Part shown: positions 1 through 64,000 of the stretch, one piece after another
Layout: each line of letters begins with the position of its first letter
How positions within the stretch are numbered: the first letter of the stretch is position 1
Assembly: GCA_027051165.1 (NCBI GenBank)
Contig: JALTZZ010000029.1
Coordinates: 9,001-73,000 of the forward strand
Direction of reading: 5' to 3'
Source of the DNA: an archaeon
Lineage (GTDB): Archaea > Hydrothermarchaeota > Hydrothermarchaeia > JALTZZ01
Length of the DNA: 64,000 nt
Made by a program: the position numbers and the translations under genes
The notes under the pieces: model-generated
The model's database searches: none
Told to the model about the DNA's origin: nothing
The model's input: the letters and a program-made list of their open reading frames with translations, nothing else

Positions 1-206
1 TTATAGTTAGAGAGGAGCAGGATAGACCACAGCCAAGGCTCGACAGAAATGCTGGAAGAGGGATGAGCGTTACAGTTGGAAGGATAAGAGAAGATACAAT
101 CTTCGATTTTAAGTTTGTTGTCCTCGGGCACAATACAATTAGAGGAGCAGCTGGTGCAAGCGTTCTCAATGCTGAGCTTCTATACAAACTCGATAAGCTG
201 GGGTGA
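1..206 (+). CDS. Partial CDS (5' end outside window): C-terminus of an aspartate-semialdehyde dehydrogenase-like protein
   Basis: The in-frame translation ends ...[26 protein letters not shown] at TGA 204-206. The GAAG..LNAELL C-terminal motif is typical of Asd/ArgC-type semialdehyde dehydrogenases. Confidence 0.45.
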
Positions 207-211
207 TCCTA

Positions 212-532
212 ATGTTCCTCGTGTATATAACGTGCTCAAGCTACGAAGAGGCTGAAAAGATTGCAAAAAAAATTTTAGAAGAAAGGCTGGCTGCATGTGC
301 AAACATATACAAAGAAATAAAATCAATATACTGGTGGAAAGGCAAGCTTGAAGAAGCAAAAGAATCTATTCTTATATTAAAAACCGATGAAAAAAACTTA
401 GAAAAGCTGAAAAATAGAGTTAAGGAGCTTCACAGCTATACGATCCCAGCTATACTGCCTATAAGAGTTGAAAAGCCAAACAGGGAATATCTAAATTGGC
501 TTATCGGTGAGATCTCCGAGAGAAAAGAGTGA
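212..532 (+). CDS. cutA: Divalent-cation tolerance protein CutA
   Basis: ~105 aa with ...ACANIYKEIKSIYWWKGKLEE...LILKT...HSYTIPAI, matching the CutA1 signature. The ORF opens at GTG 203; ATG 212 is the likely start. Confidence 0.7.
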   Translation: MFLVYITCSSYEEAEKIAKKILEERLAACANIYKEIKSIYWWKGKLEEAKESILILKTDEKNLEKLKNRVKELHSYTIPAILPIRVEKPNREYLNWLIGEISERKE

Positions 533-1127
533 TTTCGCATACAGGGCTATATTCGCAGAACCTGCACTCCCACTCCTCTGGCTTAACACCGTCCTCCAAA
601 TATTTCTTCAGCAAATTTTTTATGTCGATTTTTCTTTTTTTGACAAAAAAAGCCTTGAAATCACATGATATTGTATTTAAATATACCAAATAACCTCTTT
701 TTATACCCAAAAGCTCCATATAAATTAAAACCTGCTTTTCATGAATTTTCTTTGGCTTTTTTAAATCTCTTCTCGTCGTTTTGAATTCATACACAGCGTT
801 GTTGTAAACTGCATCTGCTTTTCCCTTTACAACAACATCCTTGCCATTTATATTAAATTTTTTCTCTATATAAACTCCCAAGAACTTTCCGAGCAGATTT
901 TCTATACCTCTATGAAATATCTCCCCAAAAATAACTTTGTTTTCAAAAGCTTTTTTTAACCTGAGCCACGGATACTTAACCCTTAAGTAGTGTTTTCTCG
1001 AGCAACAGCAGAGCTCTGTAACATACCAGACGTTTTCGTTTGTAATATCGTTCATCTTTAAAAACAATCTTTTTATTTTTCTTTTTCTTATAAAATCCAG
1101 AAGCTCGATGTTGCTTAGCACATCCAT
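501..1127 (-). CDS. Cas4-like / RecB-family PD-(D/E)XK nuclease with Fe-S cysteine motif (DUF83-like), not CRISPR-associated in this window
   Basis: N-terminal Cys cluster (TELCCCSRKHY). D..ExK motif (GKADAVYNNAVYEFKTT). C-terminal C-x2-C-x5-C (CRFCEYSPVC), typical of Cas4. Confidence 0.6.
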   Translation of the reverse strand: MDVLSNIELLDFIRKRKIKRLFLKMNDITNENVWYVTELCCCSRKHYLRVKYPWLRLKKAFENKVIFGEIFHRGIENLLGKFLGVYIEKKFNINGKDVVVKGKADAVYNNAVYEFKTTRRDLKKPKKIHEKQVLIYMELLGIKRGYLVYLNTISCDFKAFFVKKRKIDIKNLLKKYLEDGVKPEEWECRFCEYSPVCEITLFSRRSHR

Positions 1128-1227
1128 ATTTTAATATCAAATAAATACATTTTTGAATTTAATAATGTTTTTAAATTTTTTATGATATTAAAATGTTTTA
1201 AGTTGTGAGAGTTCTTTTCTATTAACA

Positions 1228-1479
1228 ATGCCTAAAAGAGAGATTGAAAAAGAACCTGTTTTAATAAGAATTCCAAAAAAAGTTCTTGAAAAAATAGATA
1301 GATATGCTAAGGAAAATTATATGGATAGAGCAGATTACATAAGACTTATACTTGCTCAACACGTAAAAGAGAAGGAAAAAGCTGAGATTGAGAACGTTAG
1401 GGAAAAGATTATATACTACTTAAAGCAAAACTCTAAGCTGAGAAAGGAAGTTAAAGAGCTCCTTTCAAAACTTGATTAG
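1228..1479 (+). CDS. Small ribbon-helix-helix (CopG/Arc-like) DNA-binding protein
   Basis: 83 aa; VLIRIPKKVLEKIDRYAKENYMDRADYIRLIL resembles an RHH beta-strand plus helix, followed by a coiled-coil tail. Confidence 0.4.
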   Translation: MPKREIEKEPVLIRIPKKVLEKIDRYAKENYMDRADYIRLILAQHVKEKEKAEIENVREKIIYYLKQNSKLRKEVKELLSKLD

Positions 1480-1489
1480 GGGGTTTAAA

Positions 1490-1798
1490 ATGTTCGCAGA
1501 AGCTTTGTGCCCATACTGTGGCGGGGAAATTGTTCACGAAGTTATTGTTTTTAAAGAATTTGAAAATATAAATGCCGAAATTCTAATAAAAAACAGTTGG
1601 AAAAAGGAAGATTTTCTAAGAAAAATAATAGACACATTTATTGCAAAAATAAATGGAAGAAAATCTATCCCTATTGAAGAACTCGAAGATATTATAGTAT
1701 CTCACGGAATTACTGGTAGTCTTGTTTATGATATAATAGAAAGGATAAAATTGGAATTTGGAATGTTCGAAAAAGATGGATTGCTAATATTTGCTTAA
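1490..1798 (+). CDS. Hypothetical small protein with N-terminal CxxC
   Basis: ORF with CPYCGGE motif; overlaps the upstream stop by 8 nt. No recognisable family. Confidence 0.3.
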   Translation: MFAEALCPYCGGEIVHEVIVFKEFENINAEILIKNSWKKEDFLRKIIDTFIAKINGRKSIPIEELEDIIVSHGITGSLVYDIIERIKLEFGMFEKDGLLIFA

Positions 1799-1892
1799 CC
1801 TTTAGAATATCAAAGCATGCATGCACCTATTGATTGCCTATAAATGAATATTTTGTGATTGTTAAATATAATAAACATTTAAGGGTGTAGGA

Positions 1893-3074
1893 ATGGTTGA
1901 GGTTAAAAAAGGTATATACTGGGTTGGGGCTGTTGACTGGAGTGCAAGGGACTTCCACGGATACTACATTGCAAGGGGAACAACATATAACGCTTATTTA
2001 ATAGTTGACGAAAAAATTGCTCTTGTAGATTTTGTAAAACATGGATTCGAAGACGTTTTGATAGACAGAATAAAGAAAATAGTAGATCCTAAGGAGATTG
2101 ACTATCTCGTGTGCAACCACGTTGAGATGGATCACAGCTTTGCATTAAATAAAATGGTTAAAATAGCGAAAGATGCAGAAGTAGTTACCAATTCAAGAGC
2201 AAAAGAGCACCTTAGCCTTCACTACGATACAAGCAACTGGAGCTTCAGAATAGTAAAAACTGGAGACGAAATAAGCTTGGGAAGCAAGACACTTAGGTTT
2301 ATAGAGGCTCCTATGGTGCACTGGCCGGATAGCATGTTTACGTATGTAGTCGAAGACAAGGTTCTAATGCCCAACGATGCTTTTGGGCAGCACATAGCTA
2401 CGAGCGAAAGGTTCGCTGATGAGGTTCCAGAAGACATTGTATATGAGGCTACAAAGGACTACTATGCAAATATATTAACCCACTTAGCAACTCAAATAAG
2501 AAGGAAGCTTGAAGAGCTTGAAAAGCTTGATATTGAGATAATTGCACCAAGTCACGGCTTGATATGGCGCGGAAAAGAATGGGTTGAGAAGGTGGTAAGC
2601 TGGTATAGAAGATGGGCAAACCATGAAAGCGAGGAGTATGCGGTGGTAGTCTTTGACAGCATGTGGCACAGCACAGAAACGATGGCTCAGGAGATCGCTA
2701 AGGGAATATCGGATAAAGGTGTAAAGGTGAGGGTTTTCCATTTAAGAAAAACCCCTTTGAGCTTTATAATGCGGGAAATTCTTGAAGCAAAGGCTATTGT
2801 TGTTGGAACATCCACACAGCACAACGAAATGCTTCCGAGCGTTGGAGCTTTTTTAACTTACATAAAAGGGTTTAGAATAAAAAATAAAATTGCAACAGCT
2901 TTCGGTAGCTATGGATGGGGAGGAGGCGGAGTTAGAAATGTTATGAAGGAACTTAAAGCTATGGGACTCGAAACTATAGATCCTCTTGAAATAAGGTTTG
3001 TTCCAAAAGAAAAAGAGAAAAGGCTTTGCTACGAGTTTGGGGAAAAAATCGCAGAAAAAATAAAAGAAGTCTAA
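1893..3074 (+). CDS. fprA: Flavodiiron protein (FprA / A-type flavoprotein; metallo-beta-lactamase plus flavodoxin domains)
   Basis: 393 aa; di-iron motif LVCNHVEMDHS (H-x-E-x-D-H); C-terminal flavodoxin-like domain (VVVFDSMWHSTE...); the size and architecture match FDPs. Confidence 0.85.
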   Translation: MVEVKKGIYWVGAVDWSARDFHGYYIARGTTYNAYLIVDEKIALVDFVKHGFEDVLIDRIKKIVDPKEIDYLVCNHVEMDHSFALNKMVKIAKDAEVVTNSRAKEHLSLHYDTSNWSFRIVKTGDEISLGSKTLRFIEAPMVHWPDSMFTYVVEDKVLMPNDAFGQHIATSERFADEVPEDIVYEATKDYYANILTHLATQIRRKLEELEKLDIEIIAPSHGLIWRGKEWVEKVVSWYRRWANHESEEYAVVVFDSMWHSTETMAQEIAKGISDKGVKVRVFHLRKTPLSFIMREILEAKAIVVGTSTQHNEMLPSVGAFLTYIKGFRIKNKIATAFGSYGWGGGGVRNVMKELKAMGLETIDPLEIRFVPKEKEKRLCYEFGEKIAEKIKEV

Positions 3075-3119
3075 TTTCTATTATTTTTATTTTTGTCGTT
3101 AAATTTACAGCCTAATTAT

Positions 3120-3413
3120 ATGGAAAAAATTATTATATATCCGGTTTATTTTGATATACAAAAATCAAGAAGCGATGGAAGAAAGGTAAGCGAAAAATAC
3201 GCTGTGAAGTCCCCAAAGATCGAGGAAATAGCCGAAGCAGCAAGAAGGCTTGGTTTAAATCCTGTTGTTGAGATGGATAAAAGATATCCAAAAGATTGGT
3301 TTTTCAGCAGAGGAAGGGTTCTCGTTGACAAAATTAAGCCAAAAAGTGTTATACTTAAGGAGATAGGACTTGAAATAAAGAAAATGAGAAAAGAAAACAA
3401 AAATGATGGTTAA
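3120..3413 (+). CDS. srp19: Signal recognition particle protein SRP19
   Basis: MEKIIIYPVYFDIQKSRSDGRKVSEKYAV...EIAEAARRLGL... matches the SRP19 signature (IWPVYFD..SR..GRRV). The ORF opens at TTG 3093; ATG 3120 is the likely start. Confidence 0.75.
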   Translation: MEKIIIYPVYFDIQKSRSDGRKVSEKYAVKSPKIEEIAEAARRLGLNPVVEMDKRYPKDWFFSRGRVLVDKIKPKSVILKEIGLEIKKMRKENKNDG

Positions 3414-3906
3414 ATTATTTTTGGCTGCTATTTACAGGGAGGAAGAAATATTAAAAGAAGCCCTGAAGGAGTTTAAAGATAGATACGGTAATATAGATTT
3501 GGAAAGTGAAGCCTTTGAGTTCAGCTTTACGGACTACTATTTCAGAGAAATGGGAAAGCCTCTTTTTAAGAAGCTTTTTACATTTGAAAATCTTATAGAT
3601 GCTTCTGAAATAAAGAGAGTTAAAAAATTTGCGATGGAAATTGAGGAAAAATTTTCGGAAAATGGTAGAAGAAAGGTAAACTTAGATCCCGGATACATAT
3701 CGCTGGACAACCTTGTTTTGACAACAAGAAAAAATAGATACCAGAGAATATATCTCGGAGATGGCGTATTTGCGGAGGTAACCCTTATATTAAGAAGAAA
3801 TAGGTGCGAGCATCTACACTGGACATATGCAGACTACAGAACAGACCTTGCATGCAAGTTTCTGCTTAAAGCAAGGAGTATTCTTAAAGAACAGCTTAAA
3901 TCATGA
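3403..3906 (+). CDS. Conserved hypothetical protein
   Basis: 167-aa ORF with a NLDPGYISLDNLVLTTRKNRYQRIYLGDG segment; family not recognised with confidence. Confidence 0.3.
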   Translation: MMVKLFLAAIYREEEILKEALKEFKDRYGNIDLESEAFEFSFTDYYFREMGKPLFKKLFTFENLIDASEIKRVKKFAMEIEEKFSENGRRKVNLDPGYISLDNLVLTTRKNRYQRIYLGDGVFAEVTLILRRNRCEHLHWTYADYRTDLACKFLLKARSILKEQLKS

Positions 3907-4370
3907 CATATCGAAAACCGTTGGAAGAAAGATGTGAAGGTGAACCTTCTCTTGGAACTTATAAACAAGAATGTAGATTCCTTCAAACTTTTTGGGCATG
4001 ATGTAATCTCCGTTTGTCTTGAAACTGTCCATGTTTACTCTCTGACACCTTTCCTCAGTGATTTTAAATGCATCTATTATATCAATATTCCTCGTAAGCT
4101 TACCACCAAATGAGACATACTTCGGATTGTATTTTTTTATGAGCTTTGCTATATTCAGAAAGCAATCTGCGGATGCAATAAACATGTTAGATATATGGTT
4201 ACGAACAAATATAACATTTATTATAATAAATTATGTTAAAATATTTACCGCCGCTAATAAATTAAAATTATATTACGCTGCATTGCGTATAGATAAAACA
4301 AAAATATGGAAAAATCAAAAATAAGCAGGGTATTTAATTATAAGATAATAATTTAATAATAATTTGGGGA

Positions 4371-4631
4371 TTGAGCACCATGAAAGCCAAGATATATGTT
4401 AGAAGGGAATCCTGCACATGCTCACATGATTTAATAAGAGAAATTGCTGAAAGAGCATTCGATTACTTAGAATATAAATACGGATTAAAAATAGATTATG
4501 AACTTGAGGTAAACGAGAAAAAACATTGCACAATAGAGGTAGATAATGAAGTCATCGTAGAATCCTTTAATAATCATAAAGAAATTATAGAAGGTTTTGA
4601 GAAATTTTTATTAAAAAAGATGTTAAAATAA
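4371..4631 (+). CDS. Hypothetical small protein (CxC motif)
   Basis: 86-aa ORF, KIYVRRESCTCSHDL; a plausible RBS-like GGGG lies upstream. No family assignment. Confidence 0.3.
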   Translation: MSTMKAKIYVRRESCTCSHDLIREIAERAFDYLEYKYGLKIDYELEVNEKKHCTIEVDNEVIVESFNNHKEIIEGFEKFLLKKMLK

Positions 4632-5303
4632 TTTGCCGTTTCTATATCTATCCATTTTTTTTGCTTCAACATAGAGCGTGTCAAGGACTCTCTCTATCTC
4701 TCTCGAAATCTTTTCTCCTATTCCGCTTACCTTTTCAAGTTCCCTTCTGCTCGCCATAAAAACCTTTCTTGGTGTTCCAAATCTATGAAGAAGCCTTTCT
4801 GCAAGCTTTACATTTATATTCGGCAATCCAGTTACTAAAAAGAGCTGTTTTTCTCTTAAAGTTAACATTCTTGGCTTAGATCTAATTTTGAGTTTTATCC
4901 CACTTTCTCTTTCCCGTTTTGCGAGAAGGTATATTAGTTCTGCGGTTTCCTCGCTATCTGCAGTGTGGAACACTGCAATGTTGTAGTCCAAGACAAGGCT
5001 ACTAAAGCTTCCGAGTATAGCTTTCTTTTTCGCATAGTCAAAGACGTTCCCTTCAACAATTAGAATAGGCTTTTCATAAGCTTCACTTAGCCTTTTTGCC
5101 TGATCAAATAGCCTCAAACTAAACATACTGTTTACGTAATCTTGAGCAGATTTCCTCTCTATTCCTATCCTCTCGCTGACGACGTAGTCTGCAACATCAA
5201 GGTGCTTAATCTCTATCTTTGCACCGATTCTCTCTAAGAAAAAGAGCACTGGGCTGCCTTCTTCATGAACATCAGCTATTATCCTCACAAAATTTCTCCC
5301 CAT
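4623..5303 (-). CDS. ERCC4-domain nuclease with C-terminal (HhH)2 (XPF/Hef nuclease-domain family)
   Basis: ERCC4 motif VADYVVSERIGIERKSAQD (GDY..ERK..D); C-terminal helix-hairpin-helix GLPNINVKLAERLLHRFGT ... VSGIGEKISREI. Confidence 0.7.
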   Translation of the reverse strand: MGRNFVRIIADVHEEGSPVLFFLERIGAKIEIKHLDVADYVVSERIGIERKSAQDYVNSMFSLRLFDQAKRLSEAYEKPILIVEGNVFDYAKKKAILGSFSSLVLDYNIAVFHTADSEETAELIYLLAKRERESGIKLKIRSKPRMLTLREKQLFLVTGLPNINVKLAERLLHRFGTPRKVFMASRRELEKVSGIGEKISREIERVLDTLYVEAKKMDRYRNGKLF

Positions 5304-5369
5304 AATAGCTATTTCTTTATGAAACTTTTTTAAAAAATATTTACCTCCTTACCCTTAGATAATACCACT

Positions 5370-6266
5370 ATGCCTAAATGTAGAAAATGTGATAAAAAAG
5401 CTATTTATATTAAAAAATATGCCGGAACAGCTCTCTGCAAAGAGCACTTCATTATAGATTTCGAAAAAAGGGTTTTTAGGAGTATAAGGAAGAATAAAAT
5501 GATAAAAAGGGGAGAAAAAATAGCCGTAGCTGTGAGCGGTGGAAAAGACAGCCTTTCTCTTCTATTTTTCTTAAACAAGTATAAGGAGAGGTTTGGTATA
5601 AATATATGTGCTGTTGCCGTTGATGAGGGAATAGCCGGATACAGAGACAAAACACTGGAAAAAGTCAAAAAATTTTGCAAAAATTTTGGAATAGAATATA
5701 GAATTGTCTCATTTAAGGATAAGTATGGATTTTCAATTGACGAAGTAGACAAAAAACATTCATGTGATTACTGCGGAGTTTTTAGAAGAAGAGCTTTGAA
5801 TGAAGCAGCTTTAGAGATAGGTGCAAACAAAATAGCTACTGCACATAATCTTGACGATGAGGTTCAGGTAATCCTTCTTAACTTTATAAGAGCTGATGTA
5901 AACAGATTTATAAGGCTCAAGAGGAAGAAGAAGATAATTATAGATAGAATAAAGCCTTTTTATGAGATTCCAGAAAAGGAGGTTGCTTTATATGCATTCC
6001 TAAACAATATAGACGTCAGCTTTGACGAGTGTCCTTATGTTCATGGCTCATTCAGATACGAGATCAGAAAATTTATAAATCATTTAGAGGAAAAAAGTCC
6101 CGGAATAAAATTTTCTATTTTAAGATCTTATGAAAAGATTGTGGATCTCATAGGAGAAAAAGTAGAAAAAGAGATAAAAAGATGCAAGAAATGTGGAATG
6201 CCTTCTTCAAGGGATATATGCAAAGCCTGCGAGCTTCTCTCGAAGATAAATAAGATAAACAAATAG
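5370..6266 (+). CDS. tRNA 2-thiolation PP-loop ATPase (NcsA/TtuA/Ncs6 family)
   Basis: N-terminal Zn finger CRKCDKK..C; PP-loop SGGKDS; CDYCGVFRR; C-terminal CKKCGMPSSRDICKAC zinc ribbon. Confidence 0.75.
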   Translation: MPKCRKCDKKAIYIKKYAGTALCKEHFIIDFEKRVFRSIRKNKMIKRGEKIAVAVSGGKDSLSLLFFLNKYKERFGINICAVAVDEGIAGYRDKTLEKVKKFCKNFGIEYRIVSFKDKYGFSIDEVDKKHSCDYCGVFRRRALNEAALEIGANKIATAHNLDDEVQVILLNFIRADVNRFIRLKRKKKIIIDRIKPFYEIPEKEVALYAFLNNIDVSFDECPYVHGSFRYEIRKFINHLEEKSPGIKFSILRSYEKIVDLIGEKVEKEIKRCKKCGMPSSRDICKACELLSKINKINK

Positions 6267-6296
6267 TTTAAAACGTTAATATAGATTTCAAGGTTC

Positions 6297-7352
6297 ATGG
6301 AAGTGTATATTGCCTTAGCTGTTATAGCTGTATTAACTGTTTTTCTTCTCATATTGGAGAAAAAAGGGAAGATTGAGAGAAAATTTTTATTCTTTATATA
6401 CAGAACACAGAGGTTAAAGAATTTTATAGAGAATGTTTCAAAATTTAAATTTTGGAAAGTATTTTCGAGCATAGGAGTTATTGTCGGTGTTTTATCTTTA
6501 TTCTTTATGATAGTAAATATAGCTCTCTTATTCTATTTTGCAGTAAAAAGAGAGCCGATAGAAGGAGGCGTTCAACTCGTTATACCGGGGATTACAATAC
6601 CGTTTTGGTATGGAATAATAGCACTTATAACGGTTATTCTTGCACATGAACTCATGCACGGCATCGTTGCGAGAAATGAGAATATAAGGTTGAAAAACCT
6701 CGGAGCAATTTTCTTCGCTTCAATTCCAATAGGTGCTTTTGTGGAGCCGAATGAAGAAGATTTAAACAAGAGCTCGAGCATGTCTAAGCTCAGAGTATAT
6801 GCTGCCGGCTCTTTTGCAAACATCGTTCTCGCAGTTTTTGCAACTGCTCTAATGATCCCGCTAAACGATGGTGTCGAGATAGTAGGTGTTATGGAAGGTT
6901 CTCCAGCGGATGGAATCTTGGAGAGTGGCATGGTAATAAAAAAGATAAATGGAAAAGAAATTAAGAGTTTAGCGGATTTCATGATTGAAGCGGGAAACAT
7001 AAAGCCAAATCAGGTTGTTTTTCTCGAAACAGATGAAGGTGTTTTTAAAATCGTAGCGAAAAAGAGGGAAGATGATCCAGAGAGAGGGATGATTGGAATA
7101 TACGTTAAACAGCACGTTTTCGGCGGACTCGAATTCATATACTACACTCTGCTTTGGATATCCTTTCTGAATCTCGGCATAGGGCTTATTAATCTTGCTC
7201 CGATAAACTTTGGCGTTGCAGCTACAGATGGTCATTTAATATTAAAAGAACTTTTGTCAAAACTCATCAAGGAAAAAGCAGATGAGATAAGTGGACTGTT
7301 CTCAACAACAGTAACTATGATGTTGTTATTTGCACTTATTCTTAGCAGATAG
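6297..7352 (+). CDS. Site-2 protease family membrane metalloprotease (peptidase M50) with PDZ domain
   Basis: HELMHG zinc motif; multiple TM helices; a central PDZ-like segment (VIKKINGKEIKSLADF); LNLGIGLINLAP. Confidence 0.75.
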   Translation: MEVYIALAVIAVLTVFLLILEKKGKIERKFLFFIYRTQRLKNFIENVSKFKFWKVFSSIGVIVGVLSLFFMIVNIALLFYFAVKREPIEGGVQLVIPGITIPFWYGIIALITVILAHELMHGIVARNENIRLKNLGAIFFASIPIGAFVEPNEEDLNKSSSMSKLRVYAAGSFANIVLAVFATALMIPLNDGVEIVGVMEGSPADGILESGMVIKKINGKEIKSLADFMIEAGNIKPNQVVFLETDEGVFKIVAKKREDDPERGMIGIYVKQHVFGGLEFIYYTLLWISFLNLGIGLINLAPINFGVAATDGHLILKELLSKLIKEKADEISGLFSTTVTMMLLFALILSR

Positions 7353-7354
7353 CT

Positions 7355-7924
7355 ATGTATAGCGAAACGCTAAGGCAGCTTATACATGCAAGCGGAATTT
7401 TTATGATCCCGATATCCCATGCAATTTATACGTATTTGGGCAAGGACTTCCTTCTATTCTTCTATTTATCTATGATATTATTTTTAGTTTTTCTCTCAAG
7501 GGTCATTAAAAAAAGCAGATACTTTTTTGAATTTTTTAAAATAGTTGATAGAAAGGAAGATTTAAAGGTTATGCCAGCAAAAGGAGCTATAAATTTTTTT
7601 ATCGGAATACTTTTAGTCAGTGTTTTTTTCGATATAAAAACGTTGTATATATCTATAGCGGTTCTCTCCTTAGGCGATTCTTTCTCAACAATAGTTGGAA
7701 AGAGATTTGGTAAGCATAAAATTCCTTACAATAGAAAAAAATCTGTAGAAGGGTTCTTTGCTTTTGTTGTTTTTGCTTTTATTGGAAGTATATTTTTCTG
7801 CGATATTAAAACGGCTCTACTCGTATCTATCTTTGGAGCACTTATAGAGTCTCTTCCATTAAGGGTGGATGACAACATATCTATACCCATATCCGTGGCT
7901 GTTTTTTTGAATTTTCTTTTATAG
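7355..7924 (+). CDS. Polytopic membrane protein of the CTP-dependent phosphatidate cytidylyltransferase / dolichol kinase-like family
   Basis: C-terminal SLGDSFSTIVGKRFGKHKIP motif plus hydrophobic helices. Confidence 0.4.
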   Translation: MYSETLRQLIHASGIFMIPISHAIYTYLGKDFLLFFYLSMILFLVFLSRVIKKSRYFFEFFKIVDRKEDLKVMPAKGAINFFIGILLVSVFFDIKTLYISIAVLSLGDSFSTIVGKRFGKHKIPYNRKKSVEGFFAFVVFAFIGSIFFCDIKTALLVSIFGALIESLPLRVDDNISIPISVAVFLNFLL

Positions 7925-8011
7925 CTTTGATTGGCAGCTGAGCAAATGACGGTTATTTTTGAAATTAAAATAAAAACATCATGTCAGCGAGAAATAGAAG
8001 AGTTATAAGAG
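7923..8011 (+). repeat. Direct repeat copy A (~90 bp) starting TATAGCTTTGATTGGCAG...ATGTCAGCGAGAAATAGAAGAGTTATAAGAG
   Basis: Near-identical to 8645-8741. Begins at the stop codon of the upstream gene. Confidence 0.8.
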
Positions 8012-8083
8012 CAAAATGCAGAAAAATCTTTAGCAGATTTTCCTTTATTTTTGTTTTTAATGTTAAGATAAGCAGAAAGCTAC

Positions 8084-8617
8084 ATGGTGGATTACGACAA
8101 GCTCGTTGATAAGCTCAAAGAAGCCCTGCTTGGGGATCTAAGAAAAGAGCTTAGGGAGTTTAAAAAGGAGGTTTCCGGCTTATTAGAGGGCTTTAGAATC
8201 GCTATTGAAACTATGAACAAGCGCATGGACTCCTTGGAAAAAGATTTAAGAGAGCTTAGGGATAGAATTGACAAAGTTAGAGAAGAGCTAACAAAAAGAA
8301 TTGATGAGACCAATAAACGCATAGATGAGACCAATAAAAGAATTGATGAACTCTCAGGAAGCTTAAACGCAAGGATAGATGAGACCAATAAGAGGATAGA
8401 CGAAACTAACGCAAGGATAGACAAGGTTAGGGAAGAGCTTGCGGCGATGATCATGGAGACAAACACAAGGATAAACGAGACTAACAAGAGGATTGACGAT
8501 CTTACTATGGAGATAAGCAATCTGAAAGCTGAATTTGAAAGGTTTAGAAAGGATCAGGAGGTAATAAAAGATATCTTAGTTAGGTTGAGAAAGCTTGAAG
8601 AAAAGGTATTTACTTAA
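8084..8617 (+). CDS. Coiled-coil protein with tandem heptad repeats (RIDETNK x ~6)
   Basis: 177 aa; repeats TKRIDETNKRIDETNKRIDE...ARIDETNKRIDETNARIDK; flanked by the ~90-bp direct repeats. Confidence 0.5.
   Translation: MVDYDKLVDKLKEALLGDLRKELREFKKEVSGLLEGFRIAIETMNKRMDSLEKDLRELRDRIDKVREELTKRIDETNKRIDETNKRIDELSGSLNARIDETNKRIDETNARIDKVREELAAMIMETNTRINETNKRIDDLTMEISNLKAEFERFRKDQEVIKDILVRLRKLEEKVFT
8296..8420 (+). repeat. Tandem 21-nt coding repeats (AGAATTGATGAGACCAATAAA-like units)
   Basis: Repeated nucleotide units encode the RIDETNK heptads. Confidence 0.7.
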
Positions 8618-8644
8618 GGGATTTCCGCTTAAAATTTGAATTAT

Positions 8645-8741
8645 AGCTTTGATTGGCAGTTGAAGATCGTTCAAATGGCTGTTATTTTTGAAATTAAACT
8701 AACAACGTCCATGCCAGCGAGAAATAAAAGAGTTATAAGAG
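8645..8741 (+). repeat. Direct repeat copy B (~97 bp) of the element at 7923-8011
   Basis: AGCTTTGATTGGCAGTTGAAGATCGTTCAAATGGCTGTTATTTTTGAAATTAAA...ATGCCAGCGAGAAATAAAAGAGTTATAAGAG. Differs from copy A by a small indel near the 5' end and a few substitutions. Confidence 0.8.
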
Positions 8742-8772
8742 TGTTTTCTTTTAGACATGATTTATGACCTTT

Positions 8773-9888
8773 TCAAACAATCTCTCTAACTGCAATTAAA
8801 TCGAGTTTTGACTGTGGCTTTAATATCATCTTTCTTGGGTTTAGAAAGAGGATATTTTTATCTATACACCAAGAAACCGCCTCGGTAATATCTCTGCACT
8901 CAACCTCTTCTTCAGATTTGAACTCAAGCAAAATCTCATAAACATCTCTGTAAAGCTTCTTGTTGTTTCTCTTAAGCTCGTTTAGTGCATAGATTATTAC
9001 GCTCCTCCTCTCCTCAAGAACGTTCTCGCAGAACTCTCTAAGCCTATGCCTGTTTTTAACAGCTTCTACAAGATAGATCGGCTTTCCTCCAAAGTAGTCC
9101 AGCGTGAGCTTGATCTCCTCATCGCTAAAGCCGTTTTCCCTAAGAAAGGCTTTAGCAGTCTCTAAGCTAAAGTCGTCAACGAGAATATATCTTGCTCTTC
9201 CGTGAAGCATTGCTGAGCTGTATATCTTTTCTATGAACAAGGAATCGCTTGTAACAGCAAATACATGAGCTAAGTGTAGCTCCTTTGTTAAGTGAACGAA
9301 GAAATTGAAGAGCTTGTATATCAAGAAATCGTCTATTTTAACGTCTTTTATAACCTGAAGCTCGTCGAAGATTAATATAGGGGTTTTTCCCTTATCTTTA
9401 ATGCTTTTAAGAGCATTAGTTATGTATCTGAATATCCTTCTATACTTTCTTTCGGATTCAAACATTATTTTAAAAGTTTCCCCAGCTATAGGAATTCCAA
9501 GAGATACCCTTGGTATTCTCTCCAAAATCTTTTCTAAGGTTTTCTCTTCCCTAATATCAAACATTATTTCGAAGAAATTTTCTGCACTTACAACCTCCTC
9601 GCCTCGTAGATTTATGTAGAAAGCTGCAAAATTTTCTGGAAGCTCATCAGCAACTTTTTGCATTAGCTCTGTTTTGCCTGAATTTATAGGTCCATAAACG
9701 AAAGTAATAAGATTTGGCTCCGTGCTCACAATCCTCCTTATCTCTTCCATCTCCTTCTCTCTGTTGAAGAACATCAAAACACCTCTTGAAGTTCTTCTTT
9801 TAGTCATTATTTTAACTTCATCAAGCTCCCTTTTCTTTCTTAAAAATTTGCTGCACGAAAACATATATCTTAAAGTGCAATAATTCAC
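8773..9888 (-). CDS. Archaeal ATPase family AAA+ protein (arch_ATPase-like)
   Basis: Walker A GPINSGKT; Walker B ILIFDELQ; N-terminal FFNREKEMEEI, typical of the archaeal ATPase family. Confidence 0.55.
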   Translation of the reverse strand: MNYCTLRYMFSCSKFLRKKRELDEVKIMTKRRTSRGVLMFFNREKEMEEIRRIVSTEPNLITFVYGPINSGKTELMQKVADELPENFAAFYINLRGEEVVSAENFFEIMFDIREEKTLEKILERIPRVSLGIPIAGETFKIMFESERKYRRIFRYITNALKSIKDKGKTPILIFDELQVIKDVKIDDFLIYKLFNFFVHLTKELHLAHVFAVTSDSLFIEKIYSSAMLHGRARYILVDDFSLETAKAFLRENGFSDEEIKLTLDYFGGKPIYLVEAVKNRHRLREFCENVLEERRSVIIYALNELKRNNKKLYRDVYEILLEFKSEEEVECRDITEAVSWCIDKNILFLNPRKMILKPQSKLDLIAVREIV

Positions 9889-9944
9889 AAAGTATTTTTT
9901 TCACTACTAAAGCTTTTTAAACCGATAAAACATTAATAAAAAGC

Positions 9945-11477
9945 ATGAGAAAAATTCCTGTAGCGATGGCAACACAGCATCCAGATTCTGCAAGTAAGTA
10001 TGTTCCCGTTCAGGAAGAGCCTTATGAGGCTGTGGAGAACTTCAAGCTTGGCTGCGACGAACAGATGGTTGATTATGAAGGAAAGCTGACACCATATCAT
10101 CAAACCTCACAGATAGTTCTTGAGGCTCTTTCAAATGGAATTAAGGTTGGTGAAGATGTCTTTGTAACACCGAGAGTTCCAAGTGCGAGCAAAGAGAACG
10201 TCTTCAGACAGCTAATGGCACTTCTAAGCGTTCTTGAAGCTCAGTTCATGGCAAAAGAACATACATCAGAGCTCGTTGTTTGTGAAATAATACACCCCAT
10301 GGTTGAGAGTGCGGAAGAGCTTATAAATGCAAAGAAGAGAGTCGATGAAATTATAAGGCTTGGAAAGAGGGAGCTTGGTTTAAATATAAAAGAGCTAAAT
10401 ATAATACCGCTTGTAGAGGAGGTTCCAGAGCTTATTAAAATAGGCAGTATAATTTCAAAATACATTGATGCTGCAAAACCCGAATATCTCAGAGTTCTTA
10501 TTGGGAGAAGCGATCCTGCTCTGTGCTACGGCTTGGTTCCAGCAGTTCTTTCCTGTAAGCTTGCTGTTGCGGAGTGCTGCAAATTTGAAAATGTATTCCC
10601 AATACTTGGAGCCGGTTCTCTACCATTCAGGGGGCATGTTACTCCGTATAATATAAAAAACATACTCGAAGAATTCTCTGGAATAAGAACCCTAACAATA
10701 CAGTCTGCACTCAGATACGATTATGGAAAAAATGAGACAAAAAAACTTATCAAAATTCTTAAAAAAGAAATAAAAAGAAAACCGCTGAATTTTAGCGATG
10801 AAGAAAGAGAAGAAATTATAGAAATAATAGGAATTTTCACAAGAGAATACCTGATCTCCTTCTATCAGATAGCCCACAGCAAAGTGATGGAAATTGCCGA
10901 TCTTCTACCAAATCAAAGAGATAGGCTTGCAACAAAAGGTGCGTTGGGATATGCAAGAGCATACGCAATGCCGTCTAAAATTCCGGTAAAAGATAAAGAA
11001 CTTCTAAAAGAATTAAGCAGACTTGAAATAAGGTCTGATATAAAGCTTCCAAGGGCTATAAAATTTACTGGTGCACTGTATACTATAGGTCTTCCACCAG
11101 AATTCATAGGAACTGGAAGAGGGTTAAAAAAACTTGAAAACAAGCTTGGAGAAGAGGCTTTAGATAGGTTCCTCACATACTACTATAAGACAATCATAGA
11201 TGACATAAAATTTGCATGCAGATATCTCAACTTGAAAGTAGCGAAAAGTTTTTTACCGAACTTTGTTATAAATCAGGTAAGGAGAGACGTCGAATATGTA
11301 TGCGACATGCTCGGAATAGAGCCGGAGGAAGATGAGGAATACATGGAAATTATGGAAAGGCTTGAACCTTATCTAAAATACATGATTAGGGATAAAGAGA
11401 AGCTTCTTGATATAGAAAGAGAAGTTGCACGAGTCATGACAATAAAACTCGGTATTTTGAGAAAATCCCTTGGATAA
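9945..11477 (+). CDS. ppcA: Archaeal-type phosphoenolpyruvate carboxylase
   Basis: N-terminal MATQHPD motif and ~510-aa length are characteristic of the archaeal PEPC family. Confidence 0.75.
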   Translation: MRKIPVAMATQHPDSASKYVPVQEEPYEAVENFKLGCDEQMVDYEGKLTPYHQTSQIVLEALSNGIKVGEDVFVTPRVPSASKENVFRQLMALLSVLEAQFMAKEHTSELVVCEIIHPMVESAEELINAKKRVDEIIRLGKRELGLNIKELNIIPLVEEVPELIKIGSIISKYIDAAKPEYLRVLIGRSDPALCYGLVPAVLSCKLAVAECCKFENVFPILGAGSLPFRGHVTPYNIKNILEEFSGIRTLTIQSALRYDYGKNETKKLIKILKKEIKRKPLNFSDEEREEIIEIIGIFTREYLISFYQIAHSKVMEIADLLPNQRDRLATKGALGYARAYAMPSKIPVKDKELLKELSRLEIRSDIKLPRAIKFTGALYTIGLPPEFIGTGRGLKKLENKLGEEALDRFLTYYYKTIIDDIKFACRYLNLKVAKSFLPNFVINQVRRDVEYVCDMLGIEPEEDEEYMEIMERLEPYLKYMIRDKEKLLDIEREVARVMTIKLGILRKSLG

Positions 11478-11488
11478 AGTGGGTTAGG

Positions 11489-12457
11489 GTGATGATGAAG
11501 GAAATATTTGTGCTCTTGGGAACGCTTGCATTTGTATATGCGATAAAGCCCCTACTCGGTGCTGTAGTGCTGTCGCTCTTTCTTTTTTATTTGCTCGTGC
11601 CTATAGTGGATGGATTTAAGAGAATAGTAAGATTTAGAATAATTTCTCTGATAATTTCCTATATTGTCTTTCTATTTTCAACAACAATTTTCTTATACTT
11701 CTTGTTGAATTCCCTTATAAGAGAGATAAGCAAACTTTACGTAATACTTACTGAAGAGGCTGCAAAATATTCAGATATACTAAGTGAGTTCGGTATAAGG
11801 GTTGATGAGATTATTCAATACAGAGACGTTATTCTAAAGAGCTTTGAGGTTTTGACGAAGTTTTCTATTGGCATAGGGCACGCACTTATTCAAATCGTAT
11901 TTGGAATTATTATTTCTGCCTATTTCGTTTATAAGGCTGAGGATTTGAGAAAGATAGAAATAAAGGACGAGAAGCTTAAGAGATATATTGATTTTATAAA
12001 TATGGGAATGAAAAACGTTGTATATAGCATTTTTCTTACATCAATAATAACGGGCTTTATAGCTCTGCCCATATACTATGCCTTTAATCTCCCATACCTC
12101 TCAATCCTCTTCATTCTTACAGTAATACTAACGCTCATTCCCATAGTTGGAGCGTGGCTTGTATATATACCACTGACAATATACCTCTACTACTCCCAAG
12201 GACTTACAGAAGCTCTAATTTTCTTCATTCTCTCAGTTGCATTTATAAGCGTTCTTCCAGACATCTTAGTAAGACCTCTGCTCGCTCAAACAAGGGAAGT
12301 TAATGCCGTAGTTCTCCTTATAGCATTCTTTACTGGAATACTTGCTTTTGGAGCACCGGGATTGATCTTAGGTCCACTAATTTTTATAGCAGTTATTGGA
12401 TTCTTTAAAGTATATATGTCTGAAATTTTTGTCAAAAAAGAGGAAAACGAGGATTAA
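11489..12457 (+). CDS. Polytopic membrane protein (AI-2E/UPF0118 permease-like)
   Basis: 322 aa with ~8 predicted TM helices; the family call is tentative. Confidence 0.35.
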   Translation: MMMKEIFVLLGTLAFVYAIKPLLGAVVLSLFLFYLLVPIVDGFKRIVRFRIISLIISYIVFLFSTTIFLYFLLNSLIREISKLYVILTEEAAKYSDILSEFGIRVDEIIQYRDVILKSFEVLTKFSIGIGHALIQIVFGIIISAYFVYKAEDLRKIEIKDEKLKRYIDFINMGMKNVVYSIFLTSIITGFIALPIYYAFNLPYLSILFILTVILTLIPIVGAWLVYIPLTIYLYYSQGLTEALIFFILSVAFISVLPDILVRPLLAQTREVNAVVLLIAFFTGILAFGAPGLILGPLIFIAVIGFFKVYMSEIFVKKEENED

Positions 12458-12642
12458 ATTTTTTCTGCAAATGCAAATCTCTTTAGAACCTTTGTTATTC
12501 TTATCTCTACCTCGTTGCCCTCCTGAACATTCGGAACAAAAACAACGAATCCATCGATTTTCGCTATTCCATCACCCTCTCTACCAACAGCACTTATCCT
12601 AACCTTATACGTTTCCCCAACTTTAACTGGAATTTTTCTCAA
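12454..12642 (-). CDS. TRAM-domain protein
   Basis: 62 aa; VGETYKVRISAVGREGDGIAKIDGFVVFVPNVQEGNEVEIRITKV is a typical stand-alone archaeal TRAM domain. Confidence 0.7.
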   Translation of the reverse strand: MRKIPVKVGETYKVRISAVGREGDGIAKIDGFVVFVPNVQEGNEVEIRITKVLKRFAFAEKI

Positions 12643-12696
12643 ACTTAAACCTCCTTCAGAAATTACCTATCTCTTCTCCTATATAAACCTTTCCTC

Positions 12697-13671
12697 TCAG
12701 AAGGAATATCCACTATTCTTATGCGTATCTAAAGACAAAAACGATATACCTCCTAAAATGAATACAAGCCAGTAGGATAGTAGTCTATCAACAATAGCTA
12801 AGGAAACGCTTGCCTCAATCGGTAAGCCGAGGGAGTAGTAGAGTGTTGCAATAATACCCTCTGTTATCCCAACGTTTCCCGGAAGTATAGGCAGTGTCGC
12901 TAAGGAAAGCGTTATAACGGTTACAACTGCAACTGCTAAAAAAGGAACCTCCTCGCCCAACGACTTCAATACTAAAAATGTCCTCAGAATTTCAAAAAAC
13001 CATATAATCATTGTAAAAAATAAAGATGGTATCATAATGTTTTTTCCCAGCAGAGAATATGATCTTCTCTTAAAAATTAGGAAATTCTCAAAGAAATTAA
13101 ATCTTTTTGGCAATCTGCTTCCAATCTTTTTCGCAAGCTTCTCGCTGAATATAGCCTTTATTGCCCCGGTATATAAGAGCAGAAAGAAGAGAAGGATTAG
13201 AGATATCTTGTTTCTTACAGAAGAATCAATTTCATAAATAAAGGTTATAAAGATCAATGAAGTAAATGCTATTGAGATAAAAATAAAAAAATCCGAAATT
13301 CTTTCGGCAAATATTGTAGCAGCACCTCTCGAAACTTCGATGCTAAAAATTCTATTTAAAAAATATACTCTCGAAGCATCACCACCTATCTTAGCTCCCG
13401 GAGTTAAGCAATTTATAAAATATGATACGAGGACAAGTTTTATTATGTTCTTAAATTCAACAGAGGCATTAGCTTTTTTAAGCAGGAAACTCCATCTTAC
13501 AGATGTTGCAAATATAATAACAATTTGCGAAATTAAAGCAAGAAAAACAAACTTCTTCTCCATATTTCTAATTAAATTGATAATCTTTCCCGCATCTGCA
13601 ATTTTGGACATTAAAGCTATAGCAACTATACCTGCAAGCAATACAGTTCCTATTCTTAAGCTCAGCCTCAA
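12697..13671 (-). CDS. Integral membrane protein (flippase-like/UPF0104-type)
   Basis: 324 aa and strongly hydrophobic with multiple TM helices; tentative family. Confidence 0.35.
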   Translation of the reverse strand: MRLSLRIGTVLLAGIVAIALMSKIADAGKIINLIRNMEKKFVFLALISQIVIIFATSVRWSFLLKKANASVEFKNIIKLVLVSYFINCLTPGAKIGGDASRVYFLNRIFSIEVSRGAATIFAERISDFFIFISIAFTSLIFITFIYEIDSSVRNKISLILLFFLLLYTGAIKAIFSEKLAKKIGSRLPKRFNFFENFLIFKRRSYSLLGKNIMIPSLFFTMIIWFFEILRTFLVLKSLGEEVPFLAVAVVTVITLSLATLPILPGNVGITEGIIATLYYSLGLPIEASVSLAIVDRLLSYWLVFILGGISFLSLDTHKNSGYSF

Positions 13672-13718
13672 CGAACCACCCCGTAAAGTTTTATACTACA
13701 TCGAGCTAAATATTTATC

Positions 13719-14612
13719 ATGCTTATCCCTATTAAATACGATGGTGCAAGGCTTGGAAGGTTTTTAAATATAGAAACTCCAAATTTTTTTGTTCCTCTAA
13801 ATTATAATATTGATCATGAGATATACTTGGCAAATTATGAATATTTCATCAAAAATCGTGAAACTCTAAGCGAGATTGAAGATAATGTTGTTGTTGACTA
13901 TGGAAACATATATTCCTTTAGGGGAGAAATAGATGCCTTTGGAATTCTTCCAGACTTCAGCGTTGGGCTTGATGTTCCAAGAAAATTAGCGGAAATAAGT
14001 GTTGAGAAAACGGTAGAATTTGCAAGTAAATATAGAGATTACGGAGCTGTGATAAACGGATCAAGGTTCGTTGATTTGAGGGAGAAATGTGCAAAGGCTC
14101 TCGAAGACAGACCTATTGTTGTTGTTGGGAACGGATACAAGCTGTGCAAAAATCCAAGGTTAATGATTGATATAGTTACAAAAATTAGAGAAGTCATAAG
14201 CCCAAACACTGCTCTTTACTACCCCTTCGCACCTCCATGGTATTTTCCCGTCTTAGCACTCGCTGGAGTGGACATCTTCGACATGAACTACTACATTCTA
14301 CAAGCCTCCCGCAGGAGACTGGTTGTTGATATCGGAGCCGTAAGCTTAGAGGAAACTGACGAAATCCCTTGCAGCTGCAAAGTGTGTAGCAAAAAAAGTG
14401 TAAATGAGCTTTCCTTCAGTGATATTTTAGAGCACAGCTATTACCACGCTCTCTCCGTATTAAGAAATATAAGAGAAAGCATAAAAAAAGGAAAATTTTT
14501 CGAATTTGCTGAAGCGTATTCAGGCTTTAATGAAGGAGCAACAGCTGCACTTAGAATATTATACTTCGAGAAGCAAGATTTCATAGAAAAAAGAGCTCCA
14601 ATATATTATTAA
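13719..14612 (+). CDS. tRNA-guanine transglycosylase (TGT) family protein, short form
   Basis: TGT zinc motif C-x-C-x2-C-x~22-H (PCSCKVCSKK...HSYYH); catalytic-region-like LAGVDIFDMNY. Confidence 0.5.
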   Translation: MLIPIKYDGARLGRFLNIETPNFFVPLNYNIDHEIYLANYEYFIKNRETLSEIEDNVVVDYGNIYSFRGEIDAFGILPDFSVGLDVPRKLAEISVEKTVEFASKYRDYGAVINGSRFVDLREKCAKALEDRPIVVVGNGYKLCKNPRLMIDIVTKIREVISPNTALYYPFAPPWYFPVLALAGVDIFDMNYYILQASRRRLVVDIGAVSLEETDEIPCSCKVCSKKSVNELSFSDILEHSYYHALSVLRNIRESIKKGKFFEFAEAYSGFNEGATAALRILYFEKQDFIEKRAPIYY

Positions 14613-14638
14613 ATTGTTAAAGGTATATATAACTTTCT

Positions 14639-15082
14639 ATGAAAAGTGTGAGAAGAATTGGTATAATGGCTTTTAGAAGATTAGAAAATATAATTTTATT
14701 TTTTGTTCTTATAGTTCTTTTTTCATTAATAACAATTATTATACTCACAATACTGAAGTTTATTGAGCATATAAACGGATACTTCTTGGGAAAAACACAG
14801 ATAGAGACATTAATTGGTGATGTAATGCTCGTTCTTCTGCTTATAGAGCTTATGAGAATAAGTGAGATATACATAAGAAGGAGGGAGTTCTATATTCATT
14901 ACGTCTTTGCTGCCGCACTCATAGCTGTCGCAAGGAAGATAATAGTCCTAACGGAAACGAGAGAAGTTCTACCATCTCTTATAATAGCTTATGGCGTGCT
15001 TGTCCTCGCCTTAGGTGCAACTTTCTACATCCTTCAGAAGTATCATAGAAGGAGGCAGTTTGACGGTATAAGGGAAAGGTGA
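14639..15082 (+). CDS. Small membrane protein (PsiE-like)
   Basis: 147 aa with 3-4 TM helices; IELMRISEIYIRRREF. Confidence 0.35.
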   Translation: MKSVRRIGIMAFRRLENIILFFVLIVLFSLITIIILTILKFIEHINGYFLGKTQIETLIGDVMLVLLLIELMRISEIYIRRREFYIHYVFAAALIAVARKIIVLTETREVLPSLIIAYGVLVLALGATFYILQKYHRRRQFDGIRER

Positions 15083-15086
15083 TTTT

Positions 15087-15698
15087 ATGGTAGTTGAAGA
15101 AGTAGAAGAATTTGTTAAGAGAGCTTTTAGAAGAAGTAAGATGATTTCTCATGACTATTTGCATGTTCTTAGAGTTAGGAAGCTCGCTGTCGAAATTGGT
15201 AAGAAAGAGGGAGCTGATATTGAAGTTCTCGAACTTGCTTCTCTGCTCCACGATATAGCACTTGCCCTTGGTAAAGAAAAGCATTTACATGCAGAAGAAT
15301 CGGCAAAAATTGCAAAAAAGATCCTTAAAGGAAAGATAAGTGAAGAAAAGCTGAATAAAATTATAGATGCTATAGAAAATCACAGCTATTCTAAGGGCAC
15401 CGTTCCAAGGAGCTTAGAAGGAAAAATTCTGCAAGATGCTGATAGACTCGATGCGATAGGTGCTATAGGTGTGTGCAGAGCGATAGTCTATGGAGCGTTA
15501 AAGAGTAGAGCACTCTACGATGCAGATGATCCCTTCGCAGAGAGAAGAGAGTTAAAAGAGGATGAATACACGATAGACCACTTCTTTACAAAGCTACTGA
15601 AGATTGATATGAACACAGAAACTGCAAAAAGAGAGGCTGAAAGAAGAATAAAATTTATGAAATATTTTCTTGAAGAACTAAAAAGAGAGATATTATAA
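15087..15698 (+). CDS. HD-domain phosphohydrolase
   Basis: H..HVLRV...LLHDIA ... DADRLDAIGAIG are HD motifs. Confidence 0.65.
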   Translation: MVVEEVEEFVKRAFRRSKMISHDYLHVLRVRKLAVEIGKKEGADIEVLELASLLHDIALALGKEKHLHAEESAKIAKKILKGKISEEKLNKIIDAIENHSYSKGTVPRSLEGKILQDADRLDAIGAIGVCRAIVYGALKSRALYDADDPFAERRELKEDEYTIDHFFTKLLKIDMNTETAKREAERRIKFMKYFLEELKREIL

Positions 15699-15710
15699 AA
15701 AGAAAAAAGT

Positions 15711-17360
15711 TTAGTCAAACTCGCTTCCGCCGCTTGGTGGTGTTTCTCCTGCTCCGCCCTTCTCTTCTTCTTTCTCGAGCTTCTTTGCCGCTATGACGTC
15801 ATCAATTCTGAGGATCATTATTGCAACTTCGCTTGCACTGTCAATAGCCTGTGTCTTTACTCTTAGCGGTTCTATAACTCCCTTTTCCCACATGTCGCCG
15901 ATTTTTCCTTCATAGACATCCACGCCGCATGTTTTGCAACCCTGCTCGTGCTTGCTTCTGAGCTCAACAATGATGTCTATTGGATCCATTCCAGAGTTCT
16001 CGGCTAAAGCTCTTGGAATAACCTCAAGTGCATCTGCAAACATCTCTATTGCAAGCTGCTCTCTTCCGCCAACAGTCTTAGCCCAGTCTTTAAGTCTCAG
16101 GCTTACCTCTATTTCTGGTGCACCGCCTCCTGCAAGAACCTTTTTATCTCTGAGTGCAGCAGCTACCACGCCAAGGGCATCTTCGATAGCTCTTTCAACC
16201 TCAGCTACAATGTGCTCGCTTCCTCCTCTTATAAGTATTGTAACGCTCTTTGGATCCTTGCAGTCTCTAACGAAGACCATGTTGTCCTCGCCGATCTTTA
16301 CCTCCTCAACCAAGCCAGCATAACCTAAGTCTTTCTCGCTTAAATCCTGTATGTTTGTTACGATTGTAGCACCGGTAGCTCTTGCAAGTTTCTCCATGTC
16401 GCTCTTCTTTACTCTTCTTACTGCAAATATTCCAGCCTTAGCTAAGTAGTGCTGGGCTAAATCGTCAATACCCTTCTGGCAGAAGACAACGTTTGCACCC
16501 GTGCTTGCGATTTTATCAACCATCTCCTTGAGCATCTTCTCTTCTTCGTCAATGAAAGCTTTCAGCTGGCTTGGGTCTGTAATTCTTATCTCAGCATCAA
16601 ACTCTGTCTTCTCTATTTCAAGTGGAGCGTTTATAAGAGCAATCTTTGCATTCTCTACTCTTCTTGGCATTCCTGGATGAACTCTCTCTTTGTCAATGAC
16701 AATTCCCCTTACAAGTTCAGTATCCTCTATTCCACCGCCTTCTTTCTTTTCAAGCTTTATATGATCGAGATCAACTATGTATTTATCGCCCTCTTTCTCT
16801 GCAACTGCCTTAACAGCCTTAACGACCAAGTCAGCTAAGTATTCCTTAGCCTTCTCTGCACCTTTGCCAGTCATTGAAGTTGTAGCAATTTTCTTTAATA
16901 CTTCCTCGTCCTCTATATCAATATCTCTTGCAACCTCCTTGAGAATCTCCTTAGCCTTCTCTGCAGCCATTCTGTAACCGTTTGCTATTATTGTTGGATG
17001 AACATCCTGATCGAGAAGCTCCTCAGCCTTCTTTAAAAGCTCACCGGCAAGAACAACTGCTGTCGTTGTTCCATCTCCTACTTCATCTTCCTGAGTCTTT
17101 GCAATTTCAACCATCATTTTTGCTGCTGGATGCTCAACGTCCATCTCCTTAAGTATTGTTACACCGTCGTTTGTAACCACTATGTCGCCGAGGTTGTCTA
17201 CGAGCATCTTGTCCATGCCCCTTGGTCCAAGGGTTGTCTTCACAGCTTCTGCAATTACTCTTGCAGCAAGTATATTTGTCCTCTGTGCATCTCTACCAAC
17301 AAGCCTCTGTGTTTTTTCAGAAAGCACCAATATTGGTGTTCCACCCAACTGTGCAGCCAT
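15711..17360 (-). CDS. ths: Thermosome (group II chaperonin) subunit
   Basis: 549 aa; [26 protein letters not shown] (ATP-binding), C-terminal GGAGE tail. Confidence 0.95.
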
Positions 17361-17434
17361 GGTATCACCCCATTTCTATTCTTTCTTTATCTGATTCCTT
17401 TACGTTTTTCTAACCACAAGTTACCAAAACTTAT

Positions 17435-17452
17435 GGTATAAGAACTTCTATA
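17435..17452 (-). promoter_or_regulatory. Candidate TATA box (TTCTATATAA on the minus strand) upstream of the thermosome gene
   Basis: AT-rich TATA-like element ~85 nt upstream of the thermosome ATG. Not verified. Confidence 0.25.
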
Positions 17453-17522
17453 TAAATTTTTCGGTCAATCTTTCGGGACTAAAATGTTCATATTAGATGA
17501 ACATATATAAACAAATTTGTAT

Positions 17523-18089
17523 TCATAAAACCTTCTTTAAGTTCTCACCGCTGTAGAGATAAACATCAACATCAAAATCTATGTATTTTTCTATTTTTTT
17601 AATATTTTTTAGAATATTTTCATCAACTTCATTTCCCAAAACTCCAAAGACAACCTTAACACTTCTTCCAGTAAAGATAGAATGATTTTTTATTTTTCTC
17701 TGCTTATCTTTTATATTTACTAATTTTTTTATTATATTTCTTGGATTTCTCTCTATTTCAATAAAAATTGCGTCGTTTTCCCTTAAAATAACGATATCTG
17801 GTCTGTATCCTACCCTTGAAAGCTTTGTGTCCTCAGCTTCTAAATAGTATGCATCTCCCTCTTTTATAATCTCATTAAAAAGAAGGTTCTTCATTATATA
17901 GTGCTCCATACTTTCATTGCTCTTCCTCTTTAATTTAAAATTCTGCTCTTTTATTGCAATTCTAATTTCTTTTATTGCATTCTCCAAGCTTCTGCTTTTT
18001 AAGATTCTGTTTATGCTTTCAAGCTCATCTATTATTTTCTCAAGCCTTTCTATCATAGAGAATATCCCTACTTCTCTTAACAATTTCAT
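17523..18089 (-). CDS. Hypothetical protein with PD-(D/E)XK-like motif, overlapping the 3' end of mutS
   Basis: GYRPDIVILRENDAIFIEIERN resembles a PD..ExE/K nuclease core. Overlaps the mutS stop by ~50 nt (17 nt if it starts at Met-12). Confidence 0.35.
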   Translation of the reverse strand: MKLLREVGIFSMIERLEKIIDELESINRILKSRSLENAIKEIRIAIKEQNFKLKRKSNESMEHYIMKNLLFNEIIKEGDAYYLEAEDTKLSRVGYRPDIVILRENDAIFIEIERNPRNIIKKLVNIKDKQRKIKNHSIFTGRSVKVVFGVLGNEVDENILKNIKKIEKYIDFDVDVYLYSGENLKKVL

Positions 18090-20577
18090 CGAGCTTCATA
18101 AGGGCTTTTATTGGAGTTAAATTTATGACATCTATTTCTGAAATTTCGCTCAAAAATTCAACTATAGCTCTATCTTCTGTTTTGAAGTCAATGTTGCTTG
18201 AAATTTCATAAGCTCTATTTACAACCTCCCTTGGCAAGCCAGCAAGTTCTGCAATTTTTATTCCATAGCTTTCTTTTAAGCTTCCCCTTTTTATTTTTCT
18301 ATCAAATATTATTTTATTGTCCTCCTCTTTAAGTTCAAAATGATAATTTTTAACACCGCTCAGCTTCTTTTCAAGCTCAGCAAGCTCGTGGTAATGTGTT
18401 GCGAACAACGTTTTTGCCCCAATATAGTCATGTATATATTCAACAACAGCCTGTGCTAAGCTAAGTCCATCTTTTGTGCTCGTCCCTTTTCCAACTTCAT
18501 CTAACAGTATTAAACTTCTTCTTGTGGCATTTTTCAAAATTTTTCCAACTTCAATCATTTCCACCATAAAAGTGCTGTATCCACGTGTTATATCATCAAC
18601 AGCTCCTATTCTTGTAAATATCCTGTCAACAACACCTATAACGGCATAACTTGCAGGAACAAAGCTCCCTATCTGTGCAAGCACGGTAATAAGGGCTACC
18701 TGTCTTAGATATGTTGATTTTCCAGACATGTTCGGACCAGTTACTATAAGTATTCTGCTATCTTCATCGAGAACAGCATCGTTTGCGACGAATTTTGTAG
18801 TCCTTTCTACGGTTGGATGCCTTCCGTCTCTTATTATAATTGCATAACCATTGTTTACCTTTGGTCTCGTATATCTGTATAGAGAGGCTACCTCTGCTAA
18901 GCTTGCAAGAACGTCCATCTCCGCTATAATTTTTGCACAGTTTTTAATTCTTTTACTGTGTTTAGCCACGTCATTTCTTACCTTTTCAAAAATTTCGTAT
19001 TCAAGTTTTTTTATTCTTTCTTCACATGCCAATATCTTCTCTTCCCTCTCTTTAAGCTCAGGGATTGTAAATCTCTCTGCATTAACTAAGGTCTGCTTTC
19101 TTATGTAGTATTTTGGAACGTTTTTTGCCTTTGCCTTTGAAACCTCAATATAATATCCAAAAACTGTATTGTAGCCTACCCTAAGATTTTCTATACCAGT
19201 TCTTTTTCTTTCCCTTTCTTCAAGCTTCTTAATAAATTCCTCATGCTCTTTTTTAATTTTTCTAAGATTATCGAGCTCTTTATTAAATCCACTCTTTATT
19301 ATTCCGCCTTCTTTTAAGGTTATTGGTGGATCATCAACTATTGCTTTGTCTATAAGTTCATATACCTCCTTTAGCGTGTCCAAGCTTCCAACAAGTTCCG
19401 AGAGCTTCCTTGATCTAAAGGAGAAGTTTTTAAGCTTAGAGGCGGCAAGCAGAGAATTCTTCAAAGCTACCAAATCTCTTGCATTTGCACTTTTAAAGTC
19501 TATTCTGCTTGATATTCTCTCTATATCGTAAACTTCCTTTAAAATTTCTCTAATTTCATATCTTAAATACGATTTTTCTTTAAGTTCCTCTACGGCATCG
19601 AGTCTTCTCTCTATTTCATCAACATTTATTAGTGGGCGCTGAAGCCACTTCTTTAGAAGCCTACTTCCCATTGCAGTGATCGTTTTATCAAGAATTTCTA
19701 TTAATGTTCCTTTCTGCGATCCGTCTATAAGATTTCTAAATATTTCAAGGTTTTTTAGGGTAGTTGTATCAAGAATCATGTAATCGTGTGCGGAGTATTT
19801 CTGTATTCTAAAATCAATATCCCTTAGATGCGTTTCTCTAACATAACTAACTGCTGCTCCACAAGCTCTTATGCATGCATCTTCGAGCTCCAAGCTTTCG
19901 AAGTCTCTTATGCAAGATTTCAGCAGATTTTTAGCCTCTTCTAAGGAAAACTTTTCATTTTCTATTTTATGGATAACTTTAATATTCTTTTTAAGCTCTT
20001 CAAACATCTCTTCATCAATATTTTTTGGAACTATGCATTCCACTGGGTTAAGCTTTATTATTTCAGCAAAAACCTCGTCCTTATTTTTGGCTACAGTTGC
20101 TAAAAATTCTCCAGTTGAAACATCCAAGAATGCCATGCCATATTTATTTTTATGCTCAACTAAGCTGAGAAGGAAGTTGTTTTCCCTTGTTAAAAGCTCC
20201 TCCTCAACGAGCGTTCCGGGGGTTATTACCCTCACAACCTCCCTTTTTACAAGCCCCCTTGCCTTTGATGGGTCTTCAACCTGCTCGCAGATAGCAACCT
20301 TGTATCCCTTTTCTATGAGCTTCTTTATATACGGATAGACTGCATGGTGGGGAACACCTGCCATAGGTGTTTTCTTATCCCTTGAGGTTAAAACTATACC
20401 AAGCTCCCTTGAAGCTATTTTTGCATCTTCATCAAAGAGCTCATAGAAGTCTCCAAGCCTAAAGAAAAGTAGAGCATCTTTATACTTCTCTTTTATCCTA
20501 TAATACTGCTCCATCATTGGAGTGAGCTTACCTGAATTTCCATGCCTCTTCTTTGAGCTTTTTAAATTTTGCATCAT
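18040..20577 (-). CDS. mutS: DNA mismatch repair protein MutS (MutS1)
   Basis: 845 aa; N-terminal TPMMEQY..IK..Y.DALLFFRLGDFYELF mismatch-binding motif; Walker A GPNMSGKST; DELGRGTS-like DEVGKGTS; HYHEL. Confidence 0.95.
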   Translation of the reverse strand: MMQNLKSSKKRHGNSGKLTPMMEQYYRIKEKYKDALLFFRLGDFYELFDEDAKIASRELGIVLTSRDKKTPMAGVPHHAVYPYIKKLIEKGYKVAICEQVEDPSKARGLVKREVVRVITPGTLVEEELLTRENNFLLSLVEHKNKYGMAFLDVSTGEFLATVAKNKDEVFAEIIKLNPVECIVPKNIDEEMFEELKKNIKVIHKIENEKFSLEEAKNLLKSCIRDFESLELEDACIRACGAAVSYVRETHLRDIDFRIQKYSAHDYMILDTTTLKNLEIFRNLIDGSQKGTLIEILDKTITAMGSRLLKKWLQRPLINVDEIERRLDAVEELKEKSYLRYEIREILKEVYDIERISSRIDFKSANARDLVALKNSLLAASKLKNFSFRSRKLSELVGSLDTLKEVYELIDKAIVDDPPITLKEGGIIKSGFNKELDNLRKIKKEHEEFIKKLEERERKRTGIENLRVGYNTVFGYYIEVSKAKAKNVPKYYIRKQTLVNAERFTIPELKEREEKILACEERIKKLEYEIFEKVRNDVAKHSKRIKNCAKIIAEMDVLASLAEVASLYRYTRPKVNNGYAIIIRDGRHPTVERTTKFVANDAVLDEDSRILIVTGPNMSGKSTYLRQVALITVLAQIGSFVPASYAVIGVVDRIFTRIGAVDDITRGYSTFMVEMIEVGKILKNATRRSLILLDEVGKGTSTKDGLSLAQAVVEYIHDYIGAKTLFATHYHELAELEKKLSGVKNYHFELKEEDNKIIFDRKIKRGSLKESYGIKIAELAGLPREVVNRAYEISSNIDFKTEDRAIVEFLSEISEIDVINLTPIKALMKLDEIVKRSRDILYDRKA

Positions 20578-20675
20578 TTAAATTAGAATTATTTTTCGTT
20601 CTAAAAAAATATTGTAGAATCCTACTAAACTATGCACAGTAAGAGCTTGATTATTGTAAAATATTCAGCAAAGCT

Positions 20676-22403
20676 TCATTGCTCCAGCACTTCCTCGTAA
20701 AATTTAAGTTTTAAAATATCGCTTCTTACAAGAACACCGACAAATTTTTCTTTATCAAAAACAAAGAGAACATCTTCTCCAAGCTTATCCATCTTCTCAA
20801 TTGCATTTAAAAGCGGCTCATCAATGCTAACCTTTGGTATATCTGTTCTAAGAATTCTGCTTACCTCGGCATTTAAATCGTTTACTCTTGTTATATCAGA
20901 AAGTTTAACGTATCCAATGAGCTTTCCGTAGTTAAAAACTGGTAAAGAAGTTAAACCCTGCTTCATTCCAAGCACCGCTTTTCTCAGGGAATCCTTCGGA
21001 TTAAGGACTATAAATTCCCTTCTCATTGCGTGCAAAACCTTTGGGACTTTAAGAAGCTCCAAGAAGTATTCCTTAACATGAGCCGGTGAGTTTAGCCTCG
21101 TTGAAACCTGCTCCCTGTATATCGTTTCCTCCCCGGTTAAAAGGTAGCTCGCAACAATGCTTACCATAGCTGGAAAGAGCAGTTCGTAGCTTTTCGTCAT
21201 CTCCGCAATCATAACAAGCACCGCTATTGGAGCTTTTGAAACGCCTCCAAAAAGGCTCATCATTCCTACTATAACAAAAGCTGATATATCGCTACTCGTA
21301 ACTATATCTGGAAAGAGAATATTGAATAATTTTCCTAAAAATCCTCCGAGCATTGCTCCTATAAATAGCCCCGGGGCAAAGACACCCCCGCTTCCACCGC
21401 TCCCTATAGTTAGCGATGTAAAGAGTATCTTAAGAAAAACGAGAGCAAGAAGTGCTTCAATTGCGAGCCTATTATCTATTGCGAGTTGTATAAACCCGTA
21501 TCCCATGGACAGTGCTCCGAGACTTATCTCCTTTGGTGCAGTGTAAAAAAGAACAACGACGATTACACCTACAAGCAGAGAGCCTATAGCCGGTTTTATA
21601 AACTTTGGCAGCCTAAGCCTTCTGAAGAATTCGAACGTTGTGTAGAAAGCTCTCACATATAAAACGCCTACACATGCACTTGCCACGCCAAGTATTAGAA
21701 AAAGAGGAAGATGAAGCAGATTTAAACTGTATTTTTCTTCAACTCTAAAAACTGGAGAAAATCCCATTATATATCCAAAGAGGGTATATCCGACTACACT
21801 TGCAATTATAGCTGGGATCAATGCTTCTTTTTCAAAGTCCTTCTTATATAAAATTTCGGCACTGAGCAGAGCACCGCCCAAGGGAGCTTTGAATATGCTT
21901 CCCACACCAGCCCCTATACCTACTGCAAGAGCTATCCTTCGCTCTTCAACGCTCAGCCTAAAGAGATCTGCAATAGCACTTCCAACACCAGAGCCTATAT
22001 GAGCAATAGGTCCCTCTCTTCCAGCACTTCCTCCACTGCTTATAGTAAGCGTTGAGGCGATCATTTTAACTATCGGAATCCTTCTCCTCACATACCCATT
22101 TTCTCTATGAAAAGCTCTTATCGCTGCATCGGTTCCGTGCCCTTCAGCCTCTGGAGCAAACTTATATACGATAAGCCCAGCAAAAATTCCGCCAAGAACT
22201 AAGACAAAAAGTATGCGGAACGGATTTTCTGGAGATATCCAATTAATATTTCCTTCAAATCCGGGACTCGGTGGGTAATATCCAGCAAATTCTCCTAAAA
22301 AGAAAAATGTTCCATACTTTAGCATGTTATAGAAAGCTAAGGCTGCTATACCGCATGCTATGCCTATAAATACGCTTACAACGCTTAACCTAAGAATGTT
22401 CAT
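20676..22403 (-). CDS. ClC-family chloride channel with C-terminal CBS domain pair
   Basis: GSGIP-like GSGVGSA, GREGP, GVFAPGLFIGAMLG selectivity motifs; two C-terminal CBS-like repeats. Confidence 0.85.
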   Translation of the reverse strand: MNILRLSVVSVFIGIACGIAALAFYNMLKYGTFFFLGEFAGYYPPSPGFEGNINWISPENPFRILFVLVLGGIFAGLIVYKFAPEAEGHGTDAAIRAFHRENGYVRRRIPIVKMIASTLTISSGGSAGREGPIAHIGSGVGSAIADLFRLSVEERRIALAVGIGAGVGSIFKAPLGGALLSAEILYKKDFEKEALIPAIIASVVGYTLFGYIMGFSPVFRVEEKYSLNLLHLPLFLILGVASACVGVLYVRAFYTTFEFFRRLRLPKFIKPAIGSLLVGVIVVVLFYTAPKEISLGALSMGYGFIQLAIDNRLAIEALLALVFLKILFTSLTIGSGGSGGVFAPGLFIGAMLGGFLGKLFNILFPDIVTSSDISAFVIVGMMSLFGGVSKAPIAVLVMIAEMTKSYELLFPAMVSIVASYLLTGEETIYREQVSTRLNSPAHVKEYFLELLKVPKVLHAMRREFIVLNPKDSLRKAVLGMKQGLTSLPVFNYGKLIGYVKLSDITRVNDLNAEVSRILRTDIPKVSIDEPLLNAIEKMDKLGEDVLFVFDKEKFVGVLVRSDILKLKFYEEVLEQ

Positions 22404-22822
22404 ACTTCCACCATCACGTATGCTATCAGCTTCTTCTTTGGATTCTGCATCGCCCTTCTTATCCTCTCATCTATATCTATACTTGCCTTATCCGCTTTTA
22501 TCATTAGTGTTCTGCCACATGTATATGTGCTCTTCCTAATAACGATGTCGCTCTCGTGCTCAAACGTCAAGCTCTTGCTTCCCCTACCTATTATCACGTC
22601 TCTTACTCCATCAACTTCAAGAACAACCTTAATTTTAGCATCGTCCCTTCTTGCAAGCCTCTTAAACTCCTCGCTGAAGTCTGCTAAACCTTTGTTCGCT
22701 CTAACACCTATTATGCAGTCAGCCCTCTTGCTTATCTCCGCATCCTTTGTGATCTCCAGTGTCGTTTTATGTTTAGCAGTAATATTTTTATGTCCGTAAG
22801 CAATAACCTTTTCTATCAACAC
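22400..22822 (-). CDS. Conserved hypothetical protein
   Basis: 140-aa ORF overlapping the ClC start by 4 nt (operon). Confidence 0.35.
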   Translation of the reverse strand: MLIEKVIAYGHKNITAKHKTTLEITKDAEISKRADCIIGVRANKGLADFSEEFKRLARRDDAKIKVVLEVDGVRDVIIGRGSKSLTFEHESDIVIRKSTYTCGRTLMIKADKASIDIDERIRRAMQNPKKKLIAYVMVEV

Positions 22823-22843
22823 AAAAAGAGGTTACATGATAAC

Positions 22844-23968
22844 ATGAATGAAAAGACTTATAGAAAGTTGGCAAGAAAGTTAAATAGCATATCTGATATT
22901 GAAAAATTTGAAAAAAGATATAAAAGAGGAGTATTACTCGGCATTTTAACGCAAAAAATTATAGAAAGAACTAAAAGAACAAAGATTAATAAAAAAGAAA
23001 TTGCAGAGCTTTGGAAAGAAAAGTCTATTTTAGAGATCTCTGAGGAAAAGAAAATACCACCTTTTATTGTTGCAAAAATAATCTTAGGAACGATGTGCAG
23101 GAAAGATGCTAAGAAGCTTGAGGAGAACCCTTCTTTAATAGAGGATGAAAGGCTCAGAGAAGAGGTTGAAGAAGCATATTTAAAAGATTTTGTATACTCT
23201 CCCCTTGCAGTAGAGTTCCAAAAAATAAAAGGAATTATTGGAGAAGAGCTCATAGAGGAATATTTAATAAAAAAAGGTGTGGAATTTTTTAAAGAATGCG
23301 ATTTGAAGAGCAACAAGACCCCAGATTTCTTAACAGAGGAGCAGTGGTTCGAGAGCAAGGTCTTCTTTGCAAATAGAAGCATACACAGGAACTTCTTCAA
23401 AAAGCAGTATAAACATTACTTAGATCTATTTGGCTCTGGAACTGTTGTTTACTGGCTTGGATATGTTAAAGGAGTGGAGAATTTATTTAAAAATGGAAAA
23501 AAGAAGCTTATAGTAAGAGATTATAAATACTTTAAGAGGCTTAAAAATTTCAACAAAAAGAAGCTGAACAGATTATTGGAACCTAAAATATATACAATAG
23601 GATACAGCGGAAGGAGTATAAGGAGTTTTATAAGGAAGCTTGAAGAAAATGATATCGATGCTGTTGTTGACGTCAGAAGATTTCCTACCTCGAAGATAGA
23701 TGACTTTAAGAAGGAAAATCTTAAAAAGCTGCTGGAGGAAAACGGAATAAAATACTTCCATTTAGAAAAGCTTGGGGGATATAGGAGTGGAGGATATGAA
23801 AAATACATGCTTACAAGGGACTTTAAATCTGGCATTAAGGAGCTTCTATGGATATTCAAAGACCACACCTTAGCTTTAATGTGTATGGAGAGAGATTACA
23901 GAAGATGCCACAGAAGGTTTATCTCGAAGTATATAGAAGCCCTCGGCATAAAAGTTCTCCACGTTTAA
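22844..23968 (+). CDS. Protein with C-terminal DUF488 domain and uncharacterised N-terminal extension
   Basis: C-terminal IYTIGYSGRS...VVDVRRFPTSK...GIKYFHLEKLGGYR...CMERDYRRCHRRF matches the DUF488 pattern. The ORF opens at 22769; ATG 22844 is the likely start. Confidence 0.5.
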   Translation: MNEKTYRKLARKLNSISDIEKFEKRYKRGVLLGILTQKIIERTKRTKINKKEIAELWKEKSILEISEEKKIPPFIVAKIILGTMCRKDAKKLEENPSLIEDERLREEVEEAYLKDFVYSPLAVEFQKIKGIIGEELIEEYLIKKGVEFFKECDLKSNKTPDFLTEEQWFESKVFFANRSIHRNFFKKQYKHYLDLFGSGTVVYWLGYVKGVENLFKNGKKKLIVRDYKYFKRLKNFNKKKLNRLLEPKIYTIGYSGRSIRSFIRKLEENDIDAVVDVRRFPTSKIDDFKKENLKKLLEENGIKYFHLEKLGGYRSGGYEKYMLTRDFKSGIKELLWIFKDHTLALMCMERDYRRCHRRFISKYIEALGIKVLHV

Positions 23969-24011
23969 CCATACTTCAGCTATGCTTATGTTAAAATTTG
24001 TTGATCATAGT

Positions 24012-24203
24012 ATGATCGGAACCGGCGAGATGATCGTAATACTTGTGCTTATACTCATACTCTTCGGTCCAGATAAGATACCAGAGCTCGCACGTGCACT
24101 CGGAAAAGCCTATGTGGAGTATAGAAAAGCGGTTATAGAGGCTGAGATGGGAATAAAAAGGGAGCTCGAAAATAGGGTTGAAGAGGAAGAAAAAAAGAAT
24201 TAA
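24012..24203 (+). CDS. tatA: Twin-arginine translocase subunit TatA/E
   Basis: MIGTGEMIVILVLILILFGPDKIPELARALGKA is the canonical TatA TM plus amphipathic helix (G..E....V..FGP.K.PEL.R.LGKA). Confidence 0.7.
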   Translation: MIGTGEMIVILVLILILFGPDKIPELARALGKAYVEYRKAVIEAEMGIKRELENRVEEEEKKN

Positions 24204-25684
24204 TCTTTTTTAACCACAACGGCTTCGTTTAGGGATTTCCATACTATTTTAAATCCCAACCTTTCTAAAATTGAAACTGAATCTATTCCTTCTTTTTTAA
24301 GATATTCCTTCACTTCATCAAGGCTGCATTCTTTTTTTATTATTTTATCAAGCTTCTTCTTTAAATCCTGCAGGAAATCTTCTTTTACTGCACTGCTACC
24401 TATTAAAACATATTTGCTGCTTTTCTTAATCTCTTCTTTAATAACATCCTCGCAAACACCAAGTTTCTCTGAAATATCCCTTAAATTGAGAACTTCTTCT
24501 CTTTCACTGTAAAAGTTAATCTTAGAAATTCTGCTTAAGCTTTTCCTCCTCTCATACTCCCTTAGTATCCTCACAACCTCCCTTACTGGTATCCTTTTCT
24601 TAAAAAAGATTATATCTCCTTTAACATCTTCTGTTGAGCATGAAAGCTCTTTATTTACTGCTATAATAAAGTTCTCATCCTTTAATCTTTGAAGTTTATA
24701 TATTTTCTTCCTTAAATATTCAGGAGTCCAAAATCCAACTATTTCCATATAAAACTCCATATTACCTTTTATAAATTTAAAATCCGGTATAAAAACGTGC
24801 GTTTTATCAATAACTATGGGCTCGGGTTCTCTAATAATCTCCCAGCCCGTTTCCATAGATTTAAATCTTATATAAAAATCTTTCTCAACTGTGCTGTCGA
24901 ATTTCGTTTCTTCTTCTTTTACATTAAGAATGTTCTTCTTTTTGCTGTCAAGGAAAAATATATATGTTTTATTTTTATTTCTAAAGAATATATAAGCCTT
25001 TATCCACCATCTGTTAGCCCTTGCAATCTCAGGAAAAACTTTTGCTATGCTTGTTCCATATTTCTCGGTAAGCTTTAATATGCTTGCTGGACCTTCGATT
25101 TCTACAATAAAATTTCCGTTTTTTCTTGCAACATACATTAATCCAAGTTTTTTTATTGCTCTGAAAATTCTCTGAAAGTTTCCGGAAAAATGAGCTTCTA
25201 TTTTTGTAGCTTTGAAGAGTAGAGTCTGGACAATAGAGAGATTGTATGCTTTTACAAGCTCCTCTGCATCTATTTCTCTAAAATCTTTAATTATTTTTTC
25301 TTCTTCTAAATCGGCTAAAAAACTTTCTTCAACATCTTTCTGTGGGATTTTAAATTCTTCTGCAACTTCTTTTATAATTTTTTCTCTCTCCTTTTCATTT
25401 ATAACAAAACCCTTTTCAAACAGCCTTCTTCTCAAAATTCTCGGTTCAATTTTTGCGTTTGTTTCAAGCGTGCATCTCCTAAGAAGGAGGGTTGAAAGCC
25501 CCCTTACAAGCTTGTAGTCTATTTCTTCGTATTCTTCTATCTCCCTTTTCAGCTCTTTTAATTTTTTCCCCACGTTCCTTTTAAAAATTCTTATCAGCTC
25601 TTCCGCAAGCTCCTTATCTCTAAGAAAAACAGGATAAACTCTATCTTTTACAAGTTTAACTCTGAGCAGTTCGCTTGGTAGCAT
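24200..25684 (-). CDS. DUF790-family protein (Bax1-like nuclease)
   Basis: N-terminal MLPSELLRVK...VYPVFL and ~490 aa resemble the Bax1/DUF790 family. No XPB helicase gene is adjacent. Confidence 0.45.
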   Translation of the reverse strand: MLPSELLRVKLVKDRVYPVFLRDKELAEELIRIFKRNVGKKLKELKREIEEYEEIDYKLVRGLSTLLLRRCTLETNAKIEPRILRRRLFEKGFVINEKEREKIIKEVAEEFKIPQKDVEESFLADLEEEKIIKDFREIDAEELVKAYNLSIVQTLLFKATKIEAHFSGNFQRIFRAIKKLGLMYVARKNGNFIVEIEGPASILKLTEKYGTSIAKVFPEIARANRWWIKAYIFFRNKNKTYIFFLDSKKKNILNVKEEETKFDSTVEKDFYIRFKSMETGWEIIREPEPIVIDKTHVFIPDFKFIKGNMEFYMEIVGFWTPEYLRKKIYKLQRLKDENFIIAVNKELSCSTEDVKGDIIFFKKRIPVREVVRILREYERRKSLSRISKINFYSEREEVLNLRDISEKLGVCEDVIKEEIKKSSKYVLIGSSAVKEDFLQDLKKKLDKIIKKECSLDEVKEYLKKEGIDSVSILERLGFKIVWKSLNEAVVVKKD

Positions 25685-25748
25685 TTTAAAATATTTGAAA
25701 ATTTAACACGGTAAAGCTTTTATCCTCGAAGGGCGATAACTACTAAGC

Positions 25749-27734
25749 ATGGAGCTGAAGGAGTTCCACGAGGTAGTGAGCATAGAGGAAGCAAAGAAAA
25801 GACTTTATGCGAACTACAGGCCAAAGAGGAAGGTTGAGGAGGTTTCTATTGAAGATGCTCTCGGAAGGGTTCTTGCAGAGAACGTTATAGCAAATGTTGA
25901 CGTCCCGCCCTTTGATAGAGCTGCTATGGATGGCTATGCTGTTGTTGCAAAGGATACCTTTTATGCGGATGAAGAAAATCCAGTGGAGCTTGAGGTTCTC
26001 GGATATATAAGGGCTGGAGATACAAAGATGTATGAAATAAGCTCAGGAAAGTGCTATGGAATAGCAACTGGAGCTCCTATGCCTAAAGGAGCTAACGCCG
26101 TTGTAATGGTCGAGTATACAACAAGGGAGAACAACAGGGTAAAGATCTACAGACCAGTTGCACCCGGTGAAAACGTAACATCTGCTGGAAACGATATAAT
26201 GCGTGGTGAGCTTGTTTTAAGAGAAGGAACTCTTTTATCTCCAAGAGAAACAGGCGTTTTAGCAGCTTTAGGTATAAAAAAGGTTAAAGTTTATGCAAAA
26301 CCTAAGGTAGCTATAATATCTACGGGTGATGAAATAATACCCGTTGGAGAGGAGCTTAAATTTGGTAAAATTTACGATATTAATTCAAGAACAATTGCAG
26401 ATAGTGTTAGGGAGAACGGTGGCATACCATATTTCTTAGGCATTGTTAAAGATGAACCTGAAGAACTTAAAGAAAAGCTTCTTGAAGCCCTTAATAAGGA
26501 TTTCGATGTTATAATAACATCTGGCGGAACGAGTGCTGGAGTTGGAGACCTAAGCTATAGGGTGATAGACGAGCTTGGAAGCCCCGGCATACTCGTTCAT
26601 GGCATTGCAATAAGACCGGGTAAGCCTACTATTATAGCTGTTGTTGATAATAAGCCAATATTTGGCTTGCCCGGATATCCAACATCCGCTATGATAATAT
26701 TCGACGTGTTCGTCGCACCTCTACTTAGAGAACTCGCTGGTATGCCAATGCCGACGAGAAAGAAGGTTAAGGCTAAGACCGCTATGAAGTTCTTCTCCGC
26801 AAAGGGTCGCTATGAGTATGCACTCGTAAACCTCGTAAGCGGAGAAACAGGGGAGCTGAGCGCTTATCCTATATTAACGGGCTCAGGTGCAATAACAACG
26901 CTTGCATTTGCAGACGGCTACGTAGAGATTCCAGAAAATGTTGAGCTTTTGCAGGCAAATGAAGAAGTAGAAGTAACTCTTTTAAGCGATACGATAAGGC
27001 TTGCAGACCTAACAATTATAGGGAGCCATTGCATAGGTGTTGATTTACTGCTTACAACAATGAACAAATACTATCCAGTTCAAGCTAAGGTTATAAACGT
27101 TGGATCAAGCGGAGGCTTGGCTGCAGTTAGACGTGGTGAGAGTGATATCTCAGGAACACACCTCATAGACGAGGAAACTGGCGAATACAACATACCGTTT
27201 TTAAAGAGGCTTGGAATAGATAAAAAAGCCTATCTTGTAAGGGGTTACGACAGAGAACAAGGTTTAGTTGTTAAAAAAGGCAATCCAAAGAAAATAAAAG
27301 GCATAGAGGATTTGCTCAGAGAGGATGTCCATATAATTAACAGAAACGCCGGTTCTGGAACAAGGATACTGCTCGACTTAGAGCTCAAAAAAATTGCTGA
27401 AAGAGAAGGTGTTTCCCTTGAAGAGCTTACAAAAAACATAAAAGGCTATGAGATAGAGGCTAAGAGTCACAGTGCAGTTGCTGCTGCTGTAGCCCTCGGC
27501 AGAGCAGATGTTGGTGTCGCAATAAAGACTGTTGCAGTGCAGTATGATTTGGACTTCATACCACTCAGAGAAGAAAAATACGATTTTGCAATTCCAAAAA
27601 CGAAATTTAATAAGGAAGCTGTTCAGAAATTTATCGAAACTTTGAGAAGCGACGAATTTAAGGAAATTTTAAAGAAAACTCCAGGATTAAAACCTAATAA
27701 GGAGACTGGCGAAATAATACATAGCCCATGCTAA
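25749..27734 (+). CDS. moeA: Molybdopterin molybdenumtransferase MoeA with C-terminal periplasmic-binding-like domain
   Basis: MoeA N/linker/MPT-binding pattern (GGTSAGVGDL, GLPGYP); an extra ~250-aa C-terminal PBP-like domain; 661 aa. Confidence 0.8.
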   Translation: MELKEFHEVVSIEEAKKRLYANYRPKRKVEEVSIEDALGRVLAENVIANVDVPPFDRAAMDGYAVVAKDTFYADEENPVELEVLGYIRAGDTKMYEISSGKCYGIATGAPMPKGANAVVMVEYTTRENNRVKIYRPVAPGENVTSAGNDIMRGELVLREGTLLSPRETGVLAALGIKKVKVYAKPKVAIISTGDEIIPVGEELKFGKIYDINSRTIADSVRENGGIPYFLGIVKDEPEELKEKLLEALNKDFDVIITSGGTSAGVGDLSYRVIDELGSPGILVHGIAIRPGKPTIIAVVDNKPIFGLPGYPTSAMIIFDVFVAPLLRELAGMPMPTRKKVKAKTAMKFFSAKGRYEYALVNLVSGETGELSAYPILTGSGAITTLAFADGYVEIPENVELLQANEEVEVTLLSDTIRLADLTIIGSHCIGVDLLLTTMNKYYPVQAKVINVGSSGGLAAVRRGESDISGTHLIDEETGEYNIPFLKRLGIDKKAYLVRGYDREQGLVVKKGNPKKIKGIEDLLREDVHIINRNAGSGTRILLDLELKKIAEREGVSLEELTKNIKGYEIEAKSHSAVAAAVALGRADVGVAIKTVAVQYDLDFIPLREEKYDFAIPKTKFNKEAVQKFIETLRSDEFKEILKKTPGLKPNKETGEIIHSPC

Positions 27735-27773
27735 TGTTAAATTTCTCTATATTTCTTTAAGGATTTTTCAAGG

Positions 27774-28304
27774 GTGCGTAATATGGACAACGGCTACAAG
27801 CTACTTAACAATGCGGACGTAAAGAAGTTTCTAATAGAGAACATAGGTGAGGAAAGTATAGATGTTATAAAAACGCTTTTAAAGAAGGAAAACGTAACAG
27901 ATGAGGTAATATCAGAGGAAACAGGGATAAAGCTGAATACTGTGAGAAAGATACTATATAAGCTCTATGACTACAGACTTGCGAGCTATGAAAAAAGCAA
28001 GGACAAAGAAATAGGCTGGTATATATATACATGGAAGATAGACATTTCAAGAATAAAAAGCATAATAAAGGAAAACAAAAAAAGAATATTAAGGGAACTT
28101 GAGAAAAGATTGGAATATGAAGAAAATCATGTGTTCTTTTACTGTAAAAAAGATAATATGAAACTAACGTTTGAGGAGGCAAGTGAAAGGAACTTTGTTT
28201 GTCCAAAGTGTGGTAGCATGCTTGAATATAGTGAAAACAACGAAAGTGTTGAAAAGCTCAGAAAGGAGATTGAAAAGCTTAAAAGAGAGATAGAAGAACT
28301 ATGA
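27774..28304 (+). CDS. tfe: Transcription factor E (TFE, TFIIE-alpha homologue)
   Basis: N-terminal winged helix (GIKLNTVRKILYKLYD) plus a zinc ribbon F..C..C...FVCPKCGSML. Confidence 0.7.
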   Translation: MRNMDNGYKLLNNADVKKFLIENIGEESIDVIKTLLKKENVTDEVISEETGIKLNTVRKILYKLYDYRLASYEKSKDKEIGWYIYTWKIDISRIKSIIKENKKRILRELEKRLEYEENHVFFYCKKDNMKLTFEEASERNFVCPKCGSMLEYSENNESVEKLRKEIEKLKREIEEL

Positions 28305-28864
28305 ATAATATGAATAATAATATGAATGAGGATTTTGAATATATTTTAAAAAATGTAGAAAAAATCTATGAGAAACTAAATTGCGATAAAAAAATTTTTG
28401 AGCACTGTAAAGAAGTTGCAAAGTTAGCCTCAGAAATAGCTGAAAAAATTAGCAGAAATGGAATTAAGCTTGACAAAAAAGCCATTATTTTTGGGGCGTT
28501 TCTTCATGATATTGGAAGGTGCAAAACGCATGGAATAGAACATGGTATAGTAGGAGCGGAGATTGCAAAAAAACTTGGGATTGATGAAAAAATAGTTAGA
28601 ATTATAGAGAGGCATATAGGTGCGGGAATAGATAGAAATGAGGCAAAAAAGCTTGGACTTCCAGAAAAAGACTATATACCGGAATGCTTGGAAGAAAAGA
28701 TTGTTGCATATGCTGATAAGCTTTTATATGGAGTTAAGAGAATAACATTTGAAGAAGCCTTGAGTAGATTTAAAAAAATGCTCGGAGAAAATCACAGCTC
28801 CATAAAGAGGCTTGTTGAGCTCCACAGAGAGATCGAAAGTCTAATGAAAAACAATAAACTATAA
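28301..28864 (+). CDS. HD-superfamily hydrolase
   Basis: H..EVAKLA...AFLHDIGR...HG..GA....IERHIG...AYADKL are HD motifs. Confidence 0.7.
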   Translation: MNNMNNNMNEDFEYILKNVEKIYEKLNCDKKIFEHCKEVAKLASEIAEKISRNGIKLDKKAIIFGAFLHDIGRCKTHGIEHGIVGAEIAKKLGIDEKIVRIIERHIGAGIDRNEAKKLGLPEKDYIPECLEEKIVAYADKLLYGVKRITFEEALSRFKKMLGENHSSIKRLVELHREIESLMKNNKL

Positions 28865-28903
28865 GCATGGTAAAAATGGAAAAGGAAAAGTAAAAATTAA
28901 AAA

Positions 28904-28976
28904 GGGCCCGTAGCTCAGCAGGCAGAGCGCCGCCTTCGCAAGGCGGAGGCCTCGGGTTCGAATCCCGACGGGTCCA
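28904..28976 (+). tRNA. tRNA-Ala (anticodon CGC); its 3' part (28935-28976) is the provirus att core
   Basis: Cloverleaf: acceptor GGGCCCG/CGGGUCC with the G3:U70 Ala identity pair; anticodon stem CCGCC/GGCGG with loop UUCGCAA; T-arm UCGGG-UUCGAAU-CCCGA; followed by an oligo-T. Confidence 0.95.
28935..28976 (+). repeat. attL core (42 bp; 3' part of tRNA-Ala)
   Basis: Identical to 63294-63335. Confidence 0.9.
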
Positions 28977-29186
28977 TTTTGATCGTTTTGCACAAAAGAG
29001 GCTTGAGTTAAGCTTATTTTTTACAACAATTTTTTCATTTACAAATTTGTTTTCATTTACGCTATTTTTTGCGTATTTTAAAATATTTTCGAATACTTTC
29101 CGTTTAGCTCTTTTGTCTTTATATACACTATTGATGAATTCTTCAACCCTGCTCATTGTCCTAAGCGAATTTCCAGTATTATACAA
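28935..29186 (-). CDS. int: Integrase N-terminal fragment int(N) of an SSV-type split tyrosine integrase (with in-frame att core)
   Basis: Minus-strand ORF MYNTGNSLRTMSRVEEFINSV...CAKRSK followed by core-encoded WTRRDSNPRPPPCE. The same 14 aa are encoded in the same frame in the int(C) ORF at the other end. The listed 138-aa ORF 28770-29186 is a read-through across the tRNA. Confidence 0.7.
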
Positions 29187-29526
29187 CGATTTTTATCTCA
29201 TCTTTCTTTTCTATTAGAACTATGTTCTCCGCTTCCAGTTTTCTCTTGACTCTTTCGAAAACGAGTTCTCTTAGTGTTTTTCCAACTATACCGTGCTCCC
29301 GCATTATTGCTTTTAACTCTTCCTTGCTCAGGTGCTCGCTGTTTCGTGATATTATTTCAAATGCTACTTCTCTCGCTTTCTCGTCGATCCACTCGTATTT
29401 CTTCATTACATTTACTACTCTTGCCGAAGCTTCCAAATCCTCTAAAGTTACATAGTGATATATGTCAACCTCAGCTATATTCTCCCCACCACAAAATTGG
29501 CAAGTAACTTCCAGCCCCACGAGCAT
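29179..29526 (-). CDS. Hypothetical protein with N-terminal CxxC; upstream gene of the int operon
   Basis: 115 aa, CQFCGGE; overlaps the int(N) start by 8 nt. Confidence 0.35.
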   Translation of the reverse strand: MLVGLEVTCQFCGGENIAEVDIYHYVTLEDLEASARVVNVMKKYEWIDEKAREVAFEIISRNSEHLSKEELKAIMREHGIVGKTLRELVFERVKRKLEAENIVLIEKKDEIKIVV

Positions 29527-29527
29527 T

Positions 29528-29887
29528 TTACTCCTCCCCTAATAATTTGTCAAGAAAAATCTTCCTTAATTCTTTGTCTTTCTTAATTTTCTCAGCGAAT
29601 TCTTCGAGAAGTTCCTCGTCTTCTGCAAGTTCATGAAGCGCTCTCTCGGTTATTAGTTTTTCCCGCTGTTTTTCTCGCTCTATTTTTTCAAAGAACATTG
29701 CTAAAGCTGTGCGGACAATATCACTCATGCTTCCATATATTCCCGTTCTTTCAAGCTCTTTGAGCTTATTGTAGAAATATTCTGGCAGTCTTATATTTAT
29801 TCGTGCTATCTTTTTTCCACTACTTCTTTTTTCAAAGTTCTTTTTTATCATGTTTTTCTCCTCAATATTTGTTAATACATTTTTCAT
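29528..29887 (-). CDS. Ribbon-helix-helix (CopG/Arc-type) regulator
   Basis: KKIARINIRLPEYFYNKLKELERTGIYGSMSDIVRTALAMFFEKIE is an RHH fold signature; first gene of the minus-strand RHH-ZnF-int operon. Confidence 0.5.
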   Translation of the reverse strand: MKNVLTNIEEKNMIKKNFEKRSSGKKIARINIRLPEYFYNKLKELERTGIYGSMSDIVRTALAMFFEKIEREKQREKLITERALHELAEDEELLEEFAEKIKKDKELRKIFLDKLLGEE

Positions 29888-30006
29888 GACAATTATAATT
29901 ACATTCGTGCTATATAAAACTTGTCATTATATTTGTTCATACATTAATACATACAAAAATTTTTGCGAATGATTATTTTTCTTTTTGTATATACAAATGT
30001 ATGTAG

Positions 30007-30450
30007 GTGATCAACATGACCGAGGTTGTGGGTAAGGACTTGAAGACCGTGTGGATGGCTGTGGACATTTTGAGGCATGAAGGATTTGAGGTTGATGCCA
30101 AGAGAGCGATGAGAGCGGTAAAGCAGAAAATGAAGCTTGTAGAGTGCTTGAAAGATAAAAACGGCAGAGTTTGGGCAATAGTTAAGAACGGAGAAGGAAA
30201 AGAGTATGAAGTAAGGATAAGCGTAAGCGAGAAGATAGTTAGGTGCTCCTGCGAAGACCACAAATACAGAAAAACTGTCTGCAAGCATGCAATTTTCGTT
30301 TTTCTTAACTGCTTTGAAGAAGCCCAAGAAAAAGCCAAGAAAAAACAAGACGATCTAAGCGAGGAAGAAGTTTCACAGGATACTGCTAAAATGCTCAGCG
30401 AAATGGAAGGCCCAGAAAAAGAAGAAGTTGAAGCTTTCTACGGGTGGTGA
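30007..30450 (+). CDS. SWIM-type zinc finger protein (paralogue of 41910-42320)
   Basis: C-x-C-x(n)-C-x-H: RCSCEDHKYRKTVCKHAIFV; the C-terminus ...EAFYGW is shared with the paralogue. Confidence 0.5.
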   Translation: MINMTEVVGKDLKTVWMAVDILRHEGFEVDAKRAMRAVKQKMKLVECLKDKNGRVWAIVKNGEGKEYEVRISVSEKIVRCSCEDHKYRKTVCKHAIFVFLNCFEEAQEKAKKKQDDLSEEEVSQDTAKMLSEMEGPEKEEVEAFYGW

Positions 30451-30674
30451 AGATGTCAGAAAAAATATTACCGTGTATTTTGCCCACAAACCACTGCGAC
30501 GATGCAAGGGATTGTGTTTCAAACATAATTGGCGAGGATATACCATATTTTTATCATCCAGAAAAACATGGTTTGTGCCACGTAGATTCTGTGAAACTGA
30601 TAAAAGAGCTTGAAAAGAAATTTGGCTGGGATTTTAGGCATTATAAAAATCCTGTAGGTGAGAGAAATGACTGA
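30444..30674 (+). CDS. Hypothetical small Cys/His-rich protein
   Basis: 76 aa; overlaps the SWIM gene end; CILPTNHCDDARDC...HGLCH. Confidence 0.3.
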   Translation: MVKMSEKILPCILPTNHCDDARDCVSNIIGEDIPYFYHPEKHGLCHVDSVKLIKELEKKFGWDFRHYKNPVGERND

Positions 30675-30864
30675 TATAACTGTTAGAGTGAAGGAGGACG
30701 AGATTTTGCTCATAAGAAACAATGAACCAATAATGATAATTGATAGAGAGGCTTATGAGAAGCATAAAGACATTAGAAAACTTTTAAACGTTTTTTTCGT
30801 TGATATGATATTAGCAGAGGTGAAAAAGCACAGATACTCTATTAAAGAAGAACAAAAAAGATAA
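30658..30864 (+). CDS. Hypothetical protein
   Basis: 68-aa ORF translationally coupled to the upstream ORF. Confidence 0.3.
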   Translation: MREMTDITVRVKEDEILLIRNNEPIMIIDREAYEKHKDIRKLLNVFFVDMILAEVKKHRYSIKEEQKR

Positions 30865-30933
30865 GATAAAACATCTTTTTTCTTTTATTTATATTATATA
30901 ATGTATATTACAGCCCTCGTTTTTCCACACATT

Positions 30934-30946
30934 TAAAAAGTCTATT
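30934..30946 (+). promoter_or_regulatory. Provirus promoter motif TTTAAAAAGTCTA (AAAGTCT 25-26 nt upstream of ATG 30963)
   Basis: Member of the recurrent TTTTTAAAGTCT family. Confidence 0.45.
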
Positions 30947-30962
30947 CAAGAATTCGCAAAAC

Positions 30963-31223
30963 ATGGCCGAGGAAAAGAAGGAAGAAAAGTTATGTTTAAT
31001 TTTGAACATGGTGAACTGGAGCGATTTTGAAGTTACAAACTTAAGGCTCGTAGAAGGAACTTTCGAAGGAACGCTAATAAACAAAAAAACGGGAAAAGAA
31101 GTATCAAAAGTTAAGTTTACTGTAGAGTTCAACAATCCCCAAACAGCAAAAACATACATCCCTGCGGACACTATACTCCAGCTATTTCTGAATAGCCAGC
31201 GTAAGCAGCCCCCCGACCAGTAG
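30963..31223 (+). CDS. Hypothetical protein
   Basis: 86-aa ORF preceded by the conserved promoter motif. Confidence 0.35.
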   Translation: MAEEKKEEKLCLILNMVNWSDFEVTNLRLVEGTFEGTLINKKTGKEVSKVKFTVEFNNPQTAKTYIPADTILQLFLNSQRKQPPDQ

Positions 31224-31247
31224 ATTTTTCGTATTTTTCTTTATCGG

Positions 31248-31787
31248 CTATTTGGCAATATATTTCTGTAAAAAAGAACCATCCAGAAATATAGGTAATT
31301 CATCTACATTTTTAAGTTTTTTAATAATCTCCTGTTTAATAATAGCTTTTATATCTTTTCTTTTTAAAATACCATCAAAAATCAATTTTACATCTGTATG
31401 AATTGTATAAAAAGACTTTCTTGTAACAATATTAAAATTACATGCTGGACATCTCCATTTTACTAAAAAAATTAATCTTAATCTTGAAAGTAGATGTTCA
31501 CTTTCTTTCAGTTTGCTCGAGCAATTAGGACAATAAGGCGTTTCTTCTATTAGAAAATTTTCTAAATTTAAATTGATTTCGTCTACCATTGGACTTGGAA
31601 TAGAAAAGACGTTGTAGAAATTAACATGCCAAATTACTGGTTTTGTTAGTGGATGTGGAAATTTTATAATAATATCTGGAGCACTATCATATAATGCTCT
31701 ATCATAAGTTGAACCTAAAACAATTGGTGGATAGTTTTTATTATAGTCTTCTTTATACTTTTTCATTAAAACACCTATAAAAATCAT
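31248..31787 (-). CDS. Hypothetical membrane-anchored zinc-ribbon protein
   Basis: N-terminal hydrophobic segment; CPNCSSK...CPACNF zinc ribbon. Confidence 0.3.
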   Translation of the reverse strand: MIFIGVLMKKYKEDYNKNYPPIVLGSTYDRALYDSAPDIIIKFPHPLTKPVIWHVNFYNVFSIPSPMVDEINLNLENFLIEETPYCPNCSSKLKESEHLLSRLRLIFLVKWRCPACNFNIVTRKSFYTIHTDVKLIFDGILKRKDIKAIIKQEIIKKLKNVDELPIFLDGSFLQKYIAK

Positions 31788-32075
31788 TGTAAAAATAACA
31801 AGTATAAGAAATTTATAATTATTTTGGAGAATTTTTCTTCTCTATAATTTAATATATAAAAACCGAGTGTAGGAACAGAAACTGGCATAACAAAGAAAAT
31901 TTCAATTAGTTTTTTTATTATGGCAGTAGCCATAAAAACAAAAAATCCATTAAAAAACAAAAATCTTGTCTGAACATTTGTATTTATATTCTAAAATAAA
32001 ACAGTTATAAATGTATGTATATTTGTTCAACTATTTTTTATGTTGCTACGTTTGTATATACATTTGGGTGGTAAA

Positions 32076-32504
32076 ATGTGCCCAACAGTTTTACAAAAGA
32101 AAGAGGAAACAATAAGTATAAGAATACCTACAAAAACAAAAGAAGAATTTAAATTGGCTGTGAAAGAGTTAGGGGAGTTTACTTCTATAAGTGATGCGAT
32201 AGAACACTTTATAAGAATGTATATAGAGAAATGGAAAGTTTTAACAGGTAAAGCAGATAAGGACATTATTTTTAAGCAATTACAAGGAGAACCTAACGAG
32301 CCTGCCGAGCCTCAGAGCGAAAGCAACCTTGAAAAAGACATAGAGGACTATGCAAAGTTATACATAGAATACAAGAGCGGTAAAGTGTCTCCAGAAGCTG
32401 TTGACAAGAAATATGCAGAGATTATTGAAAAACACGGAATAACAAGAGAAGAATTCGGGAAGCTGGTTTTCAAGAAGCTTAAGGAACTTGGCTGGGAGGG
32501 TTAA
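32076..32504 (+). CDS. Putative RHH-type DNA-binding protein
   Basis: ISIRIPTKTKEEFKLAVKELGEFTSISDAIEHFIRMYIEK is an RHH-like N-terminus; ATG 32076 is the likely start. Confidence 0.35.
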   Translation: MCPTVLQKKEETISIRIPTKTKEEFKLAVKELGEFTSISDAIEHFIRMYIEKWKVLTGKADKDIIFKQLQGEPNEPAEPQSESNLEKDIEDYAKLYIEYKSGKVSPEAVDKKYAEIIEKHGITREEFGKLVFKKLKELGWEG

Positions 32505-32507
32505 GCG

Positions 32508-32750
32508 ATGCTAAGAACAGAAATCGAAATTTCATGCGAGCACGCTATCAAAAGTCTTCTTTTGCAAATGCTAAGCGATGATATTAAGTGTTTAACATGC
32601 AAATCACCGCTACCAAGAGACGATATACGTAGCACGGGCTTACACGATCCAGACTGCCTGTGGAACTACTACATCGAGTGCCCAAAATGCGGCTACCAGA
32701 ATAACTTAGCGAAGCTACTGAAAATCTGGGAGTGTACCTGCAGGAGATAG
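32508..32750 (+). CDS. Small zinc-finger protein
   Basis: CLTCKSP...CPKCGYQ. Confidence 0.3.
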   Translation: MLRTEIEISCEHAIKSLLLQMLSDDIKCLTCKSPLPRDDIRSTGLHDPDCLWNYYIECPKCGYQNNLAKLLKIWECTCRR

Positions 32751-32754
32751 AAAA

Positions 32755-33408
32755 ATGGTAGAAGAGGAAATAAAAGACAAGGTAAACAGAATGCTTGGCA
32801 CGGAGCAGGCAAAGCTCAGCGAGATACAAATTGTTGATGACATGGACGAAGATTTAATAATCAAGGAGAAGGTAGAGGGAACAGATGCATTAGTTTACAA
32901 AATCAAGGATAAATACTACCTGAGCATTCAGGGAGTGATGTATGCCGCACTGAGGCGAGGAAACATTCACATAGTAACCGTAGACATCAGAAAATTCGGC
33001 GATAAAGAAGTTGGCTACTGCGAGGCAATGGATTTAAAGAGAAACGTGAAGATAGCAGCAATAGCGGAGAGATACACAAACGAGCAGTATAAAGTAACAA
33101 CGCTGATAAACAACTTCAAGAAACAAGAGAAAAAGAGAGAATACGATCATTTCGCAGAGAAGATAGTTGAGCACTTTCACAAAGACGTAAAAGAGCGAAA
33201 TCTTGCTATAAACCTCGAAACATACGTTGAGATCAGAAAGCTAAGGGAACTAATGACGATAAGAAAGCTGCTCGGAAAGCTGATAGACACGATAGAAGAG
33301 ACAGACAGCTACAGCAGCTTAAGAAAAAGAGTAAAGTCGCTTGAGGGGCAGATGAAAGCAGTAAGACAGATAGTGCTTGCTTTGGCAGAGAAGGAGGCAC
33401 ATGGATGA
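32755..33408 (+). CDS. Hypothetical protein
   Basis: 217-aa ORF within a colinear + strand block. Confidence 0.35.
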   Translation: MVEEEIKDKVNRMLGTEQAKLSEIQIVDDMDEDLIIKEKVEGTDALVYKIKDKYYLSIQGVMYAALRRGNIHIVTVDIRKFGDKEVGYCEAMDLKRNVKIAAIAERYTNEQYKVTTLINNFKKQEKKREYDHFAEKIVEHFHKDVKERNLAINLETYVEIRKLRELMTIRKLLGKLIDTIEETDSYSSLRKRVKSLEGQMKAVRQIVLALAEKEAHG

Positions 33409-33953
33409 AACTTTCGGTAAAATACCACCCGCCAGAGATCATTATCACAGAAAACATGAGAAAAAGAGCGGACAGAGAGGCAAAAAAGATAGTTAAGGCA
33501 TGTAAAGAAGCCGGCATGAAGCCGAGATTTGGCGGAGACTACAGGTCGCACTACATAGGAAAGCTCGGCGAGCAGGCTTTTCTACTATTTCTCAAAAACA
33601 AGGGTATAAAAAATGTAGAGATCCCAGCGATAAGAAGCGACTACAGAATATTGGACCACAGACCAGATTTCATAGTTAACGGTAGGGAGATTGAGGTAAA
33701 AACTCAGATAAAGAGCGGCAAGTCTTATTTCCTCTATCCAATCAGTCAGTTCCAGAAGTATTATCCAGATCTCGTTGTTTTCATAGATTACAGAGTAAGA
33801 GAAAACAAGTGCGTCCTGTATGGGTATATCCAAGGGTGGAGAATAGAGTTCATGAAAAAAGACTATTCGGTTAGGTATCCAGCCTACAGGATACCGGAGA
33901 GCGAGCTCAGTAAAATGGAGAAGCTACTTCTTTTGCTTGGTGGAGTAGCATGA
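33405..33953 (+). CDS. PD-(D/E)XK-type nuclease-like protein
   Basis: DHRPDFIVNGREIEVKTQ gives D-x(n)-E-x-K. Confidence 0.4.
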   Translation: MKLSVKYHPPEIIITENMRKRADREAKKIVKACKEAGMKPRFGGDYRSHYIGKLGEQAFLLFLKNKGIKNVEIPAIRSDYRILDHRPDFIVNGREIEVKTQIKSGKSYFLYPISQFQKYYPDLVVFIDYRVRENKCVLYGYIQGWRIEFMKKDYSVRYPAYRIPESELSKMEKLLLLLGGVA

Positions 33954-34450
33954 CGGTGTTCACGTGTCCTTGGTGTCCAATAACGACAAAAACTCTCTAC
34001 GGGCTCAGAGTTCACGTTAAGACTATACACAAAGACAAAATAATTGACAAGCGAAAAGCCGTTGCCATTCTTGTTAGAACAATGAAAAGCATCGTTCTCA
34101 CAGCGAACGAAAAGAAAAAAGAAGAACTGCTTAAAGCAAGCTTCTCAGTATCGCATAACAACAGCTTAACTGGAAAACGTGCGAAAGCGATCGCATACTT
34201 TTTCTGCAGCAGCAAAGATGCAAGGAAAATGCTCGATGAAGCGTTTAAGCTCAGGGTTAACTATGGTAGACCTAACGGTTCGAGCAATAACGGTGAGAAA
34301 ATAAGAGAATTGAAAAAGCAGATAGAAAACGGCGGAAAAGTTAAAACTGACTTGTTCACTCTCGTAGAGCTACTAAACAGCGAGAAAGACAGCACGACAG
34401 CGAGAAAAGTGAGAGAAGCAATAAAAGCGGAGAGGTATAAGCTAACATGA
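33950..34450 (+). CDS. C2H2-like zinc-finger protein
   Basis: CPWCPITTKTLYGLRVHVKTIH. Confidence 0.35.
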   Translation: MTVFTCPWCPITTKTLYGLRVHVKTIHKDKIIDKRKAVAILVRTMKSIVLTANEKKKEELLKASFSVSHNNSLTGKRAKAIAYFFCSSKDARKMLDEAFKLRVNYGRPNGSSNNGEKIRELKKQIENGGKVKTDLFTLVELLNSEKDSTTARKVREAIKAERYKLT

Positions 34451-34453
34451 ACG

Positions 34454-34619
34454 GTGTCAAGAACAACCTTGACACTAATAATAATGTGTCAAGCTCCAAC
34501 TTGACACATAGAAGAAGAACAACATATAGTGAGCACGGTGTCAACAACAAGATTGATGACGACACCGTAAAAAACAGTAGTGGTAATACATCTAATGTGT
34601 CAACTTTCAGCTTGACACC
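34454..34619. promoter_or_regulatory. Array of three palindromic sites GTGTCAAG-N6-CTTGACAC, plus a half-site (candidate origin/iteron or regulator-binding array)
   Basis: Palindromes at 34454-34475, 34486-34507 and 34598-34619 lie inside the low-complexity (N/S/T-rich) N-terminal part of ORF 34447-35211. Confidence 0.5.
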
Positions 34620-34635
34620 AGAAGAAGCAGCAGAC

Positions 34636-35211
34636 ATGGTTGATATATTAGCAGAATTAAAATATAATAAAAACAAGCTGAAGCTTGCTTATTTTCTTGT
34701 AAAAAACAGAAACTATATAAGCGTAACAGAGGCGGCGAAGCTATTAAAAGTGAAAAGACAGGCAATCCATCAAATGCTTGAGAATTCAGAGATATTTAAC
34801 TACGCTGTTATAAAAACAAAATTTTCTGAAGGTTATAAAAGCAAAAAAATAACATTATCAGCATTCTGCGAAAAATATGCAGCAGTTATAGAAAAATTGG
34901 CAACGAAAAAACTAAGTCTCGAAGAAATTTTAAAAATTGAGAAATTTAAACCAGCGATACAAATGAAAGCTGAGAAATACTTTCAAAACAATGGAAAAGA
35001 GTTTGTAAAACGTGGTATAGAAATATACATTAATGAAGGTGAACGAGGGCTCAACAAATATTTACAGGGTCTTTCTACCAAGCCGTTTTGGACTCAAGAA
35101 AAAGTAACAGTTCTAAAAGAAATTATCATGGAAAAGATCAGAAAAAAAATGAATTCTACTTATTTTTTAATTAAAATGAAAATTTATGAAAAATTAGAAG
35201 GGGAGGAATAA
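34636..35211 (+). CDS. Hypothetical protein with HTH-like segment
   Basis: ISVTEAAKLLKVKRQAIHQMLEN is HTH-like. The ORF formally opens at 34447, but its first ~60 codons are low-complexity and carry the palindrome array, so Met at 34636 is the more plausible start. Confidence 0.3.
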   Translation: MVDILAELKYNKNKLKLAYFLVKNRNYISVTEAAKLLKVKRQAIHQMLENSEIFNYAVIKTKFSEGYKSKKITLSAFCEKYAAVIEKLATKKLSLEEILKIEKFKPAIQMKAEKYFQNNGKEFVKRGIEIYINEGERGLNKYLQGLSTKPFWTQEKVTVLKEIIMEKIRKKMNSTYFLIKMKIYEKLEGEE

Positions 35212-35214
35212 AGA

Positions 35215-35736
35215 ATGGAAAGAATAGTTAAATGCAAGCTTGACTGCTGCGATACCAGAGCTTTCGAGTGCGACGAGGAAAATTGCAAAACACAGATGCT
35301 GTGCTGCAAATGTCCAAGTGGAACACCTGAGTTACCAAAAGTAGAGTGTCCAAACTGCGGGGCTATTGCAGACATGGGCGAGCTTTTCGAAGTCGAGACA
35401 TTCCCAGAAACGAGCTTACAAAAGATTTACAACAAAATAGCAGGAATAATAAACGATTTCATTTTATTTTTAAGGGACGTATTAAGTGGCGGAGTGTATT
35501 GCTCTAAATGGCCAAAAATCATAAACAAAATAACGGGAAGATCAAGGTTTAGAGTTCCCTACAAGATAGTTGATAAGCTACTGCCAACACTTCCATACTG
35601 GAGACTAAAATATTTTGATCATTTTATTTGGATCTGTAAAAAATGCGGAATGAAGTATTTAGACCCGGATCCTTATACTTTTCTAACTTTTGATTATAAA
35701 AAAGAGGAGTGTGTGGAAAATGAAGGCCGTTTGTGA
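35215..35736 (+). CDS. Cys-rich hypothetical protein
   Basis: Multiple CxxC pairs (CKLDCCD, CCKCPSG, CPNCG, CKKCGM); GGAGG Shine-Dalgarno sequence upstream. Confidence 0.35.
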   Translation: MERIVKCKLDCCDTRAFECDEENCKTQMLCCKCPSGTPELPKVECPNCGAIADMGELFEVETFPETSLQKIYNKIAGIINDFILFLRDVLSGGVYCSKWPKIINKITGRSRFRVPYKIVDKLLPTLPYWRLKYFDHFIWICKKCGMKYLDPDPYTFLTFDYKKEECVENEGRL

Positions 35737-36466
35737 AGGAAAATACCTACGGGGAGTATTTGAGGCGGTAGGAAAGATAGTGAACACAGCAATACTGAAA
35801 GCAAGCGAGGACGGCATGAAACTGAGAGCAATGAACTCAGAGCATACAATACTCGTTGACATGGAACTTGAAAAAAGTTTGTTCGAAGACTACGAAATAG
35901 AAGAAGACGAAAGCATAGGCATAGACATTAGCCAGCTGCTGAAGATACTGAAAAGAGCGAAAAAAGACGACAACATTACATTAGAAACAAGCAAAGAAAC
36001 AATAAAAATAACAATTGACGGCACTGCAGAGAGGACGTTTGAGTTCCCAGCATTAGCAGACGTCGAAGAAGATGAAATAAAGTTCCCAGAGCTTAACTAT
36101 GAAGCGGAAATATCCATTGAGGATCCAAGTGTCCTTAAGGAAATCATGAAAGACGTGGAGATAGTAGGCAACGCTGCTGTGCTTAAGGCAACAAAAGAGG
36201 AGTTTATAATACAAGCTCAAGGAAACGGATATGCATTCTCGAGCTACAAAGCGGCTCCCAGCAACATAAGCCTAAACCTTGATGAAGAGGCTGAAGAGGT
36301 AAAAAGTGCGTTCTCCGTCGAGCTCCTGAAGGATGTTCTGAGAGCGGACAAGTTCATATATAATGCTAAGGTCCATCTTGGCAACGACATCCCACTTAAG
36401 CTTGAGTATACAGGGCCGGGAATAAAGCTGACATACCTAATAGCCCCAAGAATCGAAAACGAATAA
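35720..36466 (+). CDS. Virus-encoded PCNA (DNA polymerase sliding clamp) homologue
   Basis: MKAVCEGKYLRGVFEAVGKIVNTAILKASEDGMKLRAMNSEHTILVDMELEKSLFEDYEIEEDESIGIDISQLLKILKR ... LGNDIPLKLEY ... LIAPRIE matches the PCNA topology and motifs over ~248 aa. Confidence 0.7.
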   Translation: MKAVCEGKYLRGVFEAVGKIVNTAILKASEDGMKLRAMNSEHTILVDMELEKSLFEDYEIEEDESIGIDISQLLKILKRAKKDDNITLETSKETIKITIDGTAERTFEFPALADVEEDEIKFPELNYEAEISIEDPSVLKEIMKDVEIVGNAAVLKATKEEFIIQAQGNGYAFSSYKAAPSNISLNLDEEAEEVKSAFSVELLKDVLRADKFIYNAKVHLGNDIPLKLEYTGPGIKLTYLIAPRIENE

Positions 36467-36518
36467 TTTTTTATTATTTTTTATTTTTTAAGAGAAAAGA
36501 AAAAACGGGTGAATAAAA

Positions 36519-37142
36519 ATGGATAAAAAAACATATTATCAGACCAGAAACAAAATATTTAATGTCATTTGGATATCAATAATCCCACCAAGGGGGTACA
36601 ACAGAAGGAAGAAGATAGTAATTCTGCCGAGCGAGCTACATAAATTCGTTTTCTGTCCAAAACAATTTTTATTCGACAAAAAATTAAAGAGAAAACCGCC
36701 ATTAAAGAGAAGGATTCTTATTCTTATAGGAAAGATAAAACATTATTTATATATAAAGAGAGGCTACAAGAAAGAGCACCTGCTCGAGGCCGAAATACCA
36801 TGGCTTAACGCAGTGCTGATAGGCAAACCAGATGCTTTCAAAGTTAAAGATAATGTAATAATTCTGGAAGAACTAAAAAATAGGAATGGGCCACTTAATG
36901 GTGCATGGGATTCTGATGTAATTCAAGCATTAGCTTACGCATATCTTTTAAAAGAAAACTATGGCAAAAACGTTAAGATAACTATAATATATAAGAACAG
37001 AAAAGTCGAAGTTCCTTATAACGAGGCTCTTTTAAAGCTATGTTTAGCGGACTATGTAGCCGTAGCAATCGGAGCAAGCGTCCCCATAGCCAAGAAAAGC
37101 GGAAAGTGCAGATGGTGCCAATATCAAGCGGAGTGCAAATAA
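36519..37142 (+). CDS. Cas4-like PD-(D/E)XK nuclease with Fe-S cysteine motif (viral Cas4-like)
   Basis: N-terminal Cys (FVFCPKQF); D..ExK (GKPDAFKVKDNVIILEELK); C-terminal C-x2-C-x5-C (CRWCQYQAEC). Confidence 0.55.
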   Translation: MDKKTYYQTRNKIFNVIWISIIPPRGYNRRKKIVILPSELHKFVFCPKQFLFDKKLKRKPPLKRRILILIGKIKHYLYIKRGYKKEHLLEAEIPWLNAVLIGKPDAFKVKDNVIILEELKNRNGPLNGAWDSDVIQALAYAYLLKENYGKNVKITIIYKNRKVEVPYNEALLKLCLADYVAVAIGASVPIAKKSGKCRWCQYQAECK

Positions 37143-37260
37143 TACAAATTTTTTTATTTAATTCTACCCCTATAGAATTGATATACTTGATCTTTTTCTA
37201 ATAATGATACACAAACATTGTAGGAAAAACTATATAAAGCCTAAATAAAAACTAAATATT

Positions 37261-37929
37261 ATGAGTAAATTAAGAGAGCTAAGAGAGGTATTTAATAAAC
37301 CGAAGAATATACTAAAATTCATAATTTTTGGTATTTGGGTGCTTATTTCGTTAATCCCTACACTTGCAACTCTAAATAATTGGAGTTATATATCCGTTAT
37401 GTTTCCCTATGTTATAGGGTACATGATATGGTTTTTAAGTCACAACTTATTAGGTCCCAATCGTTACTGGTGGTTATTATCATTTTTTTGGGTAGTTTCT
37501 TATGCTATACTATTTATATTTATAATTAGTAATATTGTGCTATCTAATCCTGTAGAATTCAGCAAGGGTCCACATTACCTTCCTCTCGCAATTCCTCTTG
37601 TCATTGCCATTACTGCTTTTCTTACTAACATTATCCACGAGGAAAAAATAAGCGAAAAAGAGATTTTAGAAGGACTTAAATATAGTGCCTATCCAGCGAC
37701 ATTAGCAGCTTTATCTGTGGGTCTTCATGCATTACTTGAAAATAAAGAGCTAACACGAATTGCAACAGTATTTTTTATAGTATCTTCTTTTTTTGTTTTA
37801 GTCTATTATTGGTATATAAATATTAAAGAAGAAAAAGATGATAGTCTCCTAACACTCTTAAGAATATTTTCTGTTGGATTCTTTTTTGGAGGTCTTGTTT
37901 CTCTACTATCTGCAATTATGCCAATATAA
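37261..37929 (+). CDS. Polytopic membrane protein
   Basis: 222 aa with ~6 TM helices. Confidence 0.4.
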   Translation: MSKLRELREVFNKPKNILKFIIFGIWVLISLIPTLATLNNWSYISVMFPYVIGYMIWFLSHNLLGPNRYWWLLSFFWVVSYAILFIFIISNIVLSNPVEFSKGPHYLPLAIPLVIAITAFLTNIIHEEKISEKEILEGLKYSAYPATLAALSVGLHALLENKELTRIATVFFIVSSFFVLVYYWYINIKEEKDDSLLTLLRIFSVGFFFGGLVSLLSAIMPI

Positions 37930-37982
37930 AGTCCTACAGCCCAAGCACCTTAGTAATATATGCTTCAAAACAAGCAGAGTGT

Positions 37983-38198
37983 TTAACTTTCTAGTCTTAA
38001 TACTATACCAACAGAAACCAGAAAAACGCCCGTAATAAAAAGAAGTGCCGAAACGGATTTTACACCAGTCACCTTAGCATCAACAATAGGAGTGCTTACT
38101 TCTATCGTAGCCATAGGTGCAGCTTCATATCCAATCGAAGCAAACAATGATAATAACCCAAGGAGTATTAATATATTACCGAGTTTTTTATTACCCAT
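37983..38198 (-). CDS. Small membrane protein (2 TM)
   Basis: 71 aa, hydrophobic. Confidence 0.3.
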   Translation of the reverse strand: MGNKKLGNILILLGLLSLFASIGYEAAPMATIEVSTPIVDAKVTGVKSVSALLFITGVFLVSVGIVLRLES

Positions 38199-38256
38199 AT
38201 TTGATACTTATAAATGCTACATATATAAAAGTTGTGGTAGAAGATCCATCATATAG

Positions 38257-38268
38257 TTTTAAAGTCTT
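38257..38268 (+). promoter_or_regulatory. Provirus promoter motif TTTTAAAGTCTT (AAAGTCT 26 nt upstream of ATG 38287)
   Basis: Member of the recurrent motif family. Confidence 0.45.
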
Positions 38269-38286
38269 TAATTTTATCAAGGTTTC

Positions 38287-38787
38287 ATGAAGCTTGACAA
38301 ACTTGACGCCACTAAGGAAAAGCTTGACAACCTTGACGAGCTTGACGCTGTGACCGTGCCCAATCCCCGCTGCAAAATCTGCCGCTCGCCATATTTGCAC
38401 GAGATAAACAGGATGCTTATTGAAGGCAAGCCATACAGCGAGATAATAGCCAAGTTCCCAGATCTCAATCTAAACAAGCAGAACATAAGCAACCATAAAA
38501 AACACTTTAATTTCATTAGACGAGGGATAGAAAAATATTACCAACAGCTTGAGGAGGGGGCTGACAAGATCGTTGACACTATAAAAATCCTCGACGATGT
38601 AATAATGAGGAGCTACGTTTTTTTAGCTGAAACGAACCCAAAAGAAAAGCCAAGAGTTTGGGAAGTTCTAACAAATGCAATATACAGGGCAGCAAGTTTA
38701 AAACATAAAATAATGGGAGACTATGATGAAGAAGAAGGTTTACTCGAAGAAATATTTGGAAAAGCTGAGGATATTGAAGAAAAATAA
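38287..38787 (+). CDS. Putative terminase small subunit (position-based) with N-terminal CTTGAC repeat cluster
   Basis: Immediately upstream of, and overlapping, terL. The 5' 75 nt contain five CTTGAC hexamers (KLDKLD..KLDNLDELD). Confidence 0.35.
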   Translation: MKLDKLDATKEKLDNLDELDAVTVPNPRCKICRSPYLHEINRMLIEGKPYSEIIAKFPDLNLNKQNISNHKKHFNFIRRGIEKYYQQLEEGADKIVDTIKILDDVIMRSYVFLAETNPKEKPRVWEVLTNAIYRAASLKHKIMGDYDEEEGLLEEIFGKAEDIEEK

Positions 38788-40087
38788 AGAATTGAAAGAA
38801 AAAATTAAAAAAGATCCAGTTATATTTTCAAAATTTCTTCTTAATTTTGACCCTCATGAAGCACAGCAACAAATAATGAGAGATACACACAAATTTATAA
38901 CAGTAGTTGCAGGAAGAAAGTTTGGTAAAACAAAATGCATGGCAGCATATGCTTTATTTTACGCTTTAACAAATCCTAAGCATAGAATACTCGTCGTTGC
39001 ACCAAGCTATTCCCAAGCGTCAATAATGTTTAGGGAAATGTATAATTTTATAAGAAGATCAATTATAAACAAATATGTGTCAAAAATACTAAAAACTCCG
39101 TTTCCACAGATATATTTCAAGAACGATGCTGAAATACATGCAAGATCAACACAAAATCCGGACCTACTGAGAGGTGAGGAAGCAAATCTAATAATAATGG
39201 ATGAAGCTGCATATATTAAAGACGATGTAGTAACCAACGTTCTTGAGCCAATGCTACTTGTAACAAATGGCAGGTGGATAAAAATATCTACACCAGCTGG
39301 TCATAATCATTTTTATGATACCTTCCTTAAGGGACTAAGTGAAGAGTTCCCAGAATATTCAAGTTATCACTTCACATCAACGGCTAATCCTTATGTAAGC
39401 GAAGACTTTATTGAACTAAAAAAGAAAGAGCTTGGAGAAAATTCAATTGCTTTTAGAACAGAATATTTAGCTGAGTTCGTAGAGGATCATAATGCAGTTT
39501 TCAGATGGTCAGATATTCAGAAAAATGTTGCAGATATTGAGCTAATTGACGGGGCTGAGCATATAAGCCGCAGCTATGTTATAGGAGTTGATTTAGCTAA
39601 ATATCAAGATTATACTGTTATCTGCGTTCTCGATGCAACTGAAAAGCCCTATCGCTTAGTTCATTTTGAGAGGTTTAACAGAAGACCTTACGCAGAGGTT
39701 ATTGAGAGAGTTAAGGATCTACATCGCAGGTTCAACGGTGCCAAGGTTCTAATAGACAGCACTGGTGTAGGAGACCCTATCCTGGAGGAACTGCAAGCTT
39801 CTATAGGAGCCGAGGGATACGTATTTACGAGTAAGAGCAAGGTGCAACTTATTCAGAAATTACAAGCTGTTATGGAGAATGGGGAAATAAAATACCCGTA
39901 TATCGAGCCGTTGGTCAAGGAACTACAATTTTTCGAATACCAATTGACGAGAACAGGCGTAAAAATGGAAGCAAGGCAAGGAATGCACGACGACTGTGTG
40001 ATAGCACTTGCATTAGCCGTGTGGGCGGCGGAGCAGTATTCAGGCTCTGCGGGTGGGGAGATCTATCTTGGCTACTCATTTTTATAA
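38723..40087 (+). CDS. terL: Terminase large subunit
   Basis: Walker A VVAGRKFGKTK; Walker B LIIMDEAAYI; C-terminal RNaseH-like nuclease segment (VIGVDLAKYQDYTVICVLD ... HDDCVIALALA). Confidence 0.7.
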   Translation: MMKKKVYSKKYLEKLRILKKNKELKEKIKKDPVIFSKFLLNFDPHEAQQQIMRDTHKFITVVAGRKFGKTKCMAAYALFYALTNPKHRILVVAPSYSQASIMFREMYNFIRRSIINKYVSKILKTPFPQIYFKNDAEIHARSTQNPDLLRGEEANLIIMDEAAYIKDDVVTNVLEPMLLVTNGRWIKISTPAGHNHFYDTFLKGLSEEFPEYSSYHFTSTANPYVSEDFIELKKKELGENSIAFRTEYLAEFVEDHNAVFRWSDIQKNVADIELIDGAEHISRSYVIGVDLAKYQDYTVICVLDATEKPYRLVHFERFNRRPYAEVIERVKDLHRRFNGAKVLIDSTGVGDPILEELQASIGAEGYVFTSKSKVQLIQKLQAVMENGEIKYPYIEPLVKELQFFEYQLTRTGVKMEARQGMHDDCVIALALAVWAAEQYSGSAGGEIYLGYSFL

Positions 40088-40153
40088 CATTTATAGCCCT
40101 CCCCACAGCATCCAGCACGCATCAGGTGTTAGACCCACATCTGCGTGCCGCTT

Positions 40154-40921
40154 TCACGGAGATGAGCTCAAATACAAGTTAACCATCAGCAGCAAATGCC
40201 TTCTAAGGCTCGTAAAGCCATACTCCAAGCTCTCGGTTATCACCTCCAGTTCTTTTGAATTATAAACATACGAATAAAGACTATAGGGCGAGTATTGCCT
40301 AAACTCTATTTCTTTTTTCAACTTCTCAAAATCAATTTTGCTTTTTGCTTTAAGGCTATATCTGCTAAAACTTTTGAACCTAACTCTTCTCGTGATCATG
40401 GCAGACAATCTATCGAACTTCTGCAGGGTTTTAAGCTCCTCATCCTCAATTTCATCATGATGGTGAACGCAGAGCCATCTTACCCTATCGTCCTTAATCT
40501 CGACATCAAAGTAAATTTTGCTCTGATGCTTAGGCGTAGAGACGAAATCATGAAGCAACATAGCTAAAACCATTCTTTCCTGAGCAGGAGAGAGCTTTGG
40601 CAAGCACCTCATTATTTTTATCTTTTTTCTTGGCTTTGGCGGAGCAACATTCTCCTCAACTTTAAGCCAGCGAACTCTACCCATACCTTCGCTTTGGAAC
40701 CTTCCTAAAGAATCAAGTAACAAAACCTTCTCAGGCTCGTTTGTATAATACTCAACAATGCCGAAAAAAGCCTTAAAACTGCTTGGAAACATTCTAACAT
40801 CCTTCTTTATCTTCCCGTAGAATCTTTCAACACCCTTAATTATAACGAGACCGTAATCATGTCCAAATCTTCTTTCCTTGGTAACAATAGGCGTTATAGT
40901 TTTGCCGACTACCTTAAACAT
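40154..40921 (-). CDS. Hypothetical protein with an N-terminal RAMP-like G-rich-loop segment and a C-terminal His-rich (HD-like?) region
   Basis: N-terminal ~90 aa end in LGRFQSEGMGRVRW (G-x5-G-h-G loop). The C-terminal part carries LLHDF and CVHHHDEIED. Last gene of the 4-gene minus-strand cassette. Confidence 0.3.
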   Translation of the reverse strand: MFKVVGKTITPIVTKERRFGHDYGLVIIKGVERFYGKIKKDVRMFPSSFKAFFGIVEYYTNEPEKVLLLDSLGRFQSEGMGRVRWLKVEENVAPPKPRKKIKIMRCLPKLSPAQERMVLAMLLHDFVSTPKHQSKIYFDVEIKDDRVRWLCVHHHDEIEDEELKTLQKFDRLSAMITRRVRFKSFSRYSLKAKSKIDFEKLKKEIEFRQYSPYSLYSYVYNSKELEVITESLEYGFTSLRRHLLLMVNLYLSSSP

Positions 40922-41669
40922 TTAGAACCCTCACCTTCTCCTTATACTCGACCTTATAGCCGTCTATCGTTTTAACAAGCTTTCTGATCTCCTCAACCTC
41001 TTCAAGAACTATTTTCCTCAGCATAACTTTACCGTAGCCAGCATTGACCCCGCCGCCAAGCTCTTCTATATAAAGCAAAGATTCAAGAATGAAATTAAGT
41101 TCCTCATCGTTAAGCTTGGTCACATCAATGAAAAAAGTAAAGTCTCCGCTTATATATCCCTCCTTGAAGTCCTGTATTGGTTTCTTGTCGTAGCTTAGAG
41201 CAATTCTGTTTTCCGTTGCGATGTGCATTTTTACAATAGGAATATCTGACCTATACTCCGCATGCTTTATATTTGCTATCGGGGGACTCCATACTCTTAT
41301 TTTGCTTGGAACATGCATAGAGCCAAATATTTTATGAATTATGCACTCGTTTAGCGGATAGCAGCTTCCAAGCGGATGGAATCCCTCAGGTATAAGCTTG
41401 TTTCCGTGCTTATCCTCTTCTTTGTCAGATGTATGGCAGACCTCTATACCCTTGGCTCTGGCACATCTCATAGCTGCATGCCTTAGCAAGCCCTTGAGCC
41501 CCTTGATGTAGTAAGCTTCCGCCTTGTGCTCCTTACCGTTGTTCGTGTAGGGAACCGGAGCAAGCTTAAGCAAAACCTTAGATTTTTGAACCGTTCCGTT
41601 GCTCGGCTTTGCTATGGGAGTATAGGCTTCAACTCTTATTCTTTTATATTTCTTCTTTATCTCAAACAT
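40914..41669 (-). CDS. RAMP-like (Cas7/Csm3- or Cas6-like) protein encoded in the provirus, with no CRISPR locus in the window
   Basis: YYIKGLKGLLRHAAMR resembles the (S/G)xxKGxLR RAMP motif. A four-Cys cluster (C-x8-C...C-x6-C) is followed by IIHKIFGS (cf. the Csm3 CxxC-RLFGS). C-terminal G-rich loop ELGGGVNAGYGKV. Confidence 0.35.
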   Translation of the reverse strand: MFEIKKKYKRIRVEAYTPIAKPSNGTVQKSKVLLKLAPVPYTNNGKEHKAEAYYIKGLKGLLRHAAMRCARAKGIEVCHTSDKEEDKHGNKLIPEGFHPLGSCYPLNECIIHKIFGSMHVPSKIRVWSPPIANIKHAEYRSDIPIVKMHIATENRIALSYDKKPIQDFKEGYISGDFTFFIDVTKLNDEELNFILESLLYIEELGGGVNAGYGKVMLRKIVLEEVEEIRKLVKTIDGYKVEYKEKVRVLNV

Positions 41670-41916
41670 GTTTATCCCTCTCAGGCGTTATAGTCATTGC
41701 AACCTCATTCTCATCTTCCATAAGTTCCGAAAACTTCATCGTGAAGAGAACTTTTAATTTTACGTTTGAAATAAATTTCTTCTTTGCGAGGTCTTTAACT
41801 GCGGTTATTATGACTATATTCTCTCCACAGCACGGGCATTTGGTTTTTGTCGCTTGTATCATTCTGCTCTTTATGGCTTCGTGAAAAATCTTAAGATATT
41901 CTTCCATTTTCACCAC
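41662..41916 (-). CDS. Small zinc-ribbon protein (cassette gene 2)
   Basis: 84 aa, CPCCGEN; overlaps both neighbours. Confidence 0.3.
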   Translation of the reverse strand: MVKMEEYLKIFHEAIKSRMIQATKTKCPCCGENIVIITAVKDLAKKKFISNVKLKVLFTMKFSELMEDENEVAMTITPERDKHV

Positions 41917-42320
41917 CCGTAGAAAGCCTTAACTTCTTCCTCAAGTTCTTTATCAACGTTTTCGGTAAGGCTCTTTTTATCCCCGTCTCTTAAACTTCTG
42001 AAAAGAACAAAGAGGATGTGTTTGCAGATTGTTTTTCTGAACTTATGATCTTCGCAAGAGCACCAGAAGTATTTGTTTTCAGTATCAATCCTTACCTCAT
42101 ATTTTTTCTTCTTTTCTTTGTTTTCAACGACTGCCCAAACAATCTCCTCGGCTCTTATCATCTCTTTTATCTTTAGCTTGTTGTTAACAGCTCTTATGGC
42201 TCTTTCCGCATCTATCTCCAATCCTATAGCTCTTAGCCAATCCACAACTCCCCAAATCTCCCTCACAAGCTTCTTATAAACCTTGAAGGTTGCAACCACA
42301 CGAGCCATCTTGACCACCAA
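41910..42320 (-). CDS. SWIM-type zinc finger protein (paralogue of 30007-30450; cassette gene 1)
   Basis: WCSCEDHKFRKTICKHILFV; C-terminal KAFYGW. Confidence 0.5.
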   Translation of the reverse strand: MVVKMARVVATFKVYKKLVREIWGVVDWLRAIGLEIDAERAIRAVNNKLKIKEMIRAEEIVWAVVENKEKKKKYEVRIDTENKYFWCSCEDHKFRKTICKHILFVLFRSLRDGDKKSLTENVDKELEEEVKAFYGW

Positions 42321-42414
42321 CCACTTTCATTGACCGTCATTATAATAAATGACCTTCACAATTGAAAATAAATTTGTAACGAAAGATTTAAATATAATTA
42401 TCAATACATGTATA

Positions 42415-42606
42415 TACATGACCGAAAAGTTTGAATTTGAACTTAAGGGACAAATTGAAGAAATCTTTAAAAAAAAGATTTGGAAAAGCGGTGGAGCTAA
42501 AACACCCTCAATAACAATACCTAAAAAGTATCTTGAAGGAAAAGAAGAAGTCCAATTAATAATAGTAAAAAAGCCTGATGGCAATTATGCAATTGTGATT
42601 CAATAA
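42415..42606 (+). CDS. SpoVT/AbrB-like small DNA-binding protein
   Basis: KIWKSGGAKTPSITIPKKYLEGKEEV is a swapped-hairpin-like motif. Confidence 0.35.
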   Translation, partial: YMTEKFEFELKGQIEEIFKKKIWKSGGAKTPSITIPKKYLEGKEEVQLIIVKKPDGNYAIVIQ

Positions 42607-42712
42607 CATGATTATAAAAATATTTTATAATGATATTTTTATTTTACATAAATGCCTGTTATATATCTCAGCCTATCTCATCCGATAAACAAAATTACTA
42701 TAAAAAACTTAT

Positions 42713-42725
42713 TTTTAAAGTCTAT
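42713..42725 (+). promoter_or_regulatory. Provirus promoter motif TTTTTAAAGTCTA (AAAGTCT 25 nt upstream of portal ATG 42743)
   Basis: Member of the recurrent motif family. Confidence 0.5.
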
Positions 42726-42742
42726 CAGATACTGATTTTTTC

Positions 42743-43882
42743 ATGAGAATTATAAAGAAAATAGTTCAAAATTTTACAAGAAAACAAGCAAAGTACGAGG
42801 CGGAGAAGGTTGAGATTTTTCCATTCAGCAACTTGGACAACAGCATAGCCTTCAGCTCAGGGGTTTTAGCAAACTACAGCGATTACGAGAGGCTTTATTT
42901 TACCAGCGTTGATGCAGCAACTGCGATTGATCTCATAGCCCATTATGCGATCACGGAGATCAGCTTTAGCGGTGACGAGAAAGACGTTGAAATAGCAGAA
43001 GAATTTGCTAAACGTGTTAATTTGAGATCAAGGCTTATCAATGATGTGCGAATGATGCTGATTTATGGAAATAGCTACGAATACATAGCAAACGACGAAA
43101 ATGGAGAAATAGTGTTGCAGAACCTGAACCCAAAAATGGTTACAATTAAGGTTGACAAATACGGCGAGATCCAAGCTTACAGATACCAGCCGAGCAAGGG
43201 CGTTGATCTGCCACCAGAGCGAATCATGCACTTCGCCTATGGAAGGCTTGGCAATTCACCTTACGGCTATTCGTTGGTGCACCAAGTATATGGCGACATA
43301 GTCCTTAAGCAGGCGATAGAAAAAGTTCTTGCGTATATTGCACACAGAATGAGCCACCCGCTTTTGCATGCTCGAGTGAAGAATCCTCAAAAGATCAAAG
43401 ATGTCGCAAATCTGCTTGCAAGCAGAATAAAAGACAACAGTTCAAGTGTAGAAAAAATCCAAATTTTAAACGAAATAGTGACCGATGAGGGAGTAGAGCT
43501 TCAGGTTCTCAACCCACAGTTAGATATCAGCGGAATTGTCAGAGCTTTAGAATATCTGCAGAACAAAGTTGACAAGGCTCTCAAGGTTCCCCGAATATTT
43601 TACGGTGAGCCTGAGGGAAGCAATAGGGCAAGCTCCTACAACCAGATCAGAATTTTTAGATTGTTTTTGGATTCATTAAGGGCTATTGTGAAAGAAGAAA
43701 TGGAAAAGAAGCTTTTCCCAGCTTTGAACATAGATGTAGAGATAGAATTTGAAGAGATTACAACAGAGGAAGAGATGGCATGGGCTGACATCGCAGCGAA
43801 ATTATACGAAGCAGGCATAGTGGCCACGGACGAAGCAAGAGAAATGATTGGTCTTCCACCGAGAGAAGAGGCTGAAGAATGA
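42743..43882 (+). CDS. Putative portal protein
   Basis: 379 aa; position between terL and the MuF-like gene (canonical terS-terL-portal-MuF order). No motif-level confirmation. Confidence 0.45.
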   Translation: MRIIKKIVQNFTRKQAKYEAEKVEIFPFSNLDNSIAFSSGVLANYSDYERLYFTSVDAATAIDLIAHYAITEISFSGDEKDVEIAEEFAKRVNLRSRLINDVRMMLIYGNSYEYIANDENGEIVLQNLNPKMVTIKVDKYGEIQAYRYQPSKGVDLPPERIMHFAYGRLGNSPYGYSLVHQVYGDIVLKQAIEKVLAYIAHRMSHPLLHARVKNPQKIKDVANLLASRIKDNSSSVEKIQILNEIVTDEGVELQVLNPQLDISGIVRALEYLQNKVDKALKVPRIFYGEPEGSNRASSYNQIRIFRLFLDSLRAIVKEEMEKKLFPALNIDVEIEFEEITTEEEMAWADIAAKLYEAGIVATDEAREMIGLPPREEAEE

Positions 43883-45141
43883 CAGATCCAACGAGAACAA
43901 AAATCTTAAGAGAGGAATTTGCTTCACTGCTCAAAAAACTTCCAGAAAAAGCTAAGAAAAGAGTCAAAGAGATCATAGAAACAGCATATAAAATTGATGA
44001 GGATCTTATAGAGGAAATAAAAAAAGTTATAGAAGAAGAGATGGGACCAGAAGCAGCAGAGAAAATTATAAACAAATATACAGATATATTTTGGCAGCGA
44101 GGGGCGAGTTTTGCATCAAGACAACTAAAAAAGTTTGGAATTGAAATAATTATACCAACACACCTAACGATTCTTGATGAAGAAACTATAAACCAACTGA
44201 AAAATTTGCAGTTAGAACTTGTCAGGGGATTAAGCGAAGAAACAAAGAAAAAAGTTGTTTTTCATATACGTGAGGGGCTTCTTAGAGGGGAATCAATACA
44301 GCAGATCACAAAGAGGATTACAGAGGTTCTTGGAGACGATGCGAAGAAAAGAGCGGAAAAAATAGCACGAACAGAAGCAACAAGAGTGTTTAACAAAGCT
44401 GCAGAAAGCAGATACAGCAAGGCAGGTATAAAATACTGGAGATGGCTTGCAGCGAAAGACGAGCGTTCGTGCAGCATCTGCGGATCAAGGCACGGGAAGA
44501 TATTTAAAATTGGTGATCCAACACCACCTGCACATCCAAACTGCAGGTGCACAATGGTTCCCATCTTAAGCCTAAAGAGTAAAGAGGCGAGGATTTCTAT
44601 CAAAAGAGAATCCAAGGAAATAGCTTTGCAACACTATGCAAGAGTTGTATCAAAAATACCTACGGGTAAGTTTGTTCCTGATGAGGAAAACATTAGAAAA
44701 GTTGCTCAAGCACTTAGGAGAGATGAGAGATTTAAACAGCTTGCCGAAATGTTGGAAATAGACGCTAAAGAATTCGCTAAAAGATATGCACAAGAAGCTT
44801 TGCAAATATTGAGGGAGAACTTCACAAAACATGGTATTGATCGAGCCGTTGAACTCGAAAAGCATGGCATTGTGGTCGTGAACATTTTGAGGCTAAAGAA
44901 AAGAGGGAAGCGATACATCAGCAAAAGAGGACAAGTGAACGTTCTCGCAAAAATTGGAGGTAAACATGATCCAAAATATATAAGAATTGTGCTTGATGAA
45001 AATGATAAAATAATTACTGTTCATAGAATAAGTAAAAGAAAATATGAGAAATATAAGGAGAGGTGGAAAGAAGTTGAAACTAAAAGTTCGAAAAAACGAG
45101 TTCAAAAGATCTGGATTAAAAGAAGGCTTATATTTTATTGA
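43879..45141 (+). CDS. Phage head morphogenesis protein (Mu gpF / SPP1 gp7 family)
   Basis: ARTEATRVFNKAAESRYSKAGIKYWRWLAAKDERSCSICGSRHGKIF is the conserved Mu F-like core. Confidence 0.65.
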   Translation: MTDPTRTKILREEFASLLKKLPEKAKKRVKEIIETAYKIDEDLIEEIKKVIEEEMGPEAAEKIINKYTDIFWQRGASFASRQLKKFGIEIIIPTHLTILDEETINQLKNLQLELVRGLSEETKKKVVFHIREGLLRGESIQQITKRITEVLGDDAKKRAEKIARTEATRVFNKAAESRYSKAGIKYWRWLAAKDERSCSICGSRHGKIFKIGDPTPPAHPNCRCTMVPILSLKSKEARISIKRESKEIALQHYARVVSKIPTGKFVPDEENIRKVAQALRRDERFKQLAEMLEIDAKEFAKRYAQEALQILRENFTKHGIDRAVELEKHGIVVVNILRLKKRGKRYISKRGQVNVLAKIGGKHDPKYIRIVLDENDKIITVHRISKRKYEKYKERWKEVETKSSKKRVQKIWIKRRLIFY

Positions 45142-45340
45142 AATAGATGAAGATATGGATGAGCTCAGAATAGTAGAAAAATCTGATATTCCAATTAGAT
45201 TTTACTCTGAAAACGGAAAGATATTTGCTGATGTGCCTGATGATATTGCAGAGAAGCATAAACTTTTGGATGGAGAAGAACTTGAGATTATAAGCCCTAA
45301 AGATTCTGGCTGGAAATATATTGCTATGTATATTATTTGA

Positions 45341-45353
45341 TTTTTAAAGTCTA
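45341..45353 (+). promoter_or_regulatory. Provirus promoter motif TTTTTAAAGTCTA (AAAGTCT 25 nt upstream of ATG 45371)
   Basis: Member of the recurrent motif family. Confidence 0.5.
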
Positions 45354-45370
45354 ACAGTTGGCTCTTTTTC

Positions 45371-46651
45371 ATGGAAATGCTATTGAAGAACTTAGAGCTT
45401 AATGAGAATAAGAACGTTTTCGTAGAGGGATATGCATCTGCAAACGTGAAAGATCTGGACGGGGACATCATAACAGAGGAAGCACTGCAGCAGGCGGCTA
45501 AGGAACTCACACAGGAGCCGTATAACAAGGTCTTCATAAACCACGATATCAGGGATATCCCGATAGGCAAGATTGTTGCTGCAGAAGTTAGGGACGGCAA
45601 GCTATGGGTTAGGCTGATGCTAAACAAAGCACACCCACAGTTTGAAACCATTTATAACAGCCTAAAAGACGGTTTTTTGGATGCTTTTTCTATTGGATTC
45701 AGAGTTCTTGAACGCAGAGGAAACAAGATAACCCGTTTAAAAATTTTAGAGGTGTCTATAGTGGGAGTTCCCGCAAATCCAGAAGCGGTTGTTGAAAACG
45801 TGTATGAGAAGGGAGCAAAGCTCATTGAAGAAATGGAAACTAAGGGCGTAGTTCCTGGACACCCGTTCAAGTATGGCAAGGATGAGCAGTCAGCATGGAA
45901 GAAGCCAACGTTAAGAGATTTCACAAACAAAAGCTGGGATGAATTAAGTGACGAGGAAAAACGCAGAATAGCAGGACATTTTGCTTGGAGCCCAAAGATG
46001 CCGCCAGAACGTTTCAGCGATCTCAAGCTCCCGCATCACGATCCCAAGACTCATAACGTAGTTTGGAGAGGAGTAGTAGCAGCGATGGCAGCATTGTTCG
46101 GTGCTCGTGGAGGCGTTGACATTCCAAGCGAGGATCGCAAAAAAGTATACAATCACTTGGCAAAGCACTACAGAGAATTCGACAGAGAGCCACCAGAGTT
46201 CAAAACACTTGAAGAGTTTGCAAGAGAATTCCTTGAGCCTGATTTTGAAGATTTAAAAAGTCCAGAGCCTCAGGAAGAAGCAGGTGATAGCATGACTGAA
46301 GAGCTTGAACGTCTGAAAAAAGAAAATGAAGAGCTTAGAAGAAAAGTGGCAGAATACGAGCAAAGAGAAAAAGAGAGATTAATAGATAAAGTGATTTTCG
46401 CAGAAACAAAGCTATACGGCAAAATAGACAAAGAAAAGAGAACTGAAGAGCTTAAAAACAAGACTGTCGTTGAGCTTAAGGATCTGTATCTCGATGTTCT
46501 TGAAAAACTTGCAGAAAAGCAGGAAAAACAGGTTACAGGCAAGGTCGAGGTTCCTCTCGAAGATTCAGAATACATTGAAACAAAATGGGGTAAAGCAGAC
46601 AAGAAAACCCTCGAAGAGCTTAGAAAAATGGTCGGTCTAACAGGTGATTAA
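45371..46651 (+). CDS. HK97-family prohead protease fused to a C-terminal coiled-coil scaffold-like domain
   Basis: N-terminal FVEGYASANVKDLDGDIITEEALQ...IGKIV...LWVRLML resembles the Peptidase_U35/S78 pattern. The C-terminal 150 aa are a charged coiled coil (ELERLKKENEELRRK). Confidence 0.6.
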   Translation: MEMLLKNLELNENKNVFVEGYASANVKDLDGDIITEEALQQAAKELTQEPYNKVFINHDIRDIPIGKIVAAEVRDGKLWVRLMLNKAHPQFETIYNSLKDGFLDAFSIGFRVLERRGNKITRLKILEVSIVGVPANPEAVVENVYEKGAKLIEEMETKGVVPGHPFKYGKDEQSAWKKPTLRDFTNKSWDELSDEEKRRIAGHFAWSPKMPPERFSDLKLPHHDPKTHNVVWRGVVAAMAALFGARGGVDIPSEDRKKVYNHLAKHYREFDREPPEFKTLEEFAREFLEPDFEDLKSPEPQEEAGDSMTEELERLKKENEELRRKVAEYEQREKERLIDKVIFAETKLYGKIDKEKRTEELKNKTVVELKDLYLDVLEKLAEKQEKQVTGKVEVPLEDSEYIETKWGKADKKTLEELRKMVGLTGD

Positions 46652-47060
46652 AATGGTTCTTGAATATATAGAAGGTAAGGCTATACCCATGAAAGCTGCC
46701 CAAGCCATAACGGCTGGGCAGGTGGTGGAGCTTACAGGCGACGAGCAGGTTGCACCTACCGCAGGGGCTTCAGCTAAAGTGCTCGGTGTAGCATTAATGG
46801 ATGCTCAGGCTGGCGAGAAAGTAACTGTGATCACCGAAGGTGTCGTAGAGGTAACAGCTGCAGGTGCTATAGCTGCAGGAGATAAAGTCGTTGCAGCTGC
46901 AAACGGACAGGTAGCTAAGTATACGCCATACGACGTTCCTACAACATTTGCAGATACAGACGTGGAAGCTGCGGTTGCAGAGGCACAGAAAGTCATAGGC
47001 ATTGCCTTAACAAGTGCCACGGCAAGCGGAGATAAAATAAAAATAAAGCTTCAGTTGTGA
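46644..47060 (+). CDS. Head decoration-like protein (DUF2190-like)
   Basis: 138 aa, Gly/Ala/Val-rich with GQVVELTGDEQVAP...KVLGVAL; located between the protease and the MCP. Confidence 0.4.
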   Translation: MIKMVLEYIEGKAIPMKAAQAITAGQVVELTGDEQVAPTAGASAKVLGVALMDAQAGEKVTVITEGVVEVTAAGAIAAGDKVVAAANGQVAKYTPYDVPTTFADTDVEAAVAEAQKVIGIALTSATASGDKIKIKLQL

Positions 47061-47071
47061 GGTGGTGAGAA

Positions 47072-47869
47072 ATGCCCGTTATAACCTCTCAGATTTTACC
47101 CGCAGAAGTTTTGCAGGTAATAAGCGAGGTAATAATACAGGAAGCGGAGAACAGGAGGGTGGGCAGAAACATCGCCACAGTCGAGAAGATAGACAGCGGA
47201 GCACAGGTCTACAAATACAGAAAGTTCACAGGATTTAGCAAAGTTGATGTTATACCAGAGGGATCCGAGTTCCCATTAGAGGGTGTGCAGTTCGAAGAGG
47301 CAAGCGTAGAAATACAGAAGATAGGTAAGGCTTTTGCCGTGACAAGAGAGGAGAACCTTGCAAACAAGATAGTAAGCATCGCTCAGCTTGCTAAGGATGC
47401 TGCAAGAGTAGTGGCTCTCAAGGAAGACGAGCTTATAATAAATGCATTGATACAGGATGCCGGTGCTACTGTAACAGCTGCTGCTCCATGGAGCGGAACG
47501 GGAGATCCATACGACGACGTAAGTGCAGCTATGGCCAAGCTTGAGGAGTATGCATATACCCCAAACGCCCTCGTGCTGCATCCAAACGAAGCTGCTGATC
47601 TAAGAAGGATAGATGCCGATGCAAAGTCCACATACAACGATCTCATCAAGGGCTTGGGAATTAAAATATACGTATCGCCAAAAGTTCCAACAGGCACAGG
47701 TATACTGCTTGATGCAAAGCAGGCTGCTGTGCTCGCAGTTGCAGAGGATATAACAGTTGAAGGTCCAACATATGACCAGAAGACCCAGACATACTTGGTC
47801 AACGTCTTCGAGAGGATCGGTGCAGCGGTCTGGAGACCAAACGCAGTGGTCAAGCTCAGCGGAATCTAA
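47072..47869 (+). CDS. Putative major capsid protein
   Basis: Position immediately after the protease and decoration genes; 265 aa; no motif-level confirmation. Confidence 0.45.
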   Translation: MPVITSQILPAEVLQVISEVIIQEAENRRVGRNIATVEKIDSGAQVYKYRKFTGFSKVDVIPEGSEFPLEGVQFEEASVEIQKIGKAFAVTREENLANKIVSIAQLAKDAARVVALKEDELIINALIQDAGATVTAAAPWSGTGDPYDDVSAAMAKLEEYAYTPNALVLHPNEAADLRRIDADAKSTYNDLIKGLGIKIYVSPKVPTGTGILLDAKQAAVLAVAEDITVEGPTYDQKTQTYLVNVFERIGAAVWRPNAVVKLSGI

Positions 47870-47883
47870 CTCTTATTTTTCAG

Positions 47884-48081
47884 GTGGTGGCAATGATCAA
47901 AGTAAAAAACATGAGTAAAAGCAGAATCTGGATAGGAGACAGAGTTATAAAACCAAACGAAGTTGCAGAGATTGCGAAAGAGGAGCTTGAATACAGCGGT
48001 GTCAAAGCTCTCATAAAATCAGGGGAATTGAAAATAATCAAAGAAAAAGAAGAAAAGAAAAAGCAAGAGAAAAAGAAATAA
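47884..48081 (+). CDS. Small lysine-rich protein
   Basis: 65 aa, GTG start, KEKEEKKKQEKKK tail. Confidence 0.3.
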   Translation: MVAMIKVKNMSKSRIWIGDRVIKPNEVAEIAKEELEYSGVKALIKSGELKIIKEKEEKKKQEKKK

Positions 48082-48106
48082 TTTTTATTTTTTAAAGTGA
48101 TGAACA

Positions 48107-48328
48107 ATGAACCCAGAAGAACTTTTGCCAAGGATTGCAAGGATTGACGAAAGAACAAAACTAATTTTGCAGAGGCTCGACAAGATAAATGGAAAAATAG
48201 AGGATCATGAAAAGCGAATCGAAAGCTTAGAGAAAGAACAAGAGAAGCATAAAAGCTATTTCAAAATGATCGGTGCTGTCTTAGGTTCAGCACTAACAGC
48301 GATTGTAGGGGTAATTTTCGGTAAGTAG
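48107..48328 (+). CDS. Small protein with C-terminal TM helix
   Basis: 73 aa; coiled-coil N-terminus plus MIGAVLGSALTAIVGVIFG. Confidence 0.3.
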   Translation: MNPEELLPRIARIDERTKLILQRLDKINGKIEDHEKRIESLEKEQEKHKSYFKMIGAVLGSALTAIVGVIFGK

Positions 48329-48330
48329 CC

Positions 48331-48714
48331 ATGATCACGGTTAGCGACGTTAGAAATGCACTTGGCAAAGCATATGAAACGTATCCAAGCGATACAGTTA
48401 TACAAAACTATATTGATCAGCGAACAAAAGAGCTCAAGGAACTCATAGGGCTTGAGGATCTCGCACAGGCTCCTTATCAGCAGCTACTTAAAAAGTGGCT
48501 GCTGAACAAGGTTTGCATAGACGTTCTACGCTATGATCTTTTGGGAACGGATTCGGCAGACGCTTTGGAATATACAATCGGGGATCTCAGAGAAAGCAAG
48601 AGCGAAAATATAAAACTAAAGTTACAATGGATCGAAATCTTGGAAGAGACCGCTAACAAGGCCATTGAAGAATACTTCGCAAGAACGATCAACTACGAGG
48701 CAGTATCACCTTAA
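48331..48714 (+). CDS. Putative head-tail connector (gp6-like)
   Basis: 127 aa; MITVSDVRNALG...D..IQNYIDQRTKELKELIG resembles the N-termini of gp6-type connector proteins. Confidence 0.35.
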   Translation: MITVSDVRNALGKAYETYPSDTVIQNYIDQRTKELKELIGLEDLAQAPYQQLLKKWLLNKVCIDVLRYDLLGTDSADALEYTIGDLRESKSENIKLKLQWIEILEETANKAIEEYFARTINYEAVSP

Positions 48715-48925
48715 CTTTGTAAGTTTTATAAACTTTTCAAAACCAAAATAAAAACAATGAAAGAATACAGAAGCTTAAAAGTTTTAAAGATGTTGAAAAA
48801 TCTCGTTGAAGAAAAGTTAAGTGATTATGTTACAGTTGAACAACAGGGTCTCATTCTTGTTATCAAGCCAATTAACATTGATGAACTTAAGGATAAAATA
48901 GCAAAACAGCTTGAGGAGGAACTAA

Positions 48926-49426
48926 ATGCCTTCACAAGAGGAAGTTCACAGAGCAATTAACGAACTTGGCGGTTTTGCAGATTTTAATGATTTAAAAGAG
49001 TATTTTGGCATGGAACATCTGAAGGGAAATAGTTGTCTGCCTCAGAGAATCAGAGCTTTAGAGAGAGATGGTAAAATTACGAGGTTGAGGCTTGGCAACA
49101 AAAGTATTTTCATAAGTCTTGATTTCTCTTGTTCGAGAGAAGAAGCAATTAAAATTTTAAAAGAGTTTGGAATACTGAAGGAACAAAAGAAAGAACAAAG
49201 AAAAAGAGGAAGACCACGAGGAACTTACGTTTACAATGATGAAATGATCTACAAGATTATGGATTTTATTAGAGAAAAGAAAGTTGTAACAAGATGGCAA
49301 ATAAGAAAACATTTGAAGATTAATGATAAAACCGTAAATAAATATCTGAATAAACTTCTTTCTGATGGTGCGATTTTTAAGATTAATTCTGGTGGGTGGG
49401 AGCTTTACACGATATTTAATCTCTAA
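48926..49426 (+). CDS. Winged-helix DNA-binding protein (candidate regulator)
   Basis: 166 aa with two HTH-like segments (LKGNSCLPQRIRALERDGKI; VTRWQIRKHLKINDKTVNKYLNKL). Confidence 0.35.
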   Translation: MPSQEEVHRAINELGGFADFNDLKEYFGMEHLKGNSCLPQRIRALERDGKITRLRLGNKSIFISLDFSCSREEAIKILKEFGILKEQKKEQRKRGRPRGTYVYNDEMIYKIMDFIREKKVVTRWQIRKHLKINDKTVNKYLNKLLSDGAIFKINSGGWELYTIFNL

Positions 49427-49441
49427 GACTTGCCTGATTCT

Positions 49442-49486
49442 TTGTCAATATATTTCAAAATTTTAATTTTTGAAATATATTGACAA
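49442..49486. promoter_or_regulatory. Perfect 19-bp-arm palindrome TTGTCAATATATTTCAAAA-N7-TTTTGAAATATATTGACAA
   Basis: Carries the 17-mer TTGAAATATATTGACAA in both orientations, in the convergent intergenic region downstream of ORF 49490-50044. Confidence 0.6.
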
Positions 49487-49489
49487 ACT

Positions 49490-50044
49490 CTAAAGCCTAT
49501 AGAAACTTTCATACAGAATTCTGGAGTAAAGTTTTATCGCATTTAAATAGTTATACTTATTACGAAAATTGAGTTTCTTATAAGCTTCACAGTTTTTTAA
49601 ATCCTGATCGATATCTTTTAGACGATTAGTAATTATACTAAATGCTATATTTCTAACTGAGAAATCTATACCCAACTTCATAAAACGTTCAGAAATTTTA
49701 TTTACCAAGTACTGCAACATTCTCAGGAATGTTTTTAATGTGTTCTGTCGTATTCCCTTAAAATCATCAAAACTCTTTCTGTAAAGTAGTATCAATTTTG
49801 CATAGTAAAGTGTATTTGCTATATCATAGCTTTTTCTTTCGTTTTTCAGTTGTTCATAAGCTATGTGCTGATAATCATAAAGTTCAGTTTTCTCTAAATA
49901 CTCTGCAATTTTATCATCATTTTTTAATGCATAGGGTCTCAAACTTCTTGTTTCAGTGCCATTCCACCCATACTTATATTCATATATGTCTTCCTGTAAA
50001 ACTTCCAACATTTCTCTGAGAATTTTTGTCTGAATACCTCGCAT
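49490..50044 (-). CDS. Hypothetical protein, oppositely oriented inserted (moron-like) gene flanked by repeated 17-mers
   Basis: 184-aa AT-rich ORF antisense to the structural module, with no recognisable motifs. Confidence 0.4.
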   Translation of the reverse strand: MRGIQTKILREMLEVLQEDIYEYKYGWNGTETRSLRPYALKNDDKIAEYLEKTELYDYQHIAYEQLKNERKSYDIANTLYYAKLILLYRKSFDDFKGIRQNTLKTFLRMLQYLVNKISERFMKLGIDFSVRNIAFSIITNRLKDIDQDLKNCEAYKKLNFRNKYNYLNAIKLYSRILYESFYRL

Positions 50045-50057
50045 GGTTGCTCACCTA

Positions 50058-50110
50058 TTGAAATATATTGACAGTTCATCAGGTAAACAATTGTTGAAAT
50101 ATATTGACAA
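50058..50110. promoter_or_regulatory. Two direct copies of TTGAAATATATTGACA(A/G) upstream of the minus-strand ORF 49490-50044 (operator/promoter candidates)
   Basis: Copies at 50058-50074 and 50095-50110, 14 and 51 nt upstream of the minus-strand ATG; they contain an AATATAT TATA-like core. Confidence 0.5.
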
Positions 50111-50169
50111 CATTGCAGCGATAACATTACAATTTCTGGTGCGGTTTCCGCACCGAAAATTCTTTCAGC

Positions 50170-50182
50170 TTTTTAAAGTCTA
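50170..50182 (+). promoter_or_regulatory. Provirus motif TTTTTAAAGTCTA (37 nt upstream of ATG 50212)
   Basis: Member of the recurrent family with non-canonical spacing. Preceded by hairpin GTGCGGTTTCCGCAC (50139-50153). Confidence 0.35.
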
Positions 50183-50211
50183 TTGGCTGGTCTCATTCTC
50201 GGTGATGCAAA

Positions 50212-50433
50212 ATGTTGGAATACTATGCTCTGGGAGCTACGGTCCTATCAGCGGCGTTAATTTGGGCGACGAGGAAGTATGGTAAGCAGATCGAAATGTT
50301 CAGAAAGAAGATCAGAACGGCTAAGGAATTGCTTGAAGAGATAGAGAAAGCAATGAAAGACAACAAAATAACAGAAGAAGAGCTTAGAGATATTGTAAGA
50401 CAAACAAAGAAACTTTTGAGTGATGATAGATGA
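50212..50433 (+). CDS. Small protein with N-terminal TM helix
   Basis: 73 aa; YALGATVLSAALIWAT. Confidence 0.3.
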   Translation: MLEYYALGATVLSAALIWATRKYGKQIEMFRKKIRTAKELLEEIEKAMKDNKITEEELRDIVRQTKKLLSDDR

Positions 50434-50753
50434 GCTTTGCGAAGATCCTTGAAAAACACGGAGTTAATGTAACGCTAAAAAAAGTGATAAGCGTAGAAGA
50501 AGACGAAATATATGGAACTGTTGACGAAACTTATCAAGATACAACTATAAAAGCGATTGTTCAGGATTTGAAAGAAGAAATTAAGCTTGAGAGGCAGGGA
50601 CAAGTTATAACAGCGGAAGCGGTTGCATACGTATCGCCAGACGAGCAGATCAGCGAGCAGGATTACATATTATATAATAACGTATTATATGCTATCGCAA
50701 GGATCAGTTACACGGGAGCTTACAAAAAGCTGTTTTTGTATAGGGTAGAATGA
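50430..50753 (+). CDS. Hypothetical virion-module protein
   Basis: 107 aa; position between the connector and gp10-like genes. Confidence 0.3.
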   Translation: MSFAKILEKHGVNVTLKKVISVEEDEIYGTVDETYQDTTIKAIVQDLKEEIKLERQGQVITAEAVAYVSPDEQISEQDYILYNNVLYAIARISYTGAYKKLFLYRVE

Positions 50754-51160
50754 TCGAAATAAAAATTCTGAATGCAAATGAAGTTGAAAGAGCGATAGAA
50801 AAGTATGGTGCAGAAGCTTTAACAAAAATAGAACTGACACTGAAACAGGCTGGAGCACTCGTTGAAGGAGTTGCAAAACTCAATATACAGAGAGGTCGTC
50901 CAGAGTGGCCGCCATTAAAACCGGAAACCATCAAGCGAAAGAAGAGCATTAAGCCATTAATAGACACTGGAACCCTGCTCAACAGCATCACACATAAAAT
51001 TGAAGGGAATGCTTGCCTTGTCGGGCCGTTTGGTGTTAAGTATGCAGTTTATCAAGAGTTTGGAACTTCACGTATCCCAGCAAGACCATTCTTAAGACCA
51101 GCGTTGCTTGAAAACGAAGAAAAAATAAAAGCATTATTTAAGCAAGCTCTCAAACTCTAA
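50750..51160 (+). CDS. HK97 gp10-family tail-completion/head-tail joining protein
   Basis: LIDTGTLLNSITHKIEGNACLVGPFGVKYAVYQEFGTSRIPARPFLRPAL is the conserved gp10-family C-terminal motif. Confidence 0.65.
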   Translation: MIEIKILNANEVERAIEKYGAEALTKIELTLKQAGALVEGVAKLNIQRGRPEWPPLKPETIKRKKSIKPLIDTGTLLNSITHKIEGNACLVGPFGVKYAVYQEFGTSRIPARPFLRPALLENEEKIKALFKQALKL

Positions 51161-51173
51161 TTTTTTGTTGAGC

Positions 51174-51186
51174 TTTTTAAAGTCTA
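51174..51186 (+). promoter_or_regulatory. Provirus motif TTTTTAAAGTCTA upstream of 51215/51239
   Basis: Member of the recurrent family. A small hairpin GGCCCT-AAGTG-AGGGCC (51207-51223) follows. Confidence 0.35.
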
Positions 51187-51238
51187 ATGCTTCGCTTTTT
51201 TCTCAAGGCCCTAAGTGAGGGCCGAGGAGAGATTTATC

Positions 51239-51688
51239 ATGATAAGAGAAGTGCTTGAAAGCTTGGTAAGGCTACTTAGGGATAACATAGCTGATCCTGA
51301 TCAAGACAGAGCAAATGCTGGCAAAAACTTTATTTTTCCCGGTTGGGTTAGAGAAGATGCCAAAATGCCTCGTATTAGCATAATTTCTGTCGGCACAACT
51401 GAGCAAGAAAGAACGCTTGAAGGTTATTCGCTTTTTGCAATGCAGTATCAAATAGACGTCTGGGTAGATACAAAACGTAGCTTTACGATTAACAATGAAA
51501 AATACAGCGGTGCAAAGCTTCGTGACTATTTAGCTGATCAGGTAATTAAGGTTTTGAGAAAAAATCGCAATTTTATGGAGAACGTAGTTGATGTGGAAAT
51601 TAGAAACGTTCAGGATTTTGAGGAGCGGGAATTTAATCTTTTACGCAAATCTATCACGATCACGGTAAAATATCTGGAGGTTAGCTGA
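51239..51688 (+). CDS. Hypothetical tail-module protein
   Basis: ~150 aa (ORF opens at GTG 51215; ATG 51239 is the likely start), between the gp10-like and major tail genes. Confidence 0.3.
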   Translation: MIREVLESLVRLLRDNIADPDQDRANAGKNFIFPGWVREDAKMPRISIISVGTTEQERTLEGYSLFAMQYQIDVWVDTKRSFTINNEKYSGAKLRDYLADQVIKVLRKNRNFMENVVDVEIRNVQDFEEREFNLLRKSITITVKYLEVS

Positions 51689-51690
51689 AA

Positions 51691-52161
51691 ATGGCTGAAA
51701 TAGCTTATGAAAAGATGTTGAAAGAAGATTTGATTAGATTATGCTACGAAAAAGATGAACAGATAGCAAGTTTACAAGCACAGGTTAACGAGAAGGACGA
51801 GCAGATAGCGAGCCTGCAGGCACAATTGCAGGAATACAGCACTGTGAAGCAGGAACTTGAAAACATGAAAACGCTTGTAAATACACTATTTTCAAAAGAA
51901 GAGATTAAATTTAGGTTAAATGAGAAAATAAGTATTTTAGAAGAGCAAAAACAGAACATCAAGCAGAGGATAAAAGAAATACAGAATACCATAAATTTAA
52001 CAGATTCTGAAAAAACAAAGCTGGTAGCTGGTTATAATAAGCAAATAGCACAGATAGATGACGAAATAACAAAACTCAGGATTATTTTAGATTTATATTA
52101 TTCGGAAGGGGTGAAACTGCATGACTGCACTTATAGGAAATCAGGTTTTGGAGTATGTTGA
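51691..52161 (+). CDS. Coiled-coil protein with duplicated EKDEQIASLQAQ unit
   Basis: 156 aa; tandem 39-nt duplication at ~51750-51830. Confidence 0.3.
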   Translation: MAEIAYEKMLKEDLIRLCYEKDEQIASLQAQVNEKDEQIASLQAQLQEYSTVKQELENMKTLVNTLFSKEEIKFRLNEKISILEEQKQNIKQRIKEIQNTINLTDSEKTKLVAGYNKQIAQIDDEITKLRIILDLYYSEGVKLHDCTYRKSGFGVC

Positions 52162-53017
52162 GGAAGCGAGCGAAGGACAGACGCCAGCAGATCCAGCGAT
52201 GCAGTGGATAGGCATACTTAACAATGTAAGCTTGAAGCTGCCGCAGAAATACACAACATCCCGCTATCTTGCCGACAATGCAAGCACAAACAAGCTCGGA
52301 GCTTTAATAAACGTAAAGCACAGCGAAGAGATAGAACTTAGTTTCACGGTGGAGCTACAGAGTCTCGATTTTTGGGCGAAATATTGTTTGGGAAGTGCAA
52401 CAGGAACGGCAGACAACCTACCAAGCCTATCGTTTGGCATAATCGTTGACGTGGCAGGAACTAAGCATTACGCACTTGTGAAGGGTGCAAAGTGCAAAGA
52501 GGCTAAAATTTCGATAGAAGAAGATGGCACACTGAAACTTGAAGCTACATTTAGGGCTATGGACTTTACAGGCTTCAGCACAACGGACTACATAGGTTTA
52601 GGTTCACATGCAACGGCTAATACAGCACCGCCGTTGAAGTGGAAAGATATTAGCGGTGTGCAATGGGGAGCAGCCCCTATGGATAATTACGGTTGCTACG
52701 TCAAGGGTATAAGCATAAACGTGAGCTACGATCTTAAGGAAGTTAAGGACGTCGGAGCTACCACGAGCACAGGCATAGTAACTATAGTTCCCGTTAAGAG
52801 GGAAATCAAGGTTGGATTAGTAGCAGATTTCCTAAACGTGGACATGGTAAGCAATGTAAGGAATGGAAGCAAAGCGGATCTCGCTATTACAGTTGGAGCA
52901 CAGACTATAACAGTCAAAGACGTTATCTTCCCAGAGGTTGATTTTGAATTGAAACCAGATGATCTCATAGAATACGAGTTTGAATCTCTTGAATGCACAG
53001 GAATAGCAATCGCATAA
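52121..53017 (+). CDS. Putative major tail protein
   Basis: 298 aa; position upstream of the chaperone/frameshift gene; beta-rich composition. Confidence 0.4.
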   Translation: MTALIGNQVLEYVEEASEGQTPADPAMQWIGILNNVSLKLPQKYTTSRYLADNASTNKLGALINVKHSEEIELSFTVELQSLDFWAKYCLGSATGTADNLPSLSFGIIVDVAGTKHYALVKGAKCKEAKISIEEDGTLKLEATFRAMDFTGFSTTDYIGLGSHATANTAPPLKWKDISGVQWGAAPMDNYGCYVKGISINVSYDLKEVKDVGATTSTGIVTIVPVKREIKVGLVADFLNVDMVSNVRNGSKADLAITVGAQTITVKDVIFPEVDFELKPDDLIEYEFESLECTGIAIA

Positions 53018-53029
53018 CGGTGATTCGGT

Positions 53030-53494
53030 ATGAAAATAAAGTATCGCAAGGATCCGCTTCATAAAGATGTCAAAAAAGTAAGAAAACTACAGAAGCAGAT
53101 ATTTTTCAAAGTTTTAAACCTAAGCGAAATCAGCAAAGAAGACAAGAATAAGAGCGTAGAGGAGTTTATCGCTGAGAAGTTAGCCAAAAATCCTGAGAAA
53201 TTAGCAGAGTTACAGGATGAGCTTGAGGAGTTCAACTACATTGCAACGATAATTCTTGCTACAGGGCTTGAACCTGAAGAGATTGAAAAGCTCAGTGAGG
53301 AGCAGTTCTGGGAGGTTTACGAGAAAAGCAAGGAGGCTTTAGGAGGTAAAACTGCTGAGGATTTTTTAAGTCGCTACACAAACGTTACTTCGTTGATGCA
53401 GGCGAAAACAAGCTTAGAATCGCCGACCTTATCGAGCCAGATGGAAGAGAATTCACCAGATCAGTTAAAAGAGCCCTCAAGGGTAAAGAAGTAA
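53030..53494 (+). CDS. Putative tail assembly chaperone (gpG-like)
   Basis: 154-aa acidic protein downstream of the major tail gene. It overlaps a -1 frame ORF that stays open to 53664. Confidence 0.4.
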   Translation: MKIKYRKDPLHKDVKKVRKLQKQIFFKVLNLSEISKEDKNKSVEEFIAEKLAKNPEKLAELQDELEEFNYIATIILATGLEPEEIEKLSEEQFWEVYEKSKEALGGKTAEDFLSRYTNVTSLMQAKTSLESPTLSSQMEENSPDQLKEPSRVKK

Positions 53495-53664
53495 GGAACG
53501 AGTGGCTGGAAGAGTATGCTTTGTGCAAAGAATTCGGGTGGACCTATGAACAACTGCAAAATACGCCTGAGGAAGTTGTCATTGCGTTTTCAAGGATCAT
53601 GAGCATAAAAGCGAGATATGAAGAATTAGAGATGAAAAAACTTGAGAAGGAGGTTAAAAAATGA
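53359..53664 (+). CDS. -1 frame extension ORF (gpT-like part of a putative G-T frameshift fusion)
   Basis: 101 codons open in the -1 frame with no internal ATG start. The translation GFFKSLHKRYFVDAGENKLRIADLIEPDGREF...EVKK* is protein-like. Slippery heptamer T_TTT_TTA at 53362-53368 in the 0 frame. The stop overlaps the ATG of the next gene (ATGA). Confidence 0.4.
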   Translation, partial: GFFKSLHKRYFVDAGENKLRIADLIEPDGREFTRSVKRALKGKEVRNEWLEEYALCKEFGWTYEQLQNTPEEVVIAFSRIMSIKARYEELEMKKLEKEVKK

Positions 53665-55430
53665 AAATCGGAAGGGTTGAAATCCCTGCAATCACTAAAA
53701 TTGAAAAGAAACCTCTCAAGGGCGGAGTATATGAAATTAGCATAGATGGAGTATGCTTTAAGAATTCTACATTTAAAGATGAGCTTGACGTTCAGATAGA
53801 GAATATTCACAGTTTAAAGAGCGATGACTTGAGCGAGCCGAAGCTTATTCATGCGGTAGGTGTGAAATCACCTATAATCGTTGACAGTAAAGCTGGTTAT
53901 AACTTCATTGACTATGCAGGTCTGAGAGGCTTCATTGCTGTTAAAGAAATAAACGAGAATAAAGACGCTGAGAGGCTTAATATTAGGGAAGTAAGCATAT
54001 CAGGGTTCTATATGCCTGATACGATTTACAAGCGAGCTTTAAAGCTCAGCATCACAGACCTTCAAAACGACTGGGGCATAACAGGGAGAACTCTCGTAGC
54101 TCTTCCGCCAAACAGCAAGAATATAGGAGGGGCAACTGAGCTATACACGATTGACAGCGAGGACGGGCAGATAGGCATATACGAGGCAAGCGGAGATGAG
54201 GTGGCTTTTGACTGCGAATTGAGCGATGAAGAGCTCGGGGCGGTGACGGTGTGGGATACCAACAGCACTACAGCGCCTACAGAGACCGATTTAGCTAATA
54301 AATCAACAGGTGGAGTAGCATGGAGCAAAGTGTTAAACAAGGAGCATGATTTCGGGGATAATTGGATAGTAATAGAAAATGGATTAATAGCTATAGCAAT
54401 AAAAGATAACACACCAGAGGCTAAAGTGTTTTACTATAATACTGGGTGGAAAGAGTTAGGAGTTCTTACACTTAGATTTCCAAATTGGGGATTTATAGAT
54501 AGGGTAAGAATAACGTATATTAGCCCAGATATAGTAAAAATGAAAGTGTTCTTCACAGGAGATGCAGTAAATAACCCAGATGAATATGAGACAACAATTA
54601 TAAGCATATTTAGAGGAAAGAGTATCATAAATATAGAAACAATAGATAGAAATCCAGATAATGATTATTCAGTATGTCTTACAGTTTATGGAGATTTCTT
54701 TGTTTCAGATACTTATGTGAAGGATAGAACACTATTTCCATCTATATATACGGATGGAACAAACCAATATGCTATTCAATTTAAAAAGAACAGCGATTTT
54801 ATAGCATTAATATATAATACTAAGCAGAGACTACTAAACGTTTCTTTTGGATTAAGAGTTGGAATTCCAAACATGAAATACTATGGTTTTGCTATAATTC
54901 CGTTTGATACAACTAAATTATTTGCAGAAGCTGAGAATGGAACAATAAGTGGTGATACTACAAATGTTTTCGTAGATTCTGATGTAGATGCAAGCAACGG
55001 ACAGGCAGTTAAATTTCAGCCCGTAACAGCTAATAGCTATATAGTAATAGCAAATATGACAGGACTACCAGCTGGCAAGTATAGAATCTTCTATAGAATA
55101 AAAGTTGATGATAATACTGATACCAACTATGTAGTAAGAATATATACAGTTAACGTTGATACAGGAGAATATCCTAACAGCACAATACTAACGGGAACAG
55201 ATTTTACGAGTGCTAATACGTATGAGTATAAGTATTTTGACATAGATTATGATGGAGTTAGCAATATAAGCATAAGAGCAAGCAGAGCAACCACATACAG
55301 CTCTACAACAAGTGCGTGGATAGATTATGTGCTCATAGTTCCAATCACCAACGGCAAAAACTTCCCGCAAGACATAGCACATGATGCAATGAGGCTTGTG
55401 GAACCGAGAAGAGTTTTAAAAGTGAGATAA
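53661..55430 (+). CDS. Large hypothetical virion protein (possible tail fibre/receptor-binding; AT-rich C-terminal half)
   Basis: 589 aa, beta-rich and Asn/Thr/Tyr-rich C-terminal half; translationally coupled to the chaperone extension. Confidence 0.35.
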   Translation: MKIGRVEIPAITKIEKKPLKGGVYEISIDGVCFKNSTFKDELDVQIENIHSLKSDDLSEPKLIHAVGVKSPIIVDSKAGYNFIDYAGLRGFIAVKEINENKDAERLNIREVSISGFYMPDTIYKRALKLSITDLQNDWGITGRTLVALPPNSKNIGGATELYTIDSEDGQIGIYEASGDEVAFDCELSDEELGAVTVWDTNSTTAPTETDLANKSTGGVAWSKVLNKEHDFGDNWIVIENGLIAIAIKDNTPEAKVFYYNTGWKELGVLTLRFPNWGFIDRVRITYISPDIVKMKVFFTGDAVNNPDEYETTIISIFRGKSIINIETIDRNPDNDYSVCLTVYGDFFVSDTYVKDRTLFPSIYTDGTNQYAIQFKKNSDFIALIYNTKQRLLNVSFGLRVGIPNMKYYGFAIIPFDTTKLFAEAENGTISGDTTNVFVDSDVDASNGQAVKFQPVTANSYIVIANMTGLPAGKYRIFYRIKVDDNTDTNYVVRIYTVNVDTGEYPNSTILTGTDFTSANTYEYKYFDIDYDGVSNISIRASRATTYSSTTSAWIDYVLIVPITNGKNFPQDIAHDAMRLVEPRRVLKVR

Positions 55431-55523
55431 TTTTATTTATTTGTTTTTGTTTAAGTGTAAAATGTTGCAACACTATTACTATTATCTATTGTAACGCTTA
55501 TAGCTATTGTTTTGAAGTAATTT

Positions 55524-56657
55524 TTATTTAATTTCGATTATAATTTTAATTCTTTCTTTCTTCGAATCCAAGATGTAATAATCTTCGGGTATAAACTTCC
55601 AGCCATCAGGAATTCTCTCTTTTATTTTATTAGCACTATTTTCTTCTTTCTGTGCTTCGCTTAATTTACGTTCATGTTCTAACAATAAACTACCCCAATT
55701 TTTACACGAACCCGTAATTCTGCAATTTTGTATGTATAAATACCAATATGCTTCTTTATACTTTCTGCAAGCCCATTTCATTTTGTTTGTCCATTCTCTT
55801 AGCTTTCTTAAGTTTTCTTTGTCAATGCTTCCCAAATATCTACCTTCCTCGCTTAGAATACTGTTCAAACGCTTCTCGGCTGATGAGAAATGCTCTTCGC
55901 ATTTCCTTGCATCATAATATATATCATATACACTTTCGTTGACGATCCTTATTCTTGGTCTAAATGCGTTGTAACTTTTTAGGGCATTGTCAATATCTTC
56001 TTTCGCATACATGTATTTATAAACTGCTTTCTCTGAAATTAATAAACAATTTCTTAAAAATGGTGGTTCCTCGTATAATAACCATTCATTACCTTCTTTT
56101 TTAAGAGTGTAGTGTCTTTTTATCAACAACTTCGGAGATTCGAGTTTAAAATAAACTTCTGCAGTATTATCCTTCACTTTCGTTTTAATTATCTCAACGT
56201 CAAAGCCTTCTTCCTCAGATAAAAGAAGCTCAGCGTTTCTTTCTATTATTCTGTCTGCTGTCCAGTCAAGCCCTCTTTCCTCTCTACATTTTTCTTCTAT
56301 ACGGTTTTTTATATCTTTATGGACGTATTTCGGAACTTCATTAAAATCTTTATACGCTATAGCGTCGAAAAATGCTTTTATTGTTTTTGCTGGTTCTGGA
56401 GAGTTTTCTTTACTTTTATTTCTGCTTGAATTTTGTTTACTTAAATTCTGTTGAACGTTTTTCTGTTCTTCAATTTCTTTTGTTTTATTTTCTACTTTGG
56501 CTGGTTTAGGAACTTCAATTTTTTCTTCCTGTTTAGTTATATTTTGTTTTTCGAGCTCTTTTACTTGTAGTTGTTGTTCTTCTTGTATTTTTTGAACCTG
56601 CTCACATCCTGTTAACAATATTACTAAAAGCATGAAAACCATAAGTTTGTGCTTCAT
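55524..56657 (-). CDS. Lipoprotein (signal peptide plus lipobox LLTGC), oppositely oriented inserted gene
   Basis: MKHKLMVFMLLVILLTGCEQ is a signal peptide with a lipobox; a Lys/Glu-rich linker follows, then a globular domain; lies in an AT-rich island between tail genes. Confidence 0.45.
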   Translation of the reverse strand: MKHKLMVFMLLVILLTGCEQVQKIQEEQQLQVKELEKQNITKQEEKIEVPKPAKVENKTKEIEEQKNVQQNLSKQNSSRNKSKENSPEPAKTIKAFFDAIAYKDFNEVPKYVHKDIKNRIEEKCREERGLDWTADRIIERNAELLLSEEEGFDVEIIKTKVKDNTAEVYFKLESPKLLIKRHYTLKKEGNEWLLYEEPPFLRNCLLISEKAVYKYMYAKEDIDNALKSYNAFRPRIRIVNESVYDIYYDARKCEEHFSSAEKRLNSILSEEGRYLGSIDKENLRKLREWTNKMKWACRKYKEAYWYLYIQNCRITGSCKNWGSLLLEHERKLSEAQKEENSANKIKERIPDGWKFIPEDYYILDSKKERIKIIIEIK

Positions 56658-56692
56658 TGTTATATTATCTTCTTTCTCATCATTTTTAAAGT

Positions 56693-56705
56693 CTTCGTTT
56701 TAAAG
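56693..56705 (+). promoter_or_regulatory. Provirus motif TTTTTAAAGTCTT upstream of the TMP gene (only 8 nt from ATG 56714)
   Basis: Member of the recurrent family with atypically short spacing. Confidence 0.3.
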
Positions 56706-56713
56706 CAAAAAAT

Positions 56714-59455
56714 ATGCCAACCGTAGAGGAACTAATCGTAAAAATAAAAGCTGATGTGGCGAGTTTACAAGCTGGTTTAGTCAAAGCTCGTGAAATGCTC
56801 AGCGATTTCACAGATAAGGTTGAAAAACTAAGCAAAAGCATGCGAAGCATGGCACTAAAAATGATGGCTGTAGGCGGGGCAGTTTCAGCAGGATTCGGTT
56901 TAGCAATCAAGGAAGGAATGGAACTCGAGCAACAAATGGCATACGTAGCAAAAACGACGGGTTTAGCAGGAGAACAGCTTATAGAGCTTAGAGATAGCTT
57001 GCTCGCATTGAGCACACAGATGCCTACATCAGTTGAAGAACTCGCACAGATAGCACAGATAGCAGGTCAGCTTGGTATACAGGGTAGAGCAGCAATCCTC
57101 GAGTTCACGAAAACAGTTGCACAGATGAGCGTAGCTTTTGATATGACTGCTGAAGATGCTACAATAAACATGGCAAAAATTGCAGGTGCTTTTGCATTGC
57201 CCATTAAACAAGTTAAAAATCTCGCAAGCGCTATAAACGTTTTGGGTAATACAACAGCAGCTGCAGAGAGAGAAATTTTAAACGCTCTAAGAAGGTTTGC
57301 AGGTGTAGCCTCTCAGTTTAATATAACGGCTGACTCAGCTTCTGCACTTGTTGCAACGTTAATTGCCCTTGGTGAAGAGCCAGAAAGAGCTGGCTATCGC
57401 TTGTCATCAGCTATTCTCGATCTCACGGACAATTTAGATAAACTTGCACTACAAATGAGGACAACTGTTGAGGAACTTAAGAAACGTTTAGATATGGGTG
57501 ATGCTTTAGGGGTCCTTCTCGACTATTTGAACTACTTGAGACGTATACCAAGCGAAACAGAAAGAGCGGCACTGGCACAGGAAGTATTTTCAGCAGATGC
57601 ATACAGGGCAGTAGCTAAGCTTATAACAGCTTACGACACTCTTCAAGTAAACTTAAAAAATGCTCAGCAAGGCTTTATAGAAGGAACAGCACTTGCGAAG
57701 GAGTATGAGAACGCAACAGCAACGTTGGCGGCACAATTCCAGAGATTAAAGAATGCTATGAAGCTAATAATGATTAAGGTTTTTGATAAAATAAAACCTG
57801 ATTTGGACAATTTTGTAACAAGTATCGAGAGAGCGCTTCCACAGATTTACGCTTTTGCGATAGTATTTGCTAAAACGCTAATTCCAACGTTAAAGCAGTT
57901 TGGTCAGGCTTTATTATCACTTATGAAGTGGTTCATGAACTTGTCTCCGGCTCAGAGAGAGGCATTAATAAAGTTTACTGCGATAGGCACGGCTGTAACC
58001 ATGCTTTTAGGACCGTTGCTACTATTAGCATCGTTTACACTTCCGCTTTTAGCGAAAAGCTTTAAAATGGTTGCTGGAGCTGCATTGTTCAGCACAAGGG
58101 CATTGTTAGCTTTCAGAAGCGGTGCGATATCGGCGAGAATGGTGAGCATAGCAACAGCTATAAGTTTAGCAAGACTCAGAGCAGCTTTATTTGCAGTTTC
58201 AAGGGTAGCAGGAGTTATAGGTCTAATAACAGGTGCTTTGTGGGCTATAAACAAGGGCGTTGAGAAATTTACAGGTAAGGCACTAACAACAAGAATAATG
58301 GAGAGGATCGAAGGAACATGGTTCGGCAAAGCAATATCGAGCTTAAAAGAAAAACTTGGATTACAAAAGCAAATTACAGATGAAAAGAAAGAGGAACTTG
58401 AGATAGAAAGAGAAATGAAAGAATTTGAGGATATTATGAAAAAGATAAAAGAAGAACAGCTTAAAATAGAAACTGCAATAAAAAATATTAAACAAGAAAC
58501 GTTAGAATACACGTTTGAGCAATCAAAACAAGAAAAAATAAACTTAGACTTGCTAACTAAAGCTGTTGAAATTTACAATAAACTCATAGCTCTTAAGGTT
58601 AAGGGCAAGGAACTAACAGTTAGGGAGCAGGCAGAACTGGCTTGGGCTTCTGATATTATAAGCGAAGCTAAAAAGCTATACGAGGATCTCGTAGCTAAGC
58701 AAATGCAAGGTGAACAGCTTACAAGTTCGCAGGTGACAACCTTATCGCAACTACAGGCGATTTTGAGCGGTGTTGTTAGCGAAGCAGAGTTATTAAGTAA
58801 TGCTTTCGGTAAAGCAGGTTTTAAAATAGATGAAATAAGAGAGAAAGCAAGACAGCTTGCTGAGGAAGCACATAGATACTTACAGGAAATCGGAGCAGAA
58901 GAAAAGCCAGCACCGCCAAAGCCATATATACCGCATAAACTCGAAGATACCGTGCAAGAGTTCGTTAGAAGATTTAGAGAAGAGCTTGGAATCGACAAGG
59001 CAAGAGAGTTGGCAGTCAAGTTCTATGAGGAGTTCTGGCATGTAACTGTTAGCGAGGAGAAGAAGCGTGAGCTCGGTATAAAAGTCAAAGCTAAGGTTGA
59101 CAAAACAGAATTAGAGGAATTTTTAAATCAAAAAGTAGAAAAAGTTATTGACATAGTTCCAAATATGGAAAACTTAAAAATACAAGATTTAACAGCTAAT
59201 TTAAAGATAAATACAGATACGACAGTTTTACAAACAGTTAATGATATGCTTACAAATATACAGACAAAAATAAATAATTTGAATGCCATTGTGTTGAGTC
59301 CACTTATAACACAATTTTCAAGCTTGGCTGGTGCAATAAACAACGTATATAACAAACTTGAAGCTGTTGAAGCTAAGTTAAACTCTTTGCAAGGAAAAAG
59401 AATTGATGTTTACATAGACTTACACAACGACCTCGCAAGGAGGGGTGTATTCTAA
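56714..59455 (+). CDS. Tail tape measure protein
   Basis: 913 aa; TMP-family N-terminal region (AVGGAVSAGFGLA...LAGEQLIELRDSLLALSTQMPTSVEELAQIAQIAGQLG); central hydrophobic helices; long coiled coils. Confidence 0.75.
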   Translation: MPTVEELIVKIKADVASLQAGLVKAREMLSDFTDKVEKLSKSMRSMALKMMAVGGAVSAGFGLAIKEGMELEQQMAYVAKTTGLAGEQLIELRDSLLALSTQMPTSVEELAQIAQIAGQLGIQGRAAILEFTKTVAQMSVAFDMTAEDATINMAKIAGAFALPIKQVKNLASAINVLGNTTAAAEREILNALRRFAGVASQFNITADSASALVATLIALGEEPERAGYRLSSAILDLTDNLDKLALQMRTTVEELKKRLDMGDALGVLLDYLNYLRRIPSETERAALAQEVFSADAYRAVAKLITAYDTLQVNLKNAQQGFIEGTALAKEYENATATLAAQFQRLKNAMKLIMIKVFDKIKPDLDNFVTSIERALPQIYAFAIVFAKTLIPTLKQFGQALLSLMKWFMNLSPAQREALIKFTAIGTAVTMLLGPLLLLASFTLPLLAKSFKMVAGAALFSTRALLAFRSGAISARMVSIATAISLARLRAALFAVSRVAGVIGLITGALWAINKGVEKFTGKALTTRIMERIEGTWFGKAISSLKEKLGLQKQITDEKKEELEIEREMKEFEDIMKKIKEEQLKIETAIKNIKQETLEYTFEQSKQEKINLDLLTKAVEIYNKLIALKVKGKELTVREQAELAWASDIISEAKKLYEDLVAKQMQGEQLTSSQVTTLSQLQAILSGVVSEAELLSNAFGKAGFKIDEIREKARQLAEEAHRYLQEIGAEEKPAPPKPYIPHKLEDTVQEFVRRFREELGIDKARELAVKFYEEFWHVTVSEEKKRELGIKVKAKVDKTELEEFLNQKVEKVIDIVPNMENLKIQDLTANLKINTDTTVLQTVNDMLTNIQTKINNLNAIVLSPLITQFSSLAGAINNVYNKLEAVEAKLNSLQGKRIDVYIDLHNDLARRGVF

Positions 59456-61938
59456 TGCTTCCAATGCAGGGAGAAGTTAAGGTTTATATTGCTAACAAGC
59501 TTATAGACAAAGTTAAACGTTGTGAAGTAAGGCAAGCTGTAAGCATAGCAAATGGTGAAGCGGTAATTGAACTTGAAAACATAACAGAGGAATACAACGA
59601 CATTAATGTCAATGATACAGTTGAAATATATGCAAGCGATGCATGGGCTACAGACAAGTTAATTTTCAAGGGATACGTAAGAAGCATAAAGCATATTATA
59701 AGAAATGAGGAAAATATTATACAGATAAGAGCAGTTGACGACACGAACAAGCTCCATTATCGTTTTGTCAATGCAGAAGAGTTCTACGTCTGGGAAATCG
59801 GCGATTTGGTTAAGGAGATAGTTAAAGATTTAGGATTTGACACGAGCAACGTAAATAGCAGTTTTATAGCAACAGAAGCGGGGCCAACTGCAAGCTACAA
59901 CTCCGGAGCAGCAACAATGCTAAATGGTGGAGTAACATTCACATGCACATGGAGCGACCTTGATAGCTACATTTACGTAAAGCTGAGAGGCGGAAGCTAC
60001 GAGTTCAGGATGGGCAAAAGTGGTAATGGTGCATATTTTGAGTTCTGGAAGGGTTCAACAAGACTGAGCTACTTCACACTAAACGATTTCATCTTTTCTC
60101 AAGACTTTGAAGTAAGGCTTGTTGCAAGAGGCTCTGAGTTTAGGGTATACGTAAAAGACGCTCAAATGCAAACGTATACTAAAGTGCTTGATGTTGTGGA
60201 TGAGGAATTTCAGAACGCAGGTTATGTTGAGATAGGTAGTGATGCTGGCAATTCTGCTTTCTCAAATATCAAAATTATAGACGAAAACAACATGATTGAG
60301 CATATACAAGTTAAGGGCCGTAGTTTGTTTGATGTTTTACAAGAATTAGCTGAAGCTAAAGCAATTCATGACGAGTATCACGACTTTTGGGTTGATGACG
60401 GAAAATTATATTTTGTTAGACGTGGCTGGCAGGATACAGGCATAACATTGACGCAAACAACCAATATAAATAAAAATACATGTACTATTCTCGAAAGCGA
60501 GTTTGAGAAATCGCTCTTAGAGGTAAGAAATAAAATAATTGTAAACGGGGCAACGGTGGAGAGGTATTATCCTTGGGATGGAGACATGTTTACAGAAAAA
60601 GCAGCAAACCTATGGATAGGATGGCTTACATGGCAAAAATTAAGGAATTTAGAAGGTTATAACTTAGCAGATAGCAATGATGCAATGGTTGGATTAGCAA
60701 GTATATATATGGCTGCAAGCGGTCTTTCTACAAATTATGGCACCGCACATTTTTGGTTTAATCTTCCAAAGACCATTAATTTAAATATTTTTAAAAGTTT
60801 AAAGTTATGGAAAAAAGCTGTTGGTTATGGTTCTGGTAATATACAGTATATCATGCTGGCATCTGATTATGCATTGAAAAAATATCATGGAAACGCAAAT
60901 GCTACAGAAAATATTGTTTCTGGTAGATATTATGCAATGCCATTTATTGCAAGTTCTGACAGAATAACGCTTTTAGCAGTAAAAGTTGATTATTCTGCAG
61001 ATAGTATAACCGGTGGGAACGTTGAATTTTATTTATATGATGATAATAATGGTATACCGGGTAATTTAATAGCATCTGCTTCATGGAGCTATGCAAATAT
61101 ACAGCTTGGAGGTTGGTGGTGGGTAGAATTCAACGTTTCTGTAGTTCCGGGACAAAAATACTGGCTTGTTTTTAGATCAACACTAACATTTTCTGTATTA
61201 AACTATTATTACTTATATTATGACAGCTCTGGTAACGGAATGCTGTATAGTGACGATGGTACAACATGGAACAATTTTACAGGTGGAACAGCACTCATAG
61301 AAATACGTGAGCCACAAGATTATTTCTATAAAAGTATAGGAGCTAATGAGAGTTGGAATGAAAAAGAGCTTGAAATAGGACCGTTATCTTCATGGAATGT
61401 CGTTGGAAATCCAGACTGGAATAATATAAAAAGTATAGGCATAACATGGACGGATACTGGTGGGACAAGTTATACTGATATTGTATATATTGACGGTCTT
61501 CATTTTGTAAAGCCAAGCGAAAAAGTAACAGTTGTAGCCGAAGACGCTAACTCTCAAGCTCGGTATGGTGTTAGAGAGTTGATAATAAACGATGCAAGTA
61601 TAGCAAGTGAGCAGAGGGCGAGAGACGTTGCGAAAGCAAAGTTAGCGTTGCTTAGGGACGTGAAGAGGCGTGGACGTGTAATTTGTAACGGTAACGTAAA
61701 CCTGCAAGCTGGAAAAATTGTTACTGTTAATATCCCATTACAGGGAATAAACAATGAAAAACTGAGAATTCTTGAAGCTGTGCATAGATTTAACCTTGAA
61801 ACAAAAGAATACCTGTGTGAGTTAAACCTCGATGAAGATTATCCGGCTTTAGATGCAATTTTAAAGAAACAGAAAAAAGAGCTTGACGAAGTAAGAGCAA
61901 GAGTTGCGGCATTAGAGAGTCTTATTGTCAAAACATAA
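59455..61938 (+). CDS. Putative distal tail/baseplate protein with large C-terminal extension
   Basis: 827 aa; starts at the TMP stop (ATGCTTCC overlap), the typical Dit position; the C-terminal ~500 aa are Gly/Asn/Tyr/Trp-rich and beta-rich (receptor-binding-like). Confidence 0.4.
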   Translation: MLPMQGEVKVYIANKLIDKVKRCEVRQAVSIANGEAVIELENITEEYNDINVNDTVEIYASDAWATDKLIFKGYVRSIKHIIRNEENIIQIRAVDDTNKLHYRFVNAEEFYVWEIGDLVKEIVKDLGFDTSNVNSSFIATEAGPTASYNSGAATMLNGGVTFTCTWSDLDSYIYVKLRGGSYEFRMGKSGNGAYFEFWKGSTRLSYFTLNDFIFSQDFEVRLVARGSEFRVYVKDAQMQTYTKVLDVVDEEFQNAGYVEIGSDAGNSAFSNIKIIDENNMIEHIQVKGRSLFDVLQELAEAKAIHDEYHDFWVDDGKLYFVRRGWQDTGITLTQTTNINKNTCTILESEFEKSLLEVRNKIIVNGATVERYYPWDGDMFTEKAANLWIGWLTWQKLRNLEGYNLADSNDAMVGLASIYMAASGLSTNYGTAHFWFNLPKTINLNIFKSLKLWKKAVGYGSGNIQYIMLASDYALKKYHGNANATENIVSGRYYAMPFIASSDRITLLAVKVDYSADSITGGNVEFYLYDDNNGIPGNLIASASWSYANIQLGGWWWVEFNVSVVPGQKYWLVFRSTLTFSVLNYYYLYYDSSGNGMLYSDDGTTWNNFTGGTALIEIREPQDYFYKSIGANESWNEKELEIGPLSSWNVVGNPDWNNIKSIGITWTDTGGTSYTDIVYIDGLHFVKPSEKVTVVAEDANSQARYGVRELIINDASIASEQRARDVAKAKLALLRDVKRRGRVICNGNVNLQAGKIVTVNIPLQGINNEKLRILEAVHRFNLETKEYLCELNLDEDYPALDAILKKQKKELDEVRARVAALESLIVKT

Positions 61939-61943
61939 TATTA

Positions 61944-61956
61944 TTTTTAAAGTCTT
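61944..61956 (+). promoter_or_regulatory. Provirus promoter motif TTTTTAAAGTCTT (AAAGTCT 26 nt upstream of ATG 61975)
   Basis: Member of the recurrent family. Confidence 0.45.
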
Positions 61957-61974
61957 CTCTTCCCGAAGATAAGC

Positions 61975-62211
61975 ATGGGAAGAATAAAAAGATTCATAAT
62001 ATTCCTAAGTTTCGTGATAGCTTATTTTTACTTCATATTGCTCGTAGCGACTTTTTTAGCAGCTTATGGAAGCGAAACAAAACAAGTTATAGTAGATATA
62101 AACAGCTTCGGAGAAGCAAACTTTGAGTATATTCTGTTTACGATTCTCGTGGCGATCACTACGGTTGGGTTTTACTATTTCTTTGAATGGCTTGATGAAC
62201 GTTTACAGTAA
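61975..62211 (+). CDS. Small 2-TM membrane protein (holin-like candidate)
   Basis: 78 aa with two hydrophobic helices and a charged C-terminus; last gene of the + strand module. Confidence 0.3.
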   Translation: MGRIKRFIIFLSFVIAYFYFILLVATFLAAYGSETKQVIVDINSFGEANFEYILFTILVAITTVGFYYFFEWLDERLQ

Positions 62212-62270
62212 GATTTATATGCTTTTCACGACATAATAACGTATGTAGACGCCTTCGTGATCACCGGTGA

Positions 62271-62341
62271 ATAAGTGATTTGGGCCCGGGCAGTGACGGC
62301 AGCGACGGGCCAGCAAGAGCGCCCGGGCCCACCTTCTTGTT
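62271..62341. other. GC-rich island with an 11-bp-arm hairpin TGGGCCCGGGC-N29-GCCCGGGCCCA and palindrome TCACCGGTGA
   Basis: Stands out against the AT-rich background; lies between the 3' end of int(C) and the holin-like gene. Confidence 0.6.
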
Positions 62342-62417
62342 AAACTATAAAACTCGAGATAATAAGTTATAAGTCCCGGTAGTGAGATCCTGCTGCACAC
62401 TGTTTATAATTTATAAA

Positions 62418-63335
62418 CTAACTCACCAGTATAGGGAACTTGTCCACAACTTTCTTGTAGTGCTCTATAGCTTGCATCCTCAGAAACAAATAATGCTTGC
62501 TCCCTACTTTAACGCTCGCCCTTCCTTGCATAAAATCGGCCACACTTTCAGGGATATTATGCAAAACGAAAAAATTATCAACCCATTTTCTTATAGCATT
62601 TGCATCAATACGTGAGTTAACAGGAGGCCTCCATTTTCTTGGGTTAAGTCTCGCATACCATGATTTATATTTAAGCTTTTTATTTATAGATCTCAACTTC
62701 TCAGCAAACTCCGAAGGAAAGACTGCTATAAAACTTCTTTTTGTTCCTCTTGAAAATTCTACCATAGGATATGCCGCCACGTTGCCGTGATATTCTATTT
62801 TATTCTTGTCAAAATTTCGGAGAGCCAATATGGAAGGTTTTGCTCTCAATCCTGTAAAAACAAGCCATTGGTATAGAATTAAAGTATCTTCATCCCACTT
62901 CTCTTTGATTAAATAGTAACCTTGTTTTATCTCTTCATTAGTTAGATAAACTTCTCTTACACCAGATTTTGGGATTTTAAGAAAGCTTGAAGATAGAATA
63001 TCCATTGCTATCCATCTGTTCATCATCTCTCTTTCAACGAGATAGTGAATTAAGTTCCTCACGGCTCTAACGAAACGTTCTTTATCCGTGCATTTATAGA
63101 AAGCCTTCCTAAGATCTTCTTTTGATTTAATGGGTTTATCTAAGTATTTATCAAGGATTTTTATTATTTCGTTAAGATATTCTTTACTCGTTATTTTTGG
63201 CTTCTTTTCTATTGTTAGGTAGTTTATGAAGTCTTTTTCATCAACATCATACCAATTTATTATGTATCCTTCTATTTGAATTATATTTTCATTTTCGCAA
63301 GGCGGAGGCCTCGGGTTCGAATCCCGACGGGTCCA
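62418..63335 (-). CDS. int: Integrase C-terminal fragment int(C) of an SSV-type split tyrosine integrase (with in-frame att core)
   Basis: The minus-strand ORF encodes the core peptide WTRRDSNPRPPPCE, then NENIIQIEGY...FTGLRAKP...HNIPESVADFMQGRASVKVGSKHY (recombinase R / H..R / Y residues). Upstream of the core, the listed ORF start MLILCKTNKK is host-derived read-through. Confidence 0.75.
   Translation of the reverse strand, partial: WTRRDSNPRPPPCENENIIQIEGYIINWYDVDEKDFINYLTIEKKPKITSKEYLNEIIKILDKYLDKPIKSKEDLRKAFYKCTDKERFVRAVRNLIHYLVEREMMNRWIAMDILSSSFLKIPKSGVREVYLTNEEIKQGYYLIKEKWDEDTLILYQWLVFTGLRAKPSILALRNFDKNKIEYHGNVAAYPMVEFSRGTKRSFIAVFPSEFAEKLRSINKKLKYKSWYARLNPRKWRPPVNSRIDANAIRKWVDNFFVLHNIPESVADFMQGRASVKVGSKHYLFLRMQAIEHYKKVVDKFPILVS
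63294..63335 (+). repeat. attR core (42 bp partial tRNA-Ala copy)
   Basis: Identical to 28935-28976. Its flank 63336-~63400 is ~80% similar to 28977-~29045. Confidence 0.9.
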
Positions 63336-63552
63336 CTTTTTATTTGTTTTACACAAAATAAGCATGAATTAAGCTTATTTTTTGCAAAATTATTTTCATT
63401 TTTAACATTATTTTTGCACTTTTCTATAGATTCTAAATAATCCTCTTACAGAAAGCATAAATATTACTGGAGTATAGAAAAGATAAATTTATCAAAATTT
63501 TTATGCGTTGGAAAGATTGATCCCTTAATCTCAAGCCACATCTTACAAGAGA

Positions 63553-63783
63553 TTATATCTTCTCCTTCAAAAGGTTTATTATGTCGCTCTTTATCGACAT
63601 AACCTCCTGCCTTAAGAATTTGATCTCATCCTTTAAATCTTTCATCTCGCTTTCTATACGCTCGAACCTCTTCCCAACGTATCCCCCAAATTCGTCAAAT
63701 CTCTTATCCATAACCCCCTTGCGGGATGAGTGATGCAAGAGGGTTAGTTTTTCTATAAAAACTAATTTTCCAAGAGAAAACAA
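63553..63783 (-). CDS. Hypothetical coiled-coil protein (host side)
   Basis: 76-aa ORF; EMKDLKDEIKFLRQEVMSIK. Confidence 0.3.
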   Translation of the reverse strand: MFSLGKLVFIEKLTLLHHSSRKGVMDKRFDEFGGYVGKRFERIESEMKDLKDEIKFLRQEVMSIKSDIINLLKEKI

Positions 63784-64000
63784 GTTTTCTTATAAAAGGA
63801 CATTTGCATTAGAAACGAAGCAAAATTTTCCAGACGAAACGCAGAAAGATTTATATAGGGGAAGGGGTATTAACCCCTTCTCCGGTGATAGGCATGAAAC
63901 AGCCACTAATTCCATATTTAGCTCATCCTACGTGGATAATCTTCAAACAAATCTTTTTAGTAGAAAAGTTGTGAAGAAGGAGATGGCTAAAGCAGGGATA

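Follow-up and report, generated by a model that had tools for sequence, protein, structure and literature searches.

A tailed virus integrated in an archaeal genome has, inside the 5′ end of one of its early genes, an array of four two-fold symmetric sites within 170 bp. The array is found only once in the window (the whole 64-kb stretch of DNA that was analysed), it recurs with mirrored substitutions in the only known homologue of the gene, and DNA of low duplex stability directly follows it. From its shared layout and the mirrored change of the word in that only relative, we regard it as a real, though putative, array of binding sites, and the earlier reading of the palindromes as sites of a dimeric protein is strengthened by these mirrored half-site changes. 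Tentatively, we propose that the sites belong to a virus-specific DNA-binding protein and that the array acts like the lambda origin inside gene O. We know of no tailed virus of Archaeoglobi, ANME-1 or similar archaea in which a replication origin or another cis-acting control element has been mapped; this array and those of its relatives provide concrete candidates for such elements.

Sites and genomic setting of the array

Inspection of the sequence and a pattern search with the consensus word GTGTCAAS-N6-CTTGACAC gave matches at 34454-34475, 34486-34507 and 34597-34618. The first site, P1 (34454-34475), is the perfect palindrome GTGTCAAG-AACAAC-CTTGACAC; it stands in codon phase 2 and its first base is 7 nt past the first base of the start codon ATG 34447. 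P2 (34484-34509), in codon phase 1, is a perfect 10-N6-10 palindrome, ATGTGTCAAG-N6-CTTGACACAT, built around the equally perfect core GTGTCAAG-CTCCAA-CTTGACAC (34486-34507). P3, GTGTCAAC-TTTCAG-CTTGACAC, is also in phase 1 and has one mismatch. The three near-perfect 22-bp palindromes described in the preceding sequence-only reading are therefore present, although P3 is located at 34597-34618, one base away from the position proposed. Similarly, the arm taken in that reading for an extra half-site near 34539 does exist (at 34538), but it is actually the left arm of a fourth, central site with a long spacer, GTGTCAAC-N12-GACGACAC (34538-34565). The extended dyad of this site, ACGGTGTC...GACACCGT, spans 34535-34568, and the site also has a degenerate N6-spaced arm, ATTGATGA. 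The four dyads, to which no strand is assigned, are roughly helically phased, with centre-to-centre distances of 32, 55 and 56 bp.

The palindrome with up to three mismatches has three matches in 64 kb, all of them in the array, whereas shuffled sequences contained 0.16 on average and none of 100 reached three. The heptamer GTGTCAA, with seven copies in 160 bp, forms the strongest local 7-mer cluster of the 64-kb window (maximum of 4-5 copies of a clustered 7-mer in block shuffles), and the array is the sole recurring palindrome family in the provirus. Exact-pattern scans of viral and genome collections showed no palindrome array elsewhere among the matches listed; the palindrome appeared there as scattered single copies in unrelated taxa, in about the number expected by chance. 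The sites use two codon phases, the peptides which they encode differ (GVKNNLDT vs NVSSSNLTH) and their spacers are unrelated. The repeating signal is therefore DNA and not peptide, which agrees with the DNA-level signal originally postulated.

The provirus of ~34.36 kb is bounded by attL, the 3′ part of tRNA-Ala (28935-28980, forward strand), and its repeat attR (63294-63339; 98% identity over 46 nt). An archaeal tyrosine integrase (PF16795, E 4e-34) is encoded on the reverse strand at 62418-63365. The array, one per genome, is situated in the early/replication module, between early genes and the genes for PCNA and a Cas4-like nuclease, both of which were confirmed as neighbours; HTH, C2H2 and RHH genes are also present near it. 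The genes from 32040 to 36466 are co-directional and tightly packed, with 4-nt overlaps or tiny gaps. Directly 5′ of the array-bearing gene and translationally coupled to it is a C2H2 zinc-finger gene (33950-34450, forward strand), whose product matches zf-C2H2 and Zn_SUZ12.

Some explanations were rejected. TTGACA within the half-site resembles a bacterial sigma-70 promoter element, but the host is archaeal (thermosome, archaeal PEP carboxylase, Bax1). Excisionase binding sites are unlikely at a distance of 5.5 kb from attL, and ends of a transposable phage do not fit an element with a tyrosine integrase and tRNA att repeats.

The array-bearing gene, its homologue and related arrays

The array-bearing ORF (34447-35211, forward strand) encodes 254 amino acids: an N/S/T-rich disordered segment encoded by the array (residues 1-63), followed by an all-helical body. 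The N-terminus had been considered pseudo-coding, with the true start probably at Met 34636. This view is not supported. ATG 34447 is preceded at 10 nt by the Shine-Dalgarno-like sequence GGAGAGGT (34429-34436, forward strand) and overlaps the stop codon of the upstream gene as ATGA, as is also the case for its operon neighbours, and the frame from this codon is open over 63 codons (P ~0.0125 by shuffling). Other genes of the operon have GGAGG-type motifs comparable to GGAGAGGT, whereas ATG 34636 has none. Moreover, the N-terminal region of the homologous gene is equally long and open and is likewise preceded by a Shine-Dalgarno motif, and the position equivalent to 34636 lacks a start codon. 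These signals favour translation from 34447. For annotation, this is a caution that low-complexity "pseudo-coding" N-termini can be translated and rich in DNA signals.

The encoded protein belongs to an orphan family of two known members, the ORF itself and P0125 from the related locus L015. A HMMER scan of 1.84 billion representative proteins found no further members. Similarly, only these two were found in a 5.8-billion-protein database queried with the ORF and with the two-sequence profile, and in profile-based locus scans of viral, genome and metagenome collections together with tblastn of phage records. A TerL search of the 5.8-billion-protein database served as the route to related viruses. 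The AlphaFold model from the two-sequence alignment was poor (pLDDT 50; residues 1-53 below 50, helices after them), and structural evidence was set aside; Foldseek with this model against PDB gave no match with E < 0.8, and a sequence-profile search of PDB gave none. A helix-turn-helix of the excisionase/HTH_17 type was detected at residues 90-116 (34714-34794, forward strand) with scores below the family cut-offs, namely E 2.3e-4 and 21.8 bits for HTH_17 (PF12728; cut-off 27) and E 5e-5 and 23.5 for TIGR01764 (cut-off 28.8). P0125 has weak HTH matches in the equivalent region. With these sub-threshold scores, the match to the HTH_17/excisionase families is HTH-like only.

P0125, the sole homologue in the 1.84 billion representative proteins, shares 33-37% identity with the ORF, and its gene carries an array at the same position and in the same layout (N6 site, central N12 site, N6 site), with a site spacing of about 51-56 bp common to both. 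The offset of its first site, S1, from its own start codon equals that of P1. The central site aligns without gaps with S2 (GAGTTAAC-N12-GTTAACTC), and so does P3 with S3 (GTGTTAAC-N6-GTTAACTC). P2 is an extra site compared with L015 and matches an in-frame 12-residue insertion/gap in the alignment of the two proteins. The half-site in L015 is GWGTTAAC. In the aligned arms of the two arrays, 89.6% of the cells are symmetric (27-37% in shifted controls), and changes were found at five positions on both arms and at none on a single arm, whereas shifted controls had 0-1 such two-arm changes. Position 5 changes from C:G to T:A in all three aligned sites; the same change at every site points to one shared reader. 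The sites and the protein both differ between the two homologues. What emerges is an element of 170 bp, an orphan HTH family with two members and a naturally occurring variant of specificity (GTGTCAAG vs GWGTTAAC).

In both homologues, the DNA directly 3′ of the array is the least stable of its neighbourhood. In the window it is the AT-rich segment 34640-34720 (no strand assigned), a candidate unwinding element, which falls only in the bottom 2.5% of 80-bp windows of the 64 kb by stability, in a genome that is AT-rich throughout, and which also codes for a conserved ELxxNKNKLKL helix. The equivalent stretch of L015 (4160-4220) is among the least stable 0.13% of that locus.

Related Archaeoglobi-type proviruses also carry single arrays with virus-specific words. 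The least stable DNA of the respective locus lies next to or between the sites of such arrays (L013, L136 and L138; the arrays of L136, L138 and L139 bracket it). In L013, two tandem modules with five palindromes each make up an array of 10. A comparable array was found neither in the retrieved parts of the Geoglobus provirus L014 nor in those of L137, so the array is not universal in the group. In one pair of relatives, a clean swap between GTATAC and GTTAAC affects all 8-9 copies in DNA backgrounds which are ~79-82% identical; this swap in near-identical backgrounds constitutes a parallel natural experiment. L138 and L140 are of the GTATAC type, L139 and L141 of the GTTAAC type. The words differ from virus to virus, which argues for a reader encoded by the virus and not by the host. 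Despite the motif swap between L138 and L139, the array-bearing protein is nearly unchanged outside the motif-encoded peptide, and the reader in these two is probably not the body of the cis-encoded protein.

A possible lambda-like origin

We propose that the array is a cis-acting cluster of sites for one virus-specific protein that binds dsDNA sequence-specifically, placed within a translated, disordered N-terminal coding region. We infer that the reader would most likely be the protein encoded by the array-bearing HTH gene. Dimers of this protein would occupy the four roughly helically phased dyads and build a nucleoprotein complex, which could melt the unstable AT-rich DNA just downstream (34640-34720); host replication proteins and the viral PCNA would then load at the melted DNA, and binding would in this way start replication. 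The product of the C2H2 gene is an alternative candidate reader. Its finger resembles those encoded by two C2H2 genes directly 5′ of the array in L139. As a universal reader it is weakened by L138, L140 and L015, from which such an upstream gene is missing.

Among the closest known systems is the lambda origin in gene O. There, too, a gene for a DNA-binding protein in an early/replication operon contains several dyad sites with an AT-rich tract behind them, relatives differ in their number of sites by in-frame insertions of ~12-13 residues, and the sites and the protein are type-specific (PMC7466680). In lambdoid origins, a gain of two iterons lengthens the O protein by 13 residues (PMC7466680). 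In the window, the repeated dyads are likewise inside the coding sequence of an HTH protein (four sites at 34454-34618 in the ORF 34447-35211), and the AT-rich segment behind them is suggestive of an easily melted tract. There are differences as well. The present host is archaeal, no P-like helicase loader is found here, and the half-sites have an 8-N6-8 architecture. The sites occupy the very beginning of the gene and encode a disordered N-terminus, whereas the lambda sites lie mid-gene. A profile search gave no match of the ORF to Phage_rep_O or other initiator families.

The inverted sites beside or bracketing an AT-rich unwinding element are also reminiscent of archaeal ORB/mini-ORB origins bound by Orc1/Cdc6. 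In contrast to these origins, no orc1/cdc6 gene, or gene for another AAA+ initiator, was found among the early genes flanking the array (~32.0-38.8 kb). To our knowledge, GTGTCAAG bears no resemblance to ORB consensus sequences. When early and left-arm genes (~29.2-38.8 kb) were searched with profiles, no recognisable replication initiator was found, nor was there one in precomputed Pfam matches of the genes at ~31.8-45.2 kb.

An origin with iterons, as first suggested, is still the best available reading of the array, although the skew of the excised circle does not support it: cumulative GC and AT skew track gene orientation and have no turning point at 34.5 kb. If the lambda-like reading is true, archaeal viruses, too, would embed an origin in the coding region of an early gene for a DNA-binding protein, here an unrelated one, and such arrays would be a source of origin cassettes with which genetic tools for these archaea could be built.

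As regards initiators and operators in general, similarity of the ORF product to initiators was not found, and 22-bp palindromes are equally typical of transcriptional operators.

Other functions considered

The main rival of the origin is a transcriptional operator, which we consider rather unlikely but by no means negligible. The HTH protein or another viral regulator would bind as dimers at the start of its own gene and block or tune transcription that runs on from the early operon into the downstream genes for the Zn-ribbon protein, PCNA and nuclease, perhaps as an autoregulatory roadblock or as an immunity determinant. Dimeric regulators typically have two-fold symmetric sites of this length (22 bp) and an HTH of the excisionase/MerR type, and known repressor operators (lambda CI/Cro OR and OL; SSV1 F55) similarly comprise several sites of ~17-22 bp, a small dimeric viral protein and type specificity. 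The change of sites and protein together between the two homologues would suit an operator, and no second operator set is visible beside this only palindrome family of the provirus. Moreover, in each of L138, L139 and L140 the conserved promoter-like motif TTTTTAAAGTC is closely followed by the upstream half of the analogous array. The location in the window, however, is not that of the known operators, which occupy intergenic promoter regions. The array lies 2.4 kb downstream of the divergent gap 31787-32040, the likely lysis/lysogeny switch, and inside a coding sequence of the packed operon, where no intergenic promoter is flanked or overlapped by the sites (genes 32040-36466). The promoter-like motif TTTTAAAGTC, which precedes nearby late genes, is absent near the array. 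In addition, 4-10 sites beside the least stable DNA exceed what a roadblock would need.

Improbable, in our view, is a centromere-like or incompatibility element at which a virus-specific adaptor would segregate or maintain the episomal genome. It would account for one palindrome array per genome, within or adjacent to a gene for a DNA-binding protein, and for type-specific words which swap between close relatives like incompatibility determinants. Both parS/ParB centromeres and the EBNA1 sites of EBV oriP are palindrome arrays in or beside the binder gene, at one locus per replicon, and the two tandem five-palindrome modules of L013 recall the 'family of repeats' of oriP. Unlike in these systems, the early and left-arm genes scanned (~29.2-45.2 kb) yielded no match to ParB, ParA or an EBNA1-like protein. 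Searches of Pfam, NCBIfam and PHROG with the early and left-arm genes (~29.2-38.8 kb) revealed no ParA/ParB-type or other partition ATPase, and the precomputed Pfam matches of the genes at ~31.8-45.2 kb contained no partition genes. The element is an integrating provirus, and since a tyrosine integrase inserts it into tRNA-Ala, partition is not needed.

A little less probable still is an RNA-level element, in which folds of the mRNA (a local hairpin at +8 and a long-range stem around the central hairpin) would govern its translation or stability; an RNA-binding protein, for instance the RAMP protein of the provirus, might mediate this. The predicted folds are far more stable than those of shuffled sequences (z -5.8 for the window, -10.0 for L015), but repeated palindromes give high fold scores automatically. 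A nested outer stem with a central hairpin is predicted for both homologues, and in both of them the first site has the 7-nt offset from the start codon given above for P1. Mirrored changes would preserve base pairing as well, yet hairpins require neither one word at all sites nor the identical change at all of them, and pairing is broken at position 2 in two of the L015 sites. Furthermore, the words of the relatives are spacerless palindromes of 6-8 bp (TGTTAACA, TGTATACA), which cannot form a hairpin, and some of their copies sit in untranscribed-looking gaps.

The sequence-only reading had also connected the array with CTTGAC repeats at terS. The five direct copies are real; they recur every 9 nt where the small-terminase gene begins (38293-38346, forward strand), just after a TTTTAAAGTC promoter-like motif, and do fit the description of a pac site as repeats in or near terS. 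CTTGAC is the core of the array half-site, a sharing of a 6-mer whose chance is roughly estimated at ~1/1000, and four copies are conserved at terS of the closest relative, L012, one of them being a full CTTGACAC. It is nevertheless very unlikely that the palindromes are auxiliary small-terminase sites of a packaging signal besides these repeats. The link to terS is at most tentative, since other relatives have CGNAAC-type hexamers at the terS 5′ end, and between L138 and L139 these hexamers and the putative recognition helix remain constant while the arrays swap words. This comparison contradicts the small terminase as the reader and the array as a pac site changing together with the terminase. 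Moreover, the array is 3.7 kb from terS, direct 9-nt repeats differ in geometry from 8-N6-8 palindromes, and the L015 array travels with the HTH gene on a contig in which no terminase gene was found in 14.9 kb.

The possibility that site and reader are encoded by the same bases, so that the encoded repeats (GV[KN], NVS and LT here) help to recognise the words, appears highly doubtful. It draws on the comparison of L138/L140 with L139, in which the motif-encoded N-terminal peptide is the only clear type-specific protein difference (SVN/FVN in L139, SVY/FVY in L138), the changes in the C-terminal domain are conservative only and no adjacent gene tracks the swap. If it were true, a single mutation would alter both site and reader and give new replication or incompatibility types in one step.

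Least probable of all is a functionless array arising from a peptide repeat, recent local duplication or chance: low-complexity N-termini can expand by slippage and the family has two members only, but the copies stand in two reading phases with unrelated spacers, occur far above chance, and keep their position, layout and symmetry, with mirrored changes, at ~35% protein identity.

Palindromic sites and their coding context

Reading of the stretch 34200-34900, followed by a pattern search across the window, revealed two perfect 22-bp palindromes, P1 (GTGTCAAG-AACAAC-CTTGACAC, 34454-34475) and P2 (GTGTCAAG-CTCCAA-CTTGACAC, 34486-34507), the latter extending to 10-N6-10 at 34484-34509, and a third, P3 (GTGTCAAC-TTTCAG-CTTGACAC, 34597-34618), with one mismatch. 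The sequence-only reading had listed all three, P3 being placed one base off, together with an extra half-site at about 34539. That repeat arm is present, but it is the left arm (34538) of a central fourth site whose arms are 12 nt apart, GTGTCAAC-N12-GACGACAC, and which is enclosed by the longer dyad ACGGTGTC...GACACCGT (34535-34568). The centres of P1 and P2 are 32 bp apart, or about three helical turns; from P2 to the central site and from there to P3 the distances are 55 and 56 bp (about five turns). Even when three mismatches were allowed, the pattern matched the 64 kb at P1, P2 and P3 only, while shuffled sequence gave a mean of 0.16 matches and none of 100 shuffles reached three. The 7-mer GTGTCAA, found seven times within 160 bp, is the strongest local word cluster of the window and the sole cluster to exceed the shuffle maxima. 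No second family was found by the scan of the window for recurring palindromes. The array is real and looks functional.

The array lies at the 5′ end of the ORF 34447-35211, which encodes a helix-turn-helix-like protein of 254 aa. The true start of this gene had been proposed at Met 34636, which is probably wrong. ATG 34447 overlaps the upstream stop codon as ATGA, as at the two preceding gene junctions, and GGAGAGGT, located 10 nt upstream, resembles the GGAGG-type motifs of the neighbouring genes; inspection of the start region found no such motif upstream of ATG 34636. The 34447 frame is open across all 63 codons (1.25% of shuffles), whereas the other two forward frames contain 4 and 12 stops. 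A TGA occurs inside each palindrome, and every copy lies in one of the two phases which keep it out of frame. In the gene of the homologue P0125, the N-terminus is open over an equal length and a GGAGGG motif is again present, and comparison with its locus, L015, found no start codon there at the equivalent of 34636. In the structure model, residues 1-53 were disordered and the remainder helical. Taken together, these features indicate that the array region is most likely translated. The earlier suggestion that the signal is primarily one of DNA was nevertheless confirmed: codon phase 2 is used by P1 and the central site, which encode GVK and GVN, and phase 1 by P2 and P3, which encode NVS, so that the repeated DNA specifies different peptides. 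The repeat is a DNA feature even though it is translated.

Corresponding arrays in the homologue and in related proviruses

The array-bearing ORF is an orphan. It matched only itself in a word-indexed protein database, and a HMMER scan of the full set of 1.84 billion representatives gave one relative, P0125 (282 aa, E 4.5e-17; 33% identity by BLASTP), which is encoded in an unrelated-looking island of ORFans. Neither a two-sequence profile of both proteins nor locus scans of three collections found further members. The 5′ coding end of the P0125 gene also carries a palindrome array, consisting of GAGTTAAC-CATAGA-GTTAACAC, a central GAGTTAAC-N12-GTTAACTC and GTGTTAAC-TCTTGA-GTTAACTC, with centres 51 and 53 bp apart (about five helical turns). 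In both genes, the first site starts 7 nt past the first start-codon base and the spacer of the central site is 12 nt long; the additional window site, P2, falls where the protein alignment has an in-frame gap of 12 residues.

On the DNA alignment of the window and L015, the three shared sites were compared at their 24 arm pairs. Symmetry was found in 89.6% of arm cells, against 27-37% with one arm slid, and five arm positions had changed on both arms, with no one-sided change. At position 5, every one of the three shared sites went from C:G to T:A. An identical change in all arms and sites is what a specificity shift of a single shared reader would predict, and it is not predicted by independent hairpins. 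This bears on a role of the array at the RNA level, one of the less likely readings: predicted RNA folds scored far better than shuffles, but such scores are an automatic consequence of repeated palindromes. All seven GTTAAC hexamers in 14.9 kb of L015 (1-14860) fall inside the array of 125 bp; base composition would predict some five scattered copies, and the word may be avoided outside the array.

According to nearest-neighbour profiles of duplex stability (80-bp windows), the stretch directly 3′ of the last site (34640-34720) is among the 2.5% least stable of the 64 kb, and its L015 equivalent (4160-4220) ranks among the 0.13% least stable of its own locus. In each gene, this DNA still encodes the conserved helix ELxxNKNKLKL. 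A palindrome within the AT-rich stretch past the array, CAAG-CTGAAG-CTTG (34674-34687), shares its inner four bases and its N6 spacing with the array sites and encodes the conserved NKLKL motif; its L015 counterpart is not palindromic and the likeness may be a coincidence.

Related contigs were fetched via terminase relatives and scanned for recurring palindromes. In the provirus locus L013, the packaging genes are preceded by a 730-bp non-coding gap (1897-2630) with two modules of ~260 bp in tandem, each containing five palindromes with arms of ~11 nt. The words of the modules, ATTTGTACTAA..TTAGTACAAAT and ATTTCTACTA..TAGTAGAAAT, differ by one word (GTACTA vs CTACTA), and the gap additionally holds two copies of GGTGACTA-N5-TAGTCACC. 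In the Archaeoglobus sulfaticallidus provirus L136 and in the locus L138, a single array lies downstream of PCNA (TGTTAACAAAA seven times and GTATAC(A) eight times, respectively); it spans the DNA of lowest stability in the locus and extends into a small gene, whose N-terminal coding region is of low complexity. The small genes of L136 and L138 are homologues of one another, not of the window ORF. No comparable array was found in the retrieved parts of L014 and L137.

Close relatives of L138 from viral and metagenome contigs (L139/L141 and L140) revealed a concerted swap of the word, GTATAC in L138 (7190-7510) and L140 (about 260-570) versus GTTAAC in L139/L141 (L139 2810-3130, identical in sequence to L141), in all 8-9 copies, with flanks ~79-82% identical in DNA. 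These arrays straddle an AT-rich gap into the 5′ coding region of the small gene, whose protein differs mainly in the motif-encoded peptide and otherwise only conservatively. Upstream of the array, L139 has two C2H2 genes, L138 other genes and L140 only a remnant after PCNA, and no adjacent gene compared among the three loci tracks the swap. Since the protein changes conservatively and no neighbour follows the word, the reader of these arrays is probably encoded elsewhere. The finger of the C2H2 protein encoded upstream of the window array resembles the L139 fingers, which makes this protein a second candidate reader.

The provirus and a putative origin

The window DNA is archaeal (thermosome, archaeal PEP carboxylase, Bax1 and MutS genes) and contains an integrated tailed virus of ~34.36 kb, bounded by the 3′ part of tRNA-Ala (28935-28980) and its repeat (63294-63339), with an archaeal-type integrase gene at 62418-63365. 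Its large terminase is 64-79% identical to provirus terminases of Archaeoglobus, Geoglobus and a Methanospirareceae MAG. A divergent gap (31787-32040), likely the lysis/lysogeny switch region, precedes a tightly packed rightward early operon. Its products are, in this order, an RHH protein, a Zn ribbon, a protein of 217 aa, a nuclease-like protein of 182 aa, a C2H2 zinc finger, the protein of the array-bearing ORF, a second Zn ribbon, PCNA and a Cas4-like nuclease; beyond them come the genes of the small and large terminase, the portal and the head. A single palindrome, TTATGGC-AGTA-GCCATAA (31918-31935), lies in the gap between the leftward genes and the early operon. No recognisable replication initiator was found by profile searches of the early/left-arm genes or among precomputed Pfam hits for the genes at ~31.8-45.2 kb.

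Very probably, the array is a cluster of cis-acting sites which lies within translated sequence and is recognised by a single DNA-binding protein, specific to the virus and to the site sequence. The mechanism which we favour, tentatively and at slightly less than even chances, is a replication origin built like that of lambda: the cis-encoded helix-turn-helix protein would bind the sites, and this binding would start replication. This reading draws on the four phased dyad sites and the adjoining unstable tract, the extra site forming a 12-residue insertion, the co-variation of sites and gene, the single locus per genome amid early/replication genes and the absence of another recognisable initiator among the genes scanned. 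In lambdoid phages, O-binding iterons and an AT-rich tract form the origin in the middle of gene O, and in Stx phages the O protein is 13 residues longer owing to two extra iterons (PMC7466680). The window array appears origin-like in the same manner, yet it is outside that family: a profile search found no Phage_rep_O similarity, and the protein has no solved relative and no fold match (the structure model is poor). By the features tested, it is not an ORB/Orc1 origin either. Of the earlier proposal of an origin or iteron array, the DNA-level signal is confirmed and the origin is plausible and putative. To this is added an origin-like array in the gene of a DNA-binding protein from an orphan archaeal-virus family, and the natural specificity variants of the site word offer direct tests.

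The main rival, an autoregulatory operator or roadblock, is less likely; its weak point is the location of the array deep within the operon and away from promoters, and by the features tested the array is not a promoter operator. The probability is lower again for a centromere-like role (the array is not a ParB/parS centromere by the features tested), packaging and no function.

Hexamers at terS and other repeated elements

The five CTTGAC hexamers reported at the start of terS were found at 38293-38346 with a 9-nt period, downstream of the promoter-like motif TTTTAAAGTC. The closest relative, L012, has four in the same codons (858-902), one copy being the full CTTGACAC. The 5′ ends of terS in L013 (3840-3900), L014, L138 (9385-9420) and L139 (4085-4125) carry CGTAAC- or CGCAAC-type hexamers, and in such relatives the putative recognition helix of the small terminase is NKTNLTRHKNH, as against NKQNISNHKKH. 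The hexamers thus appear to track this helix, which fits candidate pac/terminase sites co-changing with the terminase. Between L138 and L139, terS hexamers and helix are unchanged although the array words swap, which rules out these arrays as terminase sites. The CTTGAC core common to the array and terS is unlikely to be due to chance (roughly estimated at 1 in 1000).

Seven exact copies of TTTTAAAGTC occur in the provirus, all on the + strand (38257, 42713, 45342, 50171, 51175, 56684 and 61945), ~20-30 nt upstream of the gene start where starts were checked (terS, portal and the genes at 45371 and 51215). The motif is kept upstream of terS in L014, L136, L137, L138 and L139, and its L013 form is TTTTAAGAAGTC; it is probably a promoter element common to middle or late genes. 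Three TTGAAATATATTGACAA-like 22-mers (49465-49486, 50053-50074 and 50089-50110) flank a reverse-strand gene (49490-50044) within the structural module. Between the terminase and portal genes, a RAMP-family gene (PF03787, 251 aa) and an adjoining 255-aa gene (40154-41669, − strand) form an unusual cargo for a tailed virus.

Follow-up and report, generated by a model that had tools for sequence, protein, structure and literature searches.

A probably host-derived PCNA sliding clamp in a head-tail provirus of a likely Hydrothermarchaeota-like archaeon

Genes for PCNA occur in many archaeal viruses (PMC3950731, PMC10768690, 10.1101/2022.07.04.498658, 10.1101/2021.07.29.453957). Among head-tail viruses they are carried by those of haloarchaea such as HHTV-1, HSTV-1 and others, together with a gene for an MCM helicase in the case of HSTV-1 (PMC3950731; 10.1101/2021.07.29.453957). 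PCNA is present too in viruses of uncultured marine and hydrothermal archaea, the Aoguangviridae and ANME-1 viruses such as Kisinvirus and pletoitzamnaviruses, where it is paired with PolB and in some cases also with RFC, primase or MCM (PMC10768690; 10.1101/2022.07.04.498658). T. kodakarensis has an integrated element, TKV3, with a gene for a PCNA homologue, and of the two clamps of that organism the core PCNA1 is essential while PCNA2 (TK0582) is a dispensable ‘shell’ copy (PMC3914693). More distantly, gp45 of phage T4 is a trimeric PCNA-like clamp encoded by a virus, and clamps of its type always co-occur with a viral polymerase, T4 having in addition its own clamp loader, gp44/62 (PMC4889955). 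A clamp alone cannot distinguish viral from cellular DNA, and so the benefit to a virus of a stand-alone PCNA is unexplained (Kazlauskas et al., PMC4889955).

The locus considered here is in a 64-kb stretch of archaeal DNA, the window, within which a 34.4-kb provirus bounded by att sites encloses a PCNA gene (Table 1). The att sites are direct repeats of the 3′ part of a tRNA-Ala(CGC) gene, identical to each other at 45 of 46 nucleotides, and the region is an integrated head-tail archaeal virus, Caudoviricetes-like, with its att sites intact and its structural module complete. The proposal, made from the sequence alone, that the gene lies in the early or replication block of an integrated virus is borne out by the att repeats, the integrase and the head-tail module. 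The host is most likely a low-GC, Hydrothermarchaeota-like archaeon of deep-sea vents, the marker for this being thermosome, which was used in place of MutS. The latter was uninformative, as its closest named matches are from Archaeoglobus, Ferroglobus and Methanocaldococcus (66-68%) and probably reflect horizontal spread. The haloarchaeal tailed viruses are alike in virion type and in having PCNA, but their hosts are halophiles and their clamps have no close sequence kinship with this one. The likeness to TKV3 and PCNA2 is that of an extra euryarchaeal PCNA linked to an integrated element without its own polymerase, though the present element is a complete head-tail provirus and its host Hydrothermarchaeota-like rather than a member of the Thermococcales.

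Table 1. Positions in the window of the PCNA gene, its neighbours and the other features of the provirus
Feature	Position	Strand	Remarks
tRNA-Ala(CGC)	28904-28976	+	integration target
attL	28935-28980	+	repeat spanning 3′ part of tRNA-Ala; 46 nt, 98% identical to attR
SWIM zinc-finger protein	30007-30450	+	ends ...EKEEVEAFYGW; paralogue of 41910-42320 (-)
Three overlapping early ORFs	32755-34450	+	217, 182 and 166 aa; the 166-aa ORF with C2H2 zinc finger
HTH-containing ORF	34447-35211	+	254 aa; same overlapping gene run; HTH_17 2e-4, under gathering score
Cys-rich, zinc-ribbon-like ORF	35215-35736	+	173 aa; immediately 5′ of PCNA; weak Zn_ribbon matches only
PCNA (sliding clamp)	35720-36466	+	248 aa; ATG 35720, TAA 36464-36466; profiles, fold
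Cas4-family PD-(D/E)XK nuclease	36519-37142	+	207 aa; directly 3′ of PCNA; Cas_Cas4 profile, cysteine cluster
Multi-pass membrane protein	37261-37929	+	222 aa; hydrophobic helices dominate sequence
Terminase large subunit (TerL)	38723-40087	+	
Portal, Mu-F-like protein, prohead protease, cement protein, HK97-fold major capsid protein	42743-47869	+	
Tail module: HK97 gp10-like protein, tail tube, tape-measure protein, YQBQ-like distal protein	50750-61938	+	
SSV-type tyrosine integrase	62418-63365	-	PF16795 ‘Archaeal phage integrase’, 4.3e-34
attR	63294-63339	+	second repeat copy, within 5′ end of integrase ORF

The ORF is a full-length PCNA, far beyond what chance would give. The sequence-only reading had already named it as such, and every peptide that it quoted is in the translation; the Pfam domains, TIGR00590 and the predicted fold all agree with it. 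PCNA_N (4e-17, 62.6 bits against a cutoff of 20.3) and PCNA_C (1.1e-6, 29.2 bits against 23) are both matched above the Pfam gathering thresholds and span the entire protein, TIGR00590 is matched at 105.8 bits with a cutoff of 99.1, and a phmmer search of the PDB retrieves P. furiosus PCNA, 1ge8, at 1.1e-38. The NCBIfam family NF002219, ‘DNA polymerase sliding clamp’, matches residues 4-247 at 1.2e-54 with a score of 185.4 bits, which is under its equivalog cutoff of 293 bits and fits a divergent, non-core copy. An AlphaFold2 model (pLDDT 91.7, pTM 0.88) has the PCNA fold of two beta-alpha-beta-beta-beta domains, alike in topology, with their interdomain connecting loop and four helices (H7-18, H70-77, H137-149 and H200-212), and Foldseek pairs it at a TM of 0.90 with Thermococcus PCNA (7n5i, 3lx1) and also with Pyrococcus 1ge8. 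The protein is acidic, with a pI of 4.6. Its fold matches that of T. kodakarensis PCNA2 as well (3lx2, TM 0.89), but the two are only 26% identical in structural alignment, which points to independent acquisition.

A Shine-Dalgarno-like GAGGAG is present at 35704-35709, and a longer product initiated at a TTG at 35690 is an alternative. An oligo-T run (36467-36490) directly follows the stop codon.

The best match to the provirus PCNA, at 46% identity and 213 bits, is a chromosomal protein (P0382) from the same vent sample series, encoded on a 39%-GC contig of low-GC, Hydrothermarchaeota-like lineage in the context of AHAS, an OB-fold ORF and then PCNA. Second, at 43%, is a PCNA (P0385) carried on an integrase-bearing element (L094) of the same metagenome, and this element-borne protein is 73% identical to P0382. 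The PCNA of a related virus contig (L090) is 38-39% identical to that of the provirus; the two viruses have portals that are 41%, MuF proteins that are 45% and proteases that are 61% identical, and in L090 also PCNA is upstream of the packaging genes. Single-protein scans of GTDB genomes and of IMG/VR gave no close relative, the best IMG/VR viral match being at 31%. In neighbor-joining trees of a 39-taxon set the provirus PCNA, P0382 and P0385 group together with 60-66% bootstrap, and the viral branch, at 0.72-1.19, is 7-10-fold longer than that of P0382 (0.09-0.11). The 39-taxon set replaced one of 192 taxa, in which the provirus PCNA was placed among unrelated long branches with 22% support, a placement rejected as long-branch attraction. 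Though support for the clade is only moderate, its members have derived motifs in common, such as PGIKLT and K81, and the likeliest origin of the provirus gene is capture of the PCNA of its own host lineage. That would set it apart from gp45, which belongs to a virus-specific family rather than being newly copied from a cell.

All archaea require a PCNA, and a host copy was not found elsewhere in the 64-kb window, so it can be asked if this gene could supply the replicative clamp of the host itself, in a region that is not viral. This is barely credible for a gene between near-identical att repeats in the company of an integrase and a complete head-tail set. Cellular PCNAs of the related lineage have a conserved chromosomal order of AHAS, OB-fold ORF, PCNA and then primase (PriL, PriS), and this synteny is absent at the provirus gene, which is flanked by the zinc-ribbon ORF and Cas4; the difference in context argues that the provirus PCNA is not the host's replicative clamp gene. 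Those cellular proteins are also 52-88% identical to each other, and none of them shares more than 46% identity with the provirus copy. More widely, cellular euryarchaeal PCNAs (P. furiosus, T. gammatolerans, Hydrothermarchaeota) are like the provirus protein in fold (TM 0.90), PIP pocket, C-terminal tail and five of six interface ion pairs, but differ from it in sequence (31-46% identity) and in the neighbouring primase genes that it lacks.

In a comparison at the sequence level, the equivalents of the PIP-pocket residues are kept in the provirus PCNA (M38, L45, I120, F122, P123, Y127, P225, L240, A242 and P243); the aligned pocket residues of human PCNA are M40, L47, L126, I128, P129, Y133, P234, Y250, A252 and P253. 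The C-terminal APRIE tail, of the PCNA form (L/I)APR(I/V)E, is present, as are five of the six positions that form ion pairs across the Pyrococcus trimer interface (R79, K81, R105, E141 and D145). R105 and F107 are invariant across the family, and all nine family-invariant residues are present. At the positions that line the central channel in human PCNA, several residues are still basic. Against this conservation, 14 of 44 highly conserved columns are off the family consensus, where cellular homologues deviate at 0-3 columns and P0385, the copy on the other element, deviates at 4. The substitutions are mostly conservative (D to N, L to I, K to R, F to Y). The strand at about residues 170-180, through which the C-domain is expected to meet the neighbouring subunit, is divergent and has the lowest model confidence (pLDDT about 65). 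The gene is an intact yet fast-evolving copy, and its product would be expected to form a head-to-tail homotrimeric ring.

The long branch, the lower agreement at conserved columns and the score under the equivalog cutoff are also what a non-functional passenger could display, namely a decaying host-derived copy, possibly in a defective provirus, with no role in the virus cycle. This is very improbable. The 248-aa ORF is unbroken, is preceded by a ribosome-binding site and overlaps the gene upstream; its predicted fold is of high confidence; and the retention of the invariant residues extends to those of the pocket and the interface. Furthermore, PCNA is also kept by the related virus and by another element, and neither the att sites nor the structural module of the provirus have degenerated.

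The PCNA gene belongs to a run of overlapping early genes on one strand. Its start and the stop of the zinc-ribbon-like ORF overlap by 17 nucleotides, and because of this overlap translational coupling of the two is likely. Further 5′ in the run, the three early ORFs (217, 182 and 166 aa) have no match to a known replication enzyme. Of the two nucleases that the initial reading placed beside the clamp, the Cas4-like one stands: it is matched by PF01930 (Cas_Cas4) at 1.1e-8 and 35.8 bits against a Pfam cutoff of 22.7 and by PADLOC Cas4 at 1e-18, and it has a C-terminal CxxCx5C (Fe-S) cysteine cluster, the sequence ending ...CRWCQYQAECK. The supposed second PD-(D/E)XK nuclease is instead the membrane protein 3′ of Cas4, with no nuclease profile at E ≤1 and weak matches to membrane families only.

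Searches with Pfam, PHROGs and PADLOC found no DNA polymerase, clamp loader or RFC, helicase or MCM, or primase among the provirus ORFs covered, about 36 and thereby most of those of at least 90 aa, keeping in mind that profile searches are not exhaustive and that about 12 ORFs without annotation could conceal a novel replication protein. The PCNA thus appears, as judged from profile matches, to be a stand-alone viral clamp and the sole recognisable component of a viral replisome. This sets it apart from the PolB-associated clamps of the Aoguangviridae and ANME-1 viruses, and from gp45 with its cognate polymerase and loader.

Since neither a viral polymerase nor a clamp loader was found, the natural reading, anticipated when the gene was first noticed, is that the viral clamp would recruit host enzymes. 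It is likely that the protein is a functional, host-derived, ring-forming clamp that host RFC loads and by which replication or repair enzymes of the host are tethered to viral DNA. The temperate head-tail virus, integrated at the host tRNA-Ala gene, carries the probably captured PCNA, which would since have evolved about 7-10 times faster. The viral PCNA would form homotrimers, and, as no recognisable viral polymerase, clamp loader, helicase or primase is present, loading would presumably be by host RFC. It would then serve as a processivity factor and docking platform supplied by the virus, on which PIP-box clients of the host, presumably PolB/PolD, Fen1, ligase and RNase HII, could replicate and process viral DNA. 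The adjacent viral Cas4 may be another client.

A different use of the same surfaces is host takeover, in which the viral PCNA is a decoy that forms mixed trimers with the host protein or sequesters PIP-box proteins and so shuts down or redirects host replication and repair to the advantage of the virus. Conservation of the PIP pocket and of one side of the trimer interface makes binding of partners or subunits plausible, and the divergence of the opposite interface strand, the 14 altered columns, the very long branch and the want of a viral polymerase as partner are all compatible with it. Manipulation of clamps in archaea has a precedent in 5da7, a crystal structure of a small protein inhibitor bound to a monomeric Thermococcus PCNA. 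However, nothing in the present data separates a decoy from a simple clamp; the substitutions are mostly conservative, and the partly retained basic character of the channel would be needless in a pure decoy. Besides, the only characterised extra copy cited here, T. kodakarensis PCNA2, is not described as toxic (PMC3914693). The decoy reading is accordingly considered unlikely, and the sequence-only suggestion of heterotrimers with host PCNA or competition for PIP-box partners is pure speculation.

Clients of the clamp could alternatively be viral. Proteins with PIP-like tails, perhaps including Cas4, would on this account use the clamp for recombination, genome processing or packaging and not for bulk replication. 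The check for PIP boxes in provirus proteins that accompanied the original proposal gave nothing above chance, the motif counts in viral proteins failing to exceed those of shuffled versions significantly (P = 0.056 and 0.081). The sole canonical C-terminal match in the window, ...QISLTSFL in an ORF at 42073-42279 (+), is antisense to a SWIM gene, with a non-coding codon score of -0.52, and does not count in favour. Other tails to consider are those of the two SWIM paralogues, which end in AFYGW, and of the L090 terminase, which ends in QPKLLKFYGALS. Both SWIM proteins have an acidic linker and the tail EEV[EK]AFYGW, a candidate clamp-binding tail, without statistical support; as paralogues they are not independent in the motif counts, and more distant SWIM homologues do not have the AFYGW tail. 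The L090 TerL has a canonical QxxLxxFY box (QPKLLKFY) four residues from its C-terminus, again not significant against shuffles, while a PIP box is missing from both TerL and Cas4 of the window. In two elements the gene after PCNA encodes a nuclease, which is Cas4 in the window and SNase in L094. On balance service to viral clients in place of bulk replication is unlikely.

A bolder form of this idea starts from the finding of PCNA on at least three elements, namely L090, L094 and the provirus described here. Viruses and integrative elements of the low-GC Hydrothermarchaeota-like lineage may repeatedly capture host PCNA and re-tool it into a virus-private platform for clients with C-terminal [LV]xxFYG tails, in which the Gln is optional, such clients being the SWIM paralogues of the provirus and the L090 terminase, and this is distinctly improbable. 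If true, a sliding clamp would have a part in the processing or packaging of an archaeal virus genome. The T4 gp45 clamp, which has non-replicative uses, offers a loose analogy.

Virus-borne clamps are already known in archaea, and by that measure the present PCNA is sound but fairly ordinary. It is of modest value on three counts. Very little has been described of the viruses of Hydrothermarchaeota-like vent archaea, and this element adds for them a head-tail provirus cleanly delimited by att sites. It also illustrates plainly the puzzle of the ‘stand-alone clamp’ (Kazlauskas et al. 2016, PMC4889955), a PCNA without a cognate viral polymerase or loader. Together with the probable donor P0382 and the second element-borne copy, the provirus gene makes a small natural series for the divergence of captured clamps, and such a series could show which surfaces drift and which stay constant, the PIP pocket and one interface side being examples of the latter. 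Proof that the clamp works for viral clients, or that it poisons the clamp of the host, would make it of wider interest.

The identity of the provirus ORF product as PCNA is secure. The ORF is exactly the one delimited in the sequence-only reading, every peptide quoted there being present in the translation, and its expected kinship to PCNA profiles is borne out over the full length: Pfam PCNA_N (4e-17) and PCNA_C (1.1e-6) both exceed their gathering thresholds, NCBIfam NF002219 ‘DNA polymerase sliding clamp’ (1.2e-54) matches residues 4-247, TIGR00590 gives 105.8 bits, above its cutoff of 99.1, and Pyrococcus furiosus PCNA (1ge8) matches at 1.1e-38; the score lies below the NCBIfam equivalog cutoff. 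An AlphaFold2 model with 46 homologues as input has a pLDDT of 91.7 and a pTM of 0.88, and its superposition on PCNA of Thermococcus and Pyrococcus gives a TM of 0.90 and an rmsd of 1.6-2.0 Å. The gene has an SD-like GAGGAG at 35704-35709, its first 17 nt are shared with the end of the upstream ORF (35215-35736), and a T-run (36467-36490) lies 3′ of its stop.

Features of the provirus and of a second PCNA-bearing element (window positions unless a scaffold is named)
Feature	Position	Strand	Details
tRNA-Ala(CGC)	28904-28976		
SWIM zinc-finger protein	30007-30450	+	acidic linker and tail EEV[EK]AFYGW common to both paralogues
PCNA	35720-36466	+	ATG 35720, TAA 36464-36466; 248 aa
Cas4-family nuclease	36519-37142		after PCNA; Pfam above threshold, PADLOC 1e-18, CxxCx5C tail
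Multi-pass membrane protein	37261-37929	+	downstream of Cas4; 222 aa; weak CARF_TM-like match
Csm3/Cas7-like RAMP protein	40914-41669	-	Pfam RAMPs 1e-11, PADLOC Csm3 1.5e-10
SWIM zinc-finger protein, paralogue	41910-42320	-	as for 30007-30450
SSV-type integrase	62418-63365	-	PF16795, 4e-34
Element L094 (encodes P0385)	4391-11284 of ENA ERZ23495399 scaffold_5078		same metagenome as window

The gene sits within a genuine integrated virus, as had been proposed. A 46-nt repeat that includes the 3′ part of tRNA-Ala occurs at 28935-28980 and 63294-63339 (45/46 identical) and so bounds an element of 34.4 kb, with an integrase, head genes (TerL, portal, Mu-F-like protein, prohead protease, cement protein and HK97-fold capsid protein) and tail genes (tail tube, tape-measure and distal tail proteins). 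On the left side of the tRNA the genes are ordinary archaeal ones, for TFE-alpha, MoeA, MutS, thermosome and archaeal PEP carboxylase. About 75 nt directly outside attR (63338-63414) are 78% identical to the sequence directly inside attL (28977-29053), and the first nine integrase codons fall in the flank outside attR; the likeness suggests that a related element once integrated at this tRNA and left a remnant, or else that int contains an SSV-type att site. The motif TTTTTAAAGTCTA, at 42712-42739, 45341-45368, 50164-50200 and 51168-51204, lies directly 5′ of four genes (portal, protease and two of the tail module), and is probably a common late promoter (TATA-like element). Three copies of a 22-nt element (ending TTGAAATATATTGACAA; 49465-49486, 50053-50074 and 50089-50110) flank an ORF at 49490-50044 (-) beside a winged-helix regulator gene (48926-49426) and look like putative operator sites.

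The host is a probable low-GC, Hydrothermarchaeota-like archaeon, because of thermosome identities and matching GC. The window derives from hydrothermal metagenome REYS20-1 (SAMN12239309), and its thermosome shares 73-77% identity with those of MAGs including Hydrothermarchaeota and Hydrothermarchaeales, with Archaeoglobi next at 70-72%. The host flank has 36% GC, the two contigs with the best thermosome matches and a syntenic MutS-thermosome contig 33-37%, and several Hydrothermarchaeota PCNA contigs 58-61%. The host also has a bacterial-type MutS (18040-20577, -) whose closest named relatives are Archaeoglobus, Ferroglobus and Methanocaldococcus (66-68%) rather than the thermosome-defined ones, a pattern suggestive of horizontal spread between hyperthermophiles of vents; a related MAG has the same gene order of MutS, 176-188-aa ORF and thermosome.

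PCNA belongs to an overlapping same-strand early gene run (32755-36466) that also encodes RHH, zinc-finger and HTH proteins and ORFs without assigned function. The Cas4-like neighbour of the sequence-only reading stands, while its second PD-(D/E)XK nuclease, presumably ORF 37261-37929, is rejected: nuclease signal is absent and the product is evidently a multi-pass membrane protein. Pfam and PHROGs scans of most provirus ORFs of at least 90 aa, with PADLOC on a selected subset, found no DNA polymerase, clamp loader, MCM or other helicase, or primase, and so this is a ‘stand-alone’ viral PCNA, a known occurrence that Kazlauskas et al. called unexplained (PMC4889955). Between TerL and portal is a minus-strand three-gene cassette (40154-42320) of the RAMP gene, a 255-aa ORF (weak HD match, E 0.012) and a SWIM zinc-finger gene; a lone type-III-like RAMP gene in a viral genome may serve as an anti-CRISPR decoy or be a moron.

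Exhaustive phmmer searching of 1.84 billion cluster representatives gave 4079 PCNAs, of which only six were below 1e-30 and the best non-self match was 39% identical, so the window PCNA is very divergent; in IMG/VR, identity to the best relative reaches only 31%. Closer relatives lay within 50% clusters and were exposed by onward search from a cellular homologue. The best, P0382 (46% identity, 213 bits), is on contigs of 39% GC from sister samples of the same study, 3′ of an acetolactate-synthase small subunit gene and an OB-fold ORF, with the upstream synteny of other Hydrothermarchaeota chromosomal PCNAs, themselves followed by PriL and PriS. The att sites and synteny all but exclude the window PCNA as the host's own clamp. 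In Hydrothermarchaeota-type genomes (loci L083, L087, L088, L091 and L085) a small OB-fold ORF (RPA3/Ten1-like, 105-117 aa) precedes chromosomal PCNA, and PriL and PriS follow it in most, making a conserved replication gene cluster. P0385 is 43% identical to the window PCNA and 73% to P0382; its locus, L094, is a second PCNA-bearing integrative element, with a PF16795 integrase and small ORFs, the PCNA having an RHH protein and an SNase nuclease as neighbors, and adjoins host genes for OMP decarboxylase and deoxyhypusine synthase. P0398 (38-39% identity) is from a 14-kb virus contig with homologues of the window portal (41%), Mu-F (45%) and protease (61%), and there too PCNA is upstream of the packaging genes.

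A neighbor-joining phylogeny (39 taxa, 243 columns, 500 bootstraps, two distance corrections) groups the window PCNA with P0382 and P0385 at 60-66% support, in agreement with derived motifs that they have in common, PGIKLT and K81 among them; grouping with viral P0398 appeared in only 3% of replicates. The terminal branch is 0.72-1.19 for the window PCNA versus 0.09-0.11 for P0382, and a larger neighbor-joining tree is affected by long-branch attraction. The most economical reading, with moderate support from these comparisons, is that the virus captured a host-lineage PCNA, whose rate then accelerated 7-10-fold; PCNA-bearing elements would then reflect independent or repeated captures.

The window PCNA is probably still a working clamp, judging from its residues. 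None of the nine family-invariant residues is lost, the APRIE tail is still there at the C-terminus, and, in alignment with human PCNA, the PIP-pocket positions are hydrophobic or identical (M38, L45, I120, F122, P123, Y127, P225, L240, A242 and P243) and several channel-lining basic positions stay basic. Five of the six ion-pair residues that hold the Pyrococcus trimer together are retained (R79, K81, R105, E141 and D145). The title of PDB entry 1iz5 names two of these ion-pair positions, D143 and D147, as mutated. Three points weigh against a working clamp: agreement at highly conserved columns is only 30/44, compared with 39-42 in cellular homologues and 40/44 in P0385; residues ~170-180, on the expected C-domain side of the interface, are divergent and have the lowest confidence in the model; and the profile score falls short of the equivalog cutoff. 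A decaying passenger gene is very unlikely; a decoy or poison clamp, forming mixed trimers or sequestering host partners, is unlikely.

A clamp serving chiefly viral clients is also unlikely. The only canonical C-terminal PIP box in the window belongs to an antisense, non-coding ORF (42073-42279, +) and was rejected. In the PIP-box check suggested earlier, shuffling tests of the other motifs, the SWIM tails and a related viral TerL box, gave P values of 0.056 and 0.081. TerL (4598-5785) of the related PCNA-encoding virus L090 (Logan SRR21024894 contig) ends in QPKLLKFYGALS, with a canonical box, QPKLLKFY, four residues from the C-terminus, which alone (P about 0.06) is not statistically compelling. 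The SWIM paralogues are at opposite ends of the early region and the packaging region, and their common tail is absent from distant SWIM homologues from soil metagenomes. Viral PIP-like tails are a lead rather than a finding.

The reading favored here, and a likely one, is that the early operon would express a host-derived, ring-forming PCNA, which host RFC would load at viral primer-template junctions; the loaded clamp would be a virus-supplied source of processivity and a docking platform for host PIP-box enzymes, with the adjacent Cas4 nuclease as a possible further client.

PCNAs borne by viruses and elements are already established, and that the window adds a further case is well supported. 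The TKV3 element integrated in T. kodakarensis has a PCNA homologue, and PCNA2 (TK0582) of that species is a dispensable ‘shell’ copy (PMC3914693; PMC3504372). PCNA also occurs in haloarchaeal tailed viruses (PMC3950731), Aoguangviridae (PMC10768690), ANME-1 viruses (10.1101/2022.07.04.498658), and Asgard MGEs and thaumarchaeal spindle viruses (10.1101/2021.07.29.453957). Proviruses of Hydrothermarchaeota are listed in a 2026 survey, which makes no mention of PCNA (PMC13573593). The window PCNA cleanly illustrates the stand-alone-clamp puzzle and, on the reading favored here, the capture of a host clamp by a virus in an archaeal phylum that has been sampled sparsely.

Follow-up and report, generated by a model that had tools for sequence, protein, structure and literature searches.

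We analysed a 64,000-nt stretch of archaeal DNA (hereafter the window), in which a 34-kb head-tailed provirus of a seemingly non-Asgard archaeon is integrated at tRNA-Ala. The provirus hosts a cassette of four close-packed genes on the minus strand, flanked by terL and the portal gene (Table 1). All four open reading frames were found where the initial annotation had placed them, and the motifs it had quoted (YYIKGLKGLLRHAAMR, IIHKIFGS, ELGGGVNAGYGKV, LGRFQSEGMGRVRW, LLHDF and CVHHHDEIED) are all present in the translations. The zinc-ribbon gene overlaps the RAMP gene by 8 nt, and the RAMP gene likewise overlaps the gene of its HD partner by 8 nt. When genes were called independently on this sequence, ATG starts were selected for the SWIM (132 aa) and zinc-ribbon (81 aa) genes. 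No CRISPR array was detected in the window, supporting the earlier proposal of a stand-alone, virus-borne RAMP module lacking a CRISPR locus, and neither cas1 nor cas2 was found in the provirus. The accompanying statement that no other cas genes are present in the window has to be narrowed, however, as the provirus also carries a Cas4-family gene.

Table 1 Features of the provirus locus discussed in the text.
Feature	Position in window	Strand	Product	Remarks
SWIM paralogue	30007-30450	+		40% identity to the cassette SWIM protein; same C-terminal AFYGW tail
Cas4-family nuclease gene	36519-37142			same provirus; PF01930, 35.8 bits
terL	38723-40087	+		
Pseudoknotted RNA element	40086-40168	-		directly 3' of the Cas5-HD gene
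Cas5-HD ORF	40154-40921	-	255 aa	
Cas7-like RAMP ORF	40914-41669	-	251 aa	
Zinc-ribbon ORF	41662-41916 or 41662-41907	-	84 aa (GTG start) or 81 aa (ATG start)	
SWIM ORF	41910-42320 or 41910-42308	-	136 aa (TTG start) or 132 aa (ATG start)	
Small divergent gene	42349-42606	+	85 aa (possibly 61 aa from ATG 42421)	likely DNA-binding regulator
portal	42743-43882	+		

The 251-aa protein matched the Pfam RAMPs family (PF03787) with an E-value of 9.8e-12 (46.2 bits, cut-off 22.1), a resemblance far above chance. It also matched PADLOC Csm3 (1.5e-10), and a profile search of the PDB returned Cas7-11, type VII Cas7 and Csm3. The AF2 model of the protein was confident (pLDDT 88.3, pTM 0.84), and the top 50 of 50 Foldseek matches in the PDB were Cas7 subunits, the best being a type VII Cas7 (8yhe_F, 3e-9). 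The profile, model and fold matches thus bear out the RAMP signatures noted earlier in this protein: it is a Cas7-family RAMP, Cas7/Csm3-like, and is predicted to be the backbone subunit of the module. K56, G60, R63, a C78/H79/C103/C109 cluster, G205 and G211 are invariant or near-invariant in the alignment. As the initial annotation had supposed for the glycine-rich segments of both larger proteins, the models place them in RRM loops rather than in disordered linkers; in the 251-aa protein the RAMP glycine-rich loop falls within the modelled α-to-β loop (block pLDDT 81-91). The catalytic Asp of Csm3/Cmr4 lies in the loop after the first β-strand, in a region corresponding to the N-terminal 55 residues of the Cas7-like protein. 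In our alignment of 35 RAMP sequences, no invariant Asp or Glu occurs in the first 55 residues, and the sole invariant acidic residue is E153. The Cas7-like protein is therefore probably non-cleaving, and cutting of RNA by this subunit itself appears unlikely. A fold search of BFVD gave no meaningful match, and the GenBank phage records yielded no RAMP, nor even the capsid protein of the provirus.

In the 255-aa protein, a Cas5-like domain is joined to an HD domain of Cas10 type. Its N-terminal RAMP domain (residues ~1-90) has a Cas5-type RRM fold with a glycine-rich loop; this loop (residues 72-85) lies within the modelled α-to-β RRM loop, with block pLDDT values of 66 (71-80) and 94 (81-90). 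The C-terminal phosphohydrolase domain (~110-255) is all-helical and carries the His and Asp metal ligands of Cas10-type HD domains (H...HD...H...D). The small RAMP-type N-domain and the His-rich, nuclease-like C-terminus noticed in the initial annotation were thus correctly recognised, but the protein is Cas5-like with a Cas10-type HD domain, not Cas6/Cas7-like. All HD metal-site residues are invariant in the family, and this intact metal site suggests that the HD domain may cut nucleic acid.

The two smaller genes have a different distribution. The zinc ribbon is of the CPCC type and belongs to no family in Pfam, NCBIfam or PHROG. In a set of 1.84 billion representative proteins its sole match was itself, and the nearest relatives (L045, L046 and L009) lack it. 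The SWIM protein scored 20.2 bits in Pfam against a cut-off of 19.6; apart from its paralogue in the provirus, it had only one other homologue in 5.8 billion proteins and is absent from the modules of the relatives. No PHROG family was found for any protein of the cassette. We considered both genes as components of the module and ruled them out, since they are orphans absent from all relatives; they are provirus-specific add-ons outside the conserved module. Consequently, the four genes described earlier as one cassette are indeed adjacent in this provirus, but only the Cas7-like/Cas5-HD pair is conserved in its relatives.

The two larger families co-occur on the same contigs, and in 32 of 36 related loci, most of them in Asgard archaea, the Cas5-HD partner comes directly after the RAMP gene. 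The pair is found at 42-66% identity across three unrelated contexts, and in Asgard genomes it is chromosomal and multi-copy. Its nearest cellular relative is a locus in an Archaeoglobales MAG (L009). In the RAMP tree, the viral/Archaeoglobales clade is sister to a Borrarchaeum clade. A large helicase (1323-1363 aa) lies upstream of the pair in the Borrarchaeum loci; of two such helicases searched with Pfam, one had a C-terminal Cas1 domain (L018, 36.5 bits) and the other had none (L010). In Hod/Heimdall loci the pair is neighboured by a PD-(D/E)xK-like gene. No CRISPR-like array was found in 52 sequences totalling 767 kb, and no Cas1 was found in the viral-type relatives. A scan of IMG/VR with the RAMP profile gave no match, and one with the HD-partner profile retrieved a single related virus.

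These features recall ARAMP (Asgard RAMP), which was reportedly described by Makarova et al. in the CRISPR Journal in 2020. ARAMP modules are array-less, type III-derived assemblies of Cas5 and Cas7 homologues, a distinct Cas1 and nucleases (PMC8730458; PMC12669027 and its supplement); the distinct Cas1 occurs in most but not all loci, the modules have so far been reported from Asgard archaea only, and their mechanism is uncharacterised (PMC8730458; PMC12669027). Likewise, the window and its relatives encode diverged Cas7 and Cas5 homologues together, the window locus lacks both a CRISPR array and a Cas1-Cas2 adaptation module, nuclease domains are associated, the relatives are concentrated in Asgard archaea, and in at least one Borrarchaeum relative the upstream helicase is fused to an unusual Cas1. 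The window module differs from ARAMP in residing in a head-tailed provirus of a non-Asgard, probably Archaeoglobales-like, archaeon, in lacking Cas1 and the helicase, in having two orphan zinc-binding genes beside it, and in its nuclease, an HD domain fused to Cas5, whereas HNH and PD-(D/E)xK nucleases are those named most frequently for ARAMP. Because Cas1 is present in most rather than all ARAMP loci, its absence here does not bar membership, and the non-Asgard location extends the host range of ARAMP rather than excluding the module from it. The gene pair therefore fits ARAMP, as matched on later descriptions of ARAMP Cas7 and Cas5 and not on their sequences, and the earlier suggestion of an undescribed system does not hold. 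One new point here is the occurrence of the module outside Asgard archaea, inside a virus and without Cas1; the other is the RNA described below.

Two other array-less or type III assemblies show partial likeness. HRAMP (haloarchaeal RAMP), set beside the window by description only, is also an array-less mini-module of Cas5 and Cas7 without adaptation genes and with associated nucleases, but it belongs to the Halobacteria lineage and is described as distant from ARAMP. The type III core (Csm3/Cmr4, Csm4/Cmr3 and the Cas10 HD domain) shares with the window module a Cas7 fold bearing a Cys/His cluster and FGS motif, as well as a Cas5-type RRM domain. In contrast to type III, the window module lacks the Cas10 Palm/cyclase domains, Cas11, Cas6 and a CRISPR array, its HD domain is attached to Cas5 instead of Cas10, and the alignment shows no invariant candidate for the Csm3 catalytic Asp.

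Downstream of the gene pair we identified a pseudoknotted RNA element, which begins within the final codons of Cas5-HD and runs as far as the terL stop codon; the match to the covariance model covers 40078-40172. This RNA had been missed in the initial annotation, and we regard it as the most interesting part of the locus. The viral RNA measures ~85-95 nt and is kept in the related loci L045, L046, L049 and L051. In four distinct sequences 26 of 26 pairs (P2, P3, P4 and the pseudoknot) form, ten of them with double-sided compensatory changes, compared with 34-49% pairing and at most one double-sided compensated pair in slid controls. The minimum free energy of the RNA is -33.5 kcal/mol (z = -3.3), and a composite motif gave one match in the window versus none in 100 shuffles.

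Borrarchaeum loci contain a homologous RNA of ~120 nt, with 1-4 copies in each locus that lie 5' as well as 3' of the HD gene and that also show covariation. A covariance model of this RNA (R1) gave 28 matches, all adjoining ARAMP genes. In the provirus region, the top R1 match coincides with the site of the RNA element. Although this match is weak (14.9 bits), we accepted it because the copies in the four related loci carry compensatory changes and because a model built from viral copies only (R2) reciprocally matched the Borrarchaeum copies (36.4 bits, E = 5e-6). A mini-hairpin and the pseudoknot are common to both clades, and their pairs form without exception in 19 of 19 sequences, in three covarying states. 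The viral and Borrarchaeum RNAs are thus homologous, structured and linked to the same genes. Rfam contains no family for either version, and the accessible ARAMP literature makes no mention of a structured RNA; its association with ARAMP-type genes was previously unrecognised. Two other candidates were dismissed along the way. The Borrarchaeum 'c2' ORFs, which lie between Cas7 and Cas5-HD and had suggested a Cas11-like small subunit, proved to be the RNA element wrongly translated as an ORF. Exact matches of a 19-nt loop motif in the unrelated metagenome contigs L048 and L050, with neither flanking similarity nor module genes, were put down to chance given the great size of the collection.

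The RNA is confined to the viral/Archaeoglobales and Borrarchaeum clades. R1 reached 12.4 bits at a random place in L009, where no copy was found in the 11 kb scanned even though the gene pair is present, and R1 and R2 searches found none in Heimdall/Hod-type loci; the RNA is thus not universal to the protein family. Its variable positions sit in stems, and its single-stranded segments (CGUGAAAG and GGAUGCUGUG) include no obvious variable, guide-like stretch. The missing guide-like segment and the patchy distribution count against our best explanation, set out below. They agree with a reading, which we consider unlikely, in which the proteins are a non-programmable nuclease or nucleic-acid sensor, as suggested before for ARAMP and HRAMP, and the RNA is only a cis-acting terminator, 3'-end stabiliser or autoregulatory site rather than a guide or scaffold. 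The position of the RNA at the operon 3' end, between convergent genes, also suits a cis-acting element, and reviews expect ARAMP and HRAMP to work by mechanisms other than that of CRISPR (PMC8730458). However, a compensated pseudoknot maintained across Asgard and viral clades goes far beyond the need of a terminator. Borrarchaeum copies occur on both sides of the HD gene, and in L049 a sharply bounded solo copy is attached to no operon. This solo copy, together with the retention of the RNA in L051 after loss of Cas7, indicates that the RNA is a discrete unit.

The product of the small divergent gene upstream of the cassette is likely a DNA-binding protein that regulates the module. The window protein gave no profile match, and the assignment is based on its position and the motif ITIPKKYL. 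In L045 and L046, homologues are found immediately upstream of the RAMP gene, in divergent orientation. The equivalent neighbour is a DUF2080 protein in L051 (37.5 bits, with a weak MazE/AbrB-fold match), a MazE/AbrB-fold protein in the Heimdall loci (E = 6e-12), and a protein with a weak, sub-threshold ribbon-helix-helix match in Borrarchaeum. The MazE/AbrB and ribbon-helix-helix families, the latter matched only weakly, are typical of toxin-antitoxin loci. The module could accordingly be read as an addiction or abortive infection system, in which the HD nuclease would be the toxin, the RNA its antidote or regulator (cf. type III toxin-antitoxin and CreTA), and Cas7 and the Cas5-like domain accessories. 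The related virus L051 is in keeping with this: it has lost the Cas7 gene and the Cas5-like domain, while its HD-only ORF remains intact and the RNA and the small divergent AbrB-like/DUF2080 gene persist; the Borrarchaeum RNA copies, moreover, flank the HD gene specifically. Against it, Cas7 and Cas5-HD are translationally coupled and linked in nearly all related loci, and L051 may be a mere decaying remnant. On balance we judge an addiction system improbable. The combination of HD half and RNA in L051 is also fitted by a Cas7-independent HD-RNA partnership at least as well as by our best explanation.

Type IV systems offer a further comparison, since they too are virus- or plasmid-borne reduced type III derivatives without an adaptation module, and type IV-C combines Cas7 and Cas5 with a Cas10-related HD domain (in Csf1). 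That an archaeal virus can carry a class 1 effector has a precedent in type IV-B of the archaeal 'Fuxiviridae' (PMC10541130). Type IV nevertheless has a Csf1 large subunit, often with DinG, CysH or Cas11, and usually relies on CRISPR arrays or host crRNAs, whereas the window module consists of just two proteins plus a structured RNA of non-CRISPR type. The Cas7 of type VII (the Cas14-Cas7-Cas5 effector), small and non-catalytic, is the best structural match of the 251-aa protein, but identity is only ~20%, and type VII has a Cas14 β-CASP nuclease and CRISPR arrays. Unlike CRISPR-Cas proper, in which a repeat-spacer array supplies crRNA, the window has a single structured RNA element. The location in a virus, and the precedent of viruses with Cas components and mini-arrays (PMC10541130; PMC8730458), would suit an anti-defence decoy, in which the Cas7 and Cas5 look-alikes would sequester crRNAs of the host or poison its type I/III complexes. 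This is very improbable in our view: the invariance of all HD metal-site residues favours catalysis over mimicry, Asgard genomes carry this pair on the chromosome in multiple copies, and the module has its own conserved RNA.

Our best explanation, which we hold to be probable, is that the two larger genes and the 3' RNA form a virus-borne minimal ARAMP-type system. Its components would be a Cas7-like backbone, a Cas5-like/Cas10-type HD nuclease fusion and a dedicated pseudoknotted RNA encoded at the operon 3' end. The operon would be transcribed from a short divergent promoter region shared with the small DNA-binding protein gene. The Cas5-like domain and Cas7 subunits would then bind the 3' RNA to form a small ribonucleoprotein, with the HD domain as its catalytic nuclease, and the provirus would turn this particle on competing genetic elements or host nucleic acids. 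By this inferred mechanism, the module would most likely function as a compact RNA-protein nuclease deployed when genetic elements compete with one another.

No descendants of CRISPR effectors known so far are more reduced than ARAMP and HRAMP, and how they work is unknown in the field. In the 2025 classification, their interaction with RNA is described as unclear; if they used RNA, they would count as new CRISPR-Cas types. The RNA reported here is a specific candidate partner, backed by covariation and gene-linked in two deeply separated clades, and it reduces the open ARAMP-RNA question to a simple binding or co-purification test. Without Cas1 and the helicase, the window module is the easiest form to reconstitute. 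A broader and more tentative possibility, which we would not yet favour, is that ARAMP-type modules in general are RNA-dependent effectors, with a structured RNA of their own, not derived from a CRISPR array, serving as guide or scaffold. The provirus would then hold the most compact version found in nature, with two proteins and one RNA encoded in ~1.6 kb. If so, ARAMP would become a new CRISPR-Cas-like type by the 2025 criterion, and the viral version would be a tractable, possibly programmable, minimal model. The module has spread past Asgard archaea into head-tailed archaeal viruses, and its carriage by such viruses points to a role in inter-element conflicts.

The four minus-strand open reading frames of the initial annotation were confirmed between the terL and portal genes, and every motif quoted there was found in their translations. 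Gene calls made independently for this DNA gave ATG starts that shorten the two small products to 132 aa (SWIM) and 81 aa (zinc ribbon). Neighboring genes overlap by 8 nt at two junctions and are 2 nt apart at the third, a packing suited to translational coupling. The cassette lies inside a provirus of ~34.4 kb, bounded by a duplicated tRNA 3' half (46 nt, 98% identical) and encoding an archaeal-type integrase, PCNA, a Cas4-family nuclease, a prohead protease, an HK97-like capsid protein and a tape-measure protein. The flanking host genes (thermosome, Bax1, archaeal PEP carboxylase) are archaeal, and no CRISPR array was found in the window; the proposed virus-borne, array-less setting holds.

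Features of the window that bear on the cassette and its provirus
Feature	Positions	Strand	Remark
MutS1	18040-20577	-	host gene
tRNA-Ala(CGC)	28904-28976		left provirus end; 3' half duplicated at 63294-63339
Provirus boundaries	28904-29053 and 63294-63414		duplicated tRNA-Ala(CGC) 3' half
SWIM paralogue	30007-30450	+	near left end
PCNA and Cas4-family nuclease	35690-37142		replication module
terL	38723-40087
RNA element	40086-40168	-
Cas5-HD gene	40154-40921	-	255 aa
RAMP/Cas7 gene	40914-41669	-	251 aa
Zinc-ribbon gene	41662-41907	-
SWIM gene	41910-42308	-
Small divergent gene	42349-42606
TTTTTAAAGTCTA copies	42712-42739, 45341-45368, 51174-51201
Portal gene	42743-43882
Integrase	62418-63365	-	ORF overlaps right-hand repeat

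Past the tRNA end, the boundary repeats share ~77 nt more similarity at 78% identity, exceeding a simple att core. The motif TTTTTAAAGTCTA occurs just 5' of three morphogenesis genes (portal, prohead protease and a gene starting at 51215); it is probably an archaeal late promoter that they share. PCNA and the Cas4-family PD-(D/E)xK nuclease belong to the replication module of the provirus, their genes lying 3 kb from the cassette. The MutS1 of the archaeal host is of bacterial type and full-length (1043 bits against the MutS equivalog).

The 251-aa product belongs to the Cas7 family of RAMPs. It matched Pfam RAMP at 46.2 bits (cut-off 22.1, E=9.8e-12) and several PADLOC Csm3 models, and PDB-sequence matches of its family profile included Cas7-11, type VII Cas7 and Csm3. 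A structure model computed from a 35-sequence alignment was confident (pLDDT 88.3, pTM 0.84), and its top PDB fold matches were Cas7 backbone subunits in 50/50 cases, type VII Cas7 first (3e-9), followed by Csm3, Cascade Cas7s, Csf2 and Cas7-11. The C-terminal glycine-rich loop, whose placement in a disordered linker would have refuted a RAMP by the criterion set beforehand, is predicted with good confidence to run from a helix to a strand. A conserved C78/H79/C103/C109 cluster lies N-terminal to the FGS motif, and this stretch aligns with Cas7-11. In the N-terminal 55 residues, where the Csm3 catalytic Asp would lie, the 35-sequence alignment contained no invariant acidic residue; the protein is therefore probably a backbone subunit that does not cleave.

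In the 255-aa protein, a Cas5-like domain is fused to a Cas10-type HD domain. Profile libraries held no family for it, a sub-threshold HD match being the sole exception. In alignments of 19-21 sequences, H124, D125, H132, H154, H155, D170 and H242 of the HD part were invariant, as were G73, E78, G79 and W85 of the N-terminal part. The RAMP-like nature suggested for the two larger proteins is borne out.

These two genes are the conserved unit. Their families co-occur on contigs, with the Cas5-HD gene directly after the RAMP gene in 32/36 loci, and the pair recurs at 42-66% identity in unrelated contexts. The zinc-ribbon protein matched only itself among 1.84 billion representatives, and the SWIM protein has essentially no relatives beyond its paralogue in this provirus (40% identical, same AFYGW tail). 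Both small genes are absent from the closest relatives (the viral-type loci L045 and L046 and the Archaeoglobales locus L009), so the view that all four genes belong to the system was wrong. In L045 and L046, a homologue of the small divergent gene abuts the RAMP gene; its counterparts are a DUF2080 gene with a weak MazE/AbrB match in the related virus L051, MazE/AbrB-fold in Heimdall and weakly ribbon-helix-helix-like in Borrarchaeum. L009, like the provirus, has a PCNA gene, there adjoining the pair.

The pair's relatives are overwhelmingly from Asgard archaea, with 11 loci of diverged copies in one Ca. Borrarchaeum weybense genome. A DEAD/ResIII helicase (1323-1363 aa) lies 5' of the pair in Borrarchaeum loci; of two helicases tested, that of L018 carried a near-full-length C-terminal Cas1 domain (Pfam, 36.5 bits), and Pfam found none in that of L010. 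Hod/Heimdall loci have a PD-(D/E)xK-like protein and a second conserved protein in this position. No locus examined contained a CRISPR-like array. PMC8730458 and PMC12669027 describe ARAMP (Asgard RAMP) as array-less and type III-derived, with homologues of Cas5 and Cas7 that are usually accompanied by a distinct Cas1 and various nucleases. The module matches these descriptions, on which its assignment to ARAMP is based, and is therefore not the undescribed system that had been proposed. It shares Cas5 and Cas7 homologues and the array-less state with ARAMP and differs in being viral, non-Asgard and Cas1-less; this variant and, above all, a conserved RNA are new here. Our literature search found no report of ARAMP in a virus or outside Asgard; the nearest precedent for a class 1 effector in an archaeal virus is type IV-B in 'Fuxiviridae' (PMC10541130).

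Typical copies in Borrarchaeum (weybense and yapensis, L010-L023) comprise a large helicase, Cas7, RNA, Cas5-HD and RNA (e.g., L018 5563-12656) and resemble a paralogous family that has expanded, or else an old mobile element. A pair at L031 6477-8415, followed by a small zinc-ribbon gene, is on a contig binned as the planctomycete Candidatus Scalindua sediminis, reflecting either a binning error or transfer to bacteria. Homing-endonuclease-type genes recur near the modules: an ORF through the second RNA copy of L011 (11903-12373) runs on into GIY-YIG-like sequence (…KNKTFYTGYTKDIFERLKLH…), and in other Heimdall loci a LAGLIDADG-domain protein adjoins the module.

The Borrarchaeum RNA is a G+C-rich element of ~120 nt, located via small ORF calls over it that proved spurious. 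It lies between Cas7 and Cas5-HD, with a second copy after Cas5-HD (1-4 copies per locus). RNAalifold gave 29 pairs, 10 of them compensated. The derived covariance model, R1, found 28 copies (70-132 bits), every one next to ARAMP genes; the rest of the 20-kb loci contained none, and Rfam gave no match. A short hairpin motif, ATCCCGTTA-N9-TAACGGGAT, precedes the Cas7 and Cas5-HD genes in Borrarchaeum loci (L010 9917-9960 and 10984-11029) and may be an operator or processing site.

R1 matched the window once, directly 3' of the Cas5-HD stop codon, at 14.9 bits, a score that would be unconvincing by itself. The window RNA was accepted because of four independent viral-type copies (window, L045/L046, L049 and L051). 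Their P2-P3-P4-pseudoknot structure formed 26/26 pairs in every sequence, with double-sided compensatory changes at 10 pairs, whereas slid controls gave ≤1 such pair and 34-49% pairing. R2, a model from the viral copies only, matched Borrarchaeum copies at the R1 positions (best 36.4 bits, E=5e-6). In the joint alignment, a mini-hairpin and loop-tail pseudoknot were paired in 19/19 sequences; one pseudoknot pair is G-C in nine, C-G in seven and A-U in the three viral copies, and a neighboring one switches from C-G to U-A in L051. A composite motif occurred once in the window and in 0 of 100 shuffles. The RAMP tree shows the viral/Archaeoglobales and Borrarchaeum clades as sisters, and the RNA occurs in these two clades only. 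At L049 1038-1155 the RNA stands alone, of viral type with a P1 hairpin; its homology boundaries coincide with the model ends, and the 1.25-kb contig has no Cas7 or Cas5-HD gene. L049 and L045 come from the same metagenome.

The reading with the best support is a compact nuclease made of protein and RNA, in which Cas7 would form the backbone, Cas5-HD the cap and nuclease, and the dedicated structured RNA the third component; the virus would carry it as a means of genetic conflict. There is good support for what the parts are; binding of the RNA, catalysis, the target and the biological role are inferred. Three findings speak against a universal or guide-like RNA: it is missing from L009 and the Heimdall/Hod loci, it contains no obvious spacer-like segment, and the HD-plus-RNA remnant in L051 fits a toxin-antidote or regulatory relationship equally well. 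In L051 (IMGVR_UViG_2634166507_000001; capsid protein 66% identical), the remnant at 7885-8515 is situated among tail genes, not in the terL-portal gap; an HD-only ORF (135 aa, start MLMHDF), the RNA and the small divergent gene are kept there, and Cas7 and the Cas5-like domain are lost. The conserved RNA makes RNA use by ARAMP-type systems a directly testable question.
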